Source: an uncultured bacterium (GTDB lineage Bacteria > Zhuqueibacterota > QNDG01 > CAYUAG01). Taken from it: a stretch of DNA of 64,000 nt. This document shows, one piece after another, positions 1-64,000 of this stretch (position 1 is the stretch's first letter; each line of letters begins with the position of its first letter). Both the position numbers and the translations under genes were made by a program. The stretch spans positions 2,346 through 66,345 of the forward strand of contig CAYUAG010000003.1 in NCBI GenBank assembly GCA_964442615.1. The letters are read 5' to 3'. Under the pieces are notes generated by a model. It worked only from the letters and a program-made list of their open reading frames with translations. It did no database searches and was not told where the DNA came from.

Positions 1-475
1 CATTACTGCTTATGTGCAATCATCTTTGATAGTTGGTATGAACCGATTCACCTGGACAGTGGATATGGAAATTACTAAAAAAGAAATAAAGAATGCTTAC
101 AGTAAGATAATTAAGCATTACCCTATTGGTGAGAACGAAGTGATTATTGGAGGTTTCTCTGCTGGTGGTGTTGCTGCACTGGAGATTGCACTTAGTAATT
201 CGATACCAGTTACAGGATTCCTAGTTTTGTGTCCGGGAAAGCCCGAGAGTTTCGATGAGACAAATATTATAGAAGCAAAGATGAGAGGGATTCGGGGGAC
301 GATTTTAACCAGTGAGATGGATCCACGTTTGTCTGTTCAGCAAGAAATGGTAGAGGTTTTGCGGGCTGTAGGATTACAATATCAGTTTATGGTTACTCCC
401 AACATTGGTCACTGGTTTCCGGAAGATTTGGATATTAAGATCGACAATGCTATTGATCATATCAGATATAGATAG
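1..475 (+). CDS. Alpha/beta-hydrolase (esterase/phospholipase-carboxylesterase-like), 5'-truncated by the window edge
   Basis: The reading frame is open from base 2. A GXSXG nucleophile elbow (GGFSAGG) sits about 55 aa into the window, followed by a His near the C-terminus (NIGHWF), consistent with a Ser/Asp/His triad esterase. The start lies upstream of the window. Confidence 0.5.
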   Translation, partial: ITAYVQSSLIVGMNRFTWTVDMEITKKEIKNAYSKIIKHYPIGENEVIIGGFSAGGVAALEIALSNSIPVTGFLVLCPGKPESFDETNIIEAKMRGIRGTILTSEMDPRLSVQQEMVEVLRAVGLQYQFMVTPNIGHWFPEDLDIKIDNAIDHIRYR

Positions 476-527
476 CATTACTGCCTTCAATTAGTATTGA
501 AGATTATATTACAAAGGAGATTTTACT

Positions 528-1979
528 TTGAGAAAGTATTTTTTTCTTTTTTTAATTTTTAAGATTGTGAGTATCTGTACATTCGGATTTTCACAAACTA
601 ATCACCATTGTTGTTTGTCTTTTATGCTTAAAAAAGAACCGGTTTTGCTGTTCGGCCATAATCTGGATAGCGACGAGCCTGTTCCCGGTATGGTTTACAT
701 CAACAAGAGGGGAATTCTCAAGGCCGGATGTACCTTTAGAGAATTGACCACCCGTGAGCAGTTGGAACCCTCCACACTTATTTGGATCTCTAAATTCGGT
801 TCTGTAACATTCAGTCAGTTGGGTGCTAATTTCCCCGACGGCGGTGTGAATGAGGTTGGCCTCTTTGTCTGGGAAATGTCCCTGATGAATACAACTTTCA
901 TCCAAGATAAAACGCTTCCCAAGCTTTTTATGATGCAGTGGATGCAGTATGTTCTGGACAATTGTTCCACGGTTCAGGAGGTTATTCAATGCGCATATTC
1001 CATTGCTATGGACGGATGGAACTGGCATTTTTTTGTAGCTGACCGGGAAGGAAATTGTGCCAGCATCGCTTTTATCTTGGGCCGGCCGGTTATTCACACC
1101 GGTGACAGCATGCCTGTCCCCGTGCTTTGCAATGCACCCTATTCCGATGAAATGGAACGGCTCAAATATTTTAAAGGTTTTGGCGGTAGTTACTCTGCAT
1201 CATTGGAAGATATGTCTGTTCCCAGGTTTGTCCACGCCGCACATCTTCTAAGAGAATATCAAACCACCCAACCGGCTGTGGATTATGGTTTCCGCATATT
1301 AAAACAGATGGAAGGAGTGGAACAATCAAAGTGGTCAGTGATCTGCGATCCTCTTGAAAAGAAAGTCTATTTTCGGACGGATCAGAGCCCGGAGGTCAAG
1401 CATTTTGCTCTGGATGAATTTGACTTTTCCAATCAAACTCCGGTTCAAAGCCTCGATATCCATTTTAAAAAAGCGGGAGTCGTCTTCCAGTCTTTTAATG
1501 ATCATACCACTGATGAAAACCGCAAACAGATCGAAAAGAGATTGACTTCGTGGTGGAATCTTCATGATATGCCGGAAGGATGGACAGACATGACAACATT
1601 GATCAATAGATTCGCTTCCTATTATAGGCTGCCGGTCATTCAAAATACCTGGGACTTCTCAGGAACATGGAAAGGAAAGGCAGTGATTGCCAACGGAGAA
1701 TCCTTCCCGGAAAAGACTGAATGGGAAGTAACGATTCGCTGTGAAGAGGGCATGGTTTCTGGAGAGATCACAGATTCCTCCGGCTATTTAAAAAAGGAGA
1801 CGTTGGAAAATTTCGCACTTGTTGATCGAATGTTGTCTTTTACTTTCCGGAAAAGAGAGAGTTATATAATATGTAAAGTTGAATCGTATTTAGAGAACGG
1901 CAATATGCTGGGGACATTCTTCCTTTACAGGATGAGGTATGGAGAGCCTGGTCGAATTTGCCTCCAGAAAGAATTGTAG
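528..1979 (+). CDS. Secreted Ntn-hydrolase of the choloylglycine hydrolase / linear amide C-N hydrolase (penicillin V acylase-like) family with a C-terminal extension
   Basis: TTG start 9 nt after an AAAGGAGA RBS. An N-terminal signal peptide is followed by the motif C-LSFMLKKEPVLLFGHNLD, matching the CBAH/PVA signature (N-terminal Cys nucleophile then ...lfGRNmD). At 483 aa it is longer than canonical BSH/PVA. Confidence 0.55.
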   Translation: MRKYFFLFLIFKIVSICTFGFSQTNHHCCLSFMLKKEPVLLFGHNLDSDEPVPGMVYINKRGILKAGCTFRELTTREQLEPSTLIWISKFGSVTFSQLGANFPDGGVNEVGLFVWEMSLMNTTFIQDKTLPKLFMMQWMQYVLDNCSTVQEVIQCAYSIAMDGWNWHFFVADREGNCASIAFILGRPVIHTGDSMPVPVLCNAPYSDEMERLKYFKGFGGSYSASLEDMSVPRFVHAAHLLREYQTTQPAVDYGFRILKQMEGVEQSKWSVICDPLEKKVYFRTDQSPEVKHFALDEFDFSNQTPVQSLDIHFKKAGVVFQSFNDHTTDENRKQIEKRLTSWWNLHDMPEGWTDMTTLINRFASYYRLPVIQNTWDFSGTWKGKAVIANGESFPEKTEWEVTIRCEEGMVSGEITDSSGYLKKETLENFALVDRMLSFTFRKRESYIICKVESYLENGNMLGTFFLYRMRYGEPGRICLQKEL

Positions 1980-2439
1980 GTATGTTTTATTGTAGCACCT
2001 GAAACCGATATTTGCGGGTAGCTAACTATGAAAGGGCATTATATATAATTTTAAAAAGATGAAGATAAGTATACAAAAGGAAAAAATACCAAAGTGGCAA
2101 TAGTTGATTGGCTCTTTGACATGAGTCCTGAAGTGTTGTAGAAATATAAGAAACCGACTTCGTTAATACCTGATGAATCCATTGGTATGGGTAGGTCCTG
2201 GCATGGTGAATGGATAGCGGAGATTGTCTATCAAATAGCACCCGAAGCTAAATAAGAAGCATTTTAACTATGTAATAGTCAAGAAGTGCAGAACATGGTT
2301 GAATCATATGTTAATTTAAGTTAGGGATATTTTTCATAAACCGATTAATGACAATATTTGGATGTTTTCTTATGTCGGATCTGTTTTCGGTGTCCATACC
2401 CAAAAACTCAACCTATAGTGCGATCTGAAATCGGGATCA

Positions 2440-2832
2440 GAGCAGCGGACTGGGAGCATAACCAATATTTTTGCCATGATTGCCATTGTGATTGTCTGTC
2501 TCAGTTTATTCGGTTTTTACTCCTATAATGCAGTATAGCGGAAAAAAGAGATTGGCATTCATAAAGTATTGGGTGCCTCAACTTCAGGTATAAGCATCCA
2601 TCTTTCCTGGAATATCATAAAATGGATATTGATATCAAATGTTATTGTTTGGCCTGTCGCCCATTATGCCATGAATAAATGGATTCAAAGTTTTGCTTAC
2701 CGTACGTCGATAAGATTATGGACGTTTTTATTCTCTGGACACATCATCCTTGTCATTGCTTTGTTGATCATGAGTTATCAGGCTATCAAGGCGGCTAAGG
2801 CTAATCCGGTCGATAGTTTACGGTATGAATAA
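2440..2832 (+). pseudogene. 3' remnant of an FtsX-family (MacB/LolE-like) ABC permease gene with an in-frame TAG
   Basis: Translation reads ...IFAMIAIVIVCLSLFGFYSYNAV*RKKEIGIHKVLGASTSGI...AIKAAKANPVDSLRYE. This is the conserved FtsX C-terminal region (consensus V-x-Q-R-x-KEIG-[IV]-RK-x-LGA ... P-[VA]-x-ALRYE). The TAG at 2536-2538 sits where the conserved Gln is expected (CAG to TAG). The upstream roughly 700 aa of the permease are absent or degraded, and there is no ATPase partner nearby. Confidence 0.6.
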
Positions 2833-3189
2833 GATAGTTGGGATTTAGGGATTTATATTGTGAAAAAAATCTTCAGGGAGAAATGAATATCGCTTCAGCT
2901 GTCGATGCTAACAATCAATCCGTGAGTGAAGTACATATAAGAACTTTAGAAGACTTTAAAAATTCTATATTGGTCTTTCTATAGTATGCAGACGGTTCTA
3001 ATCAACCAAGGCTAAACCACCTAGCTGGTGAGTATTGGCCCAGCCGGGCAAAAAAGGGGTAGAGGAATAGAAAGGGATGACTATACTACAAAATCGCTGT
3101 ATCAGATGGGAAAAATAATGATTCTTTGTTTATATAATTCTATTTGTTCATGTAAACCAAAAGAATTGAAATAAAAGGAAACTAAAACC

Positions 3190-4140
3190 ATGAAAATAGC
3201 GAAAAGAATGATTGTTGTTTTATTCATATTTTTCATTTCCACAATTCCAGTATTGGCACAGGAGAAAACAAAGGAACAATCTGACTTTCCAGTTCTGAAA
3301 GGATCCTATCTAGGACAAAAGCCACCAGATAAAGTTCCGGTCCTGTTTCCTACTGCCGGACTCCAGGCAGACAGCGCCTGGTTCTGGCACGGTTCTCCAG
3401 CGTTTTCGCCTGATTTAAACGAGATGGTTTTTACCAAATATGTCACCACCAAACCAAATAATCGTACGGAGATACATTTTATCCGATATGAGAACGGTCG
3501 GTGGACGGCACCGGAGTTGGCTCCCTTTGCAAACAGCGCTTATGCTGAGAATAATCCTTTCTTTTTACAAAGTGGAGATACGCTGTATTTTTATTCATCG
3601 CGGCCCGGCGGATTCATCTTCAGAACAGTCAGAACCGTCGGCGTTTGGTCAGAGCCTGTACCCCTCTCTCTTCCGCTTCCTTCGGGCAGCGAGCCAGGAC
3701 TGCAATTTTCAATATCGAGAAATAAGACAATTTATGCCGAGCTGTGGGAAAACAACAATACAGATCTCAATATTTATCGCTGGCGGCTGATCGATGGAAA
3801 ATACAGTACTGCTGAAAAGCTGGGCGGAACCATCAATACGCCGAAATTCGAAATGATGCCACTTATTGATTCTGAAGAACGATTCCTTTTCTTCTGTTCC
3901 AAACGTCCCGGCGGATACGGAGAGGCGGATTTATATATAAGTTTCAAAAAGGATCAATCAACCTGGACTGATCCACGAAACATGGGATCCCTGTTCAATA
4001 CTGAGAGCGACGATGTCTGGCCTGTCATCTCTCCGGATGGAAAATACTTCTTTTTCTGTTTGGGCGGAGAATTGGGCTTTAATCCGTTTTGGGTGGATGC
4101 AAAAATCATCGGAGAGTTAAAACCGAAAGAATCTAAATAG
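3190..4140 (+). CDS. Secreted PD40 / WD40-like beta-propeller repeat protein (TolB-like fold)
   Basis: N-terminal signal peptide. Recurring PD40 motifs (FSPDLNEMVF, ISPDGKYFFF). Shares an N-terminal block with the ORF at 6862 (LKGSYLGQKPPDKVP vs LKDAYLGEEPPDITP). Confidence 0.55.
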   Translation: MKIAKRMIVVLFIFFISTIPVLAQEKTKEQSDFPVLKGSYLGQKPPDKVPVLFPTAGLQADSAWFWHGSPAFSPDLNEMVFTKYVTTKPNNRTEIHFIRYENGRWTAPELAPFANSAYAENNPFFLQSGDTLYFYSSRPGGFIFRTVRTVGVWSEPVPLSLPLPSGSEPGLQFSISRNKTIYAELWENNNTDLNIYRWRLIDGKYSTAEKLGGTINTPKFEMMPLIDSEERFLFFCSKRPGGYGEADLYISFKKDQSTWTDPRNMGSLFNTESDDVWPVISPDGKYFFFCLGGELGFNPFWVDAKIIGELKPKESK

Positions 4141-4154
4141 GAGGAGAAATAAAG

Positions 4155-5660
4155 ATGAAAAGAATTAATCGAATTATCATCACATTGATGGTTTTGGCTG
4201 TTTTTATCGTGCCAATATTAGCGCAGGAAGACGGCGATCCGGTATCGATCGGGACATACCGGAAACTCCATTCGAAGATACTCAATGAAGAACGCATTGT
4301 ATTGGTCAACCTGCCCCGGGGATATGATGAGACGACGATTCGTTATCCTGTGCTGTATATTTTATATGGCGGTCAGGTTGAAGGATACTTCGCTGACGCA
4401 GTTCATATTGTTTGTCGTCTTAACGAGGCAAGTAGAATTCCGGATATGATCATTGTCGGTGTTAAGAATGTGGACCGTTATCGTGATTGTCTGCCGATCA
4501 ATCGGAACGGAGAACCGGGAGGTGCAGGTAATTTCTTGAAGTTTTTTACTAAAGAACTGATCCCTTTTGTCGATCAATCATATCGCACCAAGGATTTCCG
4601 CATTTTGCTCGGTCCTCAGGCCGGAGCCGCTTTCGGTGTGTATGCCCTGATGGAAAATCCCGGGCTTTTCAGAGTCAATATTGTCATGAGTCCGTTTTGG
4701 ATCCGAGCAAACAGGGAGTATATGCTCAAAAAAGCAAAGGATTTTTTTAACCAGGAAGGATCGTTGAACCATTTTCTTTTCATGACCAGCAACACCAGTG
4801 ATGATAACGATATGACCATGGAGTATTTACAGAAATTCAAAACAGTCGTTGAGAATGGGAAAAGAAGCGATTTTACCTTAATCATCAATCAACTTGAAAA
4901 AAGAGAATCGGGTATTATCTCCTCACCCAGATTAAGAGAAGGACTGGAGGCATTTTTTAAGGATTATAAATTCCCCCGGGACACACAAATCAATGGACTC
5001 GAGGATTTGAAAGCATATTATCAAAATCTTTCCCGGAAATATGGGTATGAAGTCGATATCCCGGAATTTACCCTGGTCAGACAGGGAGACAGGCTTGATG
5101 AAAGGGGTCAATTGGAAGAGGCAAAAGAAGTATTTGAATATATCGTTGAAAAGTATCCTCACGACCTGAACAGTTACGCCAGGCTGGCTGATCTGCATCG
5201 CAGATGGGGAAATTATGAGCTTGCGATTCGGTATTATGAACAGCTTCTGGAAAGAAGACGGATGCCGTTTATGGAAAGAAGACTAAACTCCCTTAAAAAG
5301 TATTTGCTTGAATCGTCGGTTTATTTGATAGAAAAAGCCATCACTGATTCCGGTATTGAGGCCGGTATTGCAAAGTTTCAAGCACTCAAGTCTGATGATC
5401 AGAACACATTAATCTTCAGCGAAAATGATTTTAATTCTCTGGGATACAATTTAATTACCAGAGGAAAAATTAATGCTGCTATCGAGGTGTTGAAGATGAA
5501 TGTCGAAATGAATCCTCAATCGGCGAATGCCTATGACAGCTTGGGCGAAGCGTATATGAAGAAGGGGGATAAGAAAAATGCAATCGAAAATTACACAAAG
5601 TCATTGGAGTTAAATCCTGATAACACCAATGCCAGGGAAATAATTGAAAAATTCAAGTAA
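4155..5660 (+). CDS. Secreted esterase (putative-esterase / enterochelin-esterase-like alpha/beta hydrolase) with C-terminal TPR repeats
   Basis: Signal peptide. YPVLYILYGG is the typical putative-esterase family N-terminal block. The C-terminal roughly 150 aa carry TPR-like repeats (NAYDSLGEAYMKKGDKKNAIENYTKSLELNPDN). Confidence 0.55.
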   Translation: MKRINRIIITLMVLAVFIVPILAQEDGDPVSIGTYRKLHSKILNEERIVLVNLPRGYDETTIRYPVLYILYGGQVEGYFADAVHIVCRLNEASRIPDMIIVGVKNVDRYRDCLPINRNGEPGGAGNFLKFFTKELIPFVDQSYRTKDFRILLGPQAGAAFGVYALMENPGLFRVNIVMSPFWIRANREYMLKKAKDFFNQEGSLNHFLFMTSNTSDDNDMTMEYLQKFKTVVENGKRSDFTLIINQLEKRESGIISSPRLREGLEAFFKDYKFPRDTQINGLEDLKAYYQNLSRKYGYEVDIPEFTLVRQGDRLDERGQLEEAKEVFEYIVEKYPHDLNSYARLADLHRRWGNYELAIRYYEQLLERRRMPFMERRLNSLKKYLLESSVYLIEKAITDSGIEAGIAKFQALKSDDQNTLIFSENDFNSLGYNLITRGKINAAIEVLKMNVEMNPQSANAYDSLGEAYMKKGDKKNAIENYTKSLELNPDNTNAREIIEKFK

Positions 5661-5702
5661 AAAAGGAATAGATCAATCCAAAAAATTTCTGGAAGCTGGC
5701 TA

Positions 5703-6800
5703 ATGGATAGTATAAAAAAAGTAACCGTCCTGATATTTATCATGGCCGCTGATTTCAGTGACAGCTATCTAGCTGCGAGCCGGGATTTTCATCAAGAGCC
5801 GTATAATATCCTATTTATCGGAAGCAGTTATTTCAGTTACAATGATTTGCCCGGTCTGTTTGAAAATCTGATCAATAGTTCCGGAAAGGCAGCCTATATC
5901 GATCGACAAATCACCGGTGGTTTCTATCTTCAAGACCATGCAAACTGCAGTGCCACAGAAGCAAAAATCAATGAGCAAAACTGGGATTATGTTATTTTAC
6001 AGGGAGTGGGTAGAATCACCGCATATCCGGAGATCTATTTAGACCACCCTGTTCGTCCTGCATTGATGACTCTTCGGGATAAAATATCTGGAAATTGTGA
6101 ATCAACAAAGATGATTTTCTGTTTGCCCTGGGCCTATGAAGATGGAATGACCTGGTTGGAGGGATGGACCGACACCTATGAAGATATGCAAATTAAAATA
6201 TATGAAAATATTTTATTGTATTCAGATGAAGTGGGTTTTGAGATTGCCCCGGTCGGCTGGGTGTGGTACAAGGTTCTTAAAGAAAAAAACTATCCTTTGC
6301 ATTACCTGCACATGAGTGACTGGAATCACCCTTCACTGAAGGGTTCCTATCTCATGGCCTGTGTCATTTTTTCGACCGTCTTTGTGGAAAGCTCTGTTGG
6401 TATCCATTCTTATAGCGGTTTATCAGAAGAGGAAGCAAATTATTTTCAGACAGTCGGATCAAACACTGTTTTGGATAGTCTCGACCTGTGGAACATCACA
6501 ACCACGAATGTTGAAAAAGAAGAATATTCCACTCCAAACAAATTGAATCTCCATCAGAATTATCCCAATCCATTTAATCCGGTGACCATAATCAACTACT
6601 CTTTACCTGATGATGGTTTTATCTCACTTACAATTTATGATACTCTGGGAAGAGAAGTAGCTGCCCTGGTCCAGGAATTTCAAGCGGCGGGTTCCCATGA
6701 TATCATCTTTAATGCGGCCCGCCTTCAAAGTGGGATATTTTTTTACAAACTTCAGACGAGAAGAGACGTACAAATGAGGAAATGTATTTTTATTAAATAG
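5703..6800 (+). CDS. SGNH/DUF4886-like hydrolase-fold protein carrying a T9SS (Por) C-terminal sorting domain
   Basis: The C-terminal roughly 80 aa (LHQNYPNPFNPVTIINYSLPDDGFISLTIYDTLGREVAALV...GIFFYKLQ) match the type IX secretion C-terminal sorting domain consensus (NYPNPFNP...T.I.Y.LP....V.L.IYD..GR.V..L). The N-terminus has an ILFIGSSY block typical of SGNH-like folds. Confidence 0.6.
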   Translation: MDSIKKVTVLIFIMAADFSDSYLAASRDFHQEPYNILFIGSSYFSYNDLPGLFENLINSSGKAAYIDRQITGGFYLQDHANCSATEAKINEQNWDYVILQGVGRITAYPEIYLDHPVRPALMTLRDKISGNCESTKMIFCLPWAYEDGMTWLEGWTDTYEDMQIKIYENILLYSDEVGFEIAPVGWVWYKVLKEKNYPLHYLHMSDWNHPSLKGSYLMACVIFSTVFVESSVGIHSYSGLSEEEANYFQTVGSNTVLDSLDLWNITTTNVEKEEYSTPNKLNLHQNYPNPFNPVTIINYSLPDDGFISLTIYDTLGREVAALVQEFQAAGSHDIIFNAARLQSGIFFYKLQTRRDVQMRKCIFIK

Positions 6801-6861
6801 TATCGATAAGATTTTTATTGTAGATTTTGAATGGGAGAAAATTTATTATAAGGAAGCTCCT

Positions 6862-7740
6862 ATGATGAAAAATATCACATTCATTATTGTTTTAATATTT
6901 CTTGAAACCTTTTTTGGATGTGGCAATCAAACTGATTTTCTCGAATTAAAAGATGCCTATTTAGGTGAAGAACCACCGGACATAACACCAAAAATCTTTG
7001 CACCGGGTATCATTTCAACTCAAGAGAATTTAGAAATCGGATGCTGTTTCAGCCCTGATGGAAAGGAATTTTATTTTTCTCGTACAGAAGGACTTAGTCC
7101 AAATGGAAATACATTTATCTATGTTACAAAATATAAAGATGGAGATTGGACGAAGCCTGAAATCACCAGTTTTTCAGGCACTCATGTTGATTTTGAACCA
7201 TGCATCACCCTTGATAATAAACAAATGTTTTTCAACAGATTCAGCAGAAGCGATACAACCGTTTTGAATGGAATTTATATTATGAAAAGGAAAGCTGAGA
7301 ATTGGGAAGAGCCCCATTTTTTCAGACCAGGAATGTGCTTGACATCAAGCAAACTGAGGACAGTCTATTATACGGATCTGTCCAGGGGATTAATTGTCTG
7401 TTCAAAATTTGTAAATGGGGAATACAGCGATCCTGAGAAAGTATACGGGGATATCAATTCCGGTTTTATGGATGCTCATCCCTGTATTTCAGCTGATGAA
7501 AGCTTTTTGATATTTGATTCCCGAAGAGAGGGGGATCATACTCAAAGTAAGCTTTATGTTGCATTCAGAGATCAAAAGTATAAATGGAGCAAAGCAATCA
7601 ACTTGGGAAAATATCTCAATGGTGGCATCAAAATGTGTGCTTCACTTTCTCCGGATGGAAAATATTTATTTTACAGCTCAAAGGGTGATATTTATTGGGT
7701 CAGTATTGATGTAATTAAAAATCTTAAATCAATCAATTAA
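6862..7740 (+). CDS. Secreted PD40 beta-propeller repeat protein, paralog of 3190-4140
   Basis: Signal peptide. FSPDGKEFYFSR and LSPDGKYLFYSS PD40 motifs. N-terminal block homologous to the ORF at 3190, but in an AT-rich codon context. Confidence 0.55.
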   Translation: MMKNITFIIVLIFLETFFGCGNQTDFLELKDAYLGEEPPDITPKIFAPGIISTQENLEIGCCFSPDGKEFYFSRTEGLSPNGNTFIYVTKYKDGDWTKPEITSFSGTHVDFEPCITLDNKQMFFNRFSRSDTTVLNGIYIMKRKAENWEEPHFFRPGMCLTSSKLRTVYYTDLSRGLIVCSKFVNGEYSDPEKVYGDINSGFMDAHPCISADESFLIFDSRREGDHTQSKLYVAFRDQKYKWSKAINLGKYLNGGIKMCASLSPDGKYLFYSSKGDIYWVSIDVIKNLKSIN

Positions 7741-7752
7741 TGGAGGTTTAAA

Positions 7753-8997
7753 ATGAAAAAAACAAAATTACATTTCAGTATCGAGATTTTAACAGGAATT
7801 GCCGGGATATTTCTATTAATATTTCTTTTTTCCTGTTCACAAAAAAGAACCAGATCAAACATCGAACAAAGTATCAATCGCATTGAAAACGGTTTAATGG
7901 AATTCAAATCACCGGCAGGTATGTTTCAACCCGATAGTGCACAACTTGCAAATCCCAAGACATTAGCCGAAAGAATGAAACATTATAAGATACCAGGTGT
8001 GAGCATTGCAGTGGTCAATAATAATCATATAGAATGGACTAAGGCCTATGGTATAATGGATAAAAACACAGGCGCACCAGTAACAACAGAAACCATTTTT
8101 GAAGCGGGATCTACCAGTAAATTAATTACAGCAGTCATGGCACTTCAATTTGTGCAGAAGGGTTTAATCAAGTTGGATCAAAATGTAAATAATTATCTGA
8201 AATCATGGCAGGTGCCGGAGAATGAATTTACAACGGAGGAAAAAGTTACACTTCATCGGTTGTTAACACATCGGGCTGGATTGCCGGATACATATTACGA
8301 TCATGATGAGAGCAGCGAATATCCGACGCTTATCGATGTTTTGAATGGTGAATCACCCGCCCTGAACAATCCGGCCATGCCGGAATACCTACCGGATTCG
8401 AAATGGCAATATTCCAATATAGGTTACAATGTCATCCAGCTTCTGCTCCAAGATGTGTCAGGCAAAACCTTTCAACAGCTTGCCGAAGAAATTGTTTTTA
8501 AACCTCTTGGGATGAAAAACAGTACCTTTATATACCCCTTGGACTCTGAAAAAAAAGAACGGGAGGCCATGCCGCACGATGCTGAAGGGATTTCACGAGA
8601 TCCACTAATGCATCGAACCGCTCTTGCGCACGGAGGATTAACGACCACACCGACTGATCTGGCCAGGTTTACGATTGAACTCATGCTTTCATATCAGGGA
8701 AAATCTGAAAAAATAATATCTCAAGAAATGGTTAGACGGCTATTCACCAAAGTATGTAAAATTGATCAAACATGGGCTCCTTTACCCTTTTCTGAAGGAT
8801 TAGGTGTTTTCCTGATGGGCGAAGGCGAAGATTTGTTGTTTACGCATCCCGGAACTAATAATCCTGGGTTGATTTGTTGGCCAATCGCTTGGCCGAAACA
8901 GGGAACAGGTGCTGTGGTCATGACAAACGGTGCCAACGGTCTATTTCTTTCGATAGAAATACTTGAAGCAATCAATAATGAATATAACAAATTATAG
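7753..8997 (+). CDS. Serine hydrolase of the beta-lactamase / penicillin-binding-protein (class C-like) family
   Basis: Signal peptide / lipoprotein-like N-terminus. Active-site S-x-x-K motif (FEAGSTSKLITAV). A size of roughly 400 aa is typical for this family. Confidence 0.65.
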   Translation: MKKTKLHFSIEILTGIAGIFLLIFLFSCSQKRTRSNIEQSINRIENGLMEFKSPAGMFQPDSAQLANPKTLAERMKHYKIPGVSIAVVNNNHIEWTKAYGIMDKNTGAPVTTETIFEAGSTSKLITAVMALQFVQKGLIKLDQNVNNYLKSWQVPENEFTTEEKVTLHRLLTHRAGLPDTYYDHDESSEYPTLIDVLNGESPALNNPAMPEYLPDSKWQYSNIGYNVIQLLLQDVSGKTFQQLAEEIVFKPLGMKNSTFIYPLDSEKKEREAMPHDAEGISRDPLMHRTALAHGGLTTTPTDLARFTIELMLSYQGKSEKIISQEMVRRLFTKVCKIDQTWAPLPFSEGLGVFLMGEGEDLLFTHPGTNNPGLICWPIAWPKQGTGAVVMTNGANGLFLSIEILEAINNEYNKL

Positions 8998-9099
8998 CCA
9001 GGTTAATCAAAGAATTCCCCTGGACTTTGTCTCGTGGGTTCAAAGCCCAAAATTATTATTTTCGAAATGGGATCAAGTCAATATTAAGTGAGGTTAATT

Positions 9100-10392
9100 A
9101 TGAATTTAATCAAGAAATTCGTTCTTTTATTCCTTTTATGCTTTCTTTTAATTTTGTCTGCATTTACTCAAGAAATTCAAGAAACAGCAGGAAAAGCTTT
9201 AACACAAAATTCCAAGCAAGAAATTATTGTCCGGCATTTTTCCAGAAACAGGAAAGTGATCCCTCTTTATTATCAAAACGGCAAACTGCAGATTTCCAGT
9301 ATCAAACTATCTGATATGGTTATTACAAATAATAGTGATGTAATGCAGCGATTAGAGAAAGTTGAGGTCATTGTAAAAGGTGTGGAATCCGTATTGGCCA
9401 TCTATCATTTATCAGGTGATGAAATGAAAGAACTATCAGCAAAAATCGGTCATCAAATTGAGGTTCTTAGGCAGGCCGATGAGCTGTATAGACTAAAGGA
9501 AATATTCGGAGAGATGGTCATTCCCCAGAATGGTTTTTCAGATTCCAATACAATACAACCTGAAGAGAGTTTTCTCGCTCCTCTTTCTCGCCTTGTTTTC
9601 ATACATTATATCGGTAAGGAAAAAATCGATGATATTCAACTGTCATTTACTTTTCAGAATAATTCCAGAAAAACACAGATAACCTACCCGGTCGGTGTAA
9701 CACCCTATCAAACAAAGGGTAAATATATCTGCCCGGTCAGAGGTTCAATCAATATGGTCAATCTACCCACAAATCTGGTGCAGCACCGGGCCAGCACCTT
9801 TCAGGAGTTTGCCATAGATATCTGGGATGTCCAGTTGGATGAAAATATCAAAGAATACACCAATTCAAAACCCAATCCATCCGAACTTTCAGATTACTAT
9901 ATCTATAATCGCGAAGTGATAGCCCCGGCCGATGGCATCGTTGTTGAAGTAGGAGACCAGTTTCCCGAGGAATTAATGAAGGATCCGGCTGCATTGACGG
10001 CAGAATATTTCCAACAACTCAGAAAAAAATTGGTCCCTGAAATCGGTTTTCCGAACTTTGTTCGAGGTAACTATATTATTATCGACCACCAGAACGGCGA
10101 ATATAGTTTTTACGGCCATCTGAGTGAGGGAAGCATAAAAGTTGAAATCGGTGATACAGTAAAACAGGGAGAAGTGATTGCCAGGGTGGGCAATACCGGA
10201 CATTCCGATGCCCCTCATTTGCATTTTCATCTCATGGATTCACCACATTGTTATGAAGCGAATGGATTACCTGTAGTTTTCGAAGATATACCAAATACGG
10301 CCATGGGGTTTGATATTTCCAAAACAAATTCATTAGTTCATTCTGATTTTTTATATTTATTTCTGAAAATATCTAATAAACTTGGAGACTAA
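9100..10392 (+). CDS. Secreted M23 (LytM/lysostaphin-like) metallopeptidase with an N-terminal domain of unknown function
   Basis: Canonical M23 block YGHLSEGSIKVEIGDTVKQGEVIARVGNTGHSDAPHLHFHL. ATG at 9100 is preferred over the GTG at 9088 (a GAGGT RBS precedes 9100). Signal peptide present. Confidence 0.7.
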   Translation: MNLIKKFVLLFLLCFLLILSAFTQEIQETAGKALTQNSKQEIIVRHFSRNRKVIPLYYQNGKLQISSIKLSDMVITNNSDVMQRLEKVEVIVKGVESVLAIYHLSGDEMKELSAKIGHQIEVLRQADELYRLKEIFGEMVIPQNGFSDSNTIQPEESFLAPLSRLVFIHYIGKEKIDDIQLSFTFQNNSRKTQITYPVGVTPYQTKGKYICPVRGSINMVNLPTNLVQHRASTFQEFAIDIWDVQLDENIKEYTNSKPNPSELSDYYIYNREVIAPADGIVVEVGDQFPEELMKDPAALTAEYFQQLRKKLVPEIGFPNFVRGNYIIIDHQNGEYSFYGHLSEGSIKVEIGDTVKQGEVIARVGNTGHSDAPHLHFHLMDSPHCYEANGLPVVFEDIPNTAMGFDISKTNSLVHSDFLYLFLKISNKLGD

Positions 10393-10726
10393 CATGGAAA
10401 TTAAAAACGTTCCTTTTACTATTATAGACTGGGGAATGATAGAACCAGTTGAACACAAAGGAGAATCTGGTACATCTTTTTGGAGGGTATTTGAAGAAGG
10501 TAATATTAGAGTACGGATGGTTGAATATTCACCCGGATTTCGATCTGATCATTATTGTCCACGCGGGCATATCCTGCTGGTCCTGGAAGGAGAATTTTTT
10601 ATCAAGCTTAAAAAAGGGCAAATATTTCAATTATATTCTGGTACCAGCTTTCAAGTTGCCGATGACGAATCCAACCCACATTTAGCGTATACAGAAAAAG
10701 GGGCAAAGGTGTTTATTGTAGATTAA
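10382..10726 (+). CDS. Small cupin-domain protein
   Basis: 114 aa with the cupin His block (DHYCPRGHILLVLEGEF...GQIFQL..GTSFQ). Overlaps the M23 gene by 11 nt, consistent with operon coupling. Confidence 0.5.
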   Translation: METNMEIKNVPFTIIDWGMIEPVEHKGESGTSFWRVFEEGNIRVRMVEYSPGFRSDHYCPRGHILLVLEGEFFIKLKKGQIFQLYSGTSFQVADDESNPHLAYTEKGAKVFIVD

Positions 10727-10782
10727 ATTATAGTGAGAAATATTAATGAAAATGAAGGTGTTTCATTATTAGTTTAAAATCC

Positions 10783-10808
10783 AACATTACACTTGTAATG
10801 TTTTTTTA
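10783..10808. terminator. Rho-independent terminator between convergent genes
   Basis: AACATTAC-ACTT-GTAATGTT hairpin followed directly by TTTTTTT. Lies between the cupin gene (+, ends 10726) and the minus-strand OM protein gene (ends 10877). Confidence 0.5.
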
Positions 10809-10876
10809 CATTTTACTTTTAATGTCCTATTCAGCACAAAACAGACTATCAATTTTTAAAACATTCTTTCTGAAAC

Positions 10877-13309
10877 CTAAAATGACATCCCAATTAAATT
10901 CAAGTTAAATCCAAAATAGTTATTATTGTTTATAAGATTTTGGGTTCCGTCAAATCTAACAGAGAGAAATTTGAATTTCATCACCAGAGATATACCCAAT
11001 TCATGGTGAAATTCATTTTTATAACTTGGTGCATAATTTTGCTTAATACGGTCTAATCTTTCTTCATTGATCCATGTCCTTCCCGAAGCGCCCTGAACTA
11101 TAAACTCATATTTATTTCTAGAAAAATATTTTAATCCTACAATTTCAAAGGGAATGGATTTGAAGTTATGCTCCCAGAAAATTCCGATTTTTTTTTCACC
11201 TTCAAGCGGTTTATTAATCAAGGTTTTAAAAATTCCAAAGGATGAATAGGAAAAAATACTACCATCGATGATGGAAAATCTCTGTAAAGGCATAGATCCT
11301 GTGTACGTAGATGCTTCAATTCGAACTCTGAGATAATTATGATCCGATCTTCGTTTAAAAAATGTGGTTAGTCTATAATCACATAAAAAATTACATTGAG
11401 TAAAATCGAAGTCACTATTTAAATATTTTGGTGAACTGTGTTCGATCTGCAACTCAATTTTGTCAGTCCTATCACCAAAAATTTTTTCCATCTCAGGTTC
11501 ATTATAAGCTTGGTGGTAAGCAAATTGAAATTTTACTGAATTCAACCTGCCGTCATCAATTGCAGGATTTTCTCTTTGTGCATATTCTTTACTCAGAATA
11601 TTCCAGTTTGATTTTTTTATAATTGATGAATTGTTTTCACTATTAAACACAAATGAAACTTCACTTCTTATATTTTCAAAGCTGTATATTAAACCGGTAG
11701 TAATTCTTTTATTTTGATAATAATCAAAATAATCATACCTTCCCAGAAGTGGTAAAAAACTTGTGACTAATTGTGAATAGTGCATTGAACCATACCTGGT
11801 ATCGGTTTTATCATAAAAACCGGCAAAAATACATTTATTTTCATCATCTTTATGTATCAAGTATTTCAGTTGGGTCTGGTAATACAATCTTTTGGAATAG
11901 GTTTGATAACCTCCGACTGTACTTAAAAGATAGTGATCATGAAATCGATAATTATATTTTATTCCCAGGTTGAGACCCTCAACTCGATTATACCATCCCT
12001 GGAAACCCAAATCAGTACTGGATTGTATGGGTGTATAACTGCCGTGTTCACTTAAGCCAATCTCAAGATCTTTTTCTTTACTCTTAAAATAGGATGCCAG
12101 AATTCCTGTGGGCGGGAATGATTTAATCAAAGTCATAGTGGTGTCAGGATTGGTATGAGCTTCAAGTTCTCTTGAGGTTAAAGGCACTTTTTCAAAGTTC
12201 TCAAAGGCACGGTCATTATTATAAATTTTTAAGGAACTTTGAGAAGATGTGGTTATCGTATCCAATCTAACCATCTTACTGGTAACATCTACATTAATCT
12301 CATAATTGGAAAGCCTGGAAATCTTACTGAATATTGCTTTTGGAAAAGCAATCAATCCCATATCAACTTCAAAAACTTCTTTAACCCGGGAATCAATAGG
12401 CAGCCAGAATTCCTTGCCAAAATTATTGAATTGCTGCTGGTAATTTCCCTGAAAATATTTCAGCATGGTAAAAAAATTCATATTCCCGCTATTTTTCAAA
12501 TCGACTTCAATCATGGCAAAATCCTCATCAAGCACGGAAATTCTACCTGAAAATAGCGGCTGTAATCTGGTTTTGGGTTTGACCAGGATATCAAAAACTG
12601 TCTTGTTATTCAGATTCCTTTCTCCTCTTAATTCAAAATTATAATATGTAAAGGCATCAGGATGCGTCGGCCCCACGAATGTATGATTGATTAACTGAAT
12701 GTTGTCATGGTAAAAGTTATAAATATTTTTAGAGCCAACATTCAACTCGGTCAAATAGCTCATCCGTTTGGAACTTTTTTTGGCGATGAACTCCTCACGC
12801 GAGCCCATTTCCGAATCCCAATAAAGTTTTGATACCGACTCTGACAAGGAAACAATAGATGTATCATTTTCGACTTTTGTTCGGGTATAGGCTTTAGCTG
12901 TGTATGATTTTAATTTTTTTTGCCATTTGATTTTATTGGCGATTACTTTTCTCATGATCCTTATGGCCGGATCTTCTCGGCTCCCGGTAATTACAATGCT
13001 TTTCAATTCCAGGACAATCGGATTTAATGAAATATTCAGTTTGTTTTCACCTAAATTCTCTAATTTGATTTTTCTGGTCTCATAGCCAATATAATAAACG
13101 ATAACCATTGAGGGAATGGTTGGAATTTCCAGCGAATAATGTCCATCCTGGTTGGAGGTTGTGCCGATATAGGTGTCTTCTATATAAATATTAGCATAAG
13201 TTAGCGGTTCGTTTGTATCAGCATCTTTGATTATTCCATGAATGCTATTTTGTGAAAAGACATTATTTACAGAAAAAAAAATTATTATGCAAAAATAAAT
13301 GTTCTTCAT
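10877..13309 (-). CDS. Outer-membrane-associated protein with an N-terminal carboxypeptidase-regulatory-like (CarboxypepD_reg) domain, DUF5686-like
   Basis: Signal peptide, then GIIKDADTNEPLTYANIYIEDTYIGTTSNQDGHYSLEIP (CarboxypepD_reg consensus). The remainder of the 810 aa is rich in beta-strand-like Y/F/N/G segments, as in Bacteroidota DUF5686 proteins. Confidence 0.45.
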   Translation of the reverse strand: MKNIYFCIIIFFSVNNVFSQNSIHGIIKDADTNEPLTYANIYIEDTYIGTTSNQDGHYSLEIPTIPSMVIVYYIGYETRKIKLENLGENKLNISLNPIVLELKSIVITGSREDPAIRIMRKVIANKIKWQKKLKSYTAKAYTRTKVENDTSIVSLSESVSKLYWDSEMGSREEFIAKKSSKRMSYLTELNVGSKNIYNFYHDNIQLINHTFVGPTHPDAFTYYNFELRGERNLNNKTVFDILVKPKTRLQPLFSGRISVLDEDFAMIEVDLKNSGNMNFFTMLKYFQGNYQQQFNNFGKEFWLPIDSRVKEVFEVDMGLIAFPKAIFSKISRLSNYEINVDVTSKMVRLDTITTSSQSSLKIYNNDRAFENFEKVPLTSRELEAHTNPDTTMTLIKSFPPTGILASYFKSKEKDLEIGLSEHGSYTPIQSSTDLGFQGWYNRVEGLNLGIKYNYRFHDHYLLSTVGGYQTYSKRLYYQTQLKYLIHKDDENKCIFAGFYDKTDTRYGSMHYSQLVTSFLPLLGRYDYFDYYQNKRITTGLIYSFENIRSEVSFVFNSENNSSIIKKSNWNILSKEYAQRENPAIDDGRLNSVKFQFAYHQAYNEPEMEKIFGDRTDKIELQIEHSSPKYLNSDFDFTQCNFLCDYRLTTFFKRRSDHNYLRVRIEASTYTGSMPLQRFSIIDGSIFSYSSFGIFKTLINKPLEGEKKIGIFWEHNFKSIPFEIVGLKYFSRNKYEFIVQGASGRTWINEERLDRIKQNYAPSYKNEFHHELGISLVMKFKFLSVRFDGTQNLINNNNYFGFNLNLIGMSF

Positions 13310-13326
13310 TTTAATCTATTTCTTGA

Positions 13327-16300
13327 TTATTCTGATACAGCTACTTTTTTCATATTATTATCCCGATTTCGATCAATTAGAATCAGGTAAGGATCAATCC
13401 CTGCCTGAACAGGTTGTTTATCCACAATAATGTCAAATTGTTGTGTATTTTTAGTGAATTTATGTTTTTTCAAATAAAGCTCTTCCTCATCTTTTCCCAA
13501 TACGCCGATATAAATATAATCATTTAAGGGAATTTCAGTCTGTTTACCATTGCTATCAGCACGAAATTTATGAGAGGATACTTTAAAACTTACTCGATAT
13601 TTTCCTGTATGTAATGCTCTATAGTTTGCTGTGAGGACCTGGTTTTCATGCAAAGTGATTGTTTCAAATAAATCAGTGATAATATACTGAAGACTATCCG
13701 GTGTATTTTCCCTGAAAGCTGAGATTATATCCAAGGAGTTTATAAAGGAATTTTCTCTACGACCATATTTATCAATAATACATTTCAATGCTTTATTAAC
13801 ATTCTCTTCTCCGATATAATTCTGCAATGCATACATTGCAACCATACTTTTGGCATAAGTTATGTAATATCTCATAAATTGGCGTACAAGTGTCCGTTCC
13901 CCTTCTGTATCGTTTTTGCGCCCCCGCAAGTAATCATCCATTACTTCGCCCAACTGTTTTCTTGCCATTGCTTTGCCGTACTCCTTTTCCAGACACATAA
14001 TCCAGACATATTGGCAAATTGCTTCGGTCGTCAATTCACAACCTTCTGCAAAAGATGGAGCAACGATATAGGGCCACCAGTTATGGGTAATTTCATGGGC
14101 TGCAATGCCAAACATCTGATCATTAGCTTCAGGATCTTCAATATTATCTATGAAAACCGCACTTTCAGTCCAGACTACCATGGAAGGTTGGGAACGGGCA
14201 CCAAAAGCATAATAGTTTGGGATTTCGGCAATGCGGAATGCAGAATAGGGATATTGACAAAAATTGCTGGAACAATAATTCAACGAACTTTTCATTCCTT
14301 TAATAAGGCGCTGAATATTCCAGTGGTGTTTCTTGTAATAGTACACTTCCACTAAAACCCCATCCTGTTCATCCGTCGCCACTTCGTATTCTCCGGAAAC
14401 AATCGAAATTTCATTTTTCATGGGGATATCTGTTTGATAATGAAAATAATTTCTATCCTGATCCTTCCATTGTTTCATGAGATTTCCATTGGAAACAATA
14501 GTTTGCGAACTATCGGTGCTTATAATCGCATCATAAGTCGTATTTGAAAAATTCCACTTATTCTCTTCCTTTTCCAGAGGGGGATATTCAGGACGTTCCG
14601 GTAAACCGTATTTCTTTCTTTCAAAGTTCTTTTCGATTTCGATCAACCGATTATAGCCGATGCCAGGGAAATATTCATTGGGTCCCCATCCGCCGCTTAA
14701 AAATAAACAAGTTCCGTTGTAAGCCAGTTCATTCTTTGGATTACTCTCTGTAAACCCGATTGTCCGAGCCTCAAGATCGAAGGTAAGAACAATCTCATTT
14801 CCGGGATTCAAAGGCTTTCCCAACCTGTAAATACGAAAACCATATTCTTTATCTTGATAGGTGAGGTCAGCAGGCTGAGAGAATTCAAGCTGATTGATTT
14901 TAGTGATCTTCCAGTCCGGTAAATTGACAAACAGGGTATCAATCGCTTTATTTGTTTTATTCCTCAGGGAATAATATCCTTTGATTAAAACATTACGTTG
15001 TTTGGGGAAAATATCCACATTCAATTTAATATGTTCAATTTTCGGTTGAACTGTTAGCAAAAATTTCGAATATTTTTTTTCATAATCAGCTTGCATCTGG
15101 ATAGAATGATCCTCTGACCGGTATTGGTTCAATATGTACTTGTTGTAATAAATGGTTGAACCGGTCACTAAAAAAAGAATTACCAGTATAGCTAAGGCTA
15201 TTTTGTGAGAATGCCGGAGATTTTGAAAGGCAATCCTGATCCTGTATTTCAACCTGGTTTCTTCATTCCTGCGCCAGGTCAGGGAGGAAATAATTCCTAA
15301 AATAAAAGCAAATATCAGCCAATACAGGGTATACCATAATATAATTGGTCCATAATGGCCGTATCCATTCATATTGGAATAAATAATTGATGGTATATAA
15401 CCATATCTTAATAAAATATTATCATATCCGGAGACCATAAATATCAGAATGTCTGCTATGAAATAGAGTGCACAAATAAAAAATCCCAGGTATTTGTTTT
15501 TAACAAGATTTTGAATAAGCAAAATCATAATCCCGATGTGCCAATAATTAATAAGATGGATACCAAAGACTTGCTTCAGATAAAGACCTAATTCAATATC
15601 TGTCCAGCGCAGAATAACAACCTGGGTAAAAATTCCTGTTGCCATAATCATAATCACAAAAAAAGTAATAATGCTCATTAAGGCAAAAAGTTTGGAAAGA
15701 TAGTTCAGCCATTCAGGTGTGGGCAAAGTATCATAAAATTGATGCGAATTATTATCTCTCTCCCGCCAGACAATCACCCCGCCGAAAAAAATGATCATCG
15801 GGATAATATACACCCATATATAATCCATTTGCTGTAAAAAATATGATGTGAGAGGATAGCGATTATCATCACCAAAACCAACATTTGCATAAAAATTGAC
15901 AAAAATATTAGCCATAGCCATTATTGTGAGAATGATAAATGCGGGGTGAAATACAATTCGTTTAAACTCGCGACCAACGAGGTGGAAGCATTTTTTAAGT
16001 TGAAGGGTAAAAGAATTATCGATTGTAGATGTTTTTATTGGTTCTGAACAAGTGGTTGATTTTAATTCAAAATCGTTTGAATTGGAAATAACTCTATTTT
16101 TTTTACTCTCAAGGATGGAGATGAATTTGAATTTATTCCAGGTAAAATAAATAATAGCAAAACTAACAGTCAACCAGATTCCCCGGTTTAATAACAACCA
16201 ACCGGATAGAGGCATGGTGTTTGTGTTAATTTCAGAAACCGTCCAGTATTTTGTTAACACACCAAGCGATGAAATGGCAAAAGGATCTGCTAATATCCTG

Positions 16301-16911
16301 ATGGTATCATTATCCAGAAAGGTAAGACCCAATGAAATGAATCCATAAACAATCAGCAAACCAATTCCTGCTATGTAGGTCATCACCATTTTACGAGTAA
16401 TAGTTGCCAGAGAGAAAAAAATGCTGCCAATCAGAAAAAGATTGGGAATAAGAATAAAAATTATAGGGAGCATAAATCCAGATAGACTGAAGGAACCATA
16501 ATATTTCGGATCAATCACCAGGCAGCCAATTATTAAACCAATGATAGCTCCAGAAAAGATCATCAGGTTGGCAAAGAGCCCACCCAGAAAACGTCCGCCC
16601 AGATAAGCAGCTTTACTCATGGGGATGGTGAAAAAAAAGTCATGAATTTTGGCACGGAAATCTTTGGTAACTGCTCTTCCCATCATCATAATGGTGATTA
16701 AAATACCATACACACTTAAAAGTGCAAAAAATCTGGCGATGATTAAAGGTGCATTGTGCCATTCTCTACCAATCGGTATTGCGACTACTGTATTTGGATC
16801 GATATTGGAAGCAAAAATGTAAGTGTATATTAAATAAATGGTTGTAAAAATATAAAAAGAAATGTTTTTCAAATTTTTCTTTAATTCTGTTATGAATATT
16901 ACTTTAAACAT
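13327..16911 (-). CDS. ABC-2-type permease (about 13 predicted TM segments, duplicated 6-TM ABC-2 module) fused to a C-terminal M1-like (gluzincin) zinc peptidase domain
   Basis: 1194 aa. The first ~560 aa hold two sets of about six hydrophobic helices plus a 13th TM (KIALAILVILFLVTGSTIYY) just before the soluble domain. The C-terminal ~600 aa carry HEITHNWW...E (HEXXH plus a downstream Glu, the M1/aminopeptidase-N-like zincin signature). Paralog of 21291-24989. Sits immediately downstream of an ABC ATPase. Confidence 0.7.
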   Translation of the reverse strand: MFKVIFITELKKNLKNISFYIFTTIYLIYTYIFASNIDPNTVVAIPIGREWHNAPLIIARFFALLSVYGILITIMMMGRAVTKDFRAKIHDFFFTIPMSKAAYLGGRFLGGLFANLMIFSGAIIGLIIGCLVIDPKYYGSFSLSGFMLPIIFILIPNLFLIGSIFFSLATITRKMVMTYIAGIGLLIVYGFISLGLTFLDNDTIRILADPFAISSLGVLTKYWTVSEINTNTMPLSGWLLLNRGIWLTVSFAIIYFTWNKFKFISILESKKNRVISNSNDFELKSTTCSEPIKTSTIDNSFTLQLKKCFHLVGREFKRIVFHPAFIILTIMAMANIFVNFYANVGFGDDNRYPLTSYFLQQMDYIWVYIIPMIIFFGGVIVWRERDNNSHQFYDTLPTPEWLNYLSKLFALMSIITFFVIMIMATGIFTQVVILRWTDIELGLYLKQVFGIHLINYWHIGIMILLIQNLVKNKYLGFFICALYFIADILIFMVSGYDNILLRYGYIPSIIYSNMNGYGHYGPIILWYTLYWLIFAFILGIISSLTWRRNEETRLKYRIRIAFQNLRHSHKIALAILVILFLVTGSTIYYNKYILNQYRSEDHSIQMQADYEKKYSKFLLTVQPKIEHIKLNVDIFPKQRNVLIKGYYSLRNKTNKAIDTLFVNLPDWKITKINQLEFSQPADLTYQDKEYGFRIYRLGKPLNPGNEIVLTFDLEARTIGFTESNPKNELAYNGTCLFLSGGWGPNEYFPGIGYNRLIEIEKNFERKKYGLPERPEYPPLEKEENKWNFSNTTYDAIISTDSSQTIVSNGNLMKQWKDQDRNYFHYQTDIPMKNEISIVSGEYEVATDEQDGVLVEVYYYKKHHWNIQRLIKGMKSSLNYCSSNFCQYPYSAFRIAEIPNYYAFGARSQPSMVVWTESAVFIDNIEDPEANDQMFGIAAHEITHNWWPYIVAPSFAEGCELTTEAICQYVWIMCLEKEYGKAMARKQLGEVMDDYLRGRKNDTEGERTLVRQFMRYYITYAKSMVAMYALQNYIGEENVNKALKCIIDKYGRRENSFINSLDIISAFRENTPDSLQYIITDLFETITLHENQVLTANYRALHTGKYRVSFKVSSHKFRADSNGKQTEIPLNDYIYIGVLGKDEEELYLKKHKFTKNTQQFDIIVDKQPVQAGIDPYLILIDRNRDNNMKKVAVSE

Positions 16912-17002
16912 TTACATACTCCATGGATATTACTAATGATTTGTTGTCTGTTGTTCCTTAAATAAATTTTCTCCTGTCAAAGAATGATAGATTTATGGAT
17001 AA

Positions 17003-17869
17003 TTAGTTATTCAAATGATAAAAATAAACATCCTCTAAGGTCGCAGTAACAGATGAAAATCCATTTACCGGCTTAGTTTCACGATAAGCACGAATAAATG
17101 TTTTTCCTGCAAAAAGCCGGGTAGAAATAATATTGTATTTTTCCTGGTATTCACCCAAGTCGGTTTTTTTGATTTCCCTTTCCCAGATTTTTCCATCCAA
17201 TTGAGAAATCGCATCAAGTGTATTTTCTGTTAAAACAATCTTGCCCCTGTTAATTATTGCCATATTTGTACAAAGATCGCTGACATCATCTACAATATGG
17301 GTTGAAAGTATGACAACAATGTTTTCACCAATTTCACTCAACAGGTTATGAAAACGAACCCGTTCGGCAGGATCCAAACCGGCAGTGGGTTCATCAACAA
17401 TAATTAATTGGGGATTACCCAGTAATGCCTGGGCAATGCCAAAACGCTGTCTCATGCCATTTGAAAAAGTACCCAATTTTTGTTTTCTTTCTTTCCAGAG
17501 GTTTACTCGTTTCAAGAGCTGTTCTACTTTTAATTTGCGATCCTTTTTATCTCGTATTCCCTTTAATAAAGTGAAGTGCTCCAGCAGGTTATATGCATTC
17601 TCTTTAGGATAGAAACCAAAATCCTGTGGTAAATAACCAAGTATTTTTTTGACTTCGTTTTTCTGTTTTAAAACATCTATCTGGCCCAAACTAATTTTTC
17701 CTGAATCTGCTTCCTGCAGGGTAGCTATTGTTCTCATCAGTGTTGATTTTCCCGCTCCATTAGGCCCCAATAAACCGAACAGTCCGTTTGGGATTTCAAG
17801 TGATACATCATCCAAAGCTACTACACCATTGGCATAGGTTTTGGATAGATTTTTTATTGACAGTTTCAT
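17003..17869 (-). CDS. ABC transporter ATP-binding protein (partner of the permease-M1 fusion), with a conserved C-terminal extension of about 80 aa
   Basis: Walker A GPNGAGKST, signature FSNGMRQR, Walker B LIIVDEPTAGLD. About 70% identical to the ATPase at 20400. Confidence 0.85.
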   Translation of the reverse strand: MKLSIKNLSKTYANGVVALDDVSLEIPNGLFGLLGPNGAGKSTLMRTIATLQEADSGKISLGQIDVLKQKNEVKKILGYLPQDFGFYPKENAYNLLEHFTLLKGIRDKKDRKLKVEQLLKRVNLWKERKQKLGTFSNGMRQRFGIAQALLGNPQLIIVDEPTAGLDPAERVRFHNLLSEIGENIVVILSTHIVDDVSDLCTNMAIINRGKIVLTENTLDAISQLDGKIWEREIKKTDLGEYQEKYNIISTRLFAGKTFIRAYRETKPVNGFSSVTATLEDVYFYHLNN

Positions 17870-18073
17870 TATGCAATTACTCCTCTATTTTTTCATATTT
17901 TTTGAGTAGAACAAATACTCATTGTTTTAAATAAAATATGTCTTTTAAAACTCCAAAAAGCAAAAAAGAATGACAAACGAGTGCCGTACAATGATAAATG
18001 CTTTCTTTTACCTGGTGAACGACATAGGTCAAAAAACAGTTGTATTTAGTAATTAAAAGTGTATATTTGAAAT

Positions 18074-19087
18074 ATGAAATTCACCTTGAAGAACAAACTT
18101 TTGATGAAGCTGTGGGAAAACCAGCTTTTTCGTCATATATTCTATTGGATCTGTGGATTTATCTTTTTAATTTTAAATGTTATTATATGGGATAGTATTA
18201 CTAATGCTTATCTAATAGGATTAATAGTTATTGTACCAGGAATTATCCCGGTTTATCTCCATTTCTATTTACATAAACGATTCTTTAAACGAAGACAATA
18301 CCTGCCTTATATTTTTTTCATTGTCCTTATCCTCATTGGTTCTCAATTCTTTACGGAAGGCTTAATTCGTCTTATAGAAAAAGGTGAGGATACTCACACC
18401 TCCGGAGCAGCCACTGCTTTGTTTTATATTATACTTACAACTACTATAAAATATTATAAAAAGGGCGTAAAACAACAAGTTCGCCTGCAGGAAGCGGAAG
18501 CCAAACAACTTCAGACTGAACTGGTATTACTTAAATCCCAGGTTAATCCCCATTTCTTCTTCAACACTCTAAACAATCTGTATGCACTCAGTCTGGATCA
18601 ATCGAAACGGGTTCCGGAAGTGATTCTTAAGATATCTGATTTGATGCGTTACATACTGGAGAGTTCTAACAATAAGAAGGTTTTATTAACTCAGGAAGTC
18701 AACTTTGTACAGAATTATTTGTCATTGGAGAAACTTCGATTAAGTGTCAATAGTGATATTTCTTTTAATCTATCTGGTAACCCGGATGGAAAAACCATAG
18801 CTCCCATGCTTTTCATTCCCTTTATTGAAAACAGCTTTAAACATGGTATCTCTGCCTCAACCAGGAGCAATTATGTGCATATTGATTTGAAAATTCAAGA
18901 AAACGATCTATTCTTTTCGGTTGAGAACAATAAGCGGGAAAACTATAAAACAAAAGATCAATCATCATCAAAGTCAGGAATAATAAATGTAACCAGAAGA
19001 TTGCAACTATTGTATCCTGATAAACATAAACTGGATATTGAAGAAAATAAAAAATCTTACAGGGTTGATTTAAAAATCGAATTATGA
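18074..19087 (+). CDS. LytS/YehU-type sensor histidine kinase (His_kinase PF06580-like), membrane-embedded with no obvious extracytoplasmic sensor domain
   Basis: About 4 N-terminal TM helices, then the His-box region QVNPHFFFNTLNNLYAL characteristic of LytS-family kinases, then an ATPase-like C-terminus. Stop overlaps the start of the downstream LytTR regulator (ATGA). Confidence 0.75.
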   Translation: MKFTLKNKLLMKLWENQLFRHIFYWICGFIFLILNVIIWDSITNAYLIGLIVIVPGIIPVYLHFYLHKRFFKRRQYLPYIFFIVLILIGSQFFTEGLIRLIEKGEDTHTSGAATALFYIILTTTIKYYKKGVKQQVRLQEAEAKQLQTELVLLKSQVNPHFFFNTLNNLYALSLDQSKRVPEVILKISDLMRYILESSNNKKVLLTQEVNFVQNYLSLEKLRLSVNSDISFNLSGNPDGKTIAPMLFIPFIENSFKHGISASTRSNYVHIDLKIQENDLFFSVENNKRENYKTKDQSSSKSGIINVTRRLQLLYPDKHKLDIEENKKSYRVDLKIEL

Positions 19088-19803
19088 AAATGAAGTGTAT
19101 TGTCGTGGATGATGAGCCTTTGGCACAGAGAGTGCTGGAGAAATATATCTCGTCATTATCGTCATTGGAATTATTGAAAAAATGTAATAACGCTTTAGAG
19201 GCAATGGCGTTCTTGCATGAAAATAAAGTCGATATTATGTTTTTGGATATCAAAATGCCGGAGCTTACCGGCATCGAGTTTCTGAAAACCCTGACTCATC
19301 CTCCACAGATAATTATTACAACCGCTTATTCCCAGTATGCGGTGCAAAGTTATGAATTCTCGGTTATTGATTATTTACTTAAGCCCTTTTCATTTGAAAG
19401 GTTTTTAAAGGCAGTCAACAAGGTAATAAATAAAAAAGTGGAAAAAAACAGCACTTTGTCTGTAAATCCCGAACCTGTTCAAGATTTTATTTTTTTAAAA
19501 GCGGATAAAATCGATCATAAAATATTCTATTCCCAGATAAAATATATCGAAGGATGCGGAAATTATATAAAAATCTTTACTGATAATAAAATGCTTATGG
19601 TAGCCGAAACAATGACTGAAGTTGAAAAAAATCTGCCTAGGGAATTATTCATTAGAACCCATAAGTCCTTTATTGTTTCAATCAAAAAAATCGATCAGAT
19701 AGAAGGGAATATGATTCGTATTGGTGATAAAACTATTCCGATAGGAAATTATTACCGATTGTGTGTAAATACAATTCTTGATAAATATAATCTTAAAAAA
19801 TAA
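19084..19803 (+). CDS. LytTR-family two-component response regulator (REC + LytTR DNA-binding domain)
   Basis: N-terminal REC (IVVDDEPLAQ...DIMFLDIKMPELTG) with the phospho-acceptor Asp context. C-terminal LytTR domain (FIRTHKSFIVSIKKI). Confidence 0.8.
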   Translation: MKMKCIVVDDEPLAQRVLEKYISSLSSLELLKKCNNALEAMAFLHENKVDIMFLDIKMPELTGIEFLKTLTHPPQIIITTAYSQYAVQSYEFSVIDYLLKPFSFERFLKAVNKVINKKVEKNSTLSVNPEPVQDFIFLKADKIDHKIFYSQIKYIEGCGNYIKIFTDNKMLMVAETMTEVEKNLPRELFIRTHKSFIVSIKKIDQIEGNMIRIGDKTIPIGNYYRLCVNTILDKYNLKK

Positions 19804-20068
19804 AATGTCAACAGCTTGTTTTTTCCCTCCAATTTTTCAAGTTTTACTATTTTCAGTAATATCCTATACAGAATTGTAACTTTATCAGAATTCGCCCCGA
19901 ATCAGTAAAAGAATATCTCTTGACCATTGCTTATAAGGGATTTTTAGAGCTCCGGTGGAGAAGAATGTGAGGTTTGTCTGAAAAATGGTTTTACTGATTC
20001 ACCATCTAAACCTGATAAAATATTCAAATCGGAACTTATACTCCCAAGAGTTAAGACTGTACATCAGA

Positions 20069-20150
20069 GGTTACCAGATATTGATTGAGCAGCTTTTATG
20101 TTACCGGTTCTGTATGAACTTACCTTAGGCTAAAATTGCTAGTAACCTCC
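20069..20150. promoter_or_regulatory. Cluster of imperfect GTTACC-type direct repeats, a candidate LytTR operator upstream of the second ABC operon
   Basis: GGTTACCAG (20069), TGTTACCGG (20099) and CTTACCTTA (20119), plus an inverted copy GTAACCTCC (20142). The last two direct copies are about 20-21 bp apart, the spacing typical of LytTR direct-repeat sites. Found by eye only. Confidence 0.2.
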
Positions 20151-20399
20151 TACAGTCCTTTATGACGGCTGTGGTAAAGATACATCGCTTTAGGAAAAAA
20201 TTAATCAGTTTGTTATTTAAAATTGATATTTTTGGTTTGACCTTTTTTTCTTAAATAAATGCAATTCTTTTTCTAACAGAAAACATTGTAACTTTTCGTT
20301 TGCTTATGCATAGTATGATTAGAAAAACAATACAGCCAATTTTCTGATTAGGTCTGTGTTCGTATAGTATCACATTAACTGATAATAAAAGGAGTAGAT

Positions 20400-21269
20400 A
20401 TGCATTTAGAAATTCAAGATCTTTCAAAGGTATATACTAATGGAGTGGTTGCTTTAAAAAATGTATCTCTGAACATCCAGACTGGAATGTTCGGATTATT
20501 AGGGCCAAATGGTGCTGGAAAGACCACTTTGATGAGAATAATTGTTACCCTGTTGGAAGCTGATAATGGAACTATTCAACTTGGAGACATCAATATCCTT
20601 AAAGAAAAAATCAGATTGAAAAAAGTATTGAGTTATTTGCCACAGGAGTTTGGATTTTATCCAAAAGCAAGAACCTATAACCTGCTTGATCATTTTGCCA
20701 TGCTGAAAGGAATTAGGGAAAGAAAAATACGTAAACAAGTTGTGGAACATCTTTTAAAGCGAGTGAATCTCTGGAATGCCAGAAAGCAAAGATTGGGTAC
20801 GTATTCGGGTGGTATGAAACAGCGTTTTGGTATTGCATTGACTTTACTTGGGAATCCTCAATTAATTATTGTTGATGAACCTACAGCCGGCCTGGATCCT
20901 GCAGAGCGGAATCGTTTTTATAATGTATTAAGCGAGATTGGTGAAAATATTGTGGTGATACTTTCTACTCATATTGTGGAAGATGTTAGTGTCTTATGCA
21001 CCCATATGGCTATTATCAACAATGGTGAAATTCTATTAAAAGAAAGGCCAATTGCTGTCCTTTCAGCTATAAAAGGGAAACTGTGGGAAAAGGAAATAGA
21101 AAAAGTTGAATTATCCTACTATGAGGAAAAATATAAAGTCATTTCAACAAGATTATTTTCAGGAAAAACATTCATTCATATTTATTGTGAAGATAATCCA
21201 GCCAATGGATTCTCCCTCTGTCAGGCAACTTTAGAAGACGCCTATTTTTATCATTTAAACAAGAATTAA
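20400..21269 (+). CDS. ABC transporter ATP-binding protein, paralog of 17003-17869
   Basis: Walker A GPNGAGKTT, signature YSGGMKQR, Walker B LIIVDEPTAGLD. Same C-terminal extension as the first ATPase (ATLEDAYFYHLN). Confidence 0.85.
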   Translation: MHLEIQDLSKVYTNGVVALKNVSLNIQTGMFGLLGPNGAGKTTLMRIIVTLLEADNGTIQLGDINILKEKIRLKKVLSYLPQEFGFYPKARTYNLLDHFAMLKGIRERKIRKQVVEHLLKRVNLWNARKQRLGTYSGGMKQRFGIALTLLGNPQLIIVDEPTAGLDPAERNRFYNVLSEIGENIVVILSTHIVEDVSVLCTHMAIINNGEILLKERPIAVLSAIKGKLWEKEIEKVELSYYEEKYKVISTRLFSGKTFIHIYCEDNPANGFSLCQATLEDAYFYHLNKN

Positions 21270-21290
21270 TCCCATGAAAGGATATCCAAG

Positions 21291-24200
21291 ATGTTCCTTA
21301 CTATTTATTTTCATGAAATTAGAGAAAACTGTAAGAGTATTTCCTTTTTTATATTTGCTGTTGTCCTGTTTGGTCTTGCCTATTTAAATGCTTCCAATAC
21401 CAGCTCCAGTATGGTGGTTATTATCCAACATGGGCAATCGTTGCATAATGCTCCATTATTCATTGCTCGGTTTATGGCAATTATGTCTGTTTTATCGCTG
21501 TTATTTACAATTAGAATTGTTGGAAGGTCAGTTGTTAAAGATTTTCAAGCTAATATGCATGATTTTTATTTTACCATGCCGATAAGAAAGGTAGTTTATC
21601 TTATGGGAAGATTTTCTGCAGGTATTACTACTAATACAATTATCTTTATAGGAGCTTTATTGGGAATTATTATTGGATGTTCAGTTATTGAGGCGAGATA
21701 CATCGGGACACATCAACTGTCTGCCTATTTGTTTACCTTATTTATCATTCTTATTCCTAACCTGGTTATTATAGGCAGTGTTTTTTTCTCTATAGCGACC
21801 CTTAGTCGTAAAATGATAACTACATACATTATTGGCGTTGCTTTTGTAATGATCTATTTTATTGTCACCCTTGGTATTGCTGATACAAGTCATGAAAATG
21901 TTAAGGTTCTTGCTGATCCTTTTGGAATAGGTTTTTTAGAAGTGGTATCAAAATATTGGACAATTACTGAAATCAACCACAATCTGATTCCCCTTAATAA
22001 GCTTATCATTATGAATCGAATCATCTGGCTTGCAATCAGTATGGGAATTTTTTTCTTTACTTGGAGCAGATTTAAATTTGTCTCTGTATTAGAGACAAAG
22101 GGGGTGAGAAACAATAAGATAAAATGCAGTATTATTTTACTCTTAATAAAAACAAAAAATATTTTTAAAAAATATGGAAGTTATTTGTTCTCAACTCCTA
22201 AAGAAAAATTAATTTCAATGGATAAGAAATCTTCAGAATCCAAAATGGTTACAGACTACAGTCATCTACCAGAGTCTGTAATTATTGATTCGTTTATCAT
22301 TCAGCTACAGAAATGTTTTCGTCTTATGGTTGTGGAGTTTAAGAATATTGTTTTTCATCCTGCCTTCATCCTTATTACTATAGTAGCCTTGCTTCAAATT
22401 TATATCAATTTTACCAGTCACGATGTAATGGAAAGTGTTACATATCCGCTTACATCAATATACCTGCAGCATGTAAAAAATATCGACATATTTCTTATAT
22501 TAATCACCTTGGTTTTTAGCGGGATGGTTGTATGGAGAGAAAGAGATTATCAATCGAATGAGCTGTATGATGTGCTTGCTTTACCTGATTGGATGGTACA
22601 TTTCTCCAAACTTTTTTCAATCTTAGCCATGCAATTATGTGTCTTAATGCTCTGTATCTTTCTAGGGATTTTTACACAGGTGGTTATTTATGGGTATACC
22701 AACATTGAATTGAATCTTTATGTAAAATCGCTGATTGGTATTCAGGTATTACGTTATTTTTATCTGGCAGTACTGTTTATCTTTGTACAAAACCTTGCCA
22801 ACAATAAATATATTGGTTATTTAGTTTGTGTCTCATTAATAATGATAGGCGTTTTTGTCCCTCAATGTATTGAGTCTGATATAAGCTTATTTCAATATGG
22901 TAGTCTTCCAGTTTATATTTATTCAAATCTCAATGGATATGGTCATTTTGTAACTGTCCTGATCTGGTATCAAATCTATTGGTTCTGTCTGGCATTTATT
23001 ATTGTGATAGTTTCAAATATTCTTTGGCGCAGAAGTAAGGAAACTAGGCTGAAATTCAGAATTAAAAATGCAGTGAATAATTTCAACAAAAAATATGCAT
23101 TAACATTATTTATTTTAACTATTTTATGGTTACTGGTAGGTTGTTATATCTATTATAATAATCACATCCTTAATAAATACCTTACTGAAAACAAGCAAAA
23201 ATCAAAACTGGCAACCTATGAAAAAAAGTATAAGCAATATCAGAATTCTCCTCACCCAAGTATCACCCATGTTAATCTTGAGGTAGAGTTATATCCAGAA
23301 GATCGAGATGTATTTATTAAAGGTTTATATAGGCTACAAAATAAAACCCTACAAAAAATTAACCATATTCATATTGGTTTGTCTGATAGAAAAATCTCCA
23401 GGATACATAAGTTTGCATTTTCAGCGGAGACAGAAGTTGTATTAGAAGATAAAGAGCATTGGTTTTTTATATATCATCTTAAAGAACCTTTATTACCTGG
23501 TGCAGAATTAGAAATTGATTTCGATTTTGATATTCTTACCAATAGCTTTTCCATAAACAATCCTAAAAATGAATTAGCACATAACGGTATGGTTATTACA
23601 AATTTTCCTCTGCTACCACCTGAATATTTACCCCAGATTGGCTATAATCAATATTTAGAGTTAAGTAATCAATATGATAGAGAACTATACGGTTTACCGA
23701 AACGTTATCAAATTGTTTCTTTTGATGACAGTATTGAGTATAATACAACAATATTTCGTGATCTTGTGAGCTATGAAGCAGTCATCAGTACAAACAAACC
23801 TCAGATAGCTGTGACAAATGGAGAACTGGTAAAATCATGGATAGATAACAACAGGAATTATTTCCACTATAAAACCGATTCTCAAATGAATAATGCATTG
23901 GTTATTCACTCTGGAGAGTATCAATTAAAGAAGGAAACATATAAAGGCTTACTTGTTACAGTTTATTACAATAAAAATCATGCTTACAATATTCAGCGAA
24001 TAATGGATGGCATTAAGTATGCTTATGATTATTGTTCACTGAATTACAGCCCATATACTTACAAAGATTTAAGAGTGGTGGAAGTACCAAATTGCTGGGT
24101 TTTTTTACGAGGTGGGGTGCTGTCATTACCTGCTCTTTTTTCATGGAGTGAAGATGCGGGTTTTATTGATAACCTGGAAAGGGATCACGCTCCTGATAAT

Positions 24201-24989
24201 GTTTTCCCAATTGCTGCACATGAAATGGCGCATCAGTGGTGGGCCCATACAGTCAGACCCGCCTCTGTTCAAGGAGCTGAATTTGTGGTTGAGACAATGG
24301 CCATGTGGGTGCAGATCATGTGCATGCAGAAGGAACAGGGATTGAAGAAAACACAGAAATACTTGAAACATGAAATGGTTGATTATTTACGATTCAGGAG
24401 TGGTGAGATGAATGCGGAACAGCCTTTAGTTTATTCAGAAGGACAAGGATATGTAAGCTATCAAAAGGGCGTGGTGGCTATGTATGCTTTGCAGGATTAT
24501 ATTGGAGAAGATGTCGTGAATCTAGCCCTAAAAAGTATTGTAAAAAAATATGGATTTAAGAATGCTCCTTATCCAACAAGCTTAAATTTGATTAAATTCT
24601 TCAGATCCGTAACACCTGATAGTCTACAATATGTTATTACAGATTTATTCGAAACCATTACACTATACGAGAATAAAGCAGAATCTGCGGCTTATACAAA
24701 ATTGAGTAACGGTAAATTCAAGCTAAGTTTAACCATATCAAGTAAAAAATTAAGATCTGACGGAATGGGATATCAGACTGAAATACCAGTAAATGATTAT
24801 ATGAGTATAGGTGTTTTTGGTGATAATAATGAAGAGTTATACTTGAAAAAACACAAAATAAATAAAAACCAAATGACCTTTGAGATAATAGTGGATAAAA
24901 AACCAGTTAGAGCAGGCATTGATCCAAACATAATCTTGATTGATAGAAATAGAGAAAATAATATCACGACCGTAGAAAAGATTGAATAA
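21291..24989 (+). CDS. ABC-2-type permease fused to a C-terminal M1-like zinc peptidase domain, paralog of 13327-16911
   Basis: 1232 aa. Same architecture with a 13th TM (KYALTLFILTILWLLVGCYIYY) and HEMAHQWW...E zincin motif. Carries a ~40 aa insertion in the inter-module linker relative to the first copy. Confidence 0.7.
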   Translation: MFLTIYFHEIRENCKSISFFIFAVVLFGLAYLNASNTSSSMVVIIQHGQSLHNAPLFIARFMAIMSVLSLLFTIRIVGRSVVKDFQANMHDFYFTMPIRKVVYLMGRFSAGITTNTIIFIGALLGIIIGCSVIEARYIGTHQLSAYLFTLFIILIPNLVIIGSVFFSIATLSRKMITTYIIGVAFVMIYFIVTLGIADTSHENVKVLADPFGIGFLEVVSKYWTITEINHNLIPLNKLIIMNRIIWLAISMGIFFFTWSRFKFVSVLETKGVRNNKIKCSIILLLIKTKNIFKKYGSYLFSTPKEKLISMDKKSSESKMVTDYSHLPESVIIDSFIIQLQKCFRLMVVEFKNIVFHPAFILITIVALLQIYINFTSHDVMESVTYPLTSIYLQHVKNIDIFLILITLVFSGMVVWRERDYQSNELYDVLALPDWMVHFSKLFSILAMQLCVLMLCIFLGIFTQVVIYGYTNIELNLYVKSLIGIQVLRYFYLAVLFIFVQNLANNKYIGYLVCVSLIMIGVFVPQCIESDISLFQYGSLPVYIYSNLNGYGHFVTVLIWYQIYWFCLAFIIVIVSNILWRRSKETRLKFRIKNAVNNFNKKYALTLFILTILWLLVGCYIYYNNHILNKYLTENKQKSKLATYEKKYKQYQNSPHPSITHVNLEVELYPEDRDVFIKGLYRLQNKTLQKINHIHIGLSDRKISRIHKFAFSAETEVVLEDKEHWFFIYHLKEPLLPGAELEIDFDFDILTNSFSINNPKNELAHNGMVITNFPLLPPEYLPQIGYNQYLELSNQYDRELYGLPKRYQIVSFDDSIEYNTTIFRDLVSYEAVISTNKPQIAVTNGELVKSWIDNNRNYFHYKTDSQMNNALVIHSGEYQLKKETYKGLLVTVYYNKNHAYNIQRIMDGIKYAYDYCSLNYSPYTYKDLRVVEVPNCWVFLRGGVLSLPALFSWSEDAGFIDNLERDHAPDNVFPIAAHEMAHQWWAHTVRPASVQGAEFVVETMAMWVQIMCMQKEQGLKKTQKYLKHEMVDYLRFRSGEMNAEQPLVYSEGQGYVSYQKGVVAMYALQDYIGEDVVNLALKSIVKKYGFKNAPYPTSLNLIKFFRSVTPDSLQYVITDLFETITLYENKAESAAYTKLSNGKFKLSLTISSKKLRSDGMGYQTEIPVNDYMSIGVFGDNNEELYLKKHKINKNQMTFEIIVDKKPVRAGIDPNIILIDRNRENNITTVEKIE

Positions 24990-25062
24990 TTTTATTTTTT
25001 GTGACCTATATGTTTGTTGGATTTTGATGAGATTTATAGATAAACTGATTGTAAAAATTTTT

Positions 25063-25112
25063 AGACGGGATTAACAGGATATATAGTTTTATTTATTCTG
25101 TTAATCTCGTCT
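25063..25112. repeat. 15-bp inverted repeat (one mismatch) with a 20-nt spacer between convergent genes
   Basis: AGACGGGATTAACAG (25063-25077) ... CTGTTAATCTCGTCT (25098-25112). Lies in the gap between 24989 (+) and 25176 (-). No adjacent U-run, so it is not a canonical terminator. Confidence 0.3.
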
Positions 25113-25175
25113 AAATAATAGGATTCTTTATAATTACATCTGGAATGGAGTTTATATTTCGTTTTGGTTTGCTGG

Positions 25176-25859
25176 TTAATTCCCTTCTTCCAGAAGACGC
25201 AGGGTAAATCTGACCAGCTTGAATGATTCTCGAATATGAAATCCGGCCTTTCGCAGCTGATTATTTCTTAATGCTTCGCCTGATTTTAAGTAGTGATATA
25301 CAGCTTTTCTATATACATATAGTACGCGTGGATTCTCTTGATTTTCAAGATTATTTTTTACTTCATCAAGAAATTCTTTAAGCTCAATTCTTTTATCTAT
25401 AAGTTTTTCTTTAACATTTTTCAGTTTATCATGCATTTCTTCACGCACAAGTTTTACAGCTTCAATTGCTAAATATGCACTTTCTTTTATGTAATCAAAA
25501 GCTTCTTCATATTGTTCCTGTTGGACAGCTTGGATTGCATTATCTTTTGCTTCATAAGCTTTTTCTAGAATTTCCTTTGCTTCTTCATTATCATTGATGA
25601 TAACAAATTTTCGTGCTTTTTGTAACAGTTTATTTAACTTGAGTAGGGCGATTTTGAATCGTTTTATCAAGTTCTCATAAGTAGTATCAGTAAGTATTGA
25701 TTCATGTTCCAGATCGATTTCACTCTCTAGTATATACAGCTCTTCTATGGAGTTCTCTATTTGTTCTTCCGGATTAGTGGATGTGGAATTTTTACTACAC
25801 TGAGTTACTATGAAAACCAAACTGAACAACAGCACTACTGTTATACATTGTCTTACCAT
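25176..25859 (-). CDS. Hypothetical secreted/lipoprotein, predicted all-alpha coiled-coil
   Basis: Signal peptide ending ...FIVTQC (lipobox-like Cys). The rest is K/E-rich heptad-like sequence with no recognisable catalytic motif. Confidence 0.4.
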   Translation of the reverse strand: MVRQCITVVLLFSLVFIVTQCSKNSTSTNPEEQIENSIEELYILESEIDLEHESILTDTTYENLIKRFKIALLKLNKLLQKARKFVIINDNEEAKEILEKAYEAKDNAIQAVQQEQYEEAFDYIKESAYLAIEAVKLVREEMHDKLKNVKEKLIDKRIELKEFLDEVKNNLENQENPRVLYVYRKAVYHYLKSGEALRNNQLRKAGFHIRESFKLVRFTLRLLEEGN

Positions 25860-26545
25860 GATTTTCTCCTTTCTGATTGTGATTATTTTTTAGATTAATT
25901 ATCAGTTTTATGATGATTTACATTTATATGAACGTAGGGATAATGAGAATATTGTGTTCAATTGTTACTTTTATATTTTTTTTGGGAAAATGTACAGAAT
26001 TTTTGAATTTGGTTAGAATAGGGGAGATTTTACGTGGCATGAAAGCTTCACCTTCCCTAAAAAAAATAAATTTTATGCAACCTTTTTGGTTGATTATGTG
26101 TCATATATATAGAGAGAAATTAAAATAATTTAAAATATGGAATAGGATGATGAAGAAAAGGCAGATTACTCGTTTTGAAGCGGAAGATTTAATCAAAAAA
26201 ATGGAGGTACTTTATTCTGAGATTCAATGTAAACAGAAGGAAATGCAAATTTTATTCAGGCTTTCTAATAGTAAACAATTTTTTGTGATTTATAATTTGA
26301 GCAGTCATAATAAAAGTTATTATATTGTGGAATGAAATTTTTTTATTATATTATTATATATTAATAGGTAGATATAACAAAGAAAACATTGATGAAAAGA
26401 TTTTCATATTTTTGATTAATAAATCATTATAAGAGTAACTTTTTACTTTTTTAAAAAATCGTATATAAATGTTATTAATTTAAAATTAAAAGTTTACTCA
26501 TGTTTTTGAAGTTTTTAGAAAAGTTTTAAAAAATTAGTTACACAA

Positions 26546-26749
26546 TCAATCTATTAATTTTACGTTTTCAGCTTGTGGTCCTTTATCTTTTTCAACAATA
26601 TCAAACTCTACTCGATCACCTTCATTCAGTGCTTTAAAACCATCCATAGAAAGTGCAGTAAAATGGACAAAGACATCCTCTCCATCTTCTCTTTTTATAA
26701 ATCCATATCCTTTGTTTCTACTAAACCATTTAATAGTACCCTGAGGCAT
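26546..26749 (-). CDS. cspA: Cold-shock protein (CspA family, S1-like cold-shock domain)
   Basis: [33 protein letters not shown]... is a textbook CSD sequence with RNP1/RNP2 motifs (KGYGFI, VFVHF). It is flanked by long AT-rich leaders typical of csp genes. Confidence 0.9.
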
Positions 26750-26908
26750 ATTTTACCCTTTCTTTTAATAAAATATTAACTGAGATTAATAATTTATTTT
26801 AGTAATTTTTATAAAATATAAAATAATTGGGTAAATAATGCAAGATAAAATTGCAATTCAAATTTTTTTTCCTTAAATTAGTTACTTTAGAAACAAAGGA
26901 GAAAATCA

Positions 26909-27217
26909 ATGGCATACACTTTTATTGAGCTTAAAAAGAAAACCCTTGCTGATTTAAAAAAAATTGCGAAAGAGATAGATCATGAAGCAGTTAAAGGATA
27001 TACCCAGATGAATAAAGATCATTTGTTTGAGGCAGTATGCAAAGCTTTAAATATTCAAATGCATGAGCATCACGAAGTTAAGGGTGTTGATAAAACCGCA
27101 ATAAAGAAACAAATCAAAGAATTAAAGAAGAAAAGAGATAAAGTACTTGAAACTCATGATCATAAGAAACTTAAGGAAGTACGTCAGAAGATTAAAAAGT
27201 TAAAAAAAACGTTATAA
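26909..27217 (+). CDS. Small lysine-rich protein with an N-terminal Rho_N-like (Rho termination factor N-terminal / SAP-like) motif
   Basis: ELKKKTLADLKKIAKEIDHEAVKGYTQMNKDHLFEAVCKAL fits the Rho_N consensus (L.eLk.k.l.eLkeiAkelgi.g.s.mrK.eLi.ai). The highly basic K-rich C-terminal tail suggests nucleic-acid binding. Confidence 0.4.
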   Translation: MAYTFIELKKKTLADLKKIAKEIDHEAVKGYTQMNKDHLFEAVCKALNIQMHEHHEVKGVDKTAIKKQIKELKKKRDKVLETHDHKKLKEVRQKIKKLKKTL

Positions 27218-27317
27218 AAAGCAACTGTATAAAACCTTTTTGGAAAGAGACCAACAAGTAATACATTAGTTTTAATTTTTTTAAGAAATGTATGGTTGAT
27301 TATTTTTTATAAAATAA

Positions 27318-29006
27318 TTATTTCCTTTCCCTTTTATAAACAACCTTCCCGCCAATAATTGTATATACAACCTTGGTTTTTAAAATATCTTGATAAGGAA
27401 TTTTTAAAATATTTTTATCAAGGATTACAATATCTGCTAATTTTCCAGATTCAAGAGAACCCTTTTCATCTTCTCTTAACTCAGAATAAGCAGAACCTAT
27501 AGTATACGCTTTAATTGCTTCTTGGATTGTTAATTTTTCGTTGGGATACCATCCATTAGAAGGATGGCCCATAGTATCCTTTCTGGTTATAGCAGTATAG
27601 ATTCCATATAATGGATTTAAAATACCATGGGGATAACCAGAACCTAAGGCAAGCATAGCTCCACTTCTATTTATTGAAGCTAGGGGATAAGCAAACTTGG
27701 TTCGGTGTATACCTACTTTCTTATCCATCCATCTAATAGCATCCATACAGAGGTTGGGATTTATTATAGTAACTATATTTAAATCCTTAAGTTTATCAAT
27801 TATATTTGGATTTAAAATTTCTACTCCCTCAAGGCGAAAACGTCGTTTTTTTATTTCATTTACAGTATGGGCAAATTCAAATACTTTAATTGTATTTTTG
27901 ACTGCTGCATCACCGGCAGCATGTATTTCCACTAGAAGGTTATTTTGGTCAGCAAAAATGATTAATTCACTGAGTTTTTCAAAGGAAATTTGAGATATAC
28001 CATTTGTTGATGATTTGTCAGAATAGGGTACTGATAATAGAGCTGTACGAGATTTAATACTTCCATCAATATTTATTTTTAAAGGATTAATATAGATTTT
28101 ACTATTCTGGAAATTATTTTTAAATGTAATATATTCATTAATATCTTTTTTTAAGGGATAAGAGAGGGATATTCTACAGTTAAATTTTTTCTGTTTCTCT
28201 AATTCTTGAATAAAGGGTATAATTTCAATTGATGATTTATCCTGTAAAGTTGTAATTCCTAATTGTTCTGCCTGTTGAATACTTTCATTAATAATTTGTC
28301 TAATGTCTTCATCTGGGATTTCTGGTAAGAACTGAAAAACCAGATCAATTGCTCTCTCTTTTAATATTCCAGTAGTATTTCCTGTTCTTGGATTTTTTAA
28401 AATTTTCCCTCCGGGCGGGTCAGATGTAGCGTTCCAGATTCTTGCAATCCGGAGAGTTTTTGAGTTAACAAGTGCTACATGACCATCATCATTAAAAAAA
28501 ATCATAGGAACATAGGGAGCTATTCTGTCTAAAATTGATTTATGAGGCCAGTCATCGAGGTTTAGTATTGTTTGATCCCATCCTTTTGCAATAACCCATT
28601 TATCATAATCATTATTCTCCCGGATTCTTTTTAATACTTTTTGCTGTATTTCAAGGGTAGTAATCGCATTACTAAGATCCAAAGCATTACTAAACCGGGC
28701 ATTTGTGAGAAGCTTTACATTAGCATCATTGAATCCAGGACAGCCAAATTTTCCTTTAAGATCAATTGTTTTAGTATTATTGTTGGAATATTTAAGAGCT
28801 TCTTTATCGTTCCCGACAAAGAGAATACGCTCATCTTTGATTACAACAGCTTGAGCAAGAGGATTATTTTCATCAACAGTAAAAAATGTTCCATTTTTTA
28901 AGATGAGATCTGCTGAGGTTCTAGTATTTGAGCAAACAGAAAAATAAATAATTACAAACAAAACTATTAAAATTAAAATAAAATAAAGATAATAGATTTT
29001 TTTCAT
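27318..29006 (-). CDS. Secreted metal-dependent amidohydrolase (Amidohydro_3 family)
   Basis: Signal peptide. N-terminal AVVIKDERILFVGND and C-terminal GKLADIVILDKN blocks are typical of the amidohydrolase-3 family. Last gene of a tight three-gene minus-strand module. Confidence 0.7.
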   Translation of the reverse strand: MKKIYYLYFILILIVLFVIIYFSVCSNTRTSADLILKNGTFFTVDENNPLAQAVVIKDERILFVGNDKEALKYSNNNTKTIDLKGKFGCPGFNDANVKLLTNARFSNALDLSNAITTLEIQQKVLKRIRENNDYDKWVIAKGWDQTILNLDDWPHKSILDRIAPYVPMIFFNDDGHVALVNSKTLRIARIWNATSDPPGGKILKNPRTGNTTGILKERAIDLVFQFLPEIPDEDIRQIINESIQQAEQLGITTLQDKSSIEIIPFIQELEKQKKFNCRISLSYPLKKDINEYITFKNNFQNSKIYINPLKINIDGSIKSRTALLSVPYSDKSSTNGISQISFEKLSELIIFADQNNLLVEIHAAGDAAVKNTIKVFEFAHTVNEIKKRRFRLEGVEILNPNIIDKLKDLNIVTIINPNLCMDAIRWMDKKVGIHRTKFAYPLASINRSGAMLALGSGYPHGILNPLYGIYTAITRKDTMGHPSNGWYPNEKLTIQEAIKAYTIGSAYSELREDEKGSLESGKLADIVILDKNILKIPYQDILKTKVVYTIIGGKVVYKRERK

Positions 29007-29017
29007 TTTAAAACTTT

Positions 29018-30667
29018 CTAATTAAGATTAACATTCAGTTTTGTTAAATTTAAGTCAATTTTTTTAACCGATAGATTTTCAAAAAGTTTCCATAAGCTTA
29101 TAATAGCTATTTGACCAATTAACCAGAAAGGAAAGTTGTTAAAAATAAAAGTATATAGCAATGCAAACAGACCAAAAACTGGTCCTACAAAAATGATAAA
29201 TGTAAATCTACGTATCCTTTCACCTTTTTGTCTTTTTTCAGAAAAAGGATAGGTATTTATTTGAAAAGAGACAATAGCATTTAAAAGTAAACAAAACAAT
29301 AGCAGTGATATTAAAAAATGCAGTACATGTAAAATTGGTATGTATATTGAATAAATAACGCCAAGTATGAGAAAAAATGGAAGAATATAGCGGATGAAAA
29401 TAGCACATTTTACACCCTGATAAAATTTACCTGGTGATACAATCGGGGTTATAAAAAATATCCATGATGCTTCCCAATCATTACTATATTTCATAAGCAT
29501 GGTTATGGAATACATCATCATAAAGATGAATACTATGAAAATAGGGATTCCCTTACCTGGGAATAAACCATGAATTATTGGATCTTTAAATTCATTCTCC
29601 AAGATTGCTAGTCCAAGTAAAGCTATGGGGATACCTAATAGAGGATAAACACCCATTTTTATTGATCTGTCGTTTTTACACATAGCAGTAGTTAAATCAA
29701 AACCAGCGGTTACCTCCGTATTCTTCAAGAAATTGCGAATAAATCTTAAGATAAAATTTCTTCCTTTGGATACTATTTTTTTTGTTTTACCTGATGGATT
29801 TGAAATAGTTTCAGCATTAATATTCGCAATCAAACCTGCATACTGAAGAGATATTTTTTTGAATGAAAAAAGAATGAATATAATTGAAATACAAATTCCA
29901 ATCAATGCTAAGTGGAAATGTATGTTTGAGGCCTGAGCATGGAACATGTGGATAATTCCAGAAAACCAAGCAGGTGGAATTATGTAATACCAGGTTTGGA
30001 GATTTTTTTCTCCTCTTATAAATATTTCACTACTCAGTCTTGGAATAATTTGATAAAAAAGAAAAAGAACAAGACTAAAACCAATCTGAAGATAAGCGAT
30101 TAGATCCTTGAATTTTTGATAGTTTATTTTTCGCAGAAGCAGTGTATAAATGAGTACAATAAATGATGCAGTAGTAATATTAGCAATATAACTTACAGGT
30201 ATAAAAATTATGGGAAAAAACAGATTGTTTCCTTGTACCCCAATCCCAAGTAAGGCTGGAAGTATACTCATGGCAGATGTTATTAGCATAATATAGAATA
30301 ACAGATTAAAAAGTTTGGCCAGAAAATAGGTTTTGGAATTTATTGGTCTGTGGATTAAAATATCCCAATCATCTGGATTGAGTATTGAATTACCAAATTC
30401 TAAAATTATACAAAAACCGCTCATCATCATTGTATAGGTTATAATAAGCATGGAATAGATAAAAGGATTAACTTTAGTTATTAGATTACCAGCTAAAATT
30501 AATCCCATACCAGCATAAAAAATGAGGCTTGATAATAAGGGAGAAATTTTTTTATGTCTACCTCTAATCCCTTTATTTTCTCTTAGCTCAATTTTCACAC
30601 TAGTTGTCAGAAGAGTTTTAAATTGAAGCCAATCAATACCAAGGTGATCAAAAAAATATTTAATCAT
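29018..30667 (-). CDS. Polytopic membrane protein of unknown family, probable permease partner of the upstream ABC ATPase
   Basis: 549 aa, at least 12 hydrophobic helices. Start overlaps the ATPase stop (TAATG). No recognisable motif. Confidence 0.45.
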   Translation of the reverse strand: MIKYFFDHLGIDWLQFKTLLTTSVKIELRENKGIRGRHKKISPLLSSLIFYAGMGLILAGNLITKVNPFIYSMLIITYTMMMSGFCIILEFGNSILNPDDWDILIHRPINSKTYFLAKLFNLLFYIMLITSAMSILPALLGIGVQGNNLFFPIIFIPVSYIANITTASFIVLIYTLLLRKINYQKFKDLIAYLQIGFSLVLFLFYQIIPRLSSEIFIRGEKNLQTWYYIIPPAWFSGIIHMFHAQASNIHFHLALIGICISIIFILFSFKKISLQYAGLIANINAETISNPSGKTKKIVSKGRNFILRFIRNFLKNTEVTAGFDLTTAMCKNDRSIKMGVYPLLGIPIALLGLAILENEFKDPIIHGLFPGKGIPIFIVFIFMMMYSITMLMKYSNDWEASWIFFITPIVSPGKFYQGVKCAIFIRYILPFFLILGVIYSIYIPILHVLHFLISLLLFCLLLNAIVSFQINTYPFSEKRQKGERIRRFTFIIFVGPVFGLFALLYTFIFNNFPFWLIGQIAIISLWKLFENLSVKKIDLNLTKLNVNLN

Positions 30668-31443
30668 TACTTATCATCCTCACCTGTGATACTTTGGGAG
30701 AATGCTTTGGCAAGCTCAAGCATATCTTCTGTATGGATTAAGCGGCTGAAAACTCCTTCCAGAGAAGAACGTTTTGTCATAGATTTTAGTTCATCAACAG
30801 AACCATCTGCAACAATTTTTCCTTCTGAAATGATGATAACTCTGTCACACAGATGTTCAACCACTTCCAGGATATGTGAACAATAGAAAATAGTTTTTCC
30901 TTCATTTGCCAGATTTCGCAGCAATTGTTTTAGCATTAATGCGGTATTAGCGTCAAGTCCGGTTAAAGGTTCATCCAAAAATATTACTTGGGGATTATGA
31001 ATTAAAGCTGCAGATATAACCACCTTTTGTTTCATTCCTTTTGAAAATTCATTCATTCTTTTATGAGTGTATTTTTTTAAAGTAAAGAATTCAATAAATT
31101 TTTTAATTCTTTTTTCTATCATTTCGTCACTCATATGGTAAAGTCTGCCTACAAATTGAAGATATTCAAAAGGAGTAAGACTTTTGTATAGAGCTCCAGA
31201 CTCAGGTACATATCCGATACGTCTTTTTACTTCCGTTTTATTTTGAATAATATCATAATTACAAATTGACGCTGTACCTGCAGAAGGTGGAAGTATACCT
31301 GTGAGCATTTTGACTGTGGTTGTTTTGCCAGCACCATTGGGACCAAGGTAACCGCATATTTGTCCTTGTGGAATTGTAAAGCTTATATTATCTACAGCAG
31401 TAAAATTTCCAAAGTGACGAGTAAGATTATAAAGTTGTATCAT
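30667..31443 (-). CDS. ABC transporter ATP-binding protein
   Basis: Walker A GPNGAGKTT, signature FSKGMKQK, Walker B VIFLDEPLTGLD, H-loop. Confidence 0.8.
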   Translation of the reverse strand: MIQLYNLTRHFGNFTAVDNISFTIPQGQICGYLGPNGAGKTTTVKMLTGILPPSAGTASICNYDIIQNKTEVKRRIGYVPESGALYKSLTPFEYLQFVGRLYHMSDEMIEKRIKKFIEFFTLKKYTHKRMNEFSKGMKQKVVISAALIHNPQVIFLDEPLTGLDANTALMLKQLLRNLANEGKTIFYCSHILEVVEHLCDRVIIISEGKIVADGSVDELKSMTKRSSLEGVFSRLIHTEDMLELAKAFSQSITGEDDK

Positions 31444-31539
31444 TCCTAATCCTTCTTTAATTTCTGAAAGAGAATAGATTTGGTCACAGTAGGATTTACC
31501 TTTTTTTATAGATGTTTAATATTGTAATACTATTGTACA

Positions 31540-32697
31540 TTACCGATAAAATTTTAAACTATTTAAGTCATTATGTCTTTCTTTGGCAAGTTCAATTAAC
31601 TGAGTAATAAGTTCGGAGTATGAGATACCGGATATTTCCCAAAGTTTTGGATACATGCTTATAGGAGTAAATCCAGGGATTGTATTGACCTCACTCACAT
31701 AAAGATGGTTTGTTTTTTTCTCTAAGAGAAAGTCTACTCTGGACATACCTGAACAATCAAGAGCTTTAAATGCTTTTATAGCCAAGGTTTTAATTTTAGC
31801 TGCGGTTTTTTCTGGTATATCAGCAGGTATAACTAGTTCAGTGGAATCGTCAATATACTTAGCTTTATAATCATAAAATTCTTTGGAAGGTATAATTTCA
31901 CCAATCGAAGAGGATTTAGGCTTATCATTACCTAAAACACTGCATTCCAATTCTCTTGCATTGATATATTTTTCTACTAAAATTTTTCTATCATAACAGC
32001 AGGCTTCATCAACAAAGGTAGAGAACTCATCCTTTGTATGAGCTTTTAAAACTCCTACACTTGAACCTGAATTTGCAGGTTTAATAAAACAGGGAAAACC
32101 AATCTCTTTTTCTACTCCTTGTTTGATAACATGAGAAGAGTGTTTCCATGATTTTCGAAGAAACCATATGAAATCAACACTTGGAATGTCATTTTGAAAA
32201 AATAATTGTTTAGCAATAATTTTATCCATTGCTACAGCAGAGGCAAGAACGTCGCATCCGACAAAAGGGAGGTCTGCCATTTTCAACAAACCCTGAATAG
32301 TGCCATCTTCTCCAAAACTCCCATGAAGTATAGGGAAAACAACATCAACAGGTTCAATAAATGAGTTTACAGAGCAATTATTCTTCTTACCTGTGTTGAT
32401 TCGAATTAATCCAGGAGAGCTTGTATCTCCTATAACTATTTGGGTAGTGGGATTTTTTTTTAAATCTTTAATGGATTGTAAGGTGTTAACATTATCAAAG
32501 AGAAGCCAGTTACCTTCTTTGGTTATTTTTACAGGAAGTAGGTCAAATTTTTTTCTTTCTATGTTTTTTATTATTCCAACTGCTGAAGTAAGTGAGACCT
32601 CATGCTCAACAGATCGTCCTCCAAAAATTAAAGCAACGCGTGTTTTTTTTGCTAAGGGCATGGTATGCGTCCTCCTTATCTGAGCATAAGATAACAA
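31540..32697 (-). CDS. ddl: D-alanine--D-alanine ligase
   Basis: N-terminal RVALIFGGRSVEHEVSLTSA and ATP-grasp C-terminal blocks (SGSSVGV, EVNTIPGFT). Confidence 0.85.
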   Translation of the reverse strand: MLSYAQIRRTHTMPLAKKTRVALIFGGRSVEHEVSLTSAVGIIKNIERKKFDLLPVKITKEGNWLLFDNVNTLQSIKDLKKNPTTQIVIGDTSSPGLIRINTGKKNNCSVNSFIEPVDVVFPILHGSFGEDGTIQGLLKMADLPFVGCDVLASAVAMDKIIAKQLFFQNDIPSVDFIWFLRKSWKHSSHVIKQGVEKEIGFPCFIKPANSGSSVGVLKAHTKDEFSTFVDEACCYDRKILVEKYINARELECSVLGNDKPKSSSIGEIIPSKEFYDYKAKYIDDSTELVIPADIPEKTAAKIKTLAIKAFKALDCSGMSRVDFLLEKKTNHLYVSEVNTIPGFTPISMYPKLWEISGISYSELITQLIELAKERHNDLNSLKFYR

Positions 32698-32774
32698 GTT
32701 GATCAGAATTTAGCAACTATTTTTGTTTTTATATTAAAATGAAATATTTTGCATTGTTACTTTTTTATTACTTT

Positions 32775-35432
32775 TCAATAATTTAAAAATTGTGGAGATG
32801 AAAAAGCTCTTCTTCCAGTACCTTTTTCATATTTAATATCCTGAAGCATGGAAGCTTTAACATTGATTTTAAAATAGAAGTGTTTATATACTCCAATAGG
32901 TGACCAGACGAATCGTGCTTCCCAACAGTGGAGGTCACGATAAAAGACGAGATCTTGACTCATCATTTTCCCCTTTTCAAAATCATACCTGGCATTATAG
33001 GTAATTTTCCAGTTTCTGGTCAGATTAAAATTTAAATTTGTGTTCATATAGAAAGTTTTATTTGGATTCAGGGGATTTATTTTAGTGTGGCTGTATCTAA
33101 GAGAAACATTCATATTCCAAGGAATATCGAAGTTTGATATGTTACTGTTCATCTCATACTGATCATCAGTAAAATTGTTTATTCCCAGATTTTGGTTTTG
33201 AATTGTAGTTTCTGGAAAAGAGCTTTCATCTTGCTTAGTCCCCCCTTGACCTGACTTAAGTTTTCCTTGTAGTTGTAAACTAATATTAATATTAAACCGT
33301 GTTTGTCTTAGTAATTGAGTGTTAAAAATGCTTAGAGGTTTTTTCCAGTTTATATCGTCAATATACATGGATTCGATCCTACTTCCTTCTGCATCTGTTT
33401 TATAAAGAGAATAGGTGGTGTTCATACTTATATTAAGATTGTGAGTTGGACTTGCATTAATGGAAGAGTTTATATCACTCATGGGAAATTGTTTTGCTTT
33501 CCAGTTATAACTGGTGGAGATATTCCATCTGAAAAGATCAAATTTTTTTGTACTATCCGGTTTACCTGTTTTCATCTGAAAAACGTTCCTTATACTGAGG
33601 GAAATGGCTCTTTGTTCTCCGGAAGGAGTCGATCCATAGAATCTTCCTGAAAATCTGTCATATTTTTGTTTTTCACCAAGTGAATCCATGACTGTCTGAT
33701 AGTAACCCCATTTTTCATCAGAGAAATCCGGACGATAATTATAAGAAAGGCTGGGTGTTACAACATGTCTGAAACTAGTATTCTTTAGAAAAAAAGGATT
33801 AAATGTTCCGTACAGTTTTGTACTAAAAGAGGATGAGAATCTGAAAGTTCGAAGAGCGTAGAAACCCTCTTTTTCTTTAGAATCTATAGTGTTGGTTTCA
33901 GGATCAAGAAAATATTCTTTCTGCTTAGCATACCAGGTTTCATCATAGTTAATATGTGGACTCCAGGTAAGATAATTAAAAAGTTTTTGTGGACTTGAAA
34001 TGCTTACATTGTGGTCCCATCCCATGTCCTGAGTGGTTTTAAAGGTTGAATCACCTTGCAGTACCTTTTTTCTTTTATATTGAGCTTCTGATGAATAAGA
34101 GAAATTTATATTATGAAACCATTTAATGTTTTCCTTGTCTTCCGGTCTTTTAAAGATCGGAGATGTTCCGCCCCGGAAAGATATTCTAGGCAAGGTTTCA
34201 TCCAATTCGTCAGTAGTTAAATTCCGGGTTTGATTAAGATTAACAGTAATATTTTTTGAACCACTCAGATTTTTTCTTAAGGTAGCATTGGAGCGTATTG
34301 TATTTTTTAGCCTTAAATTTCTATCGGAGCTGAGTTCCTTATACAAATTACCATCACTTACAAAGGAACCATTTATATTCAGGGAGAGAGTAGGTGATAT
34401 TGTCTGAGAATGATTAATACCTAAATCCCATCTTCTCTGTTTCAGACCGGAAATTTTGAAATTTTTTCTTGTCCAGGAACCGGAAACAGAACCTCTCATG
34501 TTATAACGTATATTATAATTTAAACGACTTTTAAGAATAATACCACTTTTTTCAAAATAATCTAAAGTAGTCTTAACATCCCAATATTCACTTGCAGCCC
34601 AGTAATAACCAAAACCGCTAAGATACCGTCCTTGAAGGCTGCTTTCTCCATAACGAGGTATGATCAAACCGGATTTTCTTCCTTTACGTATGGGAAAATA
34701 GAGAAATGGCAGAGCAGCAACAGGAATATTTCCAATGAACATTACAAGGGGCTTGGCAAATACTTTTTTATTTACATCTATTCTCATTTTTTTTGCCCAA
34801 AAATGAAAATGAGGATCCTCTTGATCACAAGTAGTAAATTGAGCATCTGCAATAAACAAAACTTTTGGTTTTACCATCTTTAAAGTATTACCTCGATAAA
34901 AGCCTCTTTCATACTCAGTTTTTCCTTTTATTACTCGTCCTTTTTTAGTTTTAAAATTAAAATCCATCTTTTCACCCTTCATCACATCACCCGCTTCTGA
35001 GAATTCTGGAAGACCAATCCATTTTTCAGTCTTAACAGAATCTCCAGTTTCTTTATCTTTTATCCATACTGAATCTATTCTGCCTTGTGCATGCATAAGA
35101 TTTTTATCCCAATCAACTGTAATTATTTCCGCTTTTAATATAATATCTTCATAGGTGATTTTAGCTTTTCCTGTAAGAATAGTATTTTTGTTGTCTACAG
35201 AATTATAAATTTCTTCAGCCTCATATTCTATAGGAGATTGAATACTACTTTGGGTATCATTGATATCAGCATGTAATGAGTCGAGTTGAAGAGTATCAGG
35301 TTGGACTGTAATCTCCAAAGTGTCAGCTTTAGTAGAATCAGGTTGGTTAATGGGCTGATTTTGACCCAATAGACACAAAGAATAGGATAGGATAAAAAAA
35401 AATATAAAAATATTTTTTAAATAATACATCAT
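32775..35432 (-). CDS. lptD: LPS-assembly outer membrane protein LptD-like (OstA N-terminal domain + large beta-barrel)
   Basis: Signal peptide. OstA_N-like block (AEEIYNSVDNKNTILTGKAKITYEDIILKAEIITVDWDKNLMHAQG). 885 aa with alternating beta-strand-like segments and a C-terminal aromatic residue (..NY). Confidence 0.55.
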   Translation of the reverse strand: MMYYLKNIFIFFFILSYSLCLLGQNQPINQPDSTKADTLEITVQPDTLQLDSLHADINDTQSSIQSPIEYEAEEIYNSVDNKNTILTGKAKITYEDIILKAEIITVDWDKNLMHAQGRIDSVWIKDKETGDSVKTEKWIGLPEFSEAGDVMKGEKMDFNFKTKKGRVIKGKTEYERGFYRGNTLKMVKPKVLFIADAQFTTCDQEDPHFHFWAKKMRIDVNKKVFAKPLVMFIGNIPVAALPFLYFPIRKGRKSGLIIPRYGESSLQGRYLSGFGYYWAASEYWDVKTTLDYFEKSGIILKSRLNYNIRYNMRGSVSGSWTRKNFKISGLKQRRWDLGINHSQTISPTLSLNINGSFVSDGNLYKELSSDRNLRLKNTIRSNATLRKNLSGSKNITVNLNQTRNLTTDELDETLPRISFRGGTSPIFKRPEDKENIKWFHNINFSYSSEAQYKRKKVLQGDSTFKTTQDMGWDHNVSISSPQKLFNYLTWSPHINYDETWYAKQKEYFLDPETNTIDSKEKEGFYALRTFRFSSSFSTKLYGTFNPFFLKNTSFRHVVTPSLSYNYRPDFSDEKWGYYQTVMDSLGEKQKYDRFSGRFYGSTPSGEQRAISLSIRNVFQMKTGKPDSTKKFDLFRWNISTSYNWKAKQFPMSDINSSINASPTHNLNISMNTTYSLYKTDAEGSRIESMYIDDINWKKPLSIFNTQLLRQTRFNINISLQLQGKLKSGQGGTKQDESSFPETTIQNQNLGINNFTDDQYEMNSNISNFDIPWNMNVSLRYSHTKINPLNPNKTFYMNTNLNFNLTRNWKITYNARYDFEKGKMMSQDLVFYRDLHCWEARFVWSPIGVYKHFYFKINVKASMLQDIKYEKGTGRRAFSSPQFLNY

Positions 35433-35559
35433 TTATAACATTAATTATTATTGATAATATATACGTCTTATTGTTTTATATGTTACTTTATTTATTAATA
35501 AGAGTTATGCATATGAAAAGAATATTTGATCAGCTTGGATAATTAAACATTATATCATA

Positions 35560-36519
35560 TCACTGATTCTCAACTTCTAATCTTGCCTGATAAGCTGCTC
35601 CAATAAGACCTGCTTTATTACCAAGTTTTGCAGGAACTATTTTTACTATATTTCCAGGATCTTTAAGAGAATATTCCTTCACTGCCTTTCGAGCAGGTTC
35701 CAGTATTAAATCTCCTGCTTTGGCAATACCACCACCAACTACTATCATCTCAAGATTTAAAAGATTAATAACTCCAGCCAGACCAACTCCGAGATAAAAT
35801 CCAGCTTGCTTGAGAGTCTCAGCCGCAGCTTTGTCTCCTTTTTTTGCTGCTTCACTGATATGTTTGGGAGTCAGTTCCTCATCACCTGTTTCTTTTAATA
35901 TGGATTTCATTCCAGCTTTGGTGATTTCCTTGAATGTCCGTATTATTCCGTTTGTTCCTGCATACGCTTCTACACATCCCAGGTTACCGCAGCTACATTT
36001 CGGTCCTTGAGGATTTATAATGAGATGTCCGAATTCTCCACCAAAGCCCTTTGATCCGTGATAAACTTCACCCCTTAAAATCAATCCGCTCCCTATTCCA
36101 GTGCCAAGTGTAATCATCATCATTTCTGAGACTTTTTTGCCGGCCCCATAGGTGAACTCCCCCAGGGCAGCCAGGTTGGCATCATTGTCCCATACAATAG
36201 GTAAATCAAGATATGATTTTAGCTTGGAAGGTACATCAATATTTTTGAATGCTGGAAGATTAGGTGAGTTAAGGAGAATTCCTTTTTCAGAATCAATTTG
36301 GCCGGGAATTCCCAGACCTATTCCTGCTATATCAGGGTTTTGTTTAACTGAATTGCCAAGCTGTTTTACTAAATTTGATATTCTGGCTAATACGTAATCA
36401 ACACCTTTTTCTACTTCAGTTGAGATAGTTTTTTCATTAATAATAGAGCCTTTACTATCAACACTTCCTCCTTTAATATCAGTACCGCCTATATCAATCC
36501 CTATGAATATTTTTTCCAT
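35560..36519 (-). CDS. ROK-family glucokinase
   Basis: IGIDIGGTDIKGG ATP-binding N-terminus. ROK zinc motif CSCGNLGCVEAYAG. Confidence 0.8.
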   Translation of the reverse strand: MEKIFIGIDIGGTDIKGGSVDSKGSIINEKTISTEVEKGVDYVLARISNLVKQLGNSVKQNPDIAGIGLGIPGQIDSEKGILLNSPNLPAFKNIDVPSKLKSYLDLPIVWDNDANLAALGEFTYGAGKKVSEMMMITLGTGIGSGLILRGEVYHGSKGFGGEFGHLIINPQGPKCSCGNLGCVEAYAGTNGIIRTFKEITKAGMKSILKETGDEELTPKHISEAAKKGDKAAAETLKQAGFYLGVGLAGVINLLNLEMIVVGGGIAKAGDLILEPARKAVKEYSLKDPGNIVKIVPAKLGNKAGLIGAAYQARLEVENQ

Positions 36520-36568
36520 ATGAACTCTCTCTTCCTGGTAAATTTTTTAACAACAATACTTCCTTTTT

Positions 36569-37909
36569 TCACCTTTTTTTATTGTTTTTTGGATTTCTTT
36601 TACTCCACAATCTATCCAATCTGTTTTTGATTTTTTTTTCTTTACCGATATTTTTTGGTTTATAGAAAATACAGTCTTTAAATTTTTCCGGCAAAAAATC
36701 CTGCTCTATAAATCCCTCTTCATAATCATGAGCATATTTATACCCTTTTCCGTAATCCATTTCTTTCATAAGGTGAGTGGGTGCATTTCTAAGATGAAGG
36801 GGTACAGGTTCCAGAGAAGTGTTCCTCACCATCTCTTGGGCTTCTTGTATTGCCAGGTAGGAGGCATTGCTTTTGGGTGCAGAAGCAAGATAGGTTGCAG
36901 TCTGGGAAAGTACTATTCTGGCCTCAGGCATTCCGATTGCATGAACTGCCTGAAAAGCGGAATTTGCAATAATGATACCAGCAGGATCGGCATTTCCAAT
37001 ATCCTCGGAAGCAAGAACAATCAGTCTTCTGGCAATAAAGAGGGGATCTTCACCTGCTTCCAGCATTCGTGCCAGCCAGTAGACAGCTCCATCCGGATCA
37101 GATCCGCGGATGGATTTTATAAAAGCTGAAATGGTGTCGTAATGGTAGTCACCTTTTTTATCATAGGAAATCACTCTTTTCTGAAGGATTTGTTTGATGT
37201 GTTCCTGAGTTATTAGCCGTTTTCCATTTTTTTCTTTTGCAGTCTGAATAGCGAGCTCCAGAGTGTTTAAAGCCCGTCTGGCATCACCGTCAGCATAGGT
37301 CACTATGACTTTTTTTATTTTTTGGGATAGCTCTGGATGCAAGCTTTTTAACCTCTGATCTTTTTGTAAGGCTTTTTCAATGATTTTTTCAATATTTTCT
37401 TTGGTGAGAGAATGTAACTGGTAAACTCGGCAACGTGAGATCAGAGGTGAGATTACTTCAAAAGAAGGATTTTCTGTGGTTGCTCCAATGAGAACTAAGG
37501 TTCCGTCTTCAACTGAATGGAGCAAAGCATCCTGCTGGGCCTTGTTGAATCTATGGATTTCATCTATAAACAGAATGGTCTTCTTACCCTGATCTTCCAG
37601 TTCAGCTTCTGCTTTTTCCATAATTTTCCGTACATCCTTGAGACCGGCCTGGACCGCACTTATCTGAAAAAAGTTGGATTTTGTTTCCTGAGATATTATC
37701 CGGGCCAGGGTGGTTTTTCCAACTCCGGGAGGCCCCCAGAAGATCAAAGATGGCAGCTCCTTGCTGTGTATTATTTCTCTTAAGATCTTTCCTTTATCTA
37801 CCAGATGATCCTGGCCTACAAAATCATTTAAAGATTGGGGACGAACTCTATCTGCCAGAGGTGCAGTATTTCTTTTGTTTTCCATCCTCTGCTTATCAAA
37901 TAAATCCAT
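36569..37909 (-). CDS. rarA: Replication-associated recombination protein A (AAA+ ATPase MgsA/RarA)
   Basis: Walker A GPPGVGKTTLARIIS, Walker B ILFIDEIHRFNKAQQD. The C-terminal MgsA-specific region is present. Confidence 0.9.
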   Translation of the reverse strand: MDLFDKQRMENKRNTAPLADRVRPQSLNDFVGQDHLVDKGKILREIIHSKELPSLIFWGPPGVGKTTLARIISQETKSNFFQISAVQAGLKDVRKIMEKAEAELEDQGKKTILFIDEIHRFNKAQQDALLHSVEDGTLVLIGATTENPSFEVISPLISRCRVYQLHSLTKENIEKIIEKALQKDQRLKSLHPELSQKIKKVIVTYADGDARRALNTLELAIQTAKEKNGKRLITQEHIKQILQKRVISYDKKGDYHYDTISAFIKSIRGSDPDGAVYWLARMLEAGEDPLFIARRLIVLASEDIGNADPAGIIIANSAFQAVHAIGMPEARIVLSQTATYLASAPKSNASYLAIQEAQEMVRNTSLEPVPLHLRNAPTHLMKEMDYGKGYKYAHDYEEGFIEQDFLPEKFKDCIFYKPKNIGKEKKIKNRLDRLWSKRNPKNNKKR

Positions 37910-38249
37910 GCTTAAAATTTAAAGGAATCAGGGGGTAAAGTCAAATAAATTATTAATTCAAGAAAGTAGAAAGAGAATATAAAGGTATTTAGTCATAAAG
38001 TAATTTTTTAACTTCCGCAGGCATATATTCCCTAGTCAGTGGCAAATATCTTCCGTCAAGGACAGTGGATACCCTGATTAGAGAAGTTTTTTAATCTTTT
38101 ACTGGTTAGAGCTGATCCCTCATTGCCGGAAAATATAATATCAATCAGAAAGAAAGTTATCCTGTTGAATTGTTTCTGTATTGTTTTTTGATCGGAATAA
38201 TTATATAATAGTTAAAGACAATATTTTTAAAAGTTAGAGGTGTAACTCA

Positions 38250-38726
38250 ATGAAAGCATTGATAGTGTATGATTCGTATTTTGGTAATACAGAGCAGGTA
38301 GCGCAGGCGATTGCTACTGCCCTTGGTTCATCAAAAGATGTCGGTATACTCCGGGTAGGCAAGGTCAAATCGGAACAGTTGAAAGGTCTGAAGTTACTCA
38401 TTGTCGGTTCTCCCACCCGGGCCTTTAATCCAACCACTGCACTTAAAAATTTTCTCAGAAGTGTTCCCAAGAATAGTTTAAATGGTGTCAGGGTTGCCGC
38501 TTTTGATACCAGAATTTCTCAGGATGAGATTAATTCAGGTATAATATCCTTTCTGGTAAAACTTTTTGGCTATGCTGCCAAACCCATTGCAGGCAAACTG
38601 AAGAAAAAGGGAGGGGAACTGGTAGTTTCTCCGGAGGGATTTTTTGTACAAGATACAGAAGGTCCATTAAAGGAAGGTGAGCTTGAAAGGGCGGCTAAAT
38701 GGGCTGAGCAAATAATATCAGCGTAA
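38250..38726 (+). CDS. Flavodoxin-like protein
   Basis: MKALIVYDSYFGNTEQVAQAIA is the flavodoxin FMN-phosphate-binding N-terminus. 158 aa. Confidence 0.7.
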   Translation: MKALIVYDSYFGNTEQVAQAIATALGSSKDVGILRVGKVKSEQLKGLKLLIVGSPTRAFNPTTALKNFLRSVPKNSLNGVRVAAFDTRISQDEINSGIISFLVKLFGYAAKPIAGKLKKKGGELVVSPEGFFVQDTEGPLKEGELERAAKWAEQIISA

Positions 38727-38815
38727 TGAAATTGGTCTACAATTTTTTGTTTTCTCAGGATTTCCATTCCGCTCTTTTTACAAGCCATAGTTCAGTAATT
38801 TATAAATATGAAAAA

Positions 38816-38842
38816 CCTTCCAGGTTTTTGAAGCCTGGAAGG
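38816..38842 (-). terminator. Putative rho-independent terminator for the minus-strand gatE-gatD operon
   Basis: CCTTCCAGG-TTTTTGAAG-CCTGGAAGG perfect 9-bp stem. On the minus strand it is followed by UUUUUCAUAUUU. Lies 104 nt downstream of the gatD stop, between convergent genes. Confidence 0.4.
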
Positions 38843-38945
38843 ATTAGATAACCGCAGTCAGGGACTGCTGCTACCCGTAGTTATGATTTTTTTTTATGGT
38901 TCGAGGCGGTCCTTAACCGCTGATTAATAGTCAGGAATATTTATT

Positions 38946-40346
38946 CTATTTATGAACTTTTTTTAGAAAATTTTCCATCTCAGGTATGCCTCCTTGAAAT
39001 ATCAGATAGCCATTATAAGGTTCTCTTTCTGTTATTTCGTCACGTATGGGAGTAAGCATGATTTTTTCTACTTGCTCCAGATCCTCGGTCTGACCCAGAG
39101 CCCATCCCAGTTTTACATAGGCTACTTCCGGAAGCATGTTTTTTGCAGGAATAATCCCTTTGTTCATCAGGTCTCTGCCGGTATCATACACAAACATATG
39201 CACATATCCCCAGAGAGTCTGGACAGTCATATAGATGGCCACACCCTTTTTTGCAGCCCGTTCAATAGCAGGATACACAGGTTTGTTCACATGTCCTAGT
39301 CCGGTTCCGGCAATAACAATACCCCGATATCCGTTATCAACAATAGAATCAATAATATCTGGCTGCATATTGGGATAATAGTAAAGAAGCATTACTTTTT
39401 CTTCAAAAAAAGGATAGATGTCAACCTTCTTATTCTTTCTGCGCTTATTATACTCTTTTTTTATTGGGATTATTCTATTTTTCTCCACCATGGCGATAGG
39501 AGTATCTCCCAGTGTACGGAAGGTAGATCTATAGGAAGAATGCATTTTACGTACCCGGCAGCCACTATGAAGGAGACCGTATTCATCAGATGTGGGTCCG
39601 AACATGCAGACCATAACTTCAGCAATATCGGAATGAGCAGCAGTATAGCAAGCATGTATTAGGTTCAGGGCAGCATCAGAAGAAGGTCTGTCGGATGAGC
39701 GCTGTGAACCGACCAATACTATGGGAACCGGATTATTTTGAATCATAAAGGTTAAAGCAGCGGCTGTATGGTGCATGGTATCGGTTCCATGTCCAATTAC
39801 TATTCCATCAATCCCTTTTTCAATTTCCTCTTTTATAGATTCAGCAAGTTTTATATATTGCTGCGGCCCCATGTTTTCACTGAAAACAGCAAATAGCTCC
39901 TGGGTGGATAAATTACAAATATCAGCAAGTTCAGGTACGGAACCGTATAGTTCACCGGGTGAAAAGGCAGGTATGACAGCTCCAGTTCTGTAATCCAGTC
40001 GGGAAGCTATGGTACCGCCAGTTCCAAAGAGTTTGATGTTTGGTTTATCAGAGGAGGTGGGAAACTCCTTTTCAGGTATTTTATAGTTTGCTTTTTTATA
40101 CCCTAATTCTTCAATATTTTGTATGGTATCTGTATCAATGCCAATATTATATCCGGTATCAAGTTTTAAAACAAGATGTTTATCATCGTCAAAAGCTGAG
40201 CGCGGGAGTATTATCCCTTTAAATTTTCCTCGGGTGGTATTTACCTTCACCTCACTCCAGACTTTTACTTTATATTTTTCAAGTACTGTTAATCCTCTAC
40301 CTTTGTATCCCTTAAATTGCTCTTCACTCATGTAATTTTCCTTCAA
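38946..40346 (-). CDS. gatD: Glutamyl-tRNA(Gln) amidotransferase subunit D (archaeal-type, asparaginase-like)
   Basis: The N-terminal domain (KGIILPRSAFDDDKHLVLKLDTGYNIGI) matches the archaeal GatD N-terminal consensus (G.LMPR...D.IV.KLDNGYN.G). This is followed by L-asparaginase family motifs GTGGTIAS and HGTDTM. Overlaps gatE by 23 nt. Confidence 0.8.
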   Translation of the reverse strand: MKENYMSEEQFKGYKGRGLTVLEKYKVKVWSEVKVNTTRGKFKGIILPRSAFDDDKHLVLKLDTGYNIGIDTDTIQNIEELGYKKANYKIPEKEFPTSSDKPNIKLFGTGGTIASRLDYRTGAVIPAFSPGELYGSVPELADICNLSTQELFAVFSENMGPQQYIKLAESIKEEIEKGIDGIVIGHGTDTMHHTAAALTFMIQNNPVPIVLVGSQRSSDRPSSDAALNLIHACYTAAHSDIAEVMVCMFGPTSDEYGLLHSGCRVRKMHSSYRSTFRTLGDTPIAMVEKNRIIPIKKEYNKRRKNKKVDIYPFFEEKVMLLYYYPNMQPDIIDSIVDNGYRGIVIAGTGLGHVNKPVYPAIERAAKKGVAIYMTVQTLWGYVHMFVYDTGRDLMNKGIIPAKNMLPEVAYVKLGWALGQTEDLEQVEKIMLTPIRDEITEREPYNGYLIFQGGIPEMENFLKKVHK

Positions 40347-42291
40347 CTATATCTCTGAGTTCTGAGAGATCTATATTACCAACAGCTTTTTTTCTTAGCT
40401 GACCCATAATCCAGTTAACCTCAGCTTTTGGACTATCGGTTTTGGAATTTTTTTTAAAAGTCTCATTTAACTTTTGGATTTCTGAGGTAATTTCTTGTTT
40501 ACTCCTGGACTTGAAATCAATATATTGTAACAGGGTTTCCATAGATCCAGTGTGATTTTCTGCCATAGCGGTGATCAGCACCTTAAGAATTTCTCTATGC
40601 AGCTTTTTTTTATGTACATTTACAAATAATTTTTTTATTATAGTTTCAAAACTGTTATAATTTTTTTTAAGCTTTTTATCATAATGTTTGATATGATGTC
40701 CTATAATGCTGCCGATAAAAGAGGGAGGAAAATCAGTGTGATCGATTATATTCTTAAGAAGAGAGAAAAGATTATTTCTCAGAATATAACCAAAACAGTC
40801 CAGAGGAATTTCCCACTCTCTCATTTTCTTGATACAGGTATGGATCTCTTCAGGTAGATCTTTTCCGGCTTCATTAATCATTTTTTCACTGATGGGAATA
40901 GGTGCGGAATCAGTATCTGGATACATTCTATCCGGCCCTGGTAGAACCCGTTCGAAAATAGTTGTACTGTCAGGCATGGATTTACGGGTTTCATTGAGTA
41001 CACCATGAAAGGCTAATTTACATCGCTCTTCAATGGTTTCAATACCGGTTTTTATATCCTCCTGCTGCCCCCAGAAAATAATCTGGGCATCTTCAGATTT
41101 ACTTTTTAACTGGGAACGGATTTTTTCCAATTCATTCTTAGAGAGATAGGGCTCCATAGATTCTGAATGGAACATATTTGGTTTGGGAATACAGGCAATA
41201 ACCTCAATTCGATCACTTATCTCATCAGCAAAAACACGACCTGGAGAGGTAAAAAAGGATAAAATATTTTCAAAATTAGGGAGATTTACCGCGATGATTT
41301 TATAGTCTTTATTTAATATATTTTTTATTGTAAGAGAACTAGTTTTTGCAAGTAAGGAATTTATCTCGTTATAGTTGATTTTCCAGTCTTCTGTATTTTT
41401 AATTTTTTGCAGTAGTCTGTTTTTTATTTCAATCAGAGCTTTTTGCCGAAATGCTTCCTTATGTGTTAATTCAGGTATCAATTTAATATGAGCTACACCT
41501 TTTATTTCAACTCTTGTTCCCCCTCTAATACTTACATTTACATCCTCTCTGGCAGCACCAATTCCTGTATTTACCATACCAGTACTTCTGGTTAAATATC
41601 GTATATATTGAGCAGCTTCAGCTACCTCATCAGGAGTATTCAGGTCAGGATAGGTGACCACTTCCACCAGAGGTATGCCAAGTCTATCTGTTACATATAC
41701 TCTGTCATGACCCATATCAGATACTTCCCGGCAGGCATCCTCTTCCAGCCCCAGTTGAATCACTTTTACCTTTTTTGAAGTAAGGGGGATTTCACCCTCT
41801 ATGCCTACCAGTCCTGTACGCTGAAATCCAGTGGGAATGCTTCCGTCTAGATACTGTTTCCTGGTAATATGAAATTCACCCACAATATTCATTTTTAACT
41901 GGAGGGCAATCCGTATTGATATTTTTAATGCCTCAGGATTTAATAAAAAGGGAGGGGTATCATCAATCTCATAGGTGCAGGCAGTTTTATTGTTAATATG
42001 GTAGTAAATATTTTTTTTTGTTTTGAACTCCATTAAGGCTGTTCCATCATATTCACCCAGCTCACTTAAGGTGGGGCGCATATGACGTACAACTTCAGCA
42101 TCATAGTCATCTTTGTTATGATAGATTCCAGCCGGACAGTGACAAAATAACTTTTTTTCAGTAGTTATCTGCTGATGAATTTCTAAGCCACTTTTAAATC
42201 CTAACTCTTGGTAAATTGCAGGTGAAGCATCCTTTTTTGAAACATAACCTATTGATTTTTTAGTATTCTCTAGATTATTGTGTGGATCCAA
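40324..42291 (-). CDS. gatE: Glutamyl-tRNA(Gln) amidotransferase subunit E (archaeal-type GatB paralog)
   Basis: SGLEIHQQITTEKKLFCHCP...MRPTLSELGEYD matches the GatE-specific N-terminus (GLEIHQQL..KLFC.C...RPT.SELG). The 655 aa length is typical of GatE; GatB is about 480 aa. Confidence 0.8.
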   Translation of the reverse strand: MDPHNNLENTKKSIGYVSKKDASPAIYQELGFKSGLEIHQQITTEKKLFCHCPAGIYHNKDDYDAEVVRHMRPTLSELGEYDGTALMEFKTKKNIYYHINNKTACTYEIDDTPPFLLNPEALKISIRIALQLKMNIVGEFHITRKQYLDGSIPTGFQRTGLVGIEGEIPLTSKKVKVIQLGLEEDACREVSDMGHDRVYVTDRLGIPLVEVVTYPDLNTPDEVAEAAQYIRYLTRSTGMVNTGIGAAREDVNVSIRGGTRVEIKGVAHIKLIPELTHKEAFRQKALIEIKNRLLQKIKNTEDWKINYNEINSLLAKTSSLTIKNILNKDYKIIAVNLPNFENILSFFTSPGRVFADEISDRIEVIACIPKPNMFHSESMEPYLSKNELEKIRSQLKSKSEDAQIIFWGQQEDIKTGIETIEERCKLAFHGVLNETRKSMPDSTTIFERVLPGPDRMYPDTDSAPIPISEKMINEAGKDLPEEIHTCIKKMREWEIPLDCFGYILRNNLFSLLKNIIDHTDFPPSFIGSIIGHHIKHYDKKLKKNYNSFETIIKKLFVNVHKKKLHREILKVLITAMAENHTGSMETLLQYIDFKSRSKQEITSEIQKLNETFKKNSKTDSPKAEVNWIMGQLRKKAVGNIDLSELRDIVEGKLHE

Positions 42292-42451
42292 ATTTTCCTC
42301 ATTTTTAGATTAACAGATTGGATAATATACTTATCACAGTCTATATTGTCAAGTTAAAAACTTTTCTATTACTAAGGAGGAAGATTGTTAAAAATAAATT
42401 TACATGAATATTTATGGAACTTACTGATCAGTGAAACGTAATTGATATATC

Positions 42452-43147
42452 ATGAATAATAATATTCTTGAAGTTCATAATCTTGAAAAAATATATAAAA
42501 AGACCAAAACACCTATATATGCTTTGCGCAGTATCTCTATCAGGGTATCAAAGGGTAACTTTATCTCTATTGTGGGACGTTCGGGATCTGGCAAATCAAC
42601 ACTTTTAAATCTCATAGGCGGTCTTGATACTCCTAGCTCCGGAAGTGTGGAAATTGCAGGCAGGGATCTATCAAAAATGAATAAAAAGGAACTCACCAAT
42701 CACAGACGTACTAGGGTAGGAATGATATTTCAATCATTTAATCTTATTTCTTCTTTAACTGCACTTGAGAATGTTGCTCTGGCTTCCATGTTTGCAAATG
42801 TTTCCAAGAAAAAGAGAAAAAAGAGAGCTGCGGACATCTTACATACCCTTGGTTTGGGAGATAGGATAGACCATACTCCCTCTGAACTCTCCGGAGGAGA
42901 AGCTCAGAGAGTGGCTATTGCCCGGGCTCTTATTAATAATCCTGACATTCTTCTTGCTGACGAACCAACAGGCAATCTGGACAGTATTACTGCCAAAGAG
43001 ATAATAACTTTGTTACAAACTTTGAATCAAAAAACAGGAGTTACTGTTATCATGGTAACCCATGACAAACTAACCGCTAAAAAGATTTCTCATCATACTT
43101 ATACACTTTTAGATGGTAAAATTGTAGAATCTGTTTTTCAGGGATAA
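42452..43147 (+). CDS. ABC transporter ATP-binding protein, LolD/MacB-type
   Basis: Walker A GRSGSGKSTLLN, signature LSGGEAQRVAIARAL, Walker B LLADEPTGNLD. Confidence 0.8.
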   Translation: MNNNILEVHNLEKIYKKTKTPIYALRSISIRVSKGNFISIVGRSGSGKSTLLNLIGGLDTPSSGSVEIAGRDLSKMNKKELTNHRRTRVGMIFQSFNLISSLTALENVALASMFANVSKKKRKKRAADILHTLGLGDRIDHTPSELSGGEAQRVAIARALINNPDILLADEPTGNLDSITAKEIITLLQTLNQKTGVTVIMVTHDKLTAKKISHHTYTLLDGKIVESVFQG

Positions 43148-43150
43148 AAG

Positions 43151-44557
43151 ATGAAAATTAATGATCTGCTTCAACTAGGACTTTCAAATTTATGGAAAAC
43201 TAAACTACGAACTTTTCTTACGGTTTTAGGTGTAACTATAGGTATCGGAGCGCTAGTTTCCATGGTATCCTTTGGTACTGGTATGCAGAAAAATGTAACC
43301 GACTATTTTAAAAAAAATGACCTTTTTACCAGTATTCAAGTAATACCCCAGAAAATCGACATTAATCAGCTAGTATCCGGGATTGAAGGTAAAATAGAGA
43401 CGAATCAAAAGGAAGTTCCCCCATTAAATACCAAAGTTTTGGAACGGATCCGTTTAATTGAGGGAGTTGACATTGCTTTTCCGGAAATTTCATTTCCAGT
43501 TAAGGTTAGCTTTAAAAATCATGAGACCAGAACCTACCTGAAAGGGATTCCGGCTTCATTGGGTGCATACAAACCATTTAATGAACTATATTATGGCCAT
43601 TTTTACCAGAATGATACTCAGGAAAGTATTGTGATAAGCACAGAAACACTACAATCCCTCGGTATAAAAATAGTAGGAACGGATGGTGACATAGCTTTTA
43701 AGGATACAACAGATATACAATATTTGCCCCCTGATTCGGTTATTGGCAAACAAATTACAATTTATACATCGGTTATCGATCCCTCTTCTATTACCAACAT
43801 GATAGGGAGAGGAAAGACAGATAACTCTTTTTTTAAAAAACAGAAAAAACAATTTACCATTGTTGGTATTAAAAAGAGAGAAGGAGAATTTAGTTATGGA
43901 TACTATAGGGGGGGTATCATAGCTCCCATAAAGACTGCTGAAAAAATGCCCAGACTTCCTTTTAACAGTGTATGGAGTCTGTTAAATAGTATGGATAATA
44001 AAAGTGATTATGAGGCATTATTGGTTAGAGTAAAATCCATTGAACAACTAAAACCAGTTCGGAATAAGATTGAAAACCTGGGATTAGGTACTATTTCTAT
44101 TGCCGATCAACTGGAACAGTTTAAAAAAGGATTCATTATTATGGATACTGCACTTGGAGCTATAGGAACTATTGCCTTGATTGTAGCGGGATTGGGTATT
44201 ATAAATACCATGGTCATGTCAATTCTGGAAAGAACTAGAGATATCGGGATTATGAAAGCCATAGGCGGCAGTGATTTTCAAATAAAAAGTATCTTTTTCT
44301 TCGAAGCCGGGAGTATCGGTCTCTTGGGTGGATTTTTGGGGCTTGTACTCGGGTGGATAGTTACAAAAATTGCAGGTGCTGTGGCAACTTATTATATTAT
44401 CAAACAGGGTGGTGAATCTGTTGATCTTTTTTTCATTCCTGGTTGGCTTATTTTATCAGCAATGATCTTTTCGATTTTAATAAGTTTGATAGCAGGTGTT
44501 TATCCTGCTGTACGTGCAGCACGTATAGATCCGGTAGAAGCTCTGCGACATGATTAG
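43151..44557 (+). CDS. FtsX-family ABC transporter permease (LolE/MacB-like) with a large periplasmic loop
   Basis: N-terminal TM, roughly 250-aa periplasmic domain, then the FtsX C-terminal 3-TM module ending ...YPAVRAARIDPVEALRHD. Start is 4 nt after the ATPase stop. Confidence 0.8.
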   Translation: MKINDLLQLGLSNLWKTKLRTFLTVLGVTIGIGALVSMVSFGTGMQKNVTDYFKKNDLFTSIQVIPQKIDINQLVSGIEGKIETNQKEVPPLNTKVLERIRLIEGVDIAFPEISFPVKVSFKNHETRTYLKGIPASLGAYKPFNELYYGHFYQNDTQESIVISTETLQSLGIKIVGTDGDIAFKDTTDIQYLPPDSVIGKQITIYTSVIDPSSITNMIGRGKTDNSFFKKQKKQFTIVGIKKREGEFSYGYYRGGIIAPIKTAEKMPRLPFNSVWSLLNSMDNKSDYEALLVRVKSIEQLKPVRNKIENLGLGTISIADQLEQFKKGFIIMDTALGAIGTIALIVAGLGIINTMVMSILERTRDIGIMKAIGGSDFQIKSIFFFEAGSIGLLGGFLGLVLGWIVTKIAGAVATYYIIKQGGESVDLFFIPGWLILSAMIFSILISLIAGVYPAVRAARIDPVEALRHD

Positions 44558-44912
44558 GGATTTTTAAGAAGCTATTACATTACTTCAACTTTGTATTAAT
44601 GTTAAGACATTCCTTAATAACCTTAAATTTTTTTTAAGTTCAACTAATAAATGTGACAGTTAGTGAAAGAGGATTAATTGTGTTCTATTAATGATTAACC
44701 CTCAATAAAGTAATCACTAACTGGTGCACAAAATGGCTCATTTACAATTAACCCTCGCTCAATGATACAGAATTCCTGCTTATCTGCAAGCGGGAATTTC
44801 AAAAAGTAGAATAGTTTAAGTTACAAAAGATACATATTGACATTTAACCTTATCTATTTTATATTAAATAAAGATTTGAATAGATTATTTTTTTTAATAT
44901 TAGGATAAAATT

Positions 44913-46004
44913 ATGGGATTTAACTGTGGTCTAGTTGGACTTCCTAATGCAGGAAAATCAACAATTTTTAATGCCTTAACTAATCTGGGAGTTGATGCTT
45001 CTGCATATCCCTTCTGTACAATTGATCCTCATTTTGGCACAATAATCCTTGAGGATGAAAGACTTGATATGATTTACGATCTTATAGGCTCAGCAAAAAA
45101 ATCACCTACGACTCTGGAATTTGTTGACATTGCTGGTCTTATAAAAGGTGCTCATCATGGTGAAGGACTTGGCAATAAATTTTTATCTCATATTGGCCAG
45201 TGTGATGCCATAGCCCATGTAGTGCGCTGCTTTGAAGATGAAAATGTTTCTCACCCTTATGAAAATATGGATCCTGTAAATGATGCAAAATCGGTTACCA
45301 TCGAGATAATTCTCAAGGATATAGAAATAATCGAATCACATCTTAAAAAGTTCCAGCAAGCGGCTAGAAGTGGAGATCCGGAAGCTAAGAATGAAATTGA
45401 AATGTTAAATCAATTTTTTGATCATCTTAATTCAGAGAAAGAAATTCGTACATTAAACTTAACCTCAGAACAAGTGGCTTTAGCCAGAGAATTAAATCTT
45501 CTTACTGCCAAACCTGTAATGTACATTGCCAACATTGATGAAGTTCACCTTACTAATAGCTCACTTGTTAATGAATTGAACGAATATGCACAATCTATAC
45601 ATTCACCCTGTATACCCTTTTGCGGCAAGGTGCAGGAAGAAATTGCAGAACTTGATCATGATGAACAATTAGAGTTTCTTCAGGCAATGGGTCTTGATGA
45701 AACTGGTTTACAAAAACTTGTTAAGACTGGATACAATCTTTTACATCTTATCACTTTTTTCACAGCCAATGAGAATGAAGCTCATGCCTGGACCATCCAG
45801 AAAGGAGCTACAGTTGTAGGAGCTGCTGAAAAGGTACATACCGATTTTGCTAAAGGTTTTATCAAAGCTGAAGTTATAAAATATACAGATCTTATTGAGC
45901 ACAAATCAACCAAAATACTTCATCATAAGGGTCTAATAACTATTCATGGAAGAGATTATATAGTTGAAGATGGTGATTTGATTTTTTTTCATGCTAAAAA
46001 ATAA
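44913..46004 (+). CDS. ychF: Ribosome-binding ATPase YchF (Obg-family GTPase)
   Basis: GLVGLPNAGKSTIFNALT G1 motif, DIAGLIKGA G3 motif, and a C-terminal TGS domain. Confidence 0.9.
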   Translation: MGFNCGLVGLPNAGKSTIFNALTNLGVDASAYPFCTIDPHFGTIILEDERLDMIYDLIGSAKKSPTTLEFVDIAGLIKGAHHGEGLGNKFLSHIGQCDAIAHVVRCFEDENVSHPYENMDPVNDAKSVTIEIILKDIEIIESHLKKFQQAARSGDPEAKNEIEMLNQFFDHLNSEKEIRTLNLTSEQVALARELNLLTAKPVMYIANIDEVHLTNSSLVNELNEYAQSIHSPCIPFCGKVQEEIAELDHDEQLEFLQAMGLDETGLQKLVKTGYNLLHLITFFTANENEAHAWTIQKGATVVGAAEKVHTDFAKGFIKAEVIKYTDLIEHKSTKILHHKGLITIHGRDYIVEDGDLIFFHAKK

Positions 46005-46233
46005 TCCTCGCTTTTTTTATTATTTTTCCTAGGCTAAAAAATAATTCAGGATAGGAAAGATTTGATATTGGGTGAAAGAAAACTCAAATAAATCCCAGTT
46101 GTCTTATCCTGATTTAACAGAAAATAGGTAAATTGTAACTGCAAATTTGTCTTTATTAAAAATTTCACATTCAGCAGGATTTGCCTATCCATCACCTGTG
46201 GATTTTGATTTGTAGCAATTATAAGAAATAATT

Positions 46234-48204
46234 GTGAAAGATTTTTACAGCTATTGCAATAGAGTAATAGGTGTAAAGAATATTAATCTGATCAATATCA
46301 AAAAAGGTGGGAAGGCCATGATAAAGAACAATCATGAAAAATTTGAAAGATATAGGAAAATTTGTATGCACCAAGCAATTTTGCAGATTTGTATTGTTAT
46401 TTCAATTTTTATATCAGTAACTTGTTTATATGATTTTATTGTATATAAAAACAGTGTATTTAATTTTCCATTCATTCCTCTTAGTCTTATATTTATTACT
46501 ATAATTATTTGTATTTTTAATAAAATTTTTCAACTGAAACTGAATCCCTATTATTTTAGTCTTATGGTAGCAGTAACTGTTACTACCGGGATTTCCTTAA
46601 TGTGTTATATTAATCCATTTGCTGTTATATCATCTCTTTCAACAATAATCCTATTAATCTTATACTTTGGTATATTTTTACCTTTTAACCTTAAAGAAGG
46701 TATATTATTATTTTCATTAGTGTGGATTTTTTTTCTCATACCTAAATTTTTTCAAATTAATAGTTATGAAACTGAAACCTTTGGAAAAGATAATCTTTTT
46801 GTACTTTCCTCTATTATATTTTCAATTTATTGGTCAAAAAAAAGATTTAGGGAAAGAAAAAAATTATGGGTTTTAAATGCATATTGTAAATCAATGAAAC
46901 AAAAATGTGAAATCAAATCTGGTAATGTTGAAAATCAAATTCAGCAAACGGATAAAAACATAGCTAAAACTGAACGAGTAGCCTTTATTGGTCAAGTAAT
47001 AAGTAGCTTTGTTCATGATTTAAATAATTTTTTAACCATAATTTTGGGAAAGAGTGATCTGGTATATGATTCTCTTTCTGAAGAAGATAAAAATCGGCAA
47101 CATATCGAAACAGTGACAAAAACATGTAGAAAGGCAGCTACATTGATAAAAAAATTACTTACAGTAAGTAATTGTCAGGTTTTCATGCCCTGCAAAAAAA
47201 ATCTTAATGAAATTATTAATGATGTTAAGGATATGGTAATCCACACACTATCCCATAACATTGATCTTATTGTAAAGGAAGCTCCAAAATTAAAATTGGT
47301 TAAGGTTGATCCTTTACAGATAGAGCAAATTTTATTGAATTTATGTATTAATGCAAGAGATGCCATGCCCTATGGAGGTAAATTGATATTAGAAACCAAC
47401 AATGTAACTCTGGATGAAACCTATTGTAATTAAAGATATCTATCCCTTGTACCAGGAGAGTATGTAATGATCGCTATCGGTGATAAAGGTACCGGAATAA
47501 GTAAAAAAATTAAGTCCCAAATTTTTAATCCTTTTTTTACAACAAAAGATAGGGATTCTGGAACAGGGCTGGGTCTTTCTTCTGTTCATAGAATTATTAA
47601 GGAGAGTAAAGGAGACATAGTTGTGTATTCTGAAGAAGGGAGGGGTACAGTGTTTAAACTTTTTTTCCCGGCTTACAAACCAGTTTCAAATATTAAATAT
47701 AATACAAAAAATTTATATATTCCGAATGATATTTCTAACCGTTTAGGCAAAAAGGAGACAATACTTATTGTTGATGATAATGAAAGTATTCTTCATATGA
47801 CATCCTGTATGCTCAAAAATTATGGGTATAATGTTATGGAAGCACGAAGTAGTCAACAAGCGATTACTTTAATCAAAAAATTTAATAAAAAGATTAATCT
47901 TATGATTACAGATGTTGTACTCCCTGATATGAGCGGAAAAGAACTTTATAAAAAGGTTATAAAAAAATATTCAAACATAAGAATACTTTACACTTCTGGT
48001 TTTACTAGTTATTTATTACGGCATAATGCTTTGCTTGATAGTGATAGTAGTAAAAATTTAATTCAAAAACCGTTTACTACTGTTGAGTTGATTAATAAAG
48101 TTAAGGATTCTCTAAAAAAAAAGGAAGAGAGTAAGTATTTAAATCATGATAACTCATTTAATAAAACAACCAATAGTGAATTTTATTGTAGGATAAATAA
48201 ATAA
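46234..48204 (+). pseudogene. Hybrid sensor histidine kinase (multi-TM sensor, HisKA, HATPase_c, REC) interrupted by a single in-frame TAA at 47431-47433
   Basis: ORF 46234-47433 holds the TM region, the H-box (SFVHDLNNFLT) and the N-box (LCINARDAMP). ORF 47467-48204, in the same frame, continues with the G1/G2 boxes (IGDKGTGI, GTGLGLS) and a complete REC domain (ILIVDD...MITDVVLPDMSG). Read-through gives ...LDETYCN*RYLSLVPGEYVMIAIGDKGTGI, a contiguous HATPase_c sequence. Confidence 0.6.
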
Positions 48205-48362
48205 CTAATATAATAATTATTATATTAGTTATGGTTTAAAATTTTTTCCCGAGTCCAGTTCTGAGCCAAATCAAAGTTCAATTAGAGCTTCCATAATATT
48301 GCCTTCTTAAATAATCAATAACAGTCATTTTTTTTTGTGATCCATCTAACCAATTGTTAAAA

Positions 48363-49628
48363 TCAATCTATAATATCCATCTTCAGGTAAGGTCGTAATG
48401 CTTCTGGCACTATGACCGTACCTTCATCAGTCTGGTAATTTTCTAAAATGGCAATTATAAGACGAGGCAGTGCAACACCGGAACCATTCAAGGTATGAAT
48501 AAAACGAGGTTTATCTCCCTTTTTCTTTCTGTACCGTATATTCATTCTTCGTGCCTGAAAATCCGTAAAATTGGAACAGGAAGAAACTTCCAACCATTTG
48601 TCAACTCCTGGAGCATAAACTTCAATATCGTAACATTTAGCTGCAGCAAAAGAGAGATCTCCTGTGGCCAAAATTGCAACCTGGTAGGGAAGTTTAAGCG
48701 CCTGGATTACCTCTTCCGCATCTTTAAGCAATGATTCCAGTTCTTCATAGGAATTTTCCGGTTCCACAAATTTTACCATCTCAACCTTGTTGAATTGATG
48801 GATTCGCATTAATCCTCTGGTTTCTGCTCCGTATGATCCTGCTTCTCTACGAAAACAGGGGGTATAAGCAGCATAACAAATTGGTAAATCTTTGCCTGCA
48901 AGAATCTCCTCTCTGTGAAGATTTGTTACAGGGACTTCTGCTGTAGGAATTAAGAAAAGATCATCTTTTTCCACCAGATACATATCATCTTCAAGTTTTG
49001 GCAGTTGGCCGGTGCCAAACATCATGTCACGCTTAACAATAAAGGGAACCCAGATCTCCTTATATCCATGTTTTTCTACATGCATATCTAGCATAAAGTT
49101 AATAAGTGCACGCTGCAGTTTTGCACCTATTCCTATAAAAGAAACAAAATTTGGCCCTGAAAGACGGCTTCCCCGCATTAAGTCAAGAATACCCAGTTCC
49201 TCTCCGATTTCCCAGTGAGGTTTTATTTTGAAATCATATTCGGGAACATGACCCCACTTTTTTATGATTTTATTATTTCTTTCATCACCTTCTGGTACTG
49301 ATTCATGGGGGATATTGGGAATAAATATTTGGATATTTTTAATGGTTTCTTCACTCTCTTTGATCTCTTGATCTATTTCCTTAATGTCATTTGAAACTTT
49401 CCGCATAGCTTTGATAGCAGTTTCAGCATCCTGTCCCTGTTTTTTCAATGTACCTATTTCTTCGGATGTCTTATTTCGTTCAGCTTTCAAATTGTCATTT
49501 TTCTGTATGAGTTCACGTCTTTTTTTATCTAATTTTAATAGCTTATCAAGGTCTGCATCCATTCCCTTAACTTTTATAGCATGACGAATTATTTCAGAAT
49601 TTTCTCGGATAAATTTTAGACTTAACAT
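48363..49628 (-). CDS. serS: Seryl-tRNA synthetase
   Basis: N-terminal coiled-coil arm (MLSLKFIRENSEIIRHAIKVKGMDADLDKLLKLDKKRREL) and class II aaRS motifs (FRRE...GL.R.HQF.KVE, GSGVALPR). Confidence 0.9.
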   Translation of the reverse strand: MLSLKFIRENSEIIRHAIKVKGMDADLDKLLKLDKKRRELIQKNDNLKAERNKTSEEIGTLKKQGQDAETAIKAMRKVSNDIKEIDQEIKESEETIKNIQIFIPNIPHESVPEGDERNNKIIKKWGHVPEYDFKIKPHWEIGEELGILDLMRGSRLSGPNFVSFIGIGAKLQRALINFMLDMHVEKHGYKEIWVPFIVKRDMMFGTGQLPKLEDDMYLVEKDDLFLIPTAEVPVTNLHREEILAGKDLPICYAAYTPCFRREAGSYGAETRGLMRIHQFNKVEMVKFVEPENSYEELESLLKDAEEVIQALKLPYQVAILATGDLSFAAAKCYDIEVYAPGVDKWLEVSSCSNFTDFQARRMNIRYRKKKGDKPRFIHTLNGSGVALPRLIIAILENYQTDEGTVIVPEALRPYLKMDIID

Positions 49629-49642
49629 CAGATGTACTCCCT

Positions 49643-50743
49643 CTATCCTGTGTATTCAATAATTTTTTGAGCAATAAATTGTATTTCTTTTTCTCCCAGT
49701 TCAGGATACATGGGAAGAGATATAATATGTTTTGCTGTTTTCTCTGCAACTGGAAAGCTTCCTTTACCTTTACTAAATTTTGCATAAGCCGGTTGGAGAT
49801 GAAGCGGGATGGGGTAGTGTATGGCAGAAGCCACTCCTGCCTTTTTAAGATGTTCCTGCAAACCGTCTCTATTTTCAACTTGAATTGAGTATTGATGAAA
49901 AACATGATCATTATATTCCTTAATTACAGGAGTTTTAACATTTGCTTTCTTTAAAAGCTCAGTATACAGTGCAGCTCTGTCCTTTCTGGCTTCATTCCAC
50001 TCATCTATATATTTTAGTTTTACTTTGAGAATAGCAGCTTGTAAAGCATCAAGTCTGCTGTTTATTCCCAGCCGAGAATGATGGTATCTTTTATCCGAGC
50101 CATGGTCCATTATTATTCGGACCTTTTCAGCAATCTCTTTATTTGAGGTTAATACATGTCCTCCGTCACCAAAGGCACCTAAATTTTTTGCCGGAAAATA
50201 TGATAAGCAACCCATATCACCGAGACTGCAGGCACTTTTTGATTTATATTTTGCACCAACAGCCTGGCAGGCGTCTTCAATTACATAAATATTATGTTCT
50301 TTTGCGATTTTATTGATCCGGTCCATATCAGCTGTCTGTCCAAAAAGATGTACTGGTATAATGGCCTTGGTTTTATCAGTTATGGCATTTTCAATTTTAT
50401 GAATGTCAATTAAATAACTATCCTCTTCGATATCAACATATACCGGTTTTGCTCCCAGAAGAGCTATAACTTCCGCGGTAGCTACAAAAGTAAATGGAGT
50501 AGTTATTACTTCATCTCCAGGTTTAATATCAATCGCCATGAGACATAACTGCAGAGCATCGGTTCCGGATGCACAGCCAATTCCATACTTTGTTTCTGTA
50601 TATTCTGCCATCTCATTATTGAATGCTTCTACATTGGGCCCCATAATAAACCATCCGCTTTCAAGGACTTTATCAATTTCTTTGTTAATTTCTTTTTTAA
50701 TCGATTTATACTGTTTAACCAAATCTACCATCGGTATTTTCAT
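49643..50743 (-). CDS. DegT/DnrJ/EryC1/StrS-family PLP-dependent sugar aminotransferase
   Basis: DEVITTPFTFVATAEVIALLGAKPVYVD and a downstream SF.P.KNLGAFGDGG Lys-PLP region. 366 aa. Confidence 0.8.
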   Translation of the reverse strand: MKIPMVDLVKQYKSIKKEINKEIDKVLESGWFIMGPNVEAFNNEMAEYTETKYGIGCASGTDALQLCLMAIDIKPGDEVITTPFTFVATAEVIALLGAKPVYVDIEEDSYLIDIHKIENAITDKTKAIIPVHLFGQTADMDRINKIAKEHNIYVIEDACQAVGAKYKSKSACSLGDMGCLSYFPAKNLGAFGDGGHVLTSNKEIAEKVRIIMDHGSDKRYHHSRLGINSRLDALQAAILKVKLKYIDEWNEARKDRAALYTELLKKANVKTPVIKEYNDHVFHQYSIQVENRDGLQEHLKKAGVASAIHYPIPLHLQPAYAKFSKGKGSFPVAEKTAKHIISLPMYPELGEKEIQFIAQKIIEYTG

Positions 50744-50772
50744 ACTATATATATCTCCTTTTTTTATTATTT

Positions 50773-52209
50773 TTAATGTCCTTTTCCACTGAACATTATA
50801 TAGATTGTATGAAGGATAATTTTTATATCCATTCGCAATGACATATTCTCAATATAATACAGGTCGAATTGAAGTTTTTGTTTAACATTCTCAATAGTCT
50901 GATCATATACTCCTTTGATTTGAGCCCAACCGGTTATACCAGGTCTTACTCTCAATCTTCTGCTATAAAGAGGTATCTTATCTTTTAATTTTTTAACAAA
51001 ATTTGGTCTTTCAGGCCTTGGCCCCACCCAGGACATATCACCTTTAATGACATTGATGAGTTGAGGTATCTCATCAAGTCGGTATTTGCGCATGAATTTC
51101 CCAAAACAGGTTACTCTGGGATCATCAGGAGTAGCCCATATTGGGCCTGTCATCTTTTCTGCTCTTGATACCATAGAGCGAAATTTTATCATCATATACT
51201 CTTTATCATTTTTACCAACTCTTTTCTGCAGATAAAAAATGCTTCCTTTTGAATCGATTGGTATTATTATAGCAAATAAAATCCAGAGAGGCAAGAATCC
51301 TACCACTATGACTATTGATAAGACAATATCAATGATACGTTTCATAATTTGTTCCCACTGAGGCATAATTGTTGGGAGTACTTCAATAAGAGGAAAACCA
51401 TATATTTGATTAGTTTTTACCTGGCCAATAATTACATCATACAAATGCGGAACTATTTTTATTCCTACAGGGAAACCATTGCATTGTGCTATTATATTTT
51501 CAAGTTGTTTTACCGAAGGATTGGAAAGAGATATAATTACTTCCTGAATATTTTTTTCCTTAATTATTTTATTAAGCTTACTAAGATCGGATAAAACTGG
51601 AATATTTTTATAACTTTTCTTTTTTTCAATTTCTTTTTGGGAAATAAATCCTACAATATCATATCCTAATGCCGGTGCTCCTACAACCTTATCTGAAATT
51701 TTTCGTGCTTCCTTACTCCAGCCAATTATAATGGTTTTCTTTCGTCCGAAACCAGCCATTAATAATTTCCTGTGAATAGTGCGAAACAAAATACGGCCTG
51801 CACTAACAGTAAAAATTAGTAGACCCCAGTAGGAAACGATCATAAAACGGCTGTAAGGAGCTGGTTGGTTAAGGTCATGTTCAATATCAAAGGTGATAAA
51901 AAACAGGAGTATTACTCCTATGGTAATGGTCTTGGTAACTTCAATGAATTCATCGGTCCGGGATTGGGTGTATTTTATTCTGTACAGTCCGAAAAAACTG
52001 AAAAGAAGAAACCAGAAAATAAAAAGCAATATTGATATCAGACAAACCCCCCAGAACGTCCTTTCGGAAAAAAGACCGAAACTTAACCGTAATCGACACC
52101 AGAGAAAGAATGCGGTGTGAATCATGGCAAGGTCAATAATAAATAAATGGACTTTTTCTTTAATTTTATACATAGTAAATATATATTTATTATATTTGTA
52201 AAATTTCAC
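50773..52209 (-). CDS. Initiating polyprenyl-phosphate sugar-1-phosphate transferase (WbaP/WcaJ-type bacterial sugar transferase)
   Basis: About 5 N-terminal TMs, a central domain, and the C-terminal PF02397 block (GPRPERPNFV...LRVRPGITGWAQI). Confidence 0.8.
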   Translation of the reverse strand: MKFYKYNKYIFTMYKIKEKVHLFIIDLAMIHTAFFLWCRLRLSFGLFSERTFWGVCLISILLFIFWFLLFSFFGLYRIKYTQSRTDEFIEVTKTITIGVILLFFITFDIEHDLNQPAPYSRFMIVSYWGLLIFTVSAGRILFRTIHRKLLMAGFGRKKTIIIGWSKEARKISDKVVGAPALGYDIVGFISQKEIEKKKSYKNIPVLSDLSKLNKIIKEKNIQEVIISLSNPSVKQLENIIAQCNGFPVGIKIVPHLYDVIIGQVKTNQIYGFPLIEVLPTIMPQWEQIMKRIIDIVLSIVIVVGFLPLWILFAIIIPIDSKGSIFYLQKRVGKNDKEYMMIKFRSMVSRAEKMTGPIWATPDDPRVTCFGKFMRKYRLDEIPQLINVIKGDMSWVGPRPERPNFVKKLKDKIPLYSRRLRVRPGITGWAQIKGVYDQTIENVKQKLQFDLYYIENMSLRMDIKIILHTIYIMFSGKGH

Positions 52210-53332
52210 TATAAATCGAATCTATATTAAAAACCATTTTTTTTGCGGAGAACCTTTTTGAAACAAGAGAATGAGCATTATTGCCAATGTGCTCTGCAAA
52301 CTTCGGATTACTGAGTAATCTATTAATTGCCTTTGCAACTTCTATATGATCTTTGGGTTTGACAAGTAATCCTGTCTTTTCATGCTTTACAATTTCTGGC
52401 ACCCCTTCAACATTGGTTGCAACCACTGGTTTACTAGTATACATTGCCTCTGTAAGAGATCTACCTAATCCCTCCCAAAGGGATGTTAATACAAAAATGT
52501 CAATAATCTGAAGTATCTCTGGAATATCATCCCTAAATCCAAGGAAACGAACCTTTTCTTCAATTTTAAGTAATTTTGATAATTTTATCAACGATTTTTT
52601 TAATTCCCCATCTCCAACCAGCAGAAATAATACATTGGGATGTTTTAAAATCACATGAGGTGCTGCTTTTAATAAAAAATGTGGTGCTTTTTGTTTTGAT
52701 AATCTTCCAATTAAACCAATAACTTTGGTAGTTGCATCAATATTTAAAGTTTTTCTTTTTTCCTGCCTGTTTATTTTTTTTTCAAAGTTTTCAAATAAAA
52801 TACCACTATATACATTGGTAAATTTATGTTTTCTATCTATCTTTAATTGGACTGCCTTTTTTAAATTTAGCTTTGAAACTGTGATCAACTTTGTTGATAT
52901 TTTAGCAAGCAGTCTTTCTAAGATTATAAAAAAGTGTTTCTTTGCAAAATTCATGTAATCATGAAAGGGAAAACCATGAATAGTATGTATAATAATAGGA
53001 ACACCTGCCAATCGAGCAGCAATACGTCCGCTGAATCCTGCCTTACTGCTATGCGTATGAACTATGGAAAATTTATTTTTTTTAATATAAAAATATATTT
53101 TTATTAATGCTATTATATCATAAAAAAAATGTATTTTTCTAATGAGTTCATTTATAAAAAATATTTTTATTCCTGGTATCGAGGAAGCTCTTTGAATCCA
53201 TTTTCCGCTATTACCACAAAGTAATGTTACATCATATTTTTTTTTGTCCAACTTTTCAAGAGTCAGTAATGTATTATCCTGGGCGCCACCAATAGAAAGA
53301 TGAGTGATTATGTGTAGTAGTTTGATTCTCAT
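52190..53332 (-). CDS. Glycosyltransferase family 4 (GT-B)
   Basis: EGLGRSLTEAMYTSKPVVATNVEGVPEIV is the EX7E-type GT4 C-terminal motif. Confidence 0.75.
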   Translation of the reverse strand: MRIKLLHIITHLSIGGAQDNTLLTLEKLDKKKYDVTLLCGNSGKWIQRASSIPGIKIFFINELIRKIHFFYDIIALIKIYFYIKKNKFSIVHTHSSKAGFSGRIAARLAGVPIIIHTIHGFPFHDYMNFAKKHFFIILERLLAKISTKLITVSKLNLKKAVQLKIDRKHKFTNVYSGILFENFEKKINRQEKRKTLNIDATTKVIGLIGRLSKQKAPHFLLKAAPHVILKHPNVLFLLVGDGELKKSLIKLSKLLKIEEKVRFLGFRDDIPEILQIIDIFVLTSLWEGLGRSLTEAMYTSKPVVATNVEGVPEIVKHEKTGLLVKPKDHIEVAKAINRLLSNPKFAEHIGNNAHSLVSKRFSAKKMVFNIDSIYSEILQI

Positions 53333-54474
53333 TCATTTATTTCGTTTAAAAAAGCTGGATATTTTTTATTGATTTTTTCGATAATCAGTTCCGGATCAAT
53401 ATTGATGCATCTAGGTGACTCAAATGGGCAAAATGGTTCATGATTTTCATTGTAGCAAGGTTGATATGGACAGGTATTCTGTGTAATAATATTATTTAAA
53501 TAGTGTTCTGGTATCACAGTCTGTGGATCAACTGAACTGAACAGACCAATAAAGGGTATATCGAAGGCAATTGCCATATGAAGCAGACCGCTGTCCGGGC
53601 CGATGAGCAGATCAGATCGTCTAATACAATCTATTGCTTGTTTTATTGATGTTGAACCGCAGAAGTTATGAATACCTTCAGCACAATCGGCGAGTATTTT
53701 CCCCGCTGTTTTATCTGTACCTAAGAGCACAATTATAATATTCTCCTGTTTTGTCAGTCGTTTGATTAACATTTTGCTTTTCTCTAATGGATAGGTTTTC
53801 GAACACCACCTGCCGCCTACGATAAAACTGATAGTTTTCCCTCTATGATTACCTAATTGCTCATAAGCGGTATTAGTTCTCTTTGAATAATTTTCCCGAA
53901 AAAACTGATATTCAGGTCTGCCAGAGGATTTGCCGTCTAACTGCTTCAGCAGTCTTTCTGCTCGGTGAAAATGATTTTCACCGGGTATAATTGACAAAGA
54001 ATAATTAAATCCGATAAGAAAATTAGGTCTTAGTACAATATCAATCAAATAATTCTGGAGGCTTCTGGCCGAATTTATAATCAAGTCAAATTTATTTCTC
54101 AAGCTACGTAATCTGAATAAGCTTAAATTTTTAATATAATTAAATTCAGGGAAAAATTCAATCATTACTTCATGTGTACGGCCGGTTGTTAAAAGAGTTA
54201 TTTGCGTATCTTTAAAACTTACAGCAATATTTTTTAAAACAGGAGCAAAAATAATTGCGTCTCCAATTCCATGAAGCAGTGTAATTAGTATATGGGTGAC
54301 TTCATTATCCTTGAATTTAGGTTTACAACCTGGTAAAACTCGAATAATTAGGATAAGAATACGTTCAATTATTTTTTTTACGGTGATAAAAACATGTGAT
54401 TTGAATTCGAACACTATATGTTTATATTTGTAGGATTTTTTCATTGTTGATAACTTATGTTTGTTCATATACAA
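53329..54474 (-). CDS. Glycosyltransferase family 9 (heptosyltransferase-like) with a Cys-rich C-terminal tail
   Basis: GIGDAIIFAPVLKNI N-terminal block and GPDSGLLHMAIAFDIPFIGLFS C-terminal GT9 block. C-terminus CPYQPCYNENHEPFCPFESPRC. Confidence 0.65.
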   Translation of the reverse strand: MYMNKHKLSTMKKSYKYKHIVFEFKSHVFITVKKIIERILILIIRVLPGCKPKFKDNEVTHILITLLHGIGDAIIFAPVLKNIAVSFKDTQITLLTTGRTHEVMIEFFPEFNYIKNLSLFRLRSLRNKFDLIINSARSLQNYLIDIVLRPNFLIGFNYSLSIIPGENHFHRAERLLKQLDGKSSGRPEYQFFRENYSKRTNTAYEQLGNHRGKTISFIVGGRWCSKTYPLEKSKMLIKRLTKQENIIIVLLGTDKTAGKILADCAEGIHNFCGSTSIKQAIDCIRRSDLLIGPDSGLLHMAIAFDIPFIGLFSSVDPQTVIPEHYLNNIITQNTCPYQPCYNENHEPFCPFESPRCINIDPELIIEKINKKYPAFLNEINE

Positions 54475-54490
54475 CTACTGATTCTCCATC

Positions 54491-55858
54491 CTAAATTTGT
54501 GCCATTGAAATTTTACTTTTCAGGGTTAGCGTTATATCAAAACACACTGGAATGACAATCATTAAAAAGGATGTATGATAAATTTGAAGTTGGTTAAAAT
54601 ATATATCAAAAAAGGACAGAGCAATAAAACTTAAATAAAACGCATATGTCATTTGAAAACCGATATAGGGTTTAATTTTAAAGGCAAGTGCCTTTAAAAT
54701 ATATGACACAATACCGATTATAAACATATAGATATACGTATACAGAGAGCCAATATACATAAATAACATCCCAAAAAATGTAAATACATTTGAGGAATGA
54801 AAATATTGATAATTTTTTGAGATGGATACCCAGCGATGAACAATAACATCCACTAATTCTGGATTACCAGTGATTGTATTATATATATTAATCGGTATTG
54901 CGAATATTTCTTTTGAACTGTACAAGGGATATATAGCATCATTAATTACTTCGCTAAAACCCAGTACTCCACCAAAAAGGTAAGTAAAAAATTGGTACAT
55001 AAGGTAAAGTTGTACTTTTGAACTATAAGCACTGGACATACCAATGCGCGAATAACCAATGACATAGGAGACATTGAACAACACCAAGATCAAAACACAG
55101 AACAGTAATGTTTTTTTGAAATTAACTTTGATTACATTTAATAGATTGGCAAAAATAATACCGCTAAGCAATATTGTGATAATATGTGCTTTTATCTGAA
55201 GGACCAGTACTGAAATGAACATGCCAACCAACAGGAAAAGGATGTATTTTTTCTTTGAAAAAAAGTAATAGGCAAATAAAAATGTGAAGGCTGGTCGATT
55301 AAGTTGCCCAACATGGGATAGCAGCCCCTTTCCATATGCATCTTCAAATTCTATTGATGCAATGTAGAACCAGCCACCAACTTCCTTTAGTGCATTTCTA
55401 AAGTGGATAATGCTTGCCACTATGGAAATTATAGCGAGCCAGACAAACAGTGTTTTATAACGGTTAAATAAATAGGTTAATTCTTTCTCATTAAAGGAAC
55501 GGATTTTTACATCAACTTGATTCTGTTTATACAAAAACTGTGAGTACCAACCCCCAAACTTAAAAAAACTGACACATAATATTACAAACATGACACTTTT
55601 CAAATTAACACTGAAAAATTCATAATATACACCGATTGTATTGATCAGAACAACAACTATCGTGTAAGGTACTATTATAAAAATGAAGGGGGTCATAATC
55701 GATTTATGGTTCTTGATATCATAATATCCAACCACGATGCAATATACTAAAACGGCTAATATGCTTAAAGCATTTTCCATATTAATTCTACCATTGAATT
55801 CATTTGAAAAAATTGATTGATTCGAAGAATAATTTTTTACTAACTTTGTTTTTCTCAT
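54491..55858 (-). CDS. Wzy-like O-antigen/polysaccharide polymerase (polytopic membrane protein)
   Basis: About 10-12 TM helices with a large loop near the C-terminal third. Position inside a Wzx/Wzy locus. The start is uncertain: an internal Met at 55780 would reduce the overlap with the upstream GT2. Confidence 0.45.
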   Translation of the reverse strand: MRKTKLVKNYSSNQSIFSNEFNGRINMENALSILAVLVYCIVVGYYDIKNHKSIMTPFIFIIVPYTIVVVLINTIGVYYEFFSVNLKSVMFVILCVSFFKFGGWYSQFLYKQNQVDVKIRSFNEKELTYLFNRYKTLFVWLAIISIVASIIHFRNALKEVGGWFYIASIEFEDAYGKGLLSHVGQLNRPAFTFLFAYYFFSKKKYILFLLVGMFISVLVLQIKAHIITILLSGIIFANLLNVIKVNFKKTLLFCVLILVLFNVSYVIGYSRIGMSSAYSSKVQLYLMYQFFTYLFGGVLGFSEVINDAIYPLYSSKEIFAIPINIYNTITGNPELVDVIVHRWVSISKNYQYFHSSNVFTFFGMLFMYIGSLYTYIYMFIIGIVSYILKALAFKIKPYIGFQMTYAFYLSFIALSFFDIYFNQLQIYHTSFLMIVIPVCFDITLTLKSKISMAQI

Positions 55859-56816
55859 TCGAATATTGGAGCAGCAGATGGTAAAGTTGAAGAATTTTTT
55901 GCAAAGAGTATTTCCGATTTATTAAAAGTTTTGGAATTATATAAATGAAATTTAAAGTTCTCCATAATTTCCAATAAATCATTGATCCACAAAATGACTT
56001 TTTATCAATAAATCGGTTTAAATATCCAATAAACATATATGGTAACCGATCATCTGGTTTGAATACTTTTTTATTTGCAATACAAACCTTATGAAAAATT
56101 TTAGAATCAGCCACAGCAGCCATTTTCACATTGTTTTTTTTCATCATCTGACTGAAATAATAATCTTCCTCTCCAAAAAAAAATTTTTCGGTTAAAAGCC
56201 CGAATTGTTTAAAAATATCAATATCAGCATAGAGTGCACATCCGGAAACGAATGTTACTTGTTTATATTTTTGATGAATTTTACTTTCATGCTTATTACT
56301 ATAATAAAAAAAACGTCTGCCTGTAAAGGTTAATCTGCCTCCAAAACACCAGACTATTTCACGCCGGTCATAATAATTTATTAAAGGTGTAAGCACAGAG
56401 TATTGCGGATTATTTTTGTTAAAGTCAACCAGAACTTGAAGAGTATCCGGTTTAATTATTGTATCGTTATTCAAAAGAAATATTTTTCTAAAACCAGCTT
56501 TAATGGCATATCGGATCCCAATATTACATCCTTTAGCAAATCCTACATTCTCTTTACTCTTTATCAATATTATCCTGCGTACATCTTTTTTAAAAATTAA
56601 TCTCTCTTCAATATCTGAGGTGTCAAATAGCTGAAATGTTAAACGATTTTGTACCCATGATATTATTTTTTTTAAAGAATTATCTTTCGAGCCGTTGTCT
56701 ATAATTACAGCTGAAAATTGCTGCCAGGTTCCCTTAAAAAGGGATTCAAGACATTCAATAGTATCTTGCCATCCATTCCAATTTAATATTATTATTGCTA
56801 AATTATTTTGTTTCAT
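55800..56816 (-). CDS. Glycosyltransferase family 2
   Basis: IIILNWNGWQDTIECLESL...VIIDNGSKDNS is the classic GT2 N-terminus with the DxD region. Confidence 0.8.
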   Translation of the reverse strand: MKQNNLAIIILNWNGWQDTIECLESLFKGTWQQFSAVIIDNGSKDNSLKKIISWVQNRLTFQLFDTSDIEERLIFKKDVRRIILIKSKENVGFAKGCNIGIRYAIKAGFRKIFLLNNDTIIKPDTLQVLVDFNKNNPQYSVLTPLINYYDRREIVWCFGGRLTFTGRRFFYYSNKHESKIHQKYKQVTFVSGCALYADIDIFKQFGLLTEKFFFGEEDYYFSQMMKKNNVKMAAVADSKIFHKVCIANKKVFKPDDRLPYMFIGYLNRFIDKKSFCGSMIYWKLWRTLNFIYIIPKLLINRKYSLQKILQLYHLLLQYSNEKNKVSKKLFFESINFFK

Positions 56817-58338
56817 AGGGAATCCGTCTTTTAAATATTGACAGAATCAAAGTACGATCCGATTCGCTTAAAATTATAAAATAGGCAGCTAAACATATTG
56901 ATGCAGATAATACAATCGATACTAATATTCGGGCAAGTAAAATATCAATAAATATTTGAATAGCTGAAAGCAATAGAGCAAAAATAATCAGAAGAACAAT
57001 TATACTTCTAAATAAACTCGATAGATAATTTTTCAATAAGCCCGGAAGTGACCGGAATGTAAGACTGAACAGGAGAATTGCATCCACCATAACCCGCAGA
57101 CACCAAGCATAAGCTGCACCGGTGATGCCAAATTTGTGTAACAGAAATAGGAGGATAAGTATATACAAGGGAAATTCAGCTAGATGGCATTTTGCAGGTA
57201 AATCGGGCCTGCTGGAACCTTGGAGATATGTAAATGGTACCAATGCCATAAAATTTAATAAAATGCCAATGGAGAATAATTTGACAATAGTCGTACTTTT
57301 CAAAGCAAATTCAATTCCAAGCCATAAGGTTAAAATATCTTTAGCAGAGAAAAATAAAATTATTGTTAATATCCCTGAAAAAAGAAGAATCATATTTAAT
57401 GATTTCTTAAGTAATTTTAAAATGTATTCCTGAGGTATTTCCTTTGTTGTTTTACTGAATTCAGGGAATAAAGTATTCATGAATGCTGTTGGTATGATTC
57501 TAAGTCGGGTGATTGCTTCTTGTGGTGCTGCATAAAAAGTTAGCATTCCGATGGGTAGAGTTGAGCCTATAAAAAAACGGTCTGCATAAACTAGAATGGG
57601 GCTGATCACACTGGTTATAGTCACCCAACCACCAAAAGTCAGCATTTTTTTATACATCTGACTGTGCAATAAATTCGGAATAGTCCAAATACATGGATAA
57701 ATCCGACCACATAAATAAAAATAAATACAACAAGCTATTATACGGAGTATCAATATTAATAAAACTACAGTTGAAAGACTAAATTCCAGATAGAAGGACA
57801 TTGCTGGAATAATAAAATTGATAGTATTCAATGGAATCTGTATTGCATTTACAAGGTCAAATCGTTGAGCAGCAGCCAGCATTCCCCTAAAACTGATTGA
57901 TATTAATAGAATTGGCAAGGCAAAGGATATGTACTGTATTGTTTTTATGGTTTCATCCTGTAAAAGAACTGGAATGTTTAACAGGGGAGTTGATAAAACC
58001 GGAGCTAAAAAGTAAAGAGTTGTTCCTCCCAGAAGACCAAATCCCAAGCCCAACAGAGCTGCTGTCCACATTATTTCGGATATCTTTTTATATTTTTTTA
58101 GATGTATATACTCTGCTGTAAATTTAATGGTAGCACGAGAAAGTCCCAGATCAAGAAGTATCATATAACTCATTATAACCCAGACAATGGAAAGAATACC
58201 GAATCCCTCTTTCCCTAATCCTTTAATTGCAAAAGGGACGGCAGCGACTCCAACTGACAGAGGAACAACCATCCCCATTAAATTAATAAAAGAATTTTTT
58301 ACCAGAATATTGCCAAGTGTAAATCGACTATTTATCAT
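56803..58338 (-). CDS. Wzx-type polysaccharide flippase (MOP superfamily)
   Basis: 511 aa, about 12-14 TM helices, in a polysaccharide biosynthesis locus. Overlaps both neighbours. Confidence 0.65.
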   Translation of the reverse strand: MINSRFTLGNILVKNSFINLMGMVVPLSVGVAAVPFAIKGLGKEGFGILSIVWVIMSYMILLDLGLSRATIKFTAEYIHLKKYKKISEIMWTAALLGLGFGLLGGTTLYFLAPVLSTPLLNIPVLLQDETIKTIQYISFALPILLISISFRGMLAAAQRFDLVNAIQIPLNTINFIIPAMSFYLEFSLSTVVLLILILRIIACCIYFYLCGRIYPCIWTIPNLLHSQMYKKMLTFGGWVTITSVISPILVYADRFFIGSTLPIGMLTFYAAPQEAITRLRIIPTAFMNTLFPEFSKTTKEIPQEYILKLLKKSLNMILLFSGILTIILFFSAKDILTLWLGIEFALKSTTIVKLFSIGILLNFMALVPFTYLQGSSRPDLPAKCHLAEFPLYILILLFLLHKFGITGAAYAWCLRVMVDAILLFSLTFRSLPGLLKNYLSSLFRSIIVLLIIFALLLSAIQIFIDILLARILVSIVLSASICLAAYFIILSESDRTLILSIFKRRIPYETK

Positions 58339-59503
58339 CAGTACTTACTTGCAGCTTTTTATAGAGTGATTGGAGAAATGGTTTAGTATAAAAATAATTG
58401 CTACTAATCAACCAGCTTAAAAAAGTAAAGAAAATGACAATCATAGCCCGTTTCGGCCGATGTTTCCTGATAGGTTTCACAGCTTTATCTAAAATTTGCA
58501 ATGAGGGTGTATTCTTCATTTCCTCAATTTTTGCTTGTTCAAGCTGAGGCAGGATAAATTCCAACAGTTTCTCCTGCAGTTTGACCTCCCTATATAGTTG
58601 CAGATATCTCATGCCTAGTTCCGGTATATTTTCAAAAGGAATAAAAATACCGTTTTTGTCGCCATGAGATGTTTTAAACTGTTCATATTTACGATTTAAT
58701 ATTTCATATGCTAATTTTGCTTTTTTGTATTCTGCGTGTCCTGGTCCGACAGATTGGCGTAGGAGCGTCATTTCAATCTCTTTAGCAATCACCTGGGCCT
58801 TTATTTCCGCACCAGTCTCTATAGTTGCTGTGGTTTGTTCCGGTAGATAAATAAGCCCATGCGTCTCATGAAAATCTTTAAGCGCTTTTTCAGCAGATTT
58901 AAGTTCATCAATGGCTTGCAAGTATCTTTTCTCAATAAAAATTCTCGAATTACGTCCACGCTCACTGCGCATTCTCCTGTTGATTTGATCCAGCTGTTCA
59001 ATGAAAAAGTTGGCCATATTCCGGGCTATAATCCGGGCTTCTTCTTTGCTTTCAGCTGATGGAAACCAGCAAGTTCCTGCTTCAGCAAAGAGTGTTATGG
59101 TTCCTTCATCATCCAAATTAATACCAATATGATTACGCAGTTTTTTCAGCGTCAACTCAATATTCTTTTTCTTATACCGCTGCATCAAATCAAAACTGTC
59201 AGCTGCTGCAGTCATTAATGTACGACTTTTAAGAATTGCCATAAAGGTTTCTGCTCCGGTTGTTGGACTGGAACCGAGTCCTAACGCTTTTAGTGGTAAA
59301 TCACTCACCAATGATGCTATATTTGAAAATCCCTCATCTTCCAGAGGAGGCATAATTGTTGATACACCTCTATAATAAAGGGGGACTATCAGGCTGAATC
59401 CTACAGAAAGAATAAATGTAATCAAAGTAATAATGATTATTGTTTTGCGATTCTTATAAATAACCTTTAAAAATTCAAGTCCATAAATATTTTCTGTATT
59501 CAT
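58328..59503 (-). CDS. Polysaccharide co-polymerase (Wzz/GumC-like chain-length determinant, no kinase domain)
   Basis: N-terminal Wzz block (LEFLKVIYKNRKTIIIITLITFILSVGFSLIV), a long coiled-coil periplasmic region, and a C-terminal TM. Confidence 0.6.
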   Translation of the reverse strand: MNTENIYGLEFLKVIYKNRKTIIIITLITFILSVGFSLIVPLYYRGVSTIMPPLEDEGFSNIASLVSDLPLKALGLGSSPTTGAETFMAILKSRTLMTAAADSFDLMQRYKKKNIELTLKKLRNHIGINLDDEGTITLFAEAGTCWFPSAESKEEARIIARNMANFFIEQLDQINRRMRSERGRNSRIFIEKRYLQAIDELKSAEKALKDFHETHGLIYLPEQTTATIETGAEIKAQVIAKEIEMTLLRQSVGPGHAEYKKAKLAYEILNRKYEQFKTSHGDKNGIFIPFENIPELGMRYLQLYREVKLQEKLLEFILPQLEQAKIEEMKNTPSLQILDKAVKPIRKHRPKRAMIVIFFTFLSWLISSNYFYTKPFLQSLYKKLQVSTDDK

Positions 59504-59535
59504 AGGTTTGCTGACCCTAATTTAATAATTTAATT

Positions 59536-60837
59536 CTAATCAAACATCCCTGCTGCCTTGGCAGCCAGAATGAGGGATGTTATTGTGGGTATGATTCTCA
59601 CCCAGTTCTGCAGCCTCAGATTAAATGTTTCCCCTAGATTAACCACATCTCCTGCTTCTACGATAATGTCAGGTCCTTTTTCTGTTTTTCCAGTGCGTAC
59701 ATGATAAACTGACACTCCTTTAATATTACCAGCACGGTAATCACCACCTGCCATACCTGCATATTCCTTAGCTGTCAGGTTGAAGACATAGGGATAAGCA
59801 CCGGGATTTCTAACTGCTCCTTTAACATAAACATAGTGAGAAGGCAGGATTACATGATCTCCGCTTTTAAGAGTAAAATCAAAACTTAATGAATCCGGAT
59901 TAATAAAGGGACTGACATACTCTGTTCCCTTTTTGCTGTTTCTCTCTACCACAATCTTGGACAGATCAGTATTTCTTTTTAAAGCCCTTATACGGGTGAT
60001 AAAATCTAACAGTTTTTCATTAGATGCTATTTGATATACCCCTGCATATTCCTGATCTTTTTCGATATAGACATACTGTTTGGTTAGATCCACAGATGGT
60101 ACATGAATAACATCTCCTCCCTGTACATAAATATCTTTACTAATATTACCTTCCATCTCGAACTTGGAAAGATTAAATAAGTCCTTTGTACCATCTGTAT
60201 GTCTAATTTCAATAGCTCCTTTCCAGGCTCTCTCGGTAACCCCCCCTGCTTCCACTATCATTTCTGAGACTCTGTCCACTGCCTGGGCGATAAAGGTTCC
60301 GGGAAATTTTACCTCACCAGCTACATGTACCCTAAAATATCGTAAAGCAGCCAGGGAAAGACTAACCTGACAGTTTTCATAAGACTCTAAAGATTTATCT
60401 ATTACGATTTCCTGGACTTGTTTGAGGGTTTTATCCGAGGTCTCAATTTCACCGACAGAAGGAATCAAAAGTTTTCCTTCGGGAAGAACCGGCAGATAGA
60501 TTTGATTTTCAAGAGCTCCCCAAATATTAAAAGAAAAGATATCACCCGGACCCACATAATATTCCTCAGGATGAACAGCTTTTTCCAATGCTTCCGGCTC
60601 TGTCAATTTTTCAAAGAGTTCACGGTCACGCTGTTCCTTCCAGGTATCAAACTCCTCCCGGGTCATCTCCATTTTTTGCAGTTGGAATATTTTGGAAAAA
60701 TCTATGCGGGTGGGAAGAGTGCTTTGTTCTTCTTGTTTCTCTTTTTTCTTATCAGGTATTTGGGGGAAACTATTTCCTGTTAATAGAAAAAATATAAGAA
60801 ACAACTGTATTAAATATGAATAAAATTTCATTAGCAC
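59536..60837 (-). CDS. Wza-like outer-membrane polysaccharide export protein (Poly_export + SLBB domains)
   Basis: Signal peptide. YYVGPGDIFSFNIWG...LLIPSVGEI matches the Poly_export motif. A later repeat GGDVIHVPS matches an SLBB motif. Confidence 0.7.
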   Translation of the reverse strand: MLMKFYSYLIQLFLIFFLLTGNSFPQIPDKKKEKQEEQSTLPTRIDFSKIFQLQKMEMTREEFDTWKEQRDRELFEKLTEPEALEKAVHPEEYYVGPGDIFSFNIWGALENQIYLPVLPEGKLLIPSVGEIETSDKTLKQVQEIVIDKSLESYENCQVSLSLAALRYFRVHVAGEVKFPGTFIAQAVDRVSEMIVEAGGVTERAWKGAIEIRHTDGTKDLFNLSKFEMEGNISKDIYVQGGDVIHVPSVDLTKQYVYIEKDQEYAGVYQIASNEKLLDFITRIRALKRNTDLSKIVVERNSKKGTEYVSPFINPDSLSFDFTLKSGDHVILPSHYVYVKGAVRNPGAYPYVFNLTAKEYAGMAGGDYRAGNIKGVSVYHVRTGKTEKGPDIIVEAGDVVNLGETFNLRLQNWVRIIPTITSLILAAKAAGMFD

Positions 60838-60858
60838 AATACCCTTTTACATTAATTT

Positions 60859-62160
60859 TTATGCTTTAACAACTTTTTTACTTTTCTTTTTAATTGCATT
60901 ACGGGTATCAATAATCAATGGGGCATGTTTTAAAACCTTATTAAAATCATAACGGGAATGATCAGTTGAAATAAGTACAGCATCATAAGTCGAAAGATGA
61001 GTAGGTGTTAATTCTATACTCTTCATATGATAATCATACTTTCTTACTTTTGGTATCATTGGTATATAAGGATCATTATAATCTACACAGGCACCCCTTT
61101 TATTTAATATCTCAATTAGTTTCAGACTTGGACTTTCTCTGAGATCATCAACGTCTTTTTTATAGCCAATCCCTAAAATTAATATTCGAGCTCCTTTTAT
61201 GCTTTTTCCTCTGTCATTTAAAGCCGCAACTACTTTTTCTACTACCCAGTAAGGCATAGAGGTGTTTATTTCACCAGCAAGTTCAATAAACTTGGTGGGC
61301 ATGTCATATTCCTTTGCCTTCCAGGTCAGATAGAAGGGATCAATAGGAATACAGTGTCCACCTAAACCAGGACCAGGATAGAAAGGCATAAAGCCAAATG
61401 GTTTGGTAGCAGCAGCTTCAATTACTTCATGTATATCAATTCCCATACGATCCAGGATCATTTTCATTTCATTGACAAGAGCAATATTTACACTCCGGAA
61501 AATATTTTCCAGCAGTTTAGTAGCTTCAGCAGCTTGACTGGATGACACAGGTACTGTTTTTACAATAACCTGATCATAGAGTGCAATGGTGCATTTCAGT
61601 CCATAAGGATCGTTACATCCAACTACTTTAGGGATTTCTTTGGTTGAATACTTAGGATTATTCGGATCCTCTCTTTCCGGTGAGAAAGCAAGATAAAATT
61701 CCTTTCCATATTCTAAACCTGATTTTTCCAGTATAGGACGCATAACCTCCTCTGTAGTTCCAGGAAAAGTTGAACTTTCCAAAATTACCAGATGATCATT
61801 TTTCAGATAGTTTGAGATTGTCTCAGATGTGCTTTTTATATAGGTAAGATCTGGCTGGTGATGTTTATCTAAAGGAGTAGGAACTGCAACAATAATACAA
61901 TCGGTTTTTTTAAGCAGGGAAAAGTCTGTTGTTACAGTTATAGAAGTCTGTTTAATTGCTTTTTTAATACGTTCCTGAGAAATATGCTTGATATAGGTCT
62001 CTCCCTTTTTTAATATTTTAATTTTATCTTTATCAATATCATAACCAATTGTAGAAAATCCCTGTTCGACAAATTCTAAAAGTAAAGGCAGTCCTACATA
62101 TCCTAGACCAATAATACCAACCACAGCTTGTTTTTTTTCAATTTTTTCTTTTAAATTCAA
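60859..62160 (-). CDS. Nucleotide-sugar dehydrogenase (UDP-GlcNAc/UDP-ManNAc/UDP-Glc 6-dehydrogenase family)
   Basis: N-terminal Rossmann VVGIIGLGYVGLPLLLEF, catalytic Cys region (GGHCIPIDP), and C-terminal UDP-binding domain. Confidence 0.85.
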   Translation of the reverse strand: MNLKEKIEKKQAVVGIIGLGYVGLPLLLEFVEQGFSTIGYDIDKDKIKILKKGETYIKHISQERIKKAIKQTSITVTTDFSLLKKTDCIIVAVPTPLDKHHQPDLTYIKSTSETISNYLKNDHLVILESSTFPGTTEEVMRPILEKSGLEYGKEFYLAFSPEREDPNNPKYSTKEIPKVVGCNDPYGLKCTIALYDQVIVKTVPVSSSQAAEATKLLENIFRSVNIALVNEMKMILDRMGIDIHEVIEAAATKPFGFMPFYPGPGLGGHCIPIDPFYLTWKAKEYDMPTKFIELAGEINTSMPYWVVEKVVAALNDRGKSIKGARILILGIGYKKDVDDLRESPSLKLIEILNKRGACVDYNDPYIPMIPKVRKYDYHMKSIELTPTHLSTYDAVLISTDHSRYDFNKVLKHAPLIIDTRNAIKKKSKKVVKA

Positions 62161-62175
62161 ATTTTTATCCTTTTG

Positions 62176-63177
62176 TTAATCTTGTCTATACTGTTTTTTG
62201 TAATATTCCATATACTCCCCACTTTTTATTTTTTCCCACCACCATCTGTTTTCTATATACCATTGAATGGTCTTTTGCATGGCGTTTTTAAATGAAGCAG
62301 CAGGTTTCCATCCTAATCTACTTAGTCTTTGAGTATCAAGTGCATATCTTCTGTCATGTCCCTTTCTATCTTTTACAAATGTCATTAAATCTTTAGATTT
62401 ATCCAGTTTTTTTAAAATTATATCTGTAATCTCTAAGTTATTTTTTTCATTTCCAGCCCCAATATTATAGGCTTCACCATCCTTTCCGTTTTCCATAATT
62501 AATTCAATGGCTTGACAGTTATCTGTAACATAAAGCCAATCACGCACATTTTTCCCATCTCCATAGATAGGGAGTTCTTTATCCTCAAGGGCATTTGTTA
62601 TGAAAAGAGGAATCAATTTTTCTGGATATTGATAAGGACCAAAATTGTTAGAACTTCTGGGAATAACCACAGACATATTATAGGTTACATAGTAGGAATA
62701 AACCAACCTATCACCCCCAGCTTTGGAAGCAGCATAAGGGCTTGAAGGCATTAAAGCATCTGTTTCCTTAAAATAACCTTTATCTATACTTCCGTATACT
62801 TCATCTGTACTTATCTGAACAAACCTTTCAATTCCAAACTCTTTTGCTGCTTCTAAAAGAACATAAACACCATAAACATCTGTTTTAATAAAGTCATCAG
62901 CACTGCCAATGGAACGGTCGACATGGCTTTCTGCTGCAAAATTGATCACTATATTTGACTTTTTTATACATTCCCTTACAACTTCAGGATTACAAATATC
63001 TCCCTTTACAAATTGATATCTCTCATCATTTTCAATATCTTTTAAATTATCCAGATTGCCAGCATAGGTCAATTTGTCTAAGTTTATAATGTTTATATCA
63101 TTTCTGTTTTCAAGCATATAGCGGATAAAATTACTACCAATAAAACCTGCACCACCAGTTACCAGTAATGTGTTCAT
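62176..63177 (-). CDS. rfbB: dTDP-glucose 4,6-dehydratase
   Basis: MNTLLVTGGAGFIGSNF Rossmann. Catalytic YAASKAGGD (YxxxK). Characteristic C-terminal tail. Confidence 0.9.
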   Translation of the reverse strand: MNTLLVTGGAGFIGSNFIRYMLENRNDINIINLDKLTYAGNLDNLKDIENDERYQFVKGDICNPEVVRECIKKSNIVINFAAESHVDRSIGSADDFIKTDVYGVYVLLEAAKEFGIERFVQISTDEVYGSIDKGYFKETDALMPSSPYAASKAGGDRLVYSYYVTYNMSVVIPRSSNNFGPYQYPEKLIPLFITNALEDKELPIYGDGKNVRDWLYVTDNCQAIELIMENGKDGEAYNIGAGNEKNNLEITDIILKKLDKSKDLMTFVKDRKGHDRRYALDTQRLSRLGWKPAASFKNAMQKTIQWYIENRWWWEKIKSGEYMEYYKKQYRQD

Positions 63178-63239
63178 TCACCACCTATAATTTGTCATAA
63201 AATAATATTTTAAAGGATACACTGGGCATTATTTCTGAT

Positions 63240-63695
63240 TCAACCCATTTTGATTTCCCAGTCATAAGGGACTTTATCTGAATTCCATGGCAGTCTGTGT
63301 TCATCAGGATTTTCTCTGTTATAAGGTTGGGTAGGACAATTTACCACATATGCTTTTTCCCCACTTATACATTTCCACCCATGGTATACATGTTTTGGTA
63401 TATGAACAAGAATGGGATTATTTTCACCAATAAAAAATTCATTGACCTCTCCTTTGCTTGAAGAGTCTTCCCGGCCATCAAAAAGAGCGAGTTTTAACAT
63501 ACCCTTAACCACACACACATTATCATCCTGAAATTTATGGTAATGCCAGGCCTTTACGATCCCTGGATAGGTTGTGGTAACATACACTTGACCGAATTTT
63601 TCAAATAGGTTATCATCACTTCGTAAGATCTCCATGAGATGACCACGCTCATCTGGTATCACCCGAAGGTTTTTAATTTGTACTCCATCTATCAT
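63240..63695 (-). CDS. RmlC-like cupin: dTDP-4-dehydrorhamnose 3,5-epimerase family (or related WxcM/FdtA-like sugar isomerase)
   Basis: DERGHLMEI...KAWHYHKFQDDNVCVVKG resembles the RmlC/FdtA DERG..E...H.H...Q...V.C..G pattern. At 151 aa it is shorter than canonical RmlC. Confidence 0.55.
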   Translation of the reverse strand: MIDGVQIKNLRVIPDERGHLMEILRSDDNLFEKFGQVYVTTTYPGIVKAWHYHKFQDDNVCVVKGMLKLALFDGREDSSSKGEVNEFFIGENNPILVHIPKHVYHGWKCISGEKAYVVNCPTQPYNRENPDEHRLPWNSDKVPYDWEIKMG

Positions 63696-63882
63696 CTATT
63701 GTCCCTCCAATAATGTAGAACTAATGTAACAAATTATAGAGAAAAAGTCAATAAAAGGTAAATTATGAAGAATATCATATTTTAATATGAAAACACTTAT
63801 TTAAAGATGGGTAAATTACAGTGTAATATTTTCTGGATAATCCTTGATTCAATTAACCTGTATAAAAATTATTTTTTCTATG

Positions 63883-64000
63883 TCTGGAAAGCTTTTTTCA
63901 ACTGTCTTCTAATTACATAACGCTGGCAAATTACTAAAAAGAGAGCCCAGATATTGAAAGGAACACAGATTATCCAGAATATCAAGTCTAAACGACCAAG
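63883..64000 (-). CDS. 3' end of a minus-strand gene for a hydrophobic (membrane) protein, truncated by the window edge
   Basis: The reverse-strand reading ...LGRLDLIFWIICVPFNIWALFLVICQRYVIRRQLKKAFQT* is open to the window end. Product not identifiable. Confidence 0.3.

Follow-up and report, generated by a model that had tools for sequence, protein, structure and literature searches.

The locus considered here raises the question of what an ABC transporter fused to a peptidase does next to a sensor kinase and a transcriptional regulator. It occupies positions 13327–24989 of a 64,000-nucleotide stretch of DNA from an uncultured bacterium (hereafter, the window), with the gene order fusA<ATPaseA< >HK>RR> >ATPaseB>fusB. 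The best explanation of the whole, with a probability of about 0.5, is that the region is an inducible envelope module for ATP-coupled peptide handling. The gene composition, the conservation of catalytic residues, the fold, the recurrent co-inherited linkage and a repeat motif are computational results; the function, with the topology, regulator binding, the substrate class and the coupling of ATP hydrolysis to proteolysis, is inferred.

As described in the earlier note, two operons face away from a central kinase/regulator pair. Operon A, on the minus strand, contains the genes ATPaseA (17003–17869, 288 aa) and fusA (13327–16911, 1194 aa). The plus strand carries the gene HK, encoding a histidine kinase (18074–19087, 337 aa), the gene RR, encoding a response regulator (19084–19803, 239 aa), the start of which overlaps the HK stop by 4 nt, and operon B, namely, ATPaseB (20400–21269, 289 aa) and fusB (21291–24989, 1232 aa). 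The Pfam search proposed in the same note was run and found ABC_tran in both ATPases, His_kinase PF06580 (E-value 2.1e-23) in HK, Response_reg (2.5e-20) and LytTR (2.3e-15) in RR and, over the C-terminal third of fusA and of fusB, Peptidase_M1. PADLOC defence-system models gave zero matches for the fusion proteins, kinase and regulator, and only generic P-loop/ABC matches for the two ATPases. The arrangement is not an assembly artefact, since three independent metagenome contigs (L151, L152 and L084) match its junctions at 100% identity. The two ATPase genes also resemble each other as DNA, where they make up an inverted repeat of 804 nt, 71% complementary. A hairpin found by inverted-repeat search between the convergent fusB and a 227-aa ORF (25060–25115, no strand assigned; arms of 26 nt, 88% complementary, loop of 4 nt) could possibly end operon B as a bidirectional terminator.

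Both fusion proteins consist of two 6-TM halves, a 13th TM helix (TM13, at about 567–594 in fusA) and an M1 domain of about 600 aa. This architecture, a duplicated 6-TM ABC-2 module with a 13th helix and an M1-like domain, had been proposed at first reading and is backed by hydropathy and by a confident AlphaFold model (pLDDT 87.9, pTM 0.82). The peptidase part of fusA is composed of a beta domain, the catalytic domain (H939, E940, H943, E963 and Y1019) and a C-terminal beta-sandwich; fusB has about 35 extra aa in the cytoplasmic linker between the halves. Matches to ABC2_membrane families were obtained for 22 and 18 of 37 homologs, and the permease has a 6-TM unit, an N-terminal interfacial helix, the type V fold and a separate ATPase, typical for ABC-2 (type V) permeases. 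In each fusion, two ABC-2 (type V) units with 12 TM helices in all form a double permease within one chain, which continues into TM13 and an M1-type zinc peptidase.

The peptidase domain is predicted, from hydropathy, the positive-inside rule and fold analogy, to lie on the periplasmic side of the membrane. The density of K+R is 0.20 in the predicted inside loops versus 0.06 in the outside loops, with the N-terminus inside and the C-terminus outside after TM13, and in the type V fold the 6-TM permease halves end in the cytoplasm. The extracytoplasmic location suggested earlier is kept, as a prediction.

The HEXXH motif and the distal Glu are intact in both proteins (HEITH939–943 and E963 in fusA, HEMAH977–981 and E1001 in fusB). 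None of the residues H939, E940, H943, E963, E916 and Y1019 varies among 131 non-redundant homologs with 29–100% identity, which rules against a degenerate domain, named in the earlier note as a refuting outcome. Assignment to M1 is indicated by HEXXH with the distal Glu, at a spacing of X19, one residue beyond the canonical HEXXH-X18-E, as well as by the catalytic Tyr and the M1 fold, comprising an N-terminal beta domain and a thermolysin-like domain. Accordingly, an M1-type zinc peptidase with intact catalytic residues is predicted. The GXMEN Glu, which in M1 enzymes binds the free amino terminus of the substrate, is absent: in the phmmer alignment to puromycin-sensitive aminopeptidase, FGARSQ stands opposite AGAMEN, and among the 131 homologs this position is occupied by S (86), A (32), H (11) or E (1). 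Therefore, neither a particular type of peptidase activity, such as that of an aminopeptidase, nor activity as such can be assumed. The helical domain IV (ERAP1_C-like cap) was not found either; residues 1084–1190 of the model are all beta, and Pfam gave no match to a C-terminal helical domain.

ATPaseA and ATPaseB share 69% of amino acids, close to the 70% estimated beforehand, and both retain intact Walker A, signature, Walker B and H-loop motifs. By its sequence, ATPaseA is an ABC ATPase of the GldA/DrrA/PmtA-like class. The C-terminal extension, taken at first for an unusual one of about 80 aa, measures about 60 aa and is normal for this class, since the GldA, DrrA and PmtA models partly cover it. 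The description of the two operons as highly similar is true of the ATPases only, because the identity of fusA and fusB is 44%.

The family of fusion proteins comprises 1537 clusters at 50% identity (E<=1e-30), and among the best 150 of these nearly all are collinear, with lengths of about 1190–1240 aa. Species representatives belong to at least five phyla, including Bacteroidota, Acidobacteriota, Gemmatimonadota, Pseudomonadota and Myxococcota. Where a locus extends far enough, the gene immediately upstream of the fusion encodes an ATPase in essentially all cases, and the family is widespread in many phyla as a bare two-gene operon of ATPase and fusion. Neither precursor nor biosynthetic genes recur beside the operon in 141 loci or occur in the window, and none of the genes nearby is a candidate for encoding a substrate. 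The earlier statement that no characterised system of such composition is known agrees with literature and database searches, which gave no characterised relative; the literature search found no paper on the permease–peptidase fusion family. TCDB family 3.A.1.145, 'Peptidase Fused Functionally Uncharacterized ABC2-2', is presumably the same fusion; to our knowledge it is a classification entry only, without regulation, topology, motif analysis or function, and a literature search for it found no paper.

The kinase has four TM helices in its first ~130 residues, the PF06580 dimerisation/H-box region (NPH160FFFN) and an ATPase domain. Pfam and hydropathy revealed no extracytoplasmic sensor domain, and the outside loops are only about 5 and 13 residues long, in line with the original reading of about four TM helices without an extracellular sensor. 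PF07694 (5TM-Lyt) and GAF were not matched; with four TM helices only and neither of these domains, HK is a member of the broad PF06580 family rather than an ortholog of LytS. The regulator is represented by a receiver domain (D55) and a LytTR DNA-binding domain; its nearest profile models are BtsR and LytR, for which it scores far under the cut-offs.

In an unbiased clustering of neighbours in 141 unique loci, the PF06580 kinase, with 20 loci, and the LytTR regulator, with 16, headed the list, and no other specific recurrent neighbours were found among these loci. The pair is present in 13 of 28 evaluable loci of the clade with at least 42% identity, 12 of them divergent, and in 5 of 71 loci of the 28–42% clade. 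The four-gene module was also found in a genome labelled Gemmatimonadota. Many top kinase homologs share contigs with fusion homologs, and at 46% identity or more the contig nearly always carries one. Kinase identity drops with fusion identity (Pearson 0.87); when ranked, the two are only weakly correlated (n=13; Spearman coefficient 0.48, p=0.10). A more distant kinase homolog adjoins an ABC permease of the MacB/FtsX type, and beside a related kinase at 44% identity a transporter gene is absent. In most of the family (about 80 of 99 evaluable loci), the 4 kb around the operon contain no two-component system; the kinase is therefore no general requirement of the transporter, and the regulator is an add-on in some lineages.

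Three direct repeats at 17970–18021 on the minus strand form a putative LytTR operator. They are 10 bp long, with a start-to-start distance of 21 bp, and point at ATPaseA, at -148, -127 and -106 from its ATG: CGTTCACCAG (18021–18012), CATTTATCAT (18000–17991) and CGTTTGTCAT (17979–17970). At least 12 loci (among them L001, L094, L106, L110, L115, L118, L119, L121, L122 and L083) carry, between the kinase and ATPase genes, 2–4 copies of the consensus CGTTyrTCAy (with T also allowed at the first position, [CT]GTT[TC][AG]TCA[CT]), all in one orientation and with 20–21 bp spacing. Strong pairs upstream of the ATPase are also present in L113, L117 and L129, the contigs of which end before the kinase position; among other, unlinked loci a pair was found in 2 of 97, both weak. 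With a position weight matrix built without the window sites, the best pair of the 64-kb window falls within the 204-bp target region. The score of this pair, 18.4, is unexceptional against shuffled 64-kb sequences (top scores of 19–21), so the weight lies with position, orientation, triple arrangement and conservation. The repeats are probably binding sites of the regulator.

Operon B has a different history. fusA is 52–57% identical to homologs in MAGs labelled as other phyla, closer than to fusB (44%), while fusB has its own orthologs in L109 (77%) and L114 (70%), both preceded by an ECF sigma/anti-sigma pair and not by a two-component system. A mirror-image duplication, as the layout had been called, is not borne out as an event: judged by these identities, operon B is an ancient paralog of operon A, not a recent copy. 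Upstream of ATPaseB, at 19890–20233 (plus strand), tblastn with intact L083, L109 and L114 sigma factors (E 1e-4 to 2e-11) recovered sigma-factor residues ~47–156, spread over three reading frames and interrupted by two in-frame stops; similarity is seen in the DNA as well. The intact sigma factors of the relatives were confirmed by Pfam, and the remnant is identical in the independent contigs L152 and L084. By sequence comparison, the segment is an ECF sigma pseudogene, and the anti-sigma gene is lost. The 20.0–20.4 kb region, regarded earlier as a promoter, is largely this decayed gene, and the repeat motif is absent from it. Control of operon B by the kinase/regulator pair is a conjecture, since no repeat pair was found upstream of this operon.

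The gene of an 810-aa protein (10877–13309, minus strand) starts 18 bp past the fusA stop. Pfam identified DUF5686 (5.5e-34) and a CarboxypepD_reg domain (CarbopepD_reg_2), and the protein combines a signal peptide with a C-terminus (...LIGMSF) that resembles those of outer-membrane barrels. Orthologs adjoin the module in the close relatives L083, L094 and L097 and in no other locus surveyed. The gene is likely accessory to, or co-transcribed with, operon A in its sub-clade.

Taken together, a cytoplasmic ATPase dimer would power the single-chain permease, and TM13 would display the uncapped M1-type peptidase, devoid of the GXMEN Glu, in the periplasm. The permease may take membrane-associated or periplasmic peptides, which the fused peptidase would destroy; candidate substrates are antimicrobial or other amphipathic peptides and cleaved signal peptides. 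The kinase would report the resulting state of the membrane or transporter. HK and RR are the presumed cognate regulators of operon A (ATPaseA–fusA, probably with the DUF5686 gene), the phosphorylated regulator would bind the 17970–18021 repeats in the divergent intergenic region and activate transcription, and the regulator probably switches on at least one of the flanking operons. Operon B would once have been under its own ECF sigma/anti-sigma switch, now a pseudogene. It follows HK and RR in the same direction, and no terminator is predicted between RR and operon B, so that its expression would be explained most simply by read-through or a residual promoter.

Other readings concern the regulator and the machine itself. 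PF06580/LytTR pairs are very common in Bacteroidota, related kinases are found in other contexts, and the pair is rare near distant members, which would fit a regulator of something else placed here by chance. This is highly improbable: the pair recurs in nearly half of the close loci and is divergent, as here, in all but one of these, no neighbour family recurs more often, the module is kept in a genome labelled as another phylum, and the repeats keep their position and orientation between loci. The survey thus bears out the earlier view that the linkage is not coincidental. In Bce-like flux sensing, as proposed in the earlier note, the kinase, unable to detect the stimulus by itself, would work in complex with the permease–peptidase and read out its activity, the transporter being both sensor and effector. 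The minimal outside loops, the co-inheritance of kinase/regulator and transporter genes over distant lineages, the close kinase homologs nearly always found with a fusion homolog and the distant one by a MacB/FtsX-type permease are consistent with it. It is less likely than not, since any regulator–target pair would show co-inheritance, divergence is only weakly correlated by rank, such a kinase is missing from most of the family, and a related kinase stands without a transporter neighbour.

With regard to the machine, the ABC-2 part may move nothing across the membrane, ATP hydrolysis driving conformational cycles of the fused periplasmic peptidase (opening and closing, unfolding of substrates or feeding), as NosDFY and FtsEX drive periplasmic partners by mechanotransmission. 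If true, periplasmic or membrane proteins would be degraded at the expense of energy in a compartment without ATP. The covalent fusion and the pTM of 0.82 suggest a fixed inter-domain geometry, and without the M1 cap larger substrates could reach the open groove; however, the next-best structural relatives, PmtD, Rv1217c and ABCG2, are true exporters, and no consistently encoded partner or substrate protein was found nearby in the 141 loci, so this reading is rather doubtful. Its fuller form, an ATP-powered periplasmic protease in which the ABC-2 part is a motor, not a pump, extracting or unfolding substrates or feeding them to the uncapped M1 domain for cleavage, with a LytTR or ECF envelope-stress switch in some lineages and possibly an outer-membrane DUF5686 partner, is unlikely. 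Export of a specific precursor peptide or lipopeptide with trimming outside, which would make the system an extracytoplasmic counterpart of peptidase-containing ABC transporters (PCATs) or of the M1-type leader peptidases used by class III lanthipeptides, is very unlikely. Foldseek matches include, at rank 43, the lanthipeptide M1 peptidase EryP, and the peptide exporter PmtD is structurally close to the permease, but precursor and biosynthetic genes neither recur in the loci nor occur in the window, and the family is a bare two-gene operon across many phyla.

Among known systems, BceRS–BceAB of Firmicutes also combines a membrane-only kinase with an adjacent ABC transporter with a large extracytoplasmic domain, and in both cases the regulator is expected to induce the transporter. 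BceB, with its 10 TM helices, is of the FtsX/MacB type (type VII) and carries a binding domain, permeases of Bce modules having a large extracellular domain between TM7 and TM8, whereas the window permease is a double ABC-2 (type V) one with a peptidase; Pfam gave no match to FtsX or MacB_PCD. Bce regulation involves an OmpR-type regulator and a HisKA kinase instead of LytTR and PF06580, and the host here is diderm and Bacteroidota-like. In NatK–NatR, a LytTR-family regulator and a small membrane kinase reportedly control an adjacent ABC-2-type ATPase and permease operon. NatB has no peptidase domain, the reported role of NatAB is Na+ extrusion in a monoderm, and we know of no relation of the NatR operator to the window repeats. 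The likeness of the window to NatK–NatR/NatAB of Bacillus subtilis (Ogura et al. 2007, as cited in PMC3498285) lies in a LytTR regulator and membrane kinase beside an ABC-2-type operon.

The nearest structural relative of the permease is NosY of NosDFY (PDB 7O0Y), although sequence similarity is not detectable. NosY is a 6-TM homodimer, its machine does not transport peptides, a point against the proposed peptide handling, and NosD is a separate beta-helix protein of copper-centre assembly, with no peptidase, in contrast to the single-chain permease with its fused peptidase. The phenol-soluble-modulin exporter PmtCD (PDB 6XJH) and Rv1217c–Rv1218c (PDB 8K1M) lack the 13th helix and a fused extracytoplasmic enzyme. 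Compared with ERAP1, PepN, LTA4H and the two-domain M1 enzyme of Deinococcus radiodurans (PDB 6A8Z), GXMEN is replaced by [F/G]-A-[Q/R]-[S/A/H]-[F/Q], the distal Glu is 20, not 19, positions past the second His, and a C-terminal beta-sandwich and the tether to a transporter are present. PCATs resemble the window fusions in that a peptidase is covalently joined to a peptide-handling ABC transporter; theirs is a cytoplasmic C39 cysteine peptidase at the N-terminus of a type IV exporter, to which the ATPase domains are fused, while the window proteins combine a C-terminal zinc peptidase, predicted to be extracytoplasmic, with a type V permease and a separate ATPase protein.

Six open reading frames of the module, all of which an earlier note on this DNA had described, were found at the same positions, and the description was confirmed by Pfam domains, ORF positions and motifs; the interpretation attached to it is supported in part. 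Operon A is represented by the gene ATPaseA (17003-17869, minus strand, 288 aa), encoding an ABC ATPase, and the gene fusA (13327-16911, minus strand, 1194 aa), encoding a fusion of a double ABC-2 permease, a thirteenth transmembrane helix (TM13) and an M1-type peptidase. Operon B contains the corresponding genes ATPaseB (20400-21269, plus strand, 289 aa) and fusB (21291-24989, plus strand, 1232 aa). Between them lie, on the plus strand, the genes of a sensor-less kinase with four transmembrane helices (18074-19087, 337 aa; Pfam His_kinase, PF06580), with H160 intact in the motif NPHFFFN, and of a regulator (19084-19803, 239 aa; Response_reg and LytTR) with D55 intact. The domain ABC_tran was found in both ATPases, in which Walker A, signature, Walker B and H-loop are intact, and Peptidase_M1 was matched in the C-terminal third of both fusion proteins. 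Amino acid identity is 69% between the ATPases and 44% between the fusion proteins; the two ATPase genes are also recognisable in the DNA as an inverted repeat of 804 nt, 71% complementary. Three independent metagenome contigs (L151, L152 and L084) match the gene junctions at 100% identity; therefore, the layout is not an assembly artefact. A PADLOC scan gave no specific match, and no Pfam match was found for the C-terminal ~76 aa of the ATPases. A near-perfect hairpin (25060-25115; 26-nt arms, 88% complementary, 4-nt loop) is located between fusB and a convergent 227-aa ORF, which is retained at 100% identity in contig L084.

The AlphaFold model of the fusion protein, built with 51 homologs, is confident (pLDDT 87.9, pTM 0.82). 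Its N-terminal part is predicted to consist of two units, each with an interfacial helix and six transmembrane helices, connected by a disordered cytoplasmic linker; these would be followed by a short cytoplasmic helix and TM13 (about 567-594), and then by a beta domain, a catalytic domain resembling thermolysin and a C-terminal beta-sandwich. With helix borders taken from the model, the density of lysine and arginine is 0.20 in the predicted inside loops versus 0.06 in the predicted outside loops, and the loop 545-566, directly N-terminal of TM13, is very basic. Since six-helix units of type V start and finish in the cytoplasm, the peptidase domain is predicted to be periplasmic. A PDB search with a profile of the membrane domain gave no match.

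The zinc-binding motifs are intact in both proteins, namely, HEITH (939-943) with E963 in fusA and HEMAH (977-981) with E1001 in fusB. The zincin motif is conserved throughout the family: residues H939, E940, H943, E963, E916, Y1019 and K1021 are invariant in 131 of 131 non-redundant homologs (29-100% identity), and the domain is not degenerate. The zinc site, the tyrosine and the fold of M1 enzymes are present, while the GXMEN motif and the cap domain are absent. In the alignment with puromycin-sensitive aminopeptidase, FGARSQ faces AGAMEN; family-wide, Ser, Ala or His occupies the position of the GXMEN glutamate, Glu being found there in 1 of 131 homologs, and the model lacks the helical cap that classical M1 enzymes have. 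The peptidase is not a textbook aminopeptidase.

With E<=1e-30, an exhaustive phmmer search revealed 1537 clusters (50% identity), and nearly all of the best 150 are collinear proteins with lengths of about 1190-1240 aa. Among species representatives, the family was found in Bacteroidota, Acidobacteriota, Gemmatimonadota, Myxococcales and Pseudomonadota, the last including Stenotrophomonas maltophilia, Massilia and Janthinobacterium; culturable genera with the family are Stenotrophomonas, Sphingobacterium, Tenacibaculum and Emticicia. In essentially every locus, an ABC ATPase gene is located directly 5' of the fusion gene. The family is large, constant in architecture and present in culturable genera, yet without known function. 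Source annotations are generic, namely, 'ABC-2 type transport system permease', 'M1 family aminopeptidase' or hypothetical protein. An exact sequence look-up of fusA returned no record, and a metagenome scan with a single protein query returned no relatives and was repeated with a clade alignment. Neither a full-text literature search for the permease-peptidase fusion nor one for LytTR-ABC modules in Bacteroidetes found a relevant paper. The TCDB family 'peptidase-fused functionally uncharacterized ABC2' presumably covers such fusions; a literature search on this name gave nothing.

The association of the transporter with the kinase/regulator pair was evaluated in unique loci with enough upstream sequence, a locus being counted as linked if a PF06580 kinase gene lies within 4 kb upstream. 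In the clade at least 42% identical to the proteins of the window, such a kinase was found in 13 of 28 loci, in 12 of them divergently oriented, and in the clade with 28-42% identity in 5 of 71 loci; the subclade labelled Zixibacteria/KSB1 never carries the pair. The LytTR system is linked to the transporter in part of the family. Kinase, regulator, ATPase and fusion genes recur in this divergent order in a genome labelled Gemmatimonadota; the pair is also carried by Emticicia sp. C21 (L075), a Marinoscillum MAG (L048) and a Cyclobacteriaceae MAG (L028), and is absent from the loci of Stenotrophomonas maltophilia (L079) and Sphingobacterium suaedae (L037). When all genes up to 5 kb away were clustered without bias across 141 loci, the kinase came out first (20 loci), together with the LytTR regulator (16 loci), and no other specific neighbour of the fusion recurred. 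In two pair-carrying loci, L119 (6441-7090) and L121 (1081-1751), the kinase-ATPase gap is about 650 bp, and an ORF of ~150 aa with an N-terminal signal-peptide-like stretch, missing from the window, is apparent there by eye.

For many of the top kinase homologs, the longest contig also carries a fusion homolog, and kinases at 44-45% identity adjoin a MacB/FtsX permease or no transporter at all. In contig L153 (7001-11426), genes of a 45%-identical kinase and a LytTR regulator are followed by the gene of a double MacB_PCD/FtsX permease, a hint that kinases of this subfamily have been combined more than once with ABC-type permeases that differ in fold. Kinase identity falls with fusion identity (n=13); strong co-evolution was rejected, since the Pearson coefficient of 0.87 is driven by one close pair and the Spearman coefficient of 0.48 is not significant (p=0.10). 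The correlation reads as co-inheritance and does not prove that the proteins are physically coupled.

In linked loci, the short regions between the divergent genes contain two to four direct repeats [CT]GTT[TC][AG]TCA[CT] with a spacing of 20-21 bp, all pointing toward the ATPase gene; the predicted operator is CGTTyrTCAy, repeated at 20-21 bp. LytTR regulators such as AgrA, ComE and BtsR bind sites with this arrangement. In the window, three putative operator repeats were found at 17970-18021, -106 to -148 from the start of ATPaseA and directed toward it. With a weight matrix built without these sites, the window repeat pair ranks first in the 64-kb window, within the 204-bp target and in the expected orientation; since its score lies inside the range of shuffled sequence, the evidence is position and conservation, not the score. 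Locus L083 was not used in building the matrix; a repeat triple is located there directly 5' of the first gene that lies downstream of the kinase. Strong repeat pairs were also found 5' of the ATPase gene in three truncated contigs (L113, L117 and L129), whose ends remove the site expected for the kinase gene; in the other unlinked loci repeat pairs, both weak, are present in only 2 of 97.

The mirror-image duplication suggested in the earlier note is contradicted as a recent local event by the pattern of identities and by the separate orthologs of fusB: fusA shares 52-57% identity with homologs from MAGs that bear the labels of other phyla, versus 44% with fusB, and fusB has its own orthologs in L109 (77%) and L114 (70%). 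In L109, L114, L083 and L108, the ATPase gene is directly preceded by genes of an ECF sigma factor and of an anti-sigma protein (101 aa, single TM). The apparent 597-bp gap between the regulator gene and ATPaseB is occupied by a decayed ECF sigma-factor gene (19890-20233, plus strand), retaining sigma residues ~47-156 in three reading frames, with at least two frameshifts and two in-frame stops. No anti-sigma remnant was detectable 5' of ATPaseB. An Rfam scan of the whole window gave no match, so no known riboswitch or sRNA accounts for the gap. The stretch from the regulator gene to ATPaseB lacks the repeat motif, and regulator sites upstream of operon B were rejected, as no motif pair and just two isolated weak sites were found. 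Promoter elements common to both upstream regions were likewise rejected, only AT-rich chance matches being present. A scan for sigma-70 promoters, with a model unsuited to Bacteroidota promoters, and for terminators remained at background level, with no terminator-like site between the regulator gene and ATPaseB. As the simplest reading, we conjecture that, with its own switch gone, operon B is now read from upstream or from a residual promoter.

Locus L083, the closest relative of operon A (82%), contains both circuits in the order regulator and kinase, repeats, then, divergently, sigma factor, anti-sigma, ATPase and fusion; at least three regulatory set-ups thus serve the fusion family. Two of them, the sensor-less membrane kinase and the ECF sigma/anti-sigma pair, are typical envelope-stress devices. 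The window represents a natural case of regulatory rewiring, with an ECF sigma gene decayed beside a two-component system.

Starting 18 bp after fusA, a gene for an 810-aa DUF5686/CarboxypepD_reg protein (10877-13309, minus strand) with a signal peptide and an outer-membrane-barrel-like C-terminus was found. Its orthologs accompany the module in L083 (14054-16486), L094 (6917-9349) and L097 (4455-6923), in the last between the kinase and ATPase genes, and in no other locus; these and the window are the four closest pair-carrying loci. On the basis of these four loci only, the protein may serve as a partner in the outer membrane within this sub-clade. Judging only from the genes of a T9SS sorting-domain protein, DUF5686 and LptD_2 around the module, the chromosome is probably diderm and Bacteroidota-like. 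Genes of a serine beta-lactamase-fold protein and an esterase/TPR protein are located a few kb from the module in the window (7753-8997 and 4155-5660, plus strand) and in L083 (1-1998); beta-lactamase-fold neighbours are also present in L110 and L085. The window further contains genes of an ABC ATPase (258 aa) and a 549-aa protein without Pfam match (29018-31443, minus strand) and of a MacB-type ATPase with a MacB_PCD/FtsX permease (42452-44557, plus strand). Adjoining genes on the minus strand encode a 466-aa GatD_N and asparaginase protein (38946-40346) and a 655-aa protein with a GatB_N/GatE-type catalytic domain (40324-42291); the pair resembles an archaeal-type GatDE Glu-tRNA(Gln) amidotransferase, and the rest of the context is bacterial (LptD, T9SS).

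The best-supported mechanism overall, with a probability of about 0.5, is that the module is an inducible envelope system feeding peptides to the fused peptidase. The ATPase dimer would power the double permease, which would hand membrane-associated or periplasmic peptides to the zinc peptidase, and operon A would be switched on by the LytTR regulator via the repeats. The composition and regulation proposed here are probable; the function is tentative. Chance adjacency of the pair and the transporter is highly improbable.

Resemblance to NosY and the uncapped active site favour a pure mechanotransmission machine acting as an ATP-powered periplasmic protease, which nevertheless appears rather unlikely. 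Bce-like flux sensing, a mode of signalling compatible with either peptide hand-over or mechanotransmission, is a somewhat doubtful option, and export-coupled maturation of a secreted peptide is improbable. A zinc peptidase fused to the outside of an ABC motor suggests a possible coupling of ATP to the extracytoplasmic destruction or processing of peptides. Such handling would bear on antimicrobial-peptide resistance, on envelope quality control and, because the domain lacks the aminopeptidase motif, on M1 enzymology.

An ABC transporter with a two-component system is the main known route of peptide-antibiotic sensing and resistance in Firmicutes, and we know of no comparable characterised system in Bacteroidota or other diderm phyla. 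The module of the window would work like the Firmicutes modules BceRS-AB, NatKR-NatAB and LnrJK-LMN, in which a transporter is combined with a two-component system, but is a member of none: its permease is of type V, not of the FtsX type, its regulator is of the LytTR type, and its extracytoplasmic domain is an enzyme.

Follow-up and report, generated by a model that had tools for sequence, protein, structure and literature searches.

A gatE-gatD gene pair on a bacterial chromosome belongs to a large bacterial branch of the GatDE amidotransferases

The locus analyzed here raises the question whether a bacterium can encode the amidotransferase GatDE, and what such an enzyme would do in its host. 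Reviews up to 2022 describe GatDE as exclusively archaeal, an archaea-only component of translation, and tie the lack of GlnRS in archaea to co-evolution of GatDE with A1-U72, the first base pair of archaeal tRNA-Gln, which the enzyme recognizes (PMC9499178, PMC2811023). The earlier note on this DNA, which took the same view of established knowledge, had proposed an archaeal-type GatDE in a bacterial genome fragment. The heterodimeric enzyme is characterized by a GatD2-GatE2 complex with an ammonia channel, a YqeY-like tail binding the tRNA D-loop, conversion of Glu-tRNA(Gln) to Gln-tRNA(Gln) with rejection of Asp-tRNA(Asn), and a genome without GlnRS, relying on a non-discriminating GluRS. 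A report of bacterial GatDE was not found in our literature search, which covered few subscription papers. Sequence databases already contain and automatically name many bacterial GatD and GatE; the gap is thus one of literature and experiments, not of detection.

Both open reading frames were found on the reverse strand of the window (the whole stretch of 64,000 nucleotides that was analyzed), exactly where the earlier note had placed them:

40324..42291, (-): gatE, 655 aa, TTG start; predicted kinase/amidotransferase and tRNA-binding subunit
38946..40331, (-): gatD, 461 aa from ATG; predicted glutaminase subunit, GatD_N and type I asparaginase-like fold
40324..40331, (-): overlap of gatD start and gatE stop, ATGAGTGA, 8 nt; predicted translational coupling
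42296..42300, (-): Shine-Dalgarno sequence GAGGA, 4 nt upstream of the gatE TTG, read from the sequence
42324..42352, (-): sigma-70-like promoter candidate TTGACA-17 nt-TATATT, upstream of gatE

The gatD frame opened at its first TTG spans 38946..40346(-) and 466 aa, with the ATG five codons in; on contigs identical to this one or related to it, gene callers chose the ATG start (40331). The order gatE, gatD on one strand is found in 83 of the 93 bacterial-type loci, the commonest junctions among the callable ones being the 8-nt overlap (17 loci) and a 4-nt overlap (11 loci), while one relative (L053) has gatE without a neighboring gatD. The promoter candidate agrees with the consensus at 11 of 12 positions and is the top site of a 4-kb scan, which returned 17 sites against 14.4 expected; the consensus match, the sole basis of the candidate, suggests a possible promoter. 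By their dN/dS values (0.11-0.14 for gatE, 0.03-0.04 for gatD), both genes are under purifying selection.

The gatD product scored 520 bits against the equivalog model NF003217 (cut-off 310) and 511 bits against TIGR02153 (cut-off 324). Its Pfam architecture is GatD_N, Asparaginase and Asparaginase_C, the GatD-specific N-terminal domain PF18195 being matched at 57 bits (cut-off 25.7), and the protein aligns nearly end to end with archaeal GatD structures. The asparaginase motifs read earlier (TGGTIAS, HGTDT and RKMH) are indeed present, and the catalytic set T107, T183, D184 and K262, of the Thr / Thr-Asp / Lys kind whose role has been described for GatD (PMC2330236), is intact and aligns with the archaeal structures. 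All 13 GatD sequences compared (10 bacterial, 3 archaeal) have T107, T183 and D184, and K262 is part of RKMH, which was located at residue 261. The core also passes the TIGR00519 subfamily cut-off for type I L-asparaginases (AnsA family), with the catalytic residues kept; GatD differs from AnsA in the extra PF18195 domain, in its higher scores with the GatD equivalogs, and in its coupling to gatE.

For GatE the equivalog scores were 510 bits with NF003107 (cut-off 456) and 420 bits with TIGR00134 (cut-off 320), whereas the best GatB models gave 132-137 bits, far under their cut-offs of 315-338. The protein aligns over nearly its full length with the archaeal crystal structures 1zq1_C and 2d6f_C, and a structure search with its AF2 model (pLDDT 84.4) returned 1zq1_C and 2d6f_C/D as the best matches, with target-normalized TM-scores of 0.78-0.79, compared with about 0.6 for GatB. 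The motifs GLEIHQQ (residues 35-41), KLFCHC (47-52) and RPTLSELG (72-79), singled out before as GatE signatures, are all in place; together with those of GatD, they go well beyond what chance would give. The Pfam GatB_N match covers residues 34-472 for a profile of 277 positions, leaving an insertion of ~160 aa. The domains are as follows, the cradle boundaries being approximate and drawn from the alignment and the model:

42214..42291, (-): N-terminal extension, residues 1-26; PDB alignments begin at residue 27
41422..42213, (-): cradle (catalytic) domain, N-terminal part, residues ~27-290, by column conservation
41047..41421, (-): GatE-specific insertion domain, residues ~291-415 (~125 residues), absent from GatB
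40327..40881, (-): helical domain (~471-545) and putative YqeY-like tail (~546-655), all-helical in the model

Ahead of the GLEIH motif, bacterial GatE have a median of 28.5 residues versus 12 in archaeal GatE. GatE of both domains and GatB have in common the residues E37, H39, K47, R144, K145, Q157, E183, E210, R248, D250, N252, S254, E262 and K264; with columns of this kind included, 62 are conserved between bacterial and archaeal GatE. The window protein retains the columns that separate GatE from GatB (D149-G150-S151, R158, G265 and the R69...E77...D82 insertion). The loop facing the first tRNA base pair (residues 238-247, GMVNTGIGAA, inside the cradle domain) is of the short GatE type common to the window and archaeal proteins. 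The insertion domain is a predicted alpha/beta module with pLDDT around 90, which aligns with 1zq1_C and 2d6f_C and has weak local Foldseek matches (E 0.01-0.1) to bacterial-type AspRS; the Pfam GAD domain (PF02938), matched in most archaeal GatE, was not detected by sequence in the window protein. The C-terminus is full-length and was aligned to that of Pyrococcus abyssi GatE, PF02637 reaching 24.4 bits on the tail, under the cut-off of 27.

The window pair shares with archaeal GatDE (Methanothermobacter thermautotrophicus 2D6F, Pyrococcus abyssi 1ZQ1) the two subunits and the domain order: GatD_N, asparaginase-like fold and Thr / Thr-Asp / Lys set in GatD, and cradle, insertion, helical domain and a probable YqeY-like tail in GatE, with like catalytic columns. 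It differs in the bacterial host, in the ~26-residue N-terminal extension of GatE, in nine signature columns, and in the divergence of the insertion and tail, in which GAD is undetected by Pfam and the YqeY tail falls under its cut-off. The GatE sequences are about 31% identical, the GatD sequences 43-50%.

The neighborhood is bacterial. Of the neighbors named in the earlier note, ddl, an LptD-like gene, a LytTR two-component system, a T9SS cargo protein (Por_Secre_tail), and Wza-like (Poly_export) and Wzx-like (Polysacc_synt) genes were confirmed, and cspA is a 67-aa frame at 26546-26749 named only by its look. The window also encodes a Lol-like ABC transporter and a SerRS whose nearest relative is from candidate division KSB1. 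The host is an uncultured Gram-negative member of the FCB group, probably close to candidate division KSB1. The unexpected taxonomy is all that speaks for an artifact, whether a chimeric assembly or contaminating archaeal DNA fused to a bacterial contig; we give this explanation practically no weight. Matching flanks surround gatE-gatD in JGI 3300008517, NCBI GCA_046483025.1 and JGI 3300018080, both junctions being kept, with the Lol-like ABC transporter on one side and flavodoxin, RarA, ROK, LptD and ddl genes on the other. Since these independent assemblies from other samples carry the same flanking genes, the join is not chimeric. Moreover, relatives of the pair sit within contigs of 1.9-2.9 Mb, where gatED lies near murC/murD/mraZ, RodA/PBP2, LptA-like genes, sigma-54 activators and T9SS cargo genes.

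The two proteins fell within the GatE and GatD families and outside the GatB and asparaginase clades, so that neither of the findings named by the earlier note as a refutation (such a clade, or a chimeric contig) was borne out. The genes are a genuine GatD/GatE pair on a bacterial chromosome, neither GatB nor a plain asparaginase, and GatDE is not restricted to Archaea: both the contig studied here and many that carry relatives are bacterial. That restriction, as given in reviews, is a matter of distribution and not of structure. Among the best 120 GatE matches (55-100% identity) all those with an organism name are bacterial, and relatives were found at more than 581 metagenome loci, some of them on the chromosome-scale contigs. 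Source names in the group include Acidobacteria, Aminicenantes, Phycisphaerae, Binatia, Deltaproteobacteria, GN15 and CSSED10-310. A search of genome contigs with a single protein gave at least two loci, in a GN15 MAG and a Bathyarchaeia MAG; the Bathyarchaeia GatE, used as a query, matched only Bathyarchaeia. Archaeal GatE diversity was sampled by an exhaustive representative search, the Natrinema GatE from a megaplasmid record, truncated at 448 aa, serving only as an extra archaeal tip.

Bacterial and archaeal GatE are split with 100% bootstrap support, and the window pair belongs to a large bacterial branch of GatDE, of which our literature search found no earlier description. In a GatE tree rooted with three GatB (neighbor joining, 443 shared columns, 200 bootstraps, internal branches of 0.006-0.04), bacterial monophyly received 64% and the arrangement "sister to all archaea" 13%; because this rooting left the root poorly supported, no sister or nested placement is claimed. 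Compared with the phyla that carry it, the bacterial group is old; it may have come from archaea or may predate the split of Archaea and Bacteria. An inter-domain transfer, as suggested by the earlier note, may or may not have given rise to the group, and could have run in either direction. That an archaeon passed the pair recently to this one bacterial lineage would fit the archaeal GatDE of the reviews, yet is highly improbable: the closest archaeal GatE are only about 30-38% identical to the window protein, compared with 55-79% for bacterial relatives from many phyla, GC content and codon usage of gatE-gatD are ordinary relative to the window, and the synteny persists in relatives at 76-78% identity.

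We consider it likely, with good confidence, that the two genes, translationally coupled in one operon, provide their FCB-group host with a functional GatDE, a heterodimeric tRNA-dependent amidotransferase, which most likely turns Glu-tRNA(Gln) into Gln-tRNA(Gln). If it works as its archaeal counterpart does, GatD would hydrolyze glutamine or asparagine with its Thr nucleophile and hand the ammonia on to GatE, which would bind Glu-tRNA(Gln), use ATP to phosphorylate the side chain of the glutamyl residue and then amidate it to give Gln-tRNA(Gln). From such comparisons we infer that the enzyme is active, which substrate it uses and that it is the means by which the cell obtains Gln-tRNA(Gln). 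In the 64-kb window, which is part of a genome, glnS, gltX and gatCAB were not found (SerRS was), and tRNA and Rfam scans gave no match. Nor were gatA, gatB, gltX or glnS found near gatED in the 1.33 Mb made up by 96 loci and the window, an absence that is uninformative, because less than one match per gene is expected there by chance.

A job outside tRNA amidation, with the homologs recruited, for instance, as an asparaginase/glutaminase linked to a small-molecule kinase, seems quite improbable. It would accord with the gene neighborhood, which is variable and without translation genes, and with the tRNA-binding domains being conserved least (the helical and tail domains of GatE are 12-16% identical to those of other GatE, 14-16% to archaeal ones). 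However, these domains are full-length and confidently predicted, the first-base-pair loop has a constant length in 40 of 40 bacterial GatE sequences, and the three archaeal gatD/gatE loci seen likewise have no conserved neighborhood.

The tRNA partner of the proposed GatDE is less straightforward. On two GatDE-bearing bacterial contigs, tRNA-Gln(UUG) (L028) and tRNA-Gln(CUG) (L093) both have U1-A72 and A73, unlike the A1-U72 of archaeal GatDE hosts; with n=2, this speaks of the available substrate and not of a measured specificity. Bacterial GatCAB is reported to read U1-A72 on both tRNA-Gln and tRNA-Asn (PMC2811023), and the presumed substrate of the window enzyme has the same pair. GatB, whose cradle domain is homologous to that of GatE and whose kinase/amidotransferase chemistry is shared, lacks the insertion domain, partners with the amidase GatA and GatC instead of an asparaginase-type GatD, and reads U1-A72 by a 3-10 turn. 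Gain of such a turn by bacterial GatE was rejected by loop comparison: the window protein has no turn, and its loop has 12 residues versus 14. The tail motif W627-IMGQLRKKAVGN-639 is clade-specific and differs from the archaeal consensus, being remodeled in the window's clade, and in the window lineage the loop reads GMVNTG against a clade consensus of GKVRTG, with both positive charges gone. Because of these two changes, tRNA specificity could differ from that of the archaeal enzyme. A different or broader specificity, with Asp-tRNA(Asn) amidated too or instead and GatDE taking over the job of GatCAB in bacteria without it, would suit the U1-A72 pair, read by GatCAB on both tRNAs, and the low identity of the helical and tail domains. 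It is nevertheless unlikely, as the pocket columns distinguishing GatE from GatB and the GatE-specific insertion domain are retained, and tRNA-Asn from GatDE-bearing bacteria was not among the tRNAs seen.

As a tentative possibility, less likely than not, we suggest that bacterial GatDE may be a distinct old lineage adapted to U1-A72 tRNA-Gln, which several uncultured phyla would use instead of GatCAB and/or GlnRS to make Gln-tRNA (perhaps also Asn-tRNA), and that its Asgard kinship and GatB-like residues reflect an ancient exchange between Asgard archaea and bacteria or a GatDE that predates the split of the domains. Either origin, if true, would overturn the status of GatDE as an archaeal signature protein and its exclusive co-evolution with archaeal tRNA-Gln. 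A bacterial GatDE in U1-A72 cells makes the argument for co-evolution with A1-U72 directly testable, and raises the questions of how a GatE-type loop deals with a reversed base pair, of dual specificity, and of loss of GatCAB in the carriers. It also provides a new data point on the presence of GatDE before the prokaryotic domain split and points to a possible Asgard-bacterial connection.

The GatB-like residues are Y147, P153 and D459 of bacterial GatE, which are those of most or all of the three GatB, while most archaeal GatE differ. The Asgard GatDE come from MAGs of Heimdallarchaeota, Hodarchaeales, Thorarchaeota and Odinarchaeota, and their GatE form the archaeal branch nearest to the bacterial group in the GatE tree, carrying 4-6 of the nine bacterial signature residues (Y107, Y147, I/V152, P153 and D459 among them) compared with at most two in other archaea. 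Asgard and window GatE are about 35-38% identical by the search's own measure, and the groups are split with 100% bootstrap support. The Thorarchaeota locus resembles the window in its gatE-gatD order and in lacking a Pfam GAD match. In Heimdallarchaeota, unlike the window, transcription of gatD and gatE is divergent, and the GAD and YqeY domains of GatE can be detected. Heimdallarchaeal GatD is, marginally, the closest archaeal GatD (50% identity, versus 47% and 46% for the two archaeal GatD in PDB), a minor supporting point.

The window carries an overlapping minus-strand gene pair for the two subunits of a GatDE-type Glu-tRNA(Gln) amidotransferase, as the earlier note had proposed:

40324-42291, minus strand: gatE, 655 aa, TTG start
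38946-40346, minus strand: gatD, 466 aa counted from the first TTG

In the gene calls of an identical JGI contig and of relatives, gatD starts at an ATG five codons in (window 40331), giving 461 aa and therefore an 8-nt overlap with gatE, ATGAGTGA. Both products exceed both NCBIfam equivalog cut-offs of their subunit (GatD, 520 and 511 bits vs 310 and 324; GatE, 510 and 420 bits vs 456 and 320), and align near full length with the subunits of two archaeal GatDE crystal structures (E 1e-87 to 1e-118). Pfam recognizes the domains GatD_N, Asparaginase and Asparaginase_C in GatD. In GatE, the GatB_N match takes up 439 protein residues although the profile has 277 positions, a sign of a large insertion, and the YqeY tail is a sub-threshold match. 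The 655-aa protein is not GatB, a subunit of the bacterial amidotransferase GatCAB: its scores on the best NCBIfam GatB models, 132-137 bits, fall far short of the 315-338 bits required.

In reviews published between 2009 and 2022 (including PMC9499178, PMC2811023), GatDE "occurs exclusively in archaea" and is described as "an archaeal signature protein". No published report of GatDE in a bacterium was found in the full-text literature, subscription papers lying mostly outside the search, and the NCBI pipeline already labels bacterial MAG proteins of this group GatD and GatE. For these reasons, we assign the window genes to a known enzyme family, within which they represent a bacterial variant that has yet to be described.

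The surroundings of the pair are bacterial, again in agreement with the earlier note. Its neighbours encode D-Ala-D-Ala ligase, an LptD-like protein, a ROK kinase, RarA, flavodoxin, a LolD/LolCE-like ABC transporter, YchF and SerRS, and the window further holds a LytTR two-component system, a T9SS cargo protein and a polysaccharide export cluster. The host organism is tentatively placed in the FCB group near candidate division KSB1, to which most of the named SerRS relatives (66-67% identity) belong. An identical GatE sequence occurs on a 14.7-kb JGI contig, and relatives at 78% and 76% identity are found in an NCBI MAG (GCA_046483025.1) and a second JGI metagenome, respectively; both flanks of gatE-gatD have the same genes in all three contigs. 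With GC contents of 0.357 and 0.400, the two genes do not stand out from the 42 listed ORFs of the window (mean 0.354 ± 0.041), and their codon usage is ordinary. Because of the shared flanks and the unremarkable composition, a chimeric join, which the earlier note had named as a possible refutation, is excluded for practical purposes; so is recent acquisition. Within the window's lineage the locus is rearranging locally, since in locus L006 the gatE-gatD block (10001-13346) is inverted relative to the flanking genes common with the window, and in locus L004 (13566-15411) gatD is separated from flavodoxin by an insertion of an ECF sigma factor and two small genes.

The gatE gene is preceded by a candidate promoter (a TTGACA-17-TATATT match), and a GAGGA Shine-Dalgarno sequence lies 4 nt upstream of its TTG start; no terminator-like site was found within gatE-gatD. 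GatD retains the asparaginase-type nucleophile T107, the T183-D184 pair and K262, a Thr nucleophile, Thr-Asp and Lys set that constitutes the glutaminase machinery of GatD (PMC2330236). GatE has 62 columns in common with archaeal GatE. Columns also found in GatB include E37, H39, K47, R144, K145, Q157, E183, E210, R248, D250, N252, S254, E262 and K264, and GatE-only features, such as the R69...E77...D82 insertion and D149-G150-S151, are kept as well. A confident AlphaFold2 model of the window GatE, made with 41 bacterial sequences (pLDDT 84.4, pTM 0.75), best matched the GatE structures of P. abyssi and M. thermautotrophicus (target TM-score 0.78-0.79, E about 1e-37), followed by GatB (TM-score about 0.6). 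The model also shows weak local matches to bacterial-type AspRS, consistent with the insertion domain having been kept. When the window was compared with its two closest relatives, dN/dS was 0.11-0.14 for gatE and 0.03-0.04 for gatD, approximate ratios because dS is 0.95-1.4. We conclude that the pair probably encodes an active amidotransferase built like archaeal GatDE. By analogy with the family, its reaction would comprise a GatD glutaminase step releasing ammonia, an ammonia transfer step, an ATP-dependent activation step and an amidation step.

The window is one member of a broad bacterial group. The best 120 database matches to its GatE are all 55-100% identical and, where an organism is given, bacterial (Acidobacteria, Aminicenantes, Phycisphaerae, Binatia). 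When 1.84 billion cluster representatives were searched exhaustively, 586 matched at E ≤ 1e-30, their identities to the window GatE ranging continuously from 50% down to about 28%. An unrooted neighbour-joining tree, built from 116 full-length representatives together with named sequences, fell into two groups (100% bootstrap for the split), the first comprising 40 sequences, including the window, with all named members bacterial; candidate division CSSED10-310 and Deltaproteobacteria are additional names there. All genomic contexts retrieved for this group are bacterial except one ambiguous contig (L013), as illustrated by four of its contigs:

L009: RND efflux with outer-membrane factor, sigma-54 activator
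L010: HPr kinase, PTS genes, TatA
L011, the deepest branch: murC, murD, mraZ, rsmH, lnt
L012: 2.9-Mb contig

Two relatives from the window's own clade lie on contigs of 1.9 and 2.26 Mb amid T9SS cargo and sigma-54 regulators. The megabase-scale contigs bearing the bacterial pair include ENA ERZ25039554 contig_8898 (1.90 Mb), ERZ25039495 contig_14643 (2.26 Mb), ERZ21831104 ctg97474c (2.92 Mb) and FLOH01000001.1 (1.89 Mb). A metagenome scan with two peptide patterns containing bacterial-specific residues gave at least 581 stretches confirmed as relatives among the 600 matches listed. Contig L013 has a bacterial-type gatE-gatD pair (9001-12440) with GatD 60-68% identical to bacterial GatDs; its other genes (archease, DUF835, several pyruvate:ferredoxin oxidoreductase sets) are ambiguous between Bacteria and Archaea.

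The order gatE then gatD on the same strand was found in 83 of 93 bacterial-type loci, usually with an overlap of 8 or 4 nt where the junction could be called. Most of the remaining 10 stop at a contig edge; in locus L053 (9989-11968), a bacterial-type gatE lacks an adjacent gatD and the next genes are on the opposite strand. In locus L039, about 2 kb past gatE contains no ORF of 100 aa or more. In a MAG of candidate division GN15 (L001, 2635-4375), the gatD following gatE is split between two overlapping ORFs that lie in different frames, possibly by a frameshift or an assembly error. The archaeal gene order varies: gatD precedes gatE in Bathyarchaeia, the genes are divergent in Heimdallarchaeota, and Thorarchaeota have gatE before gatD, as in bacteria.

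GatE sequences are on average 43% identical inside the bacterial group and 40% inside the archaeal one, and across the two groups the mean is 31%. Bacterial GatDs vary much less than bacterial GatE (pairwise identity at least 60%, mean 69%). Their identity to five archaeal GatDs is 41-51%, and those five share only 40-57% with one another. With three GatB sequences as outgroup, the GatE root was not placed. On two independent counts, the archaea closest to bacterial GatE appear to be Asgard. First, eight archaeal representatives branch beside the bacterial stem in the unrooted tree, where P0280, from Heimdallarchaeota, is joined to the bacterial group by a bipartition with 60% bootstrap. Second, the same eight match bacteria at 4-6 of the 9 columns by which bacterial and archaeal GatE can otherwise be told apart; the other ~80 archaeal sequences match at no more than 2. 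Four of the eight carry names, and each is an Asgard archaeon (Heimdallarchaeota, Hodarchaeales, Thorarchaeota, Odinarchaeota). Three of the common Asgard-bacterial states (Y147, P153 and D459) may be ancestral rather than evidence of transfer, as most or all GatB sequences also carry them. In a Thorarchaeota GatD (L019, 7953-9302), the first Thr of TGGT is replaced by Cys and the second, the presumed nucleophile, is kept. A haloarchaeal GatE homologue was found on a 987-kb replicon of Natrinema thermotolerans recorded as a plasmid (L017, CP031304.1); no gene is annotated there, and its longest ORF, counted from the first Met, is cut short at 448 aa.

GatDE is reported to recognise A1-U72, the first pair of archaeal tRNA-Gln. 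Bacterial GatB reads the U1-A72 pair by a 3-10 turn, and GatE is without that turn; the GatE tail has a GXXAXGX motif and the GatB tail a Lys-rich one (PMC9499178, PMC2811023). A tRNA-Gln gene is present on two bacterial GatDE contigs, L028 (with RodA, PBP2, a TonB-dependent receptor and Lon) and L093 (1.89 Mb, with an LptA-like gene). Both tRNAs have U1-A72 and A73; bacterial GatDE is therefore supplied with a tRNA-Gln whose first pair is of the bacterial type (n = 2). On a third bacterial GatDE-bearing contig, a tRNA-Glu(UUC) gene (L079, 13847-13919, minus strand) begins with a G1•U72 wobble pair and has A73 as its discriminator. Acquisition of the GatB-type turn by bacterial GatE was rejected, as the first-pair loop has the GatE-type 12 residues in 40 of 40 sequences, compared with 14 in GatB. 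The loop consensus is GKVR(T/R)GxGAA in bacterial and GKVKRGLGTI in archaeal GatE; in the window's lineage it reads GMVNTGIGAA, with both positive charges lost. The archaeal tail motif MGxxMKxxRGKxDGK has a similar counterpart in most other bacterial GatE (LRGRVxG), and the window's clade has a remodelled WIMGQLRxxALGNxxL. Conservation in GatE is lowest in the helical and tail domains (12-16% identity outside the clade). Such differences in loop, tail and helical domain are what one would expect if tRNA recognition had been re-tuned.

Several other features of the window were noted. A hybrid histidine kinase/response regulator gene (46234-48204, plus strand) is split into ORFs of 399 and 245 aa by a single in-frame TAA (…DETYCN*RYLSLVPGEYVMIAIGD…), which may stem from a nonsense mutation or a sequencing error, or may be read through; its counterparts in L004 and L006 are one gene of 604-621 aa. 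Two outward-facing copies of a module (13327-24989) flank a LytTR-type two-component system (18074-19803), and the lowest GC content of the window (about 0.275) is at 25000-27300, where only short ORFs occur:

17003-17869 and 20400-21269: ABC ATPases, one per module copy
13327-16911 and 21291-24989: ~1200-aa polytopic membrane proteins that end in a peptidase M1 domain, one per module copy
25176-25859, in the low-GC stretch: 227-aa protein with no Pfam match
26546-26749, in the low-GC stretch: cold-shock-like protein, 67 aa
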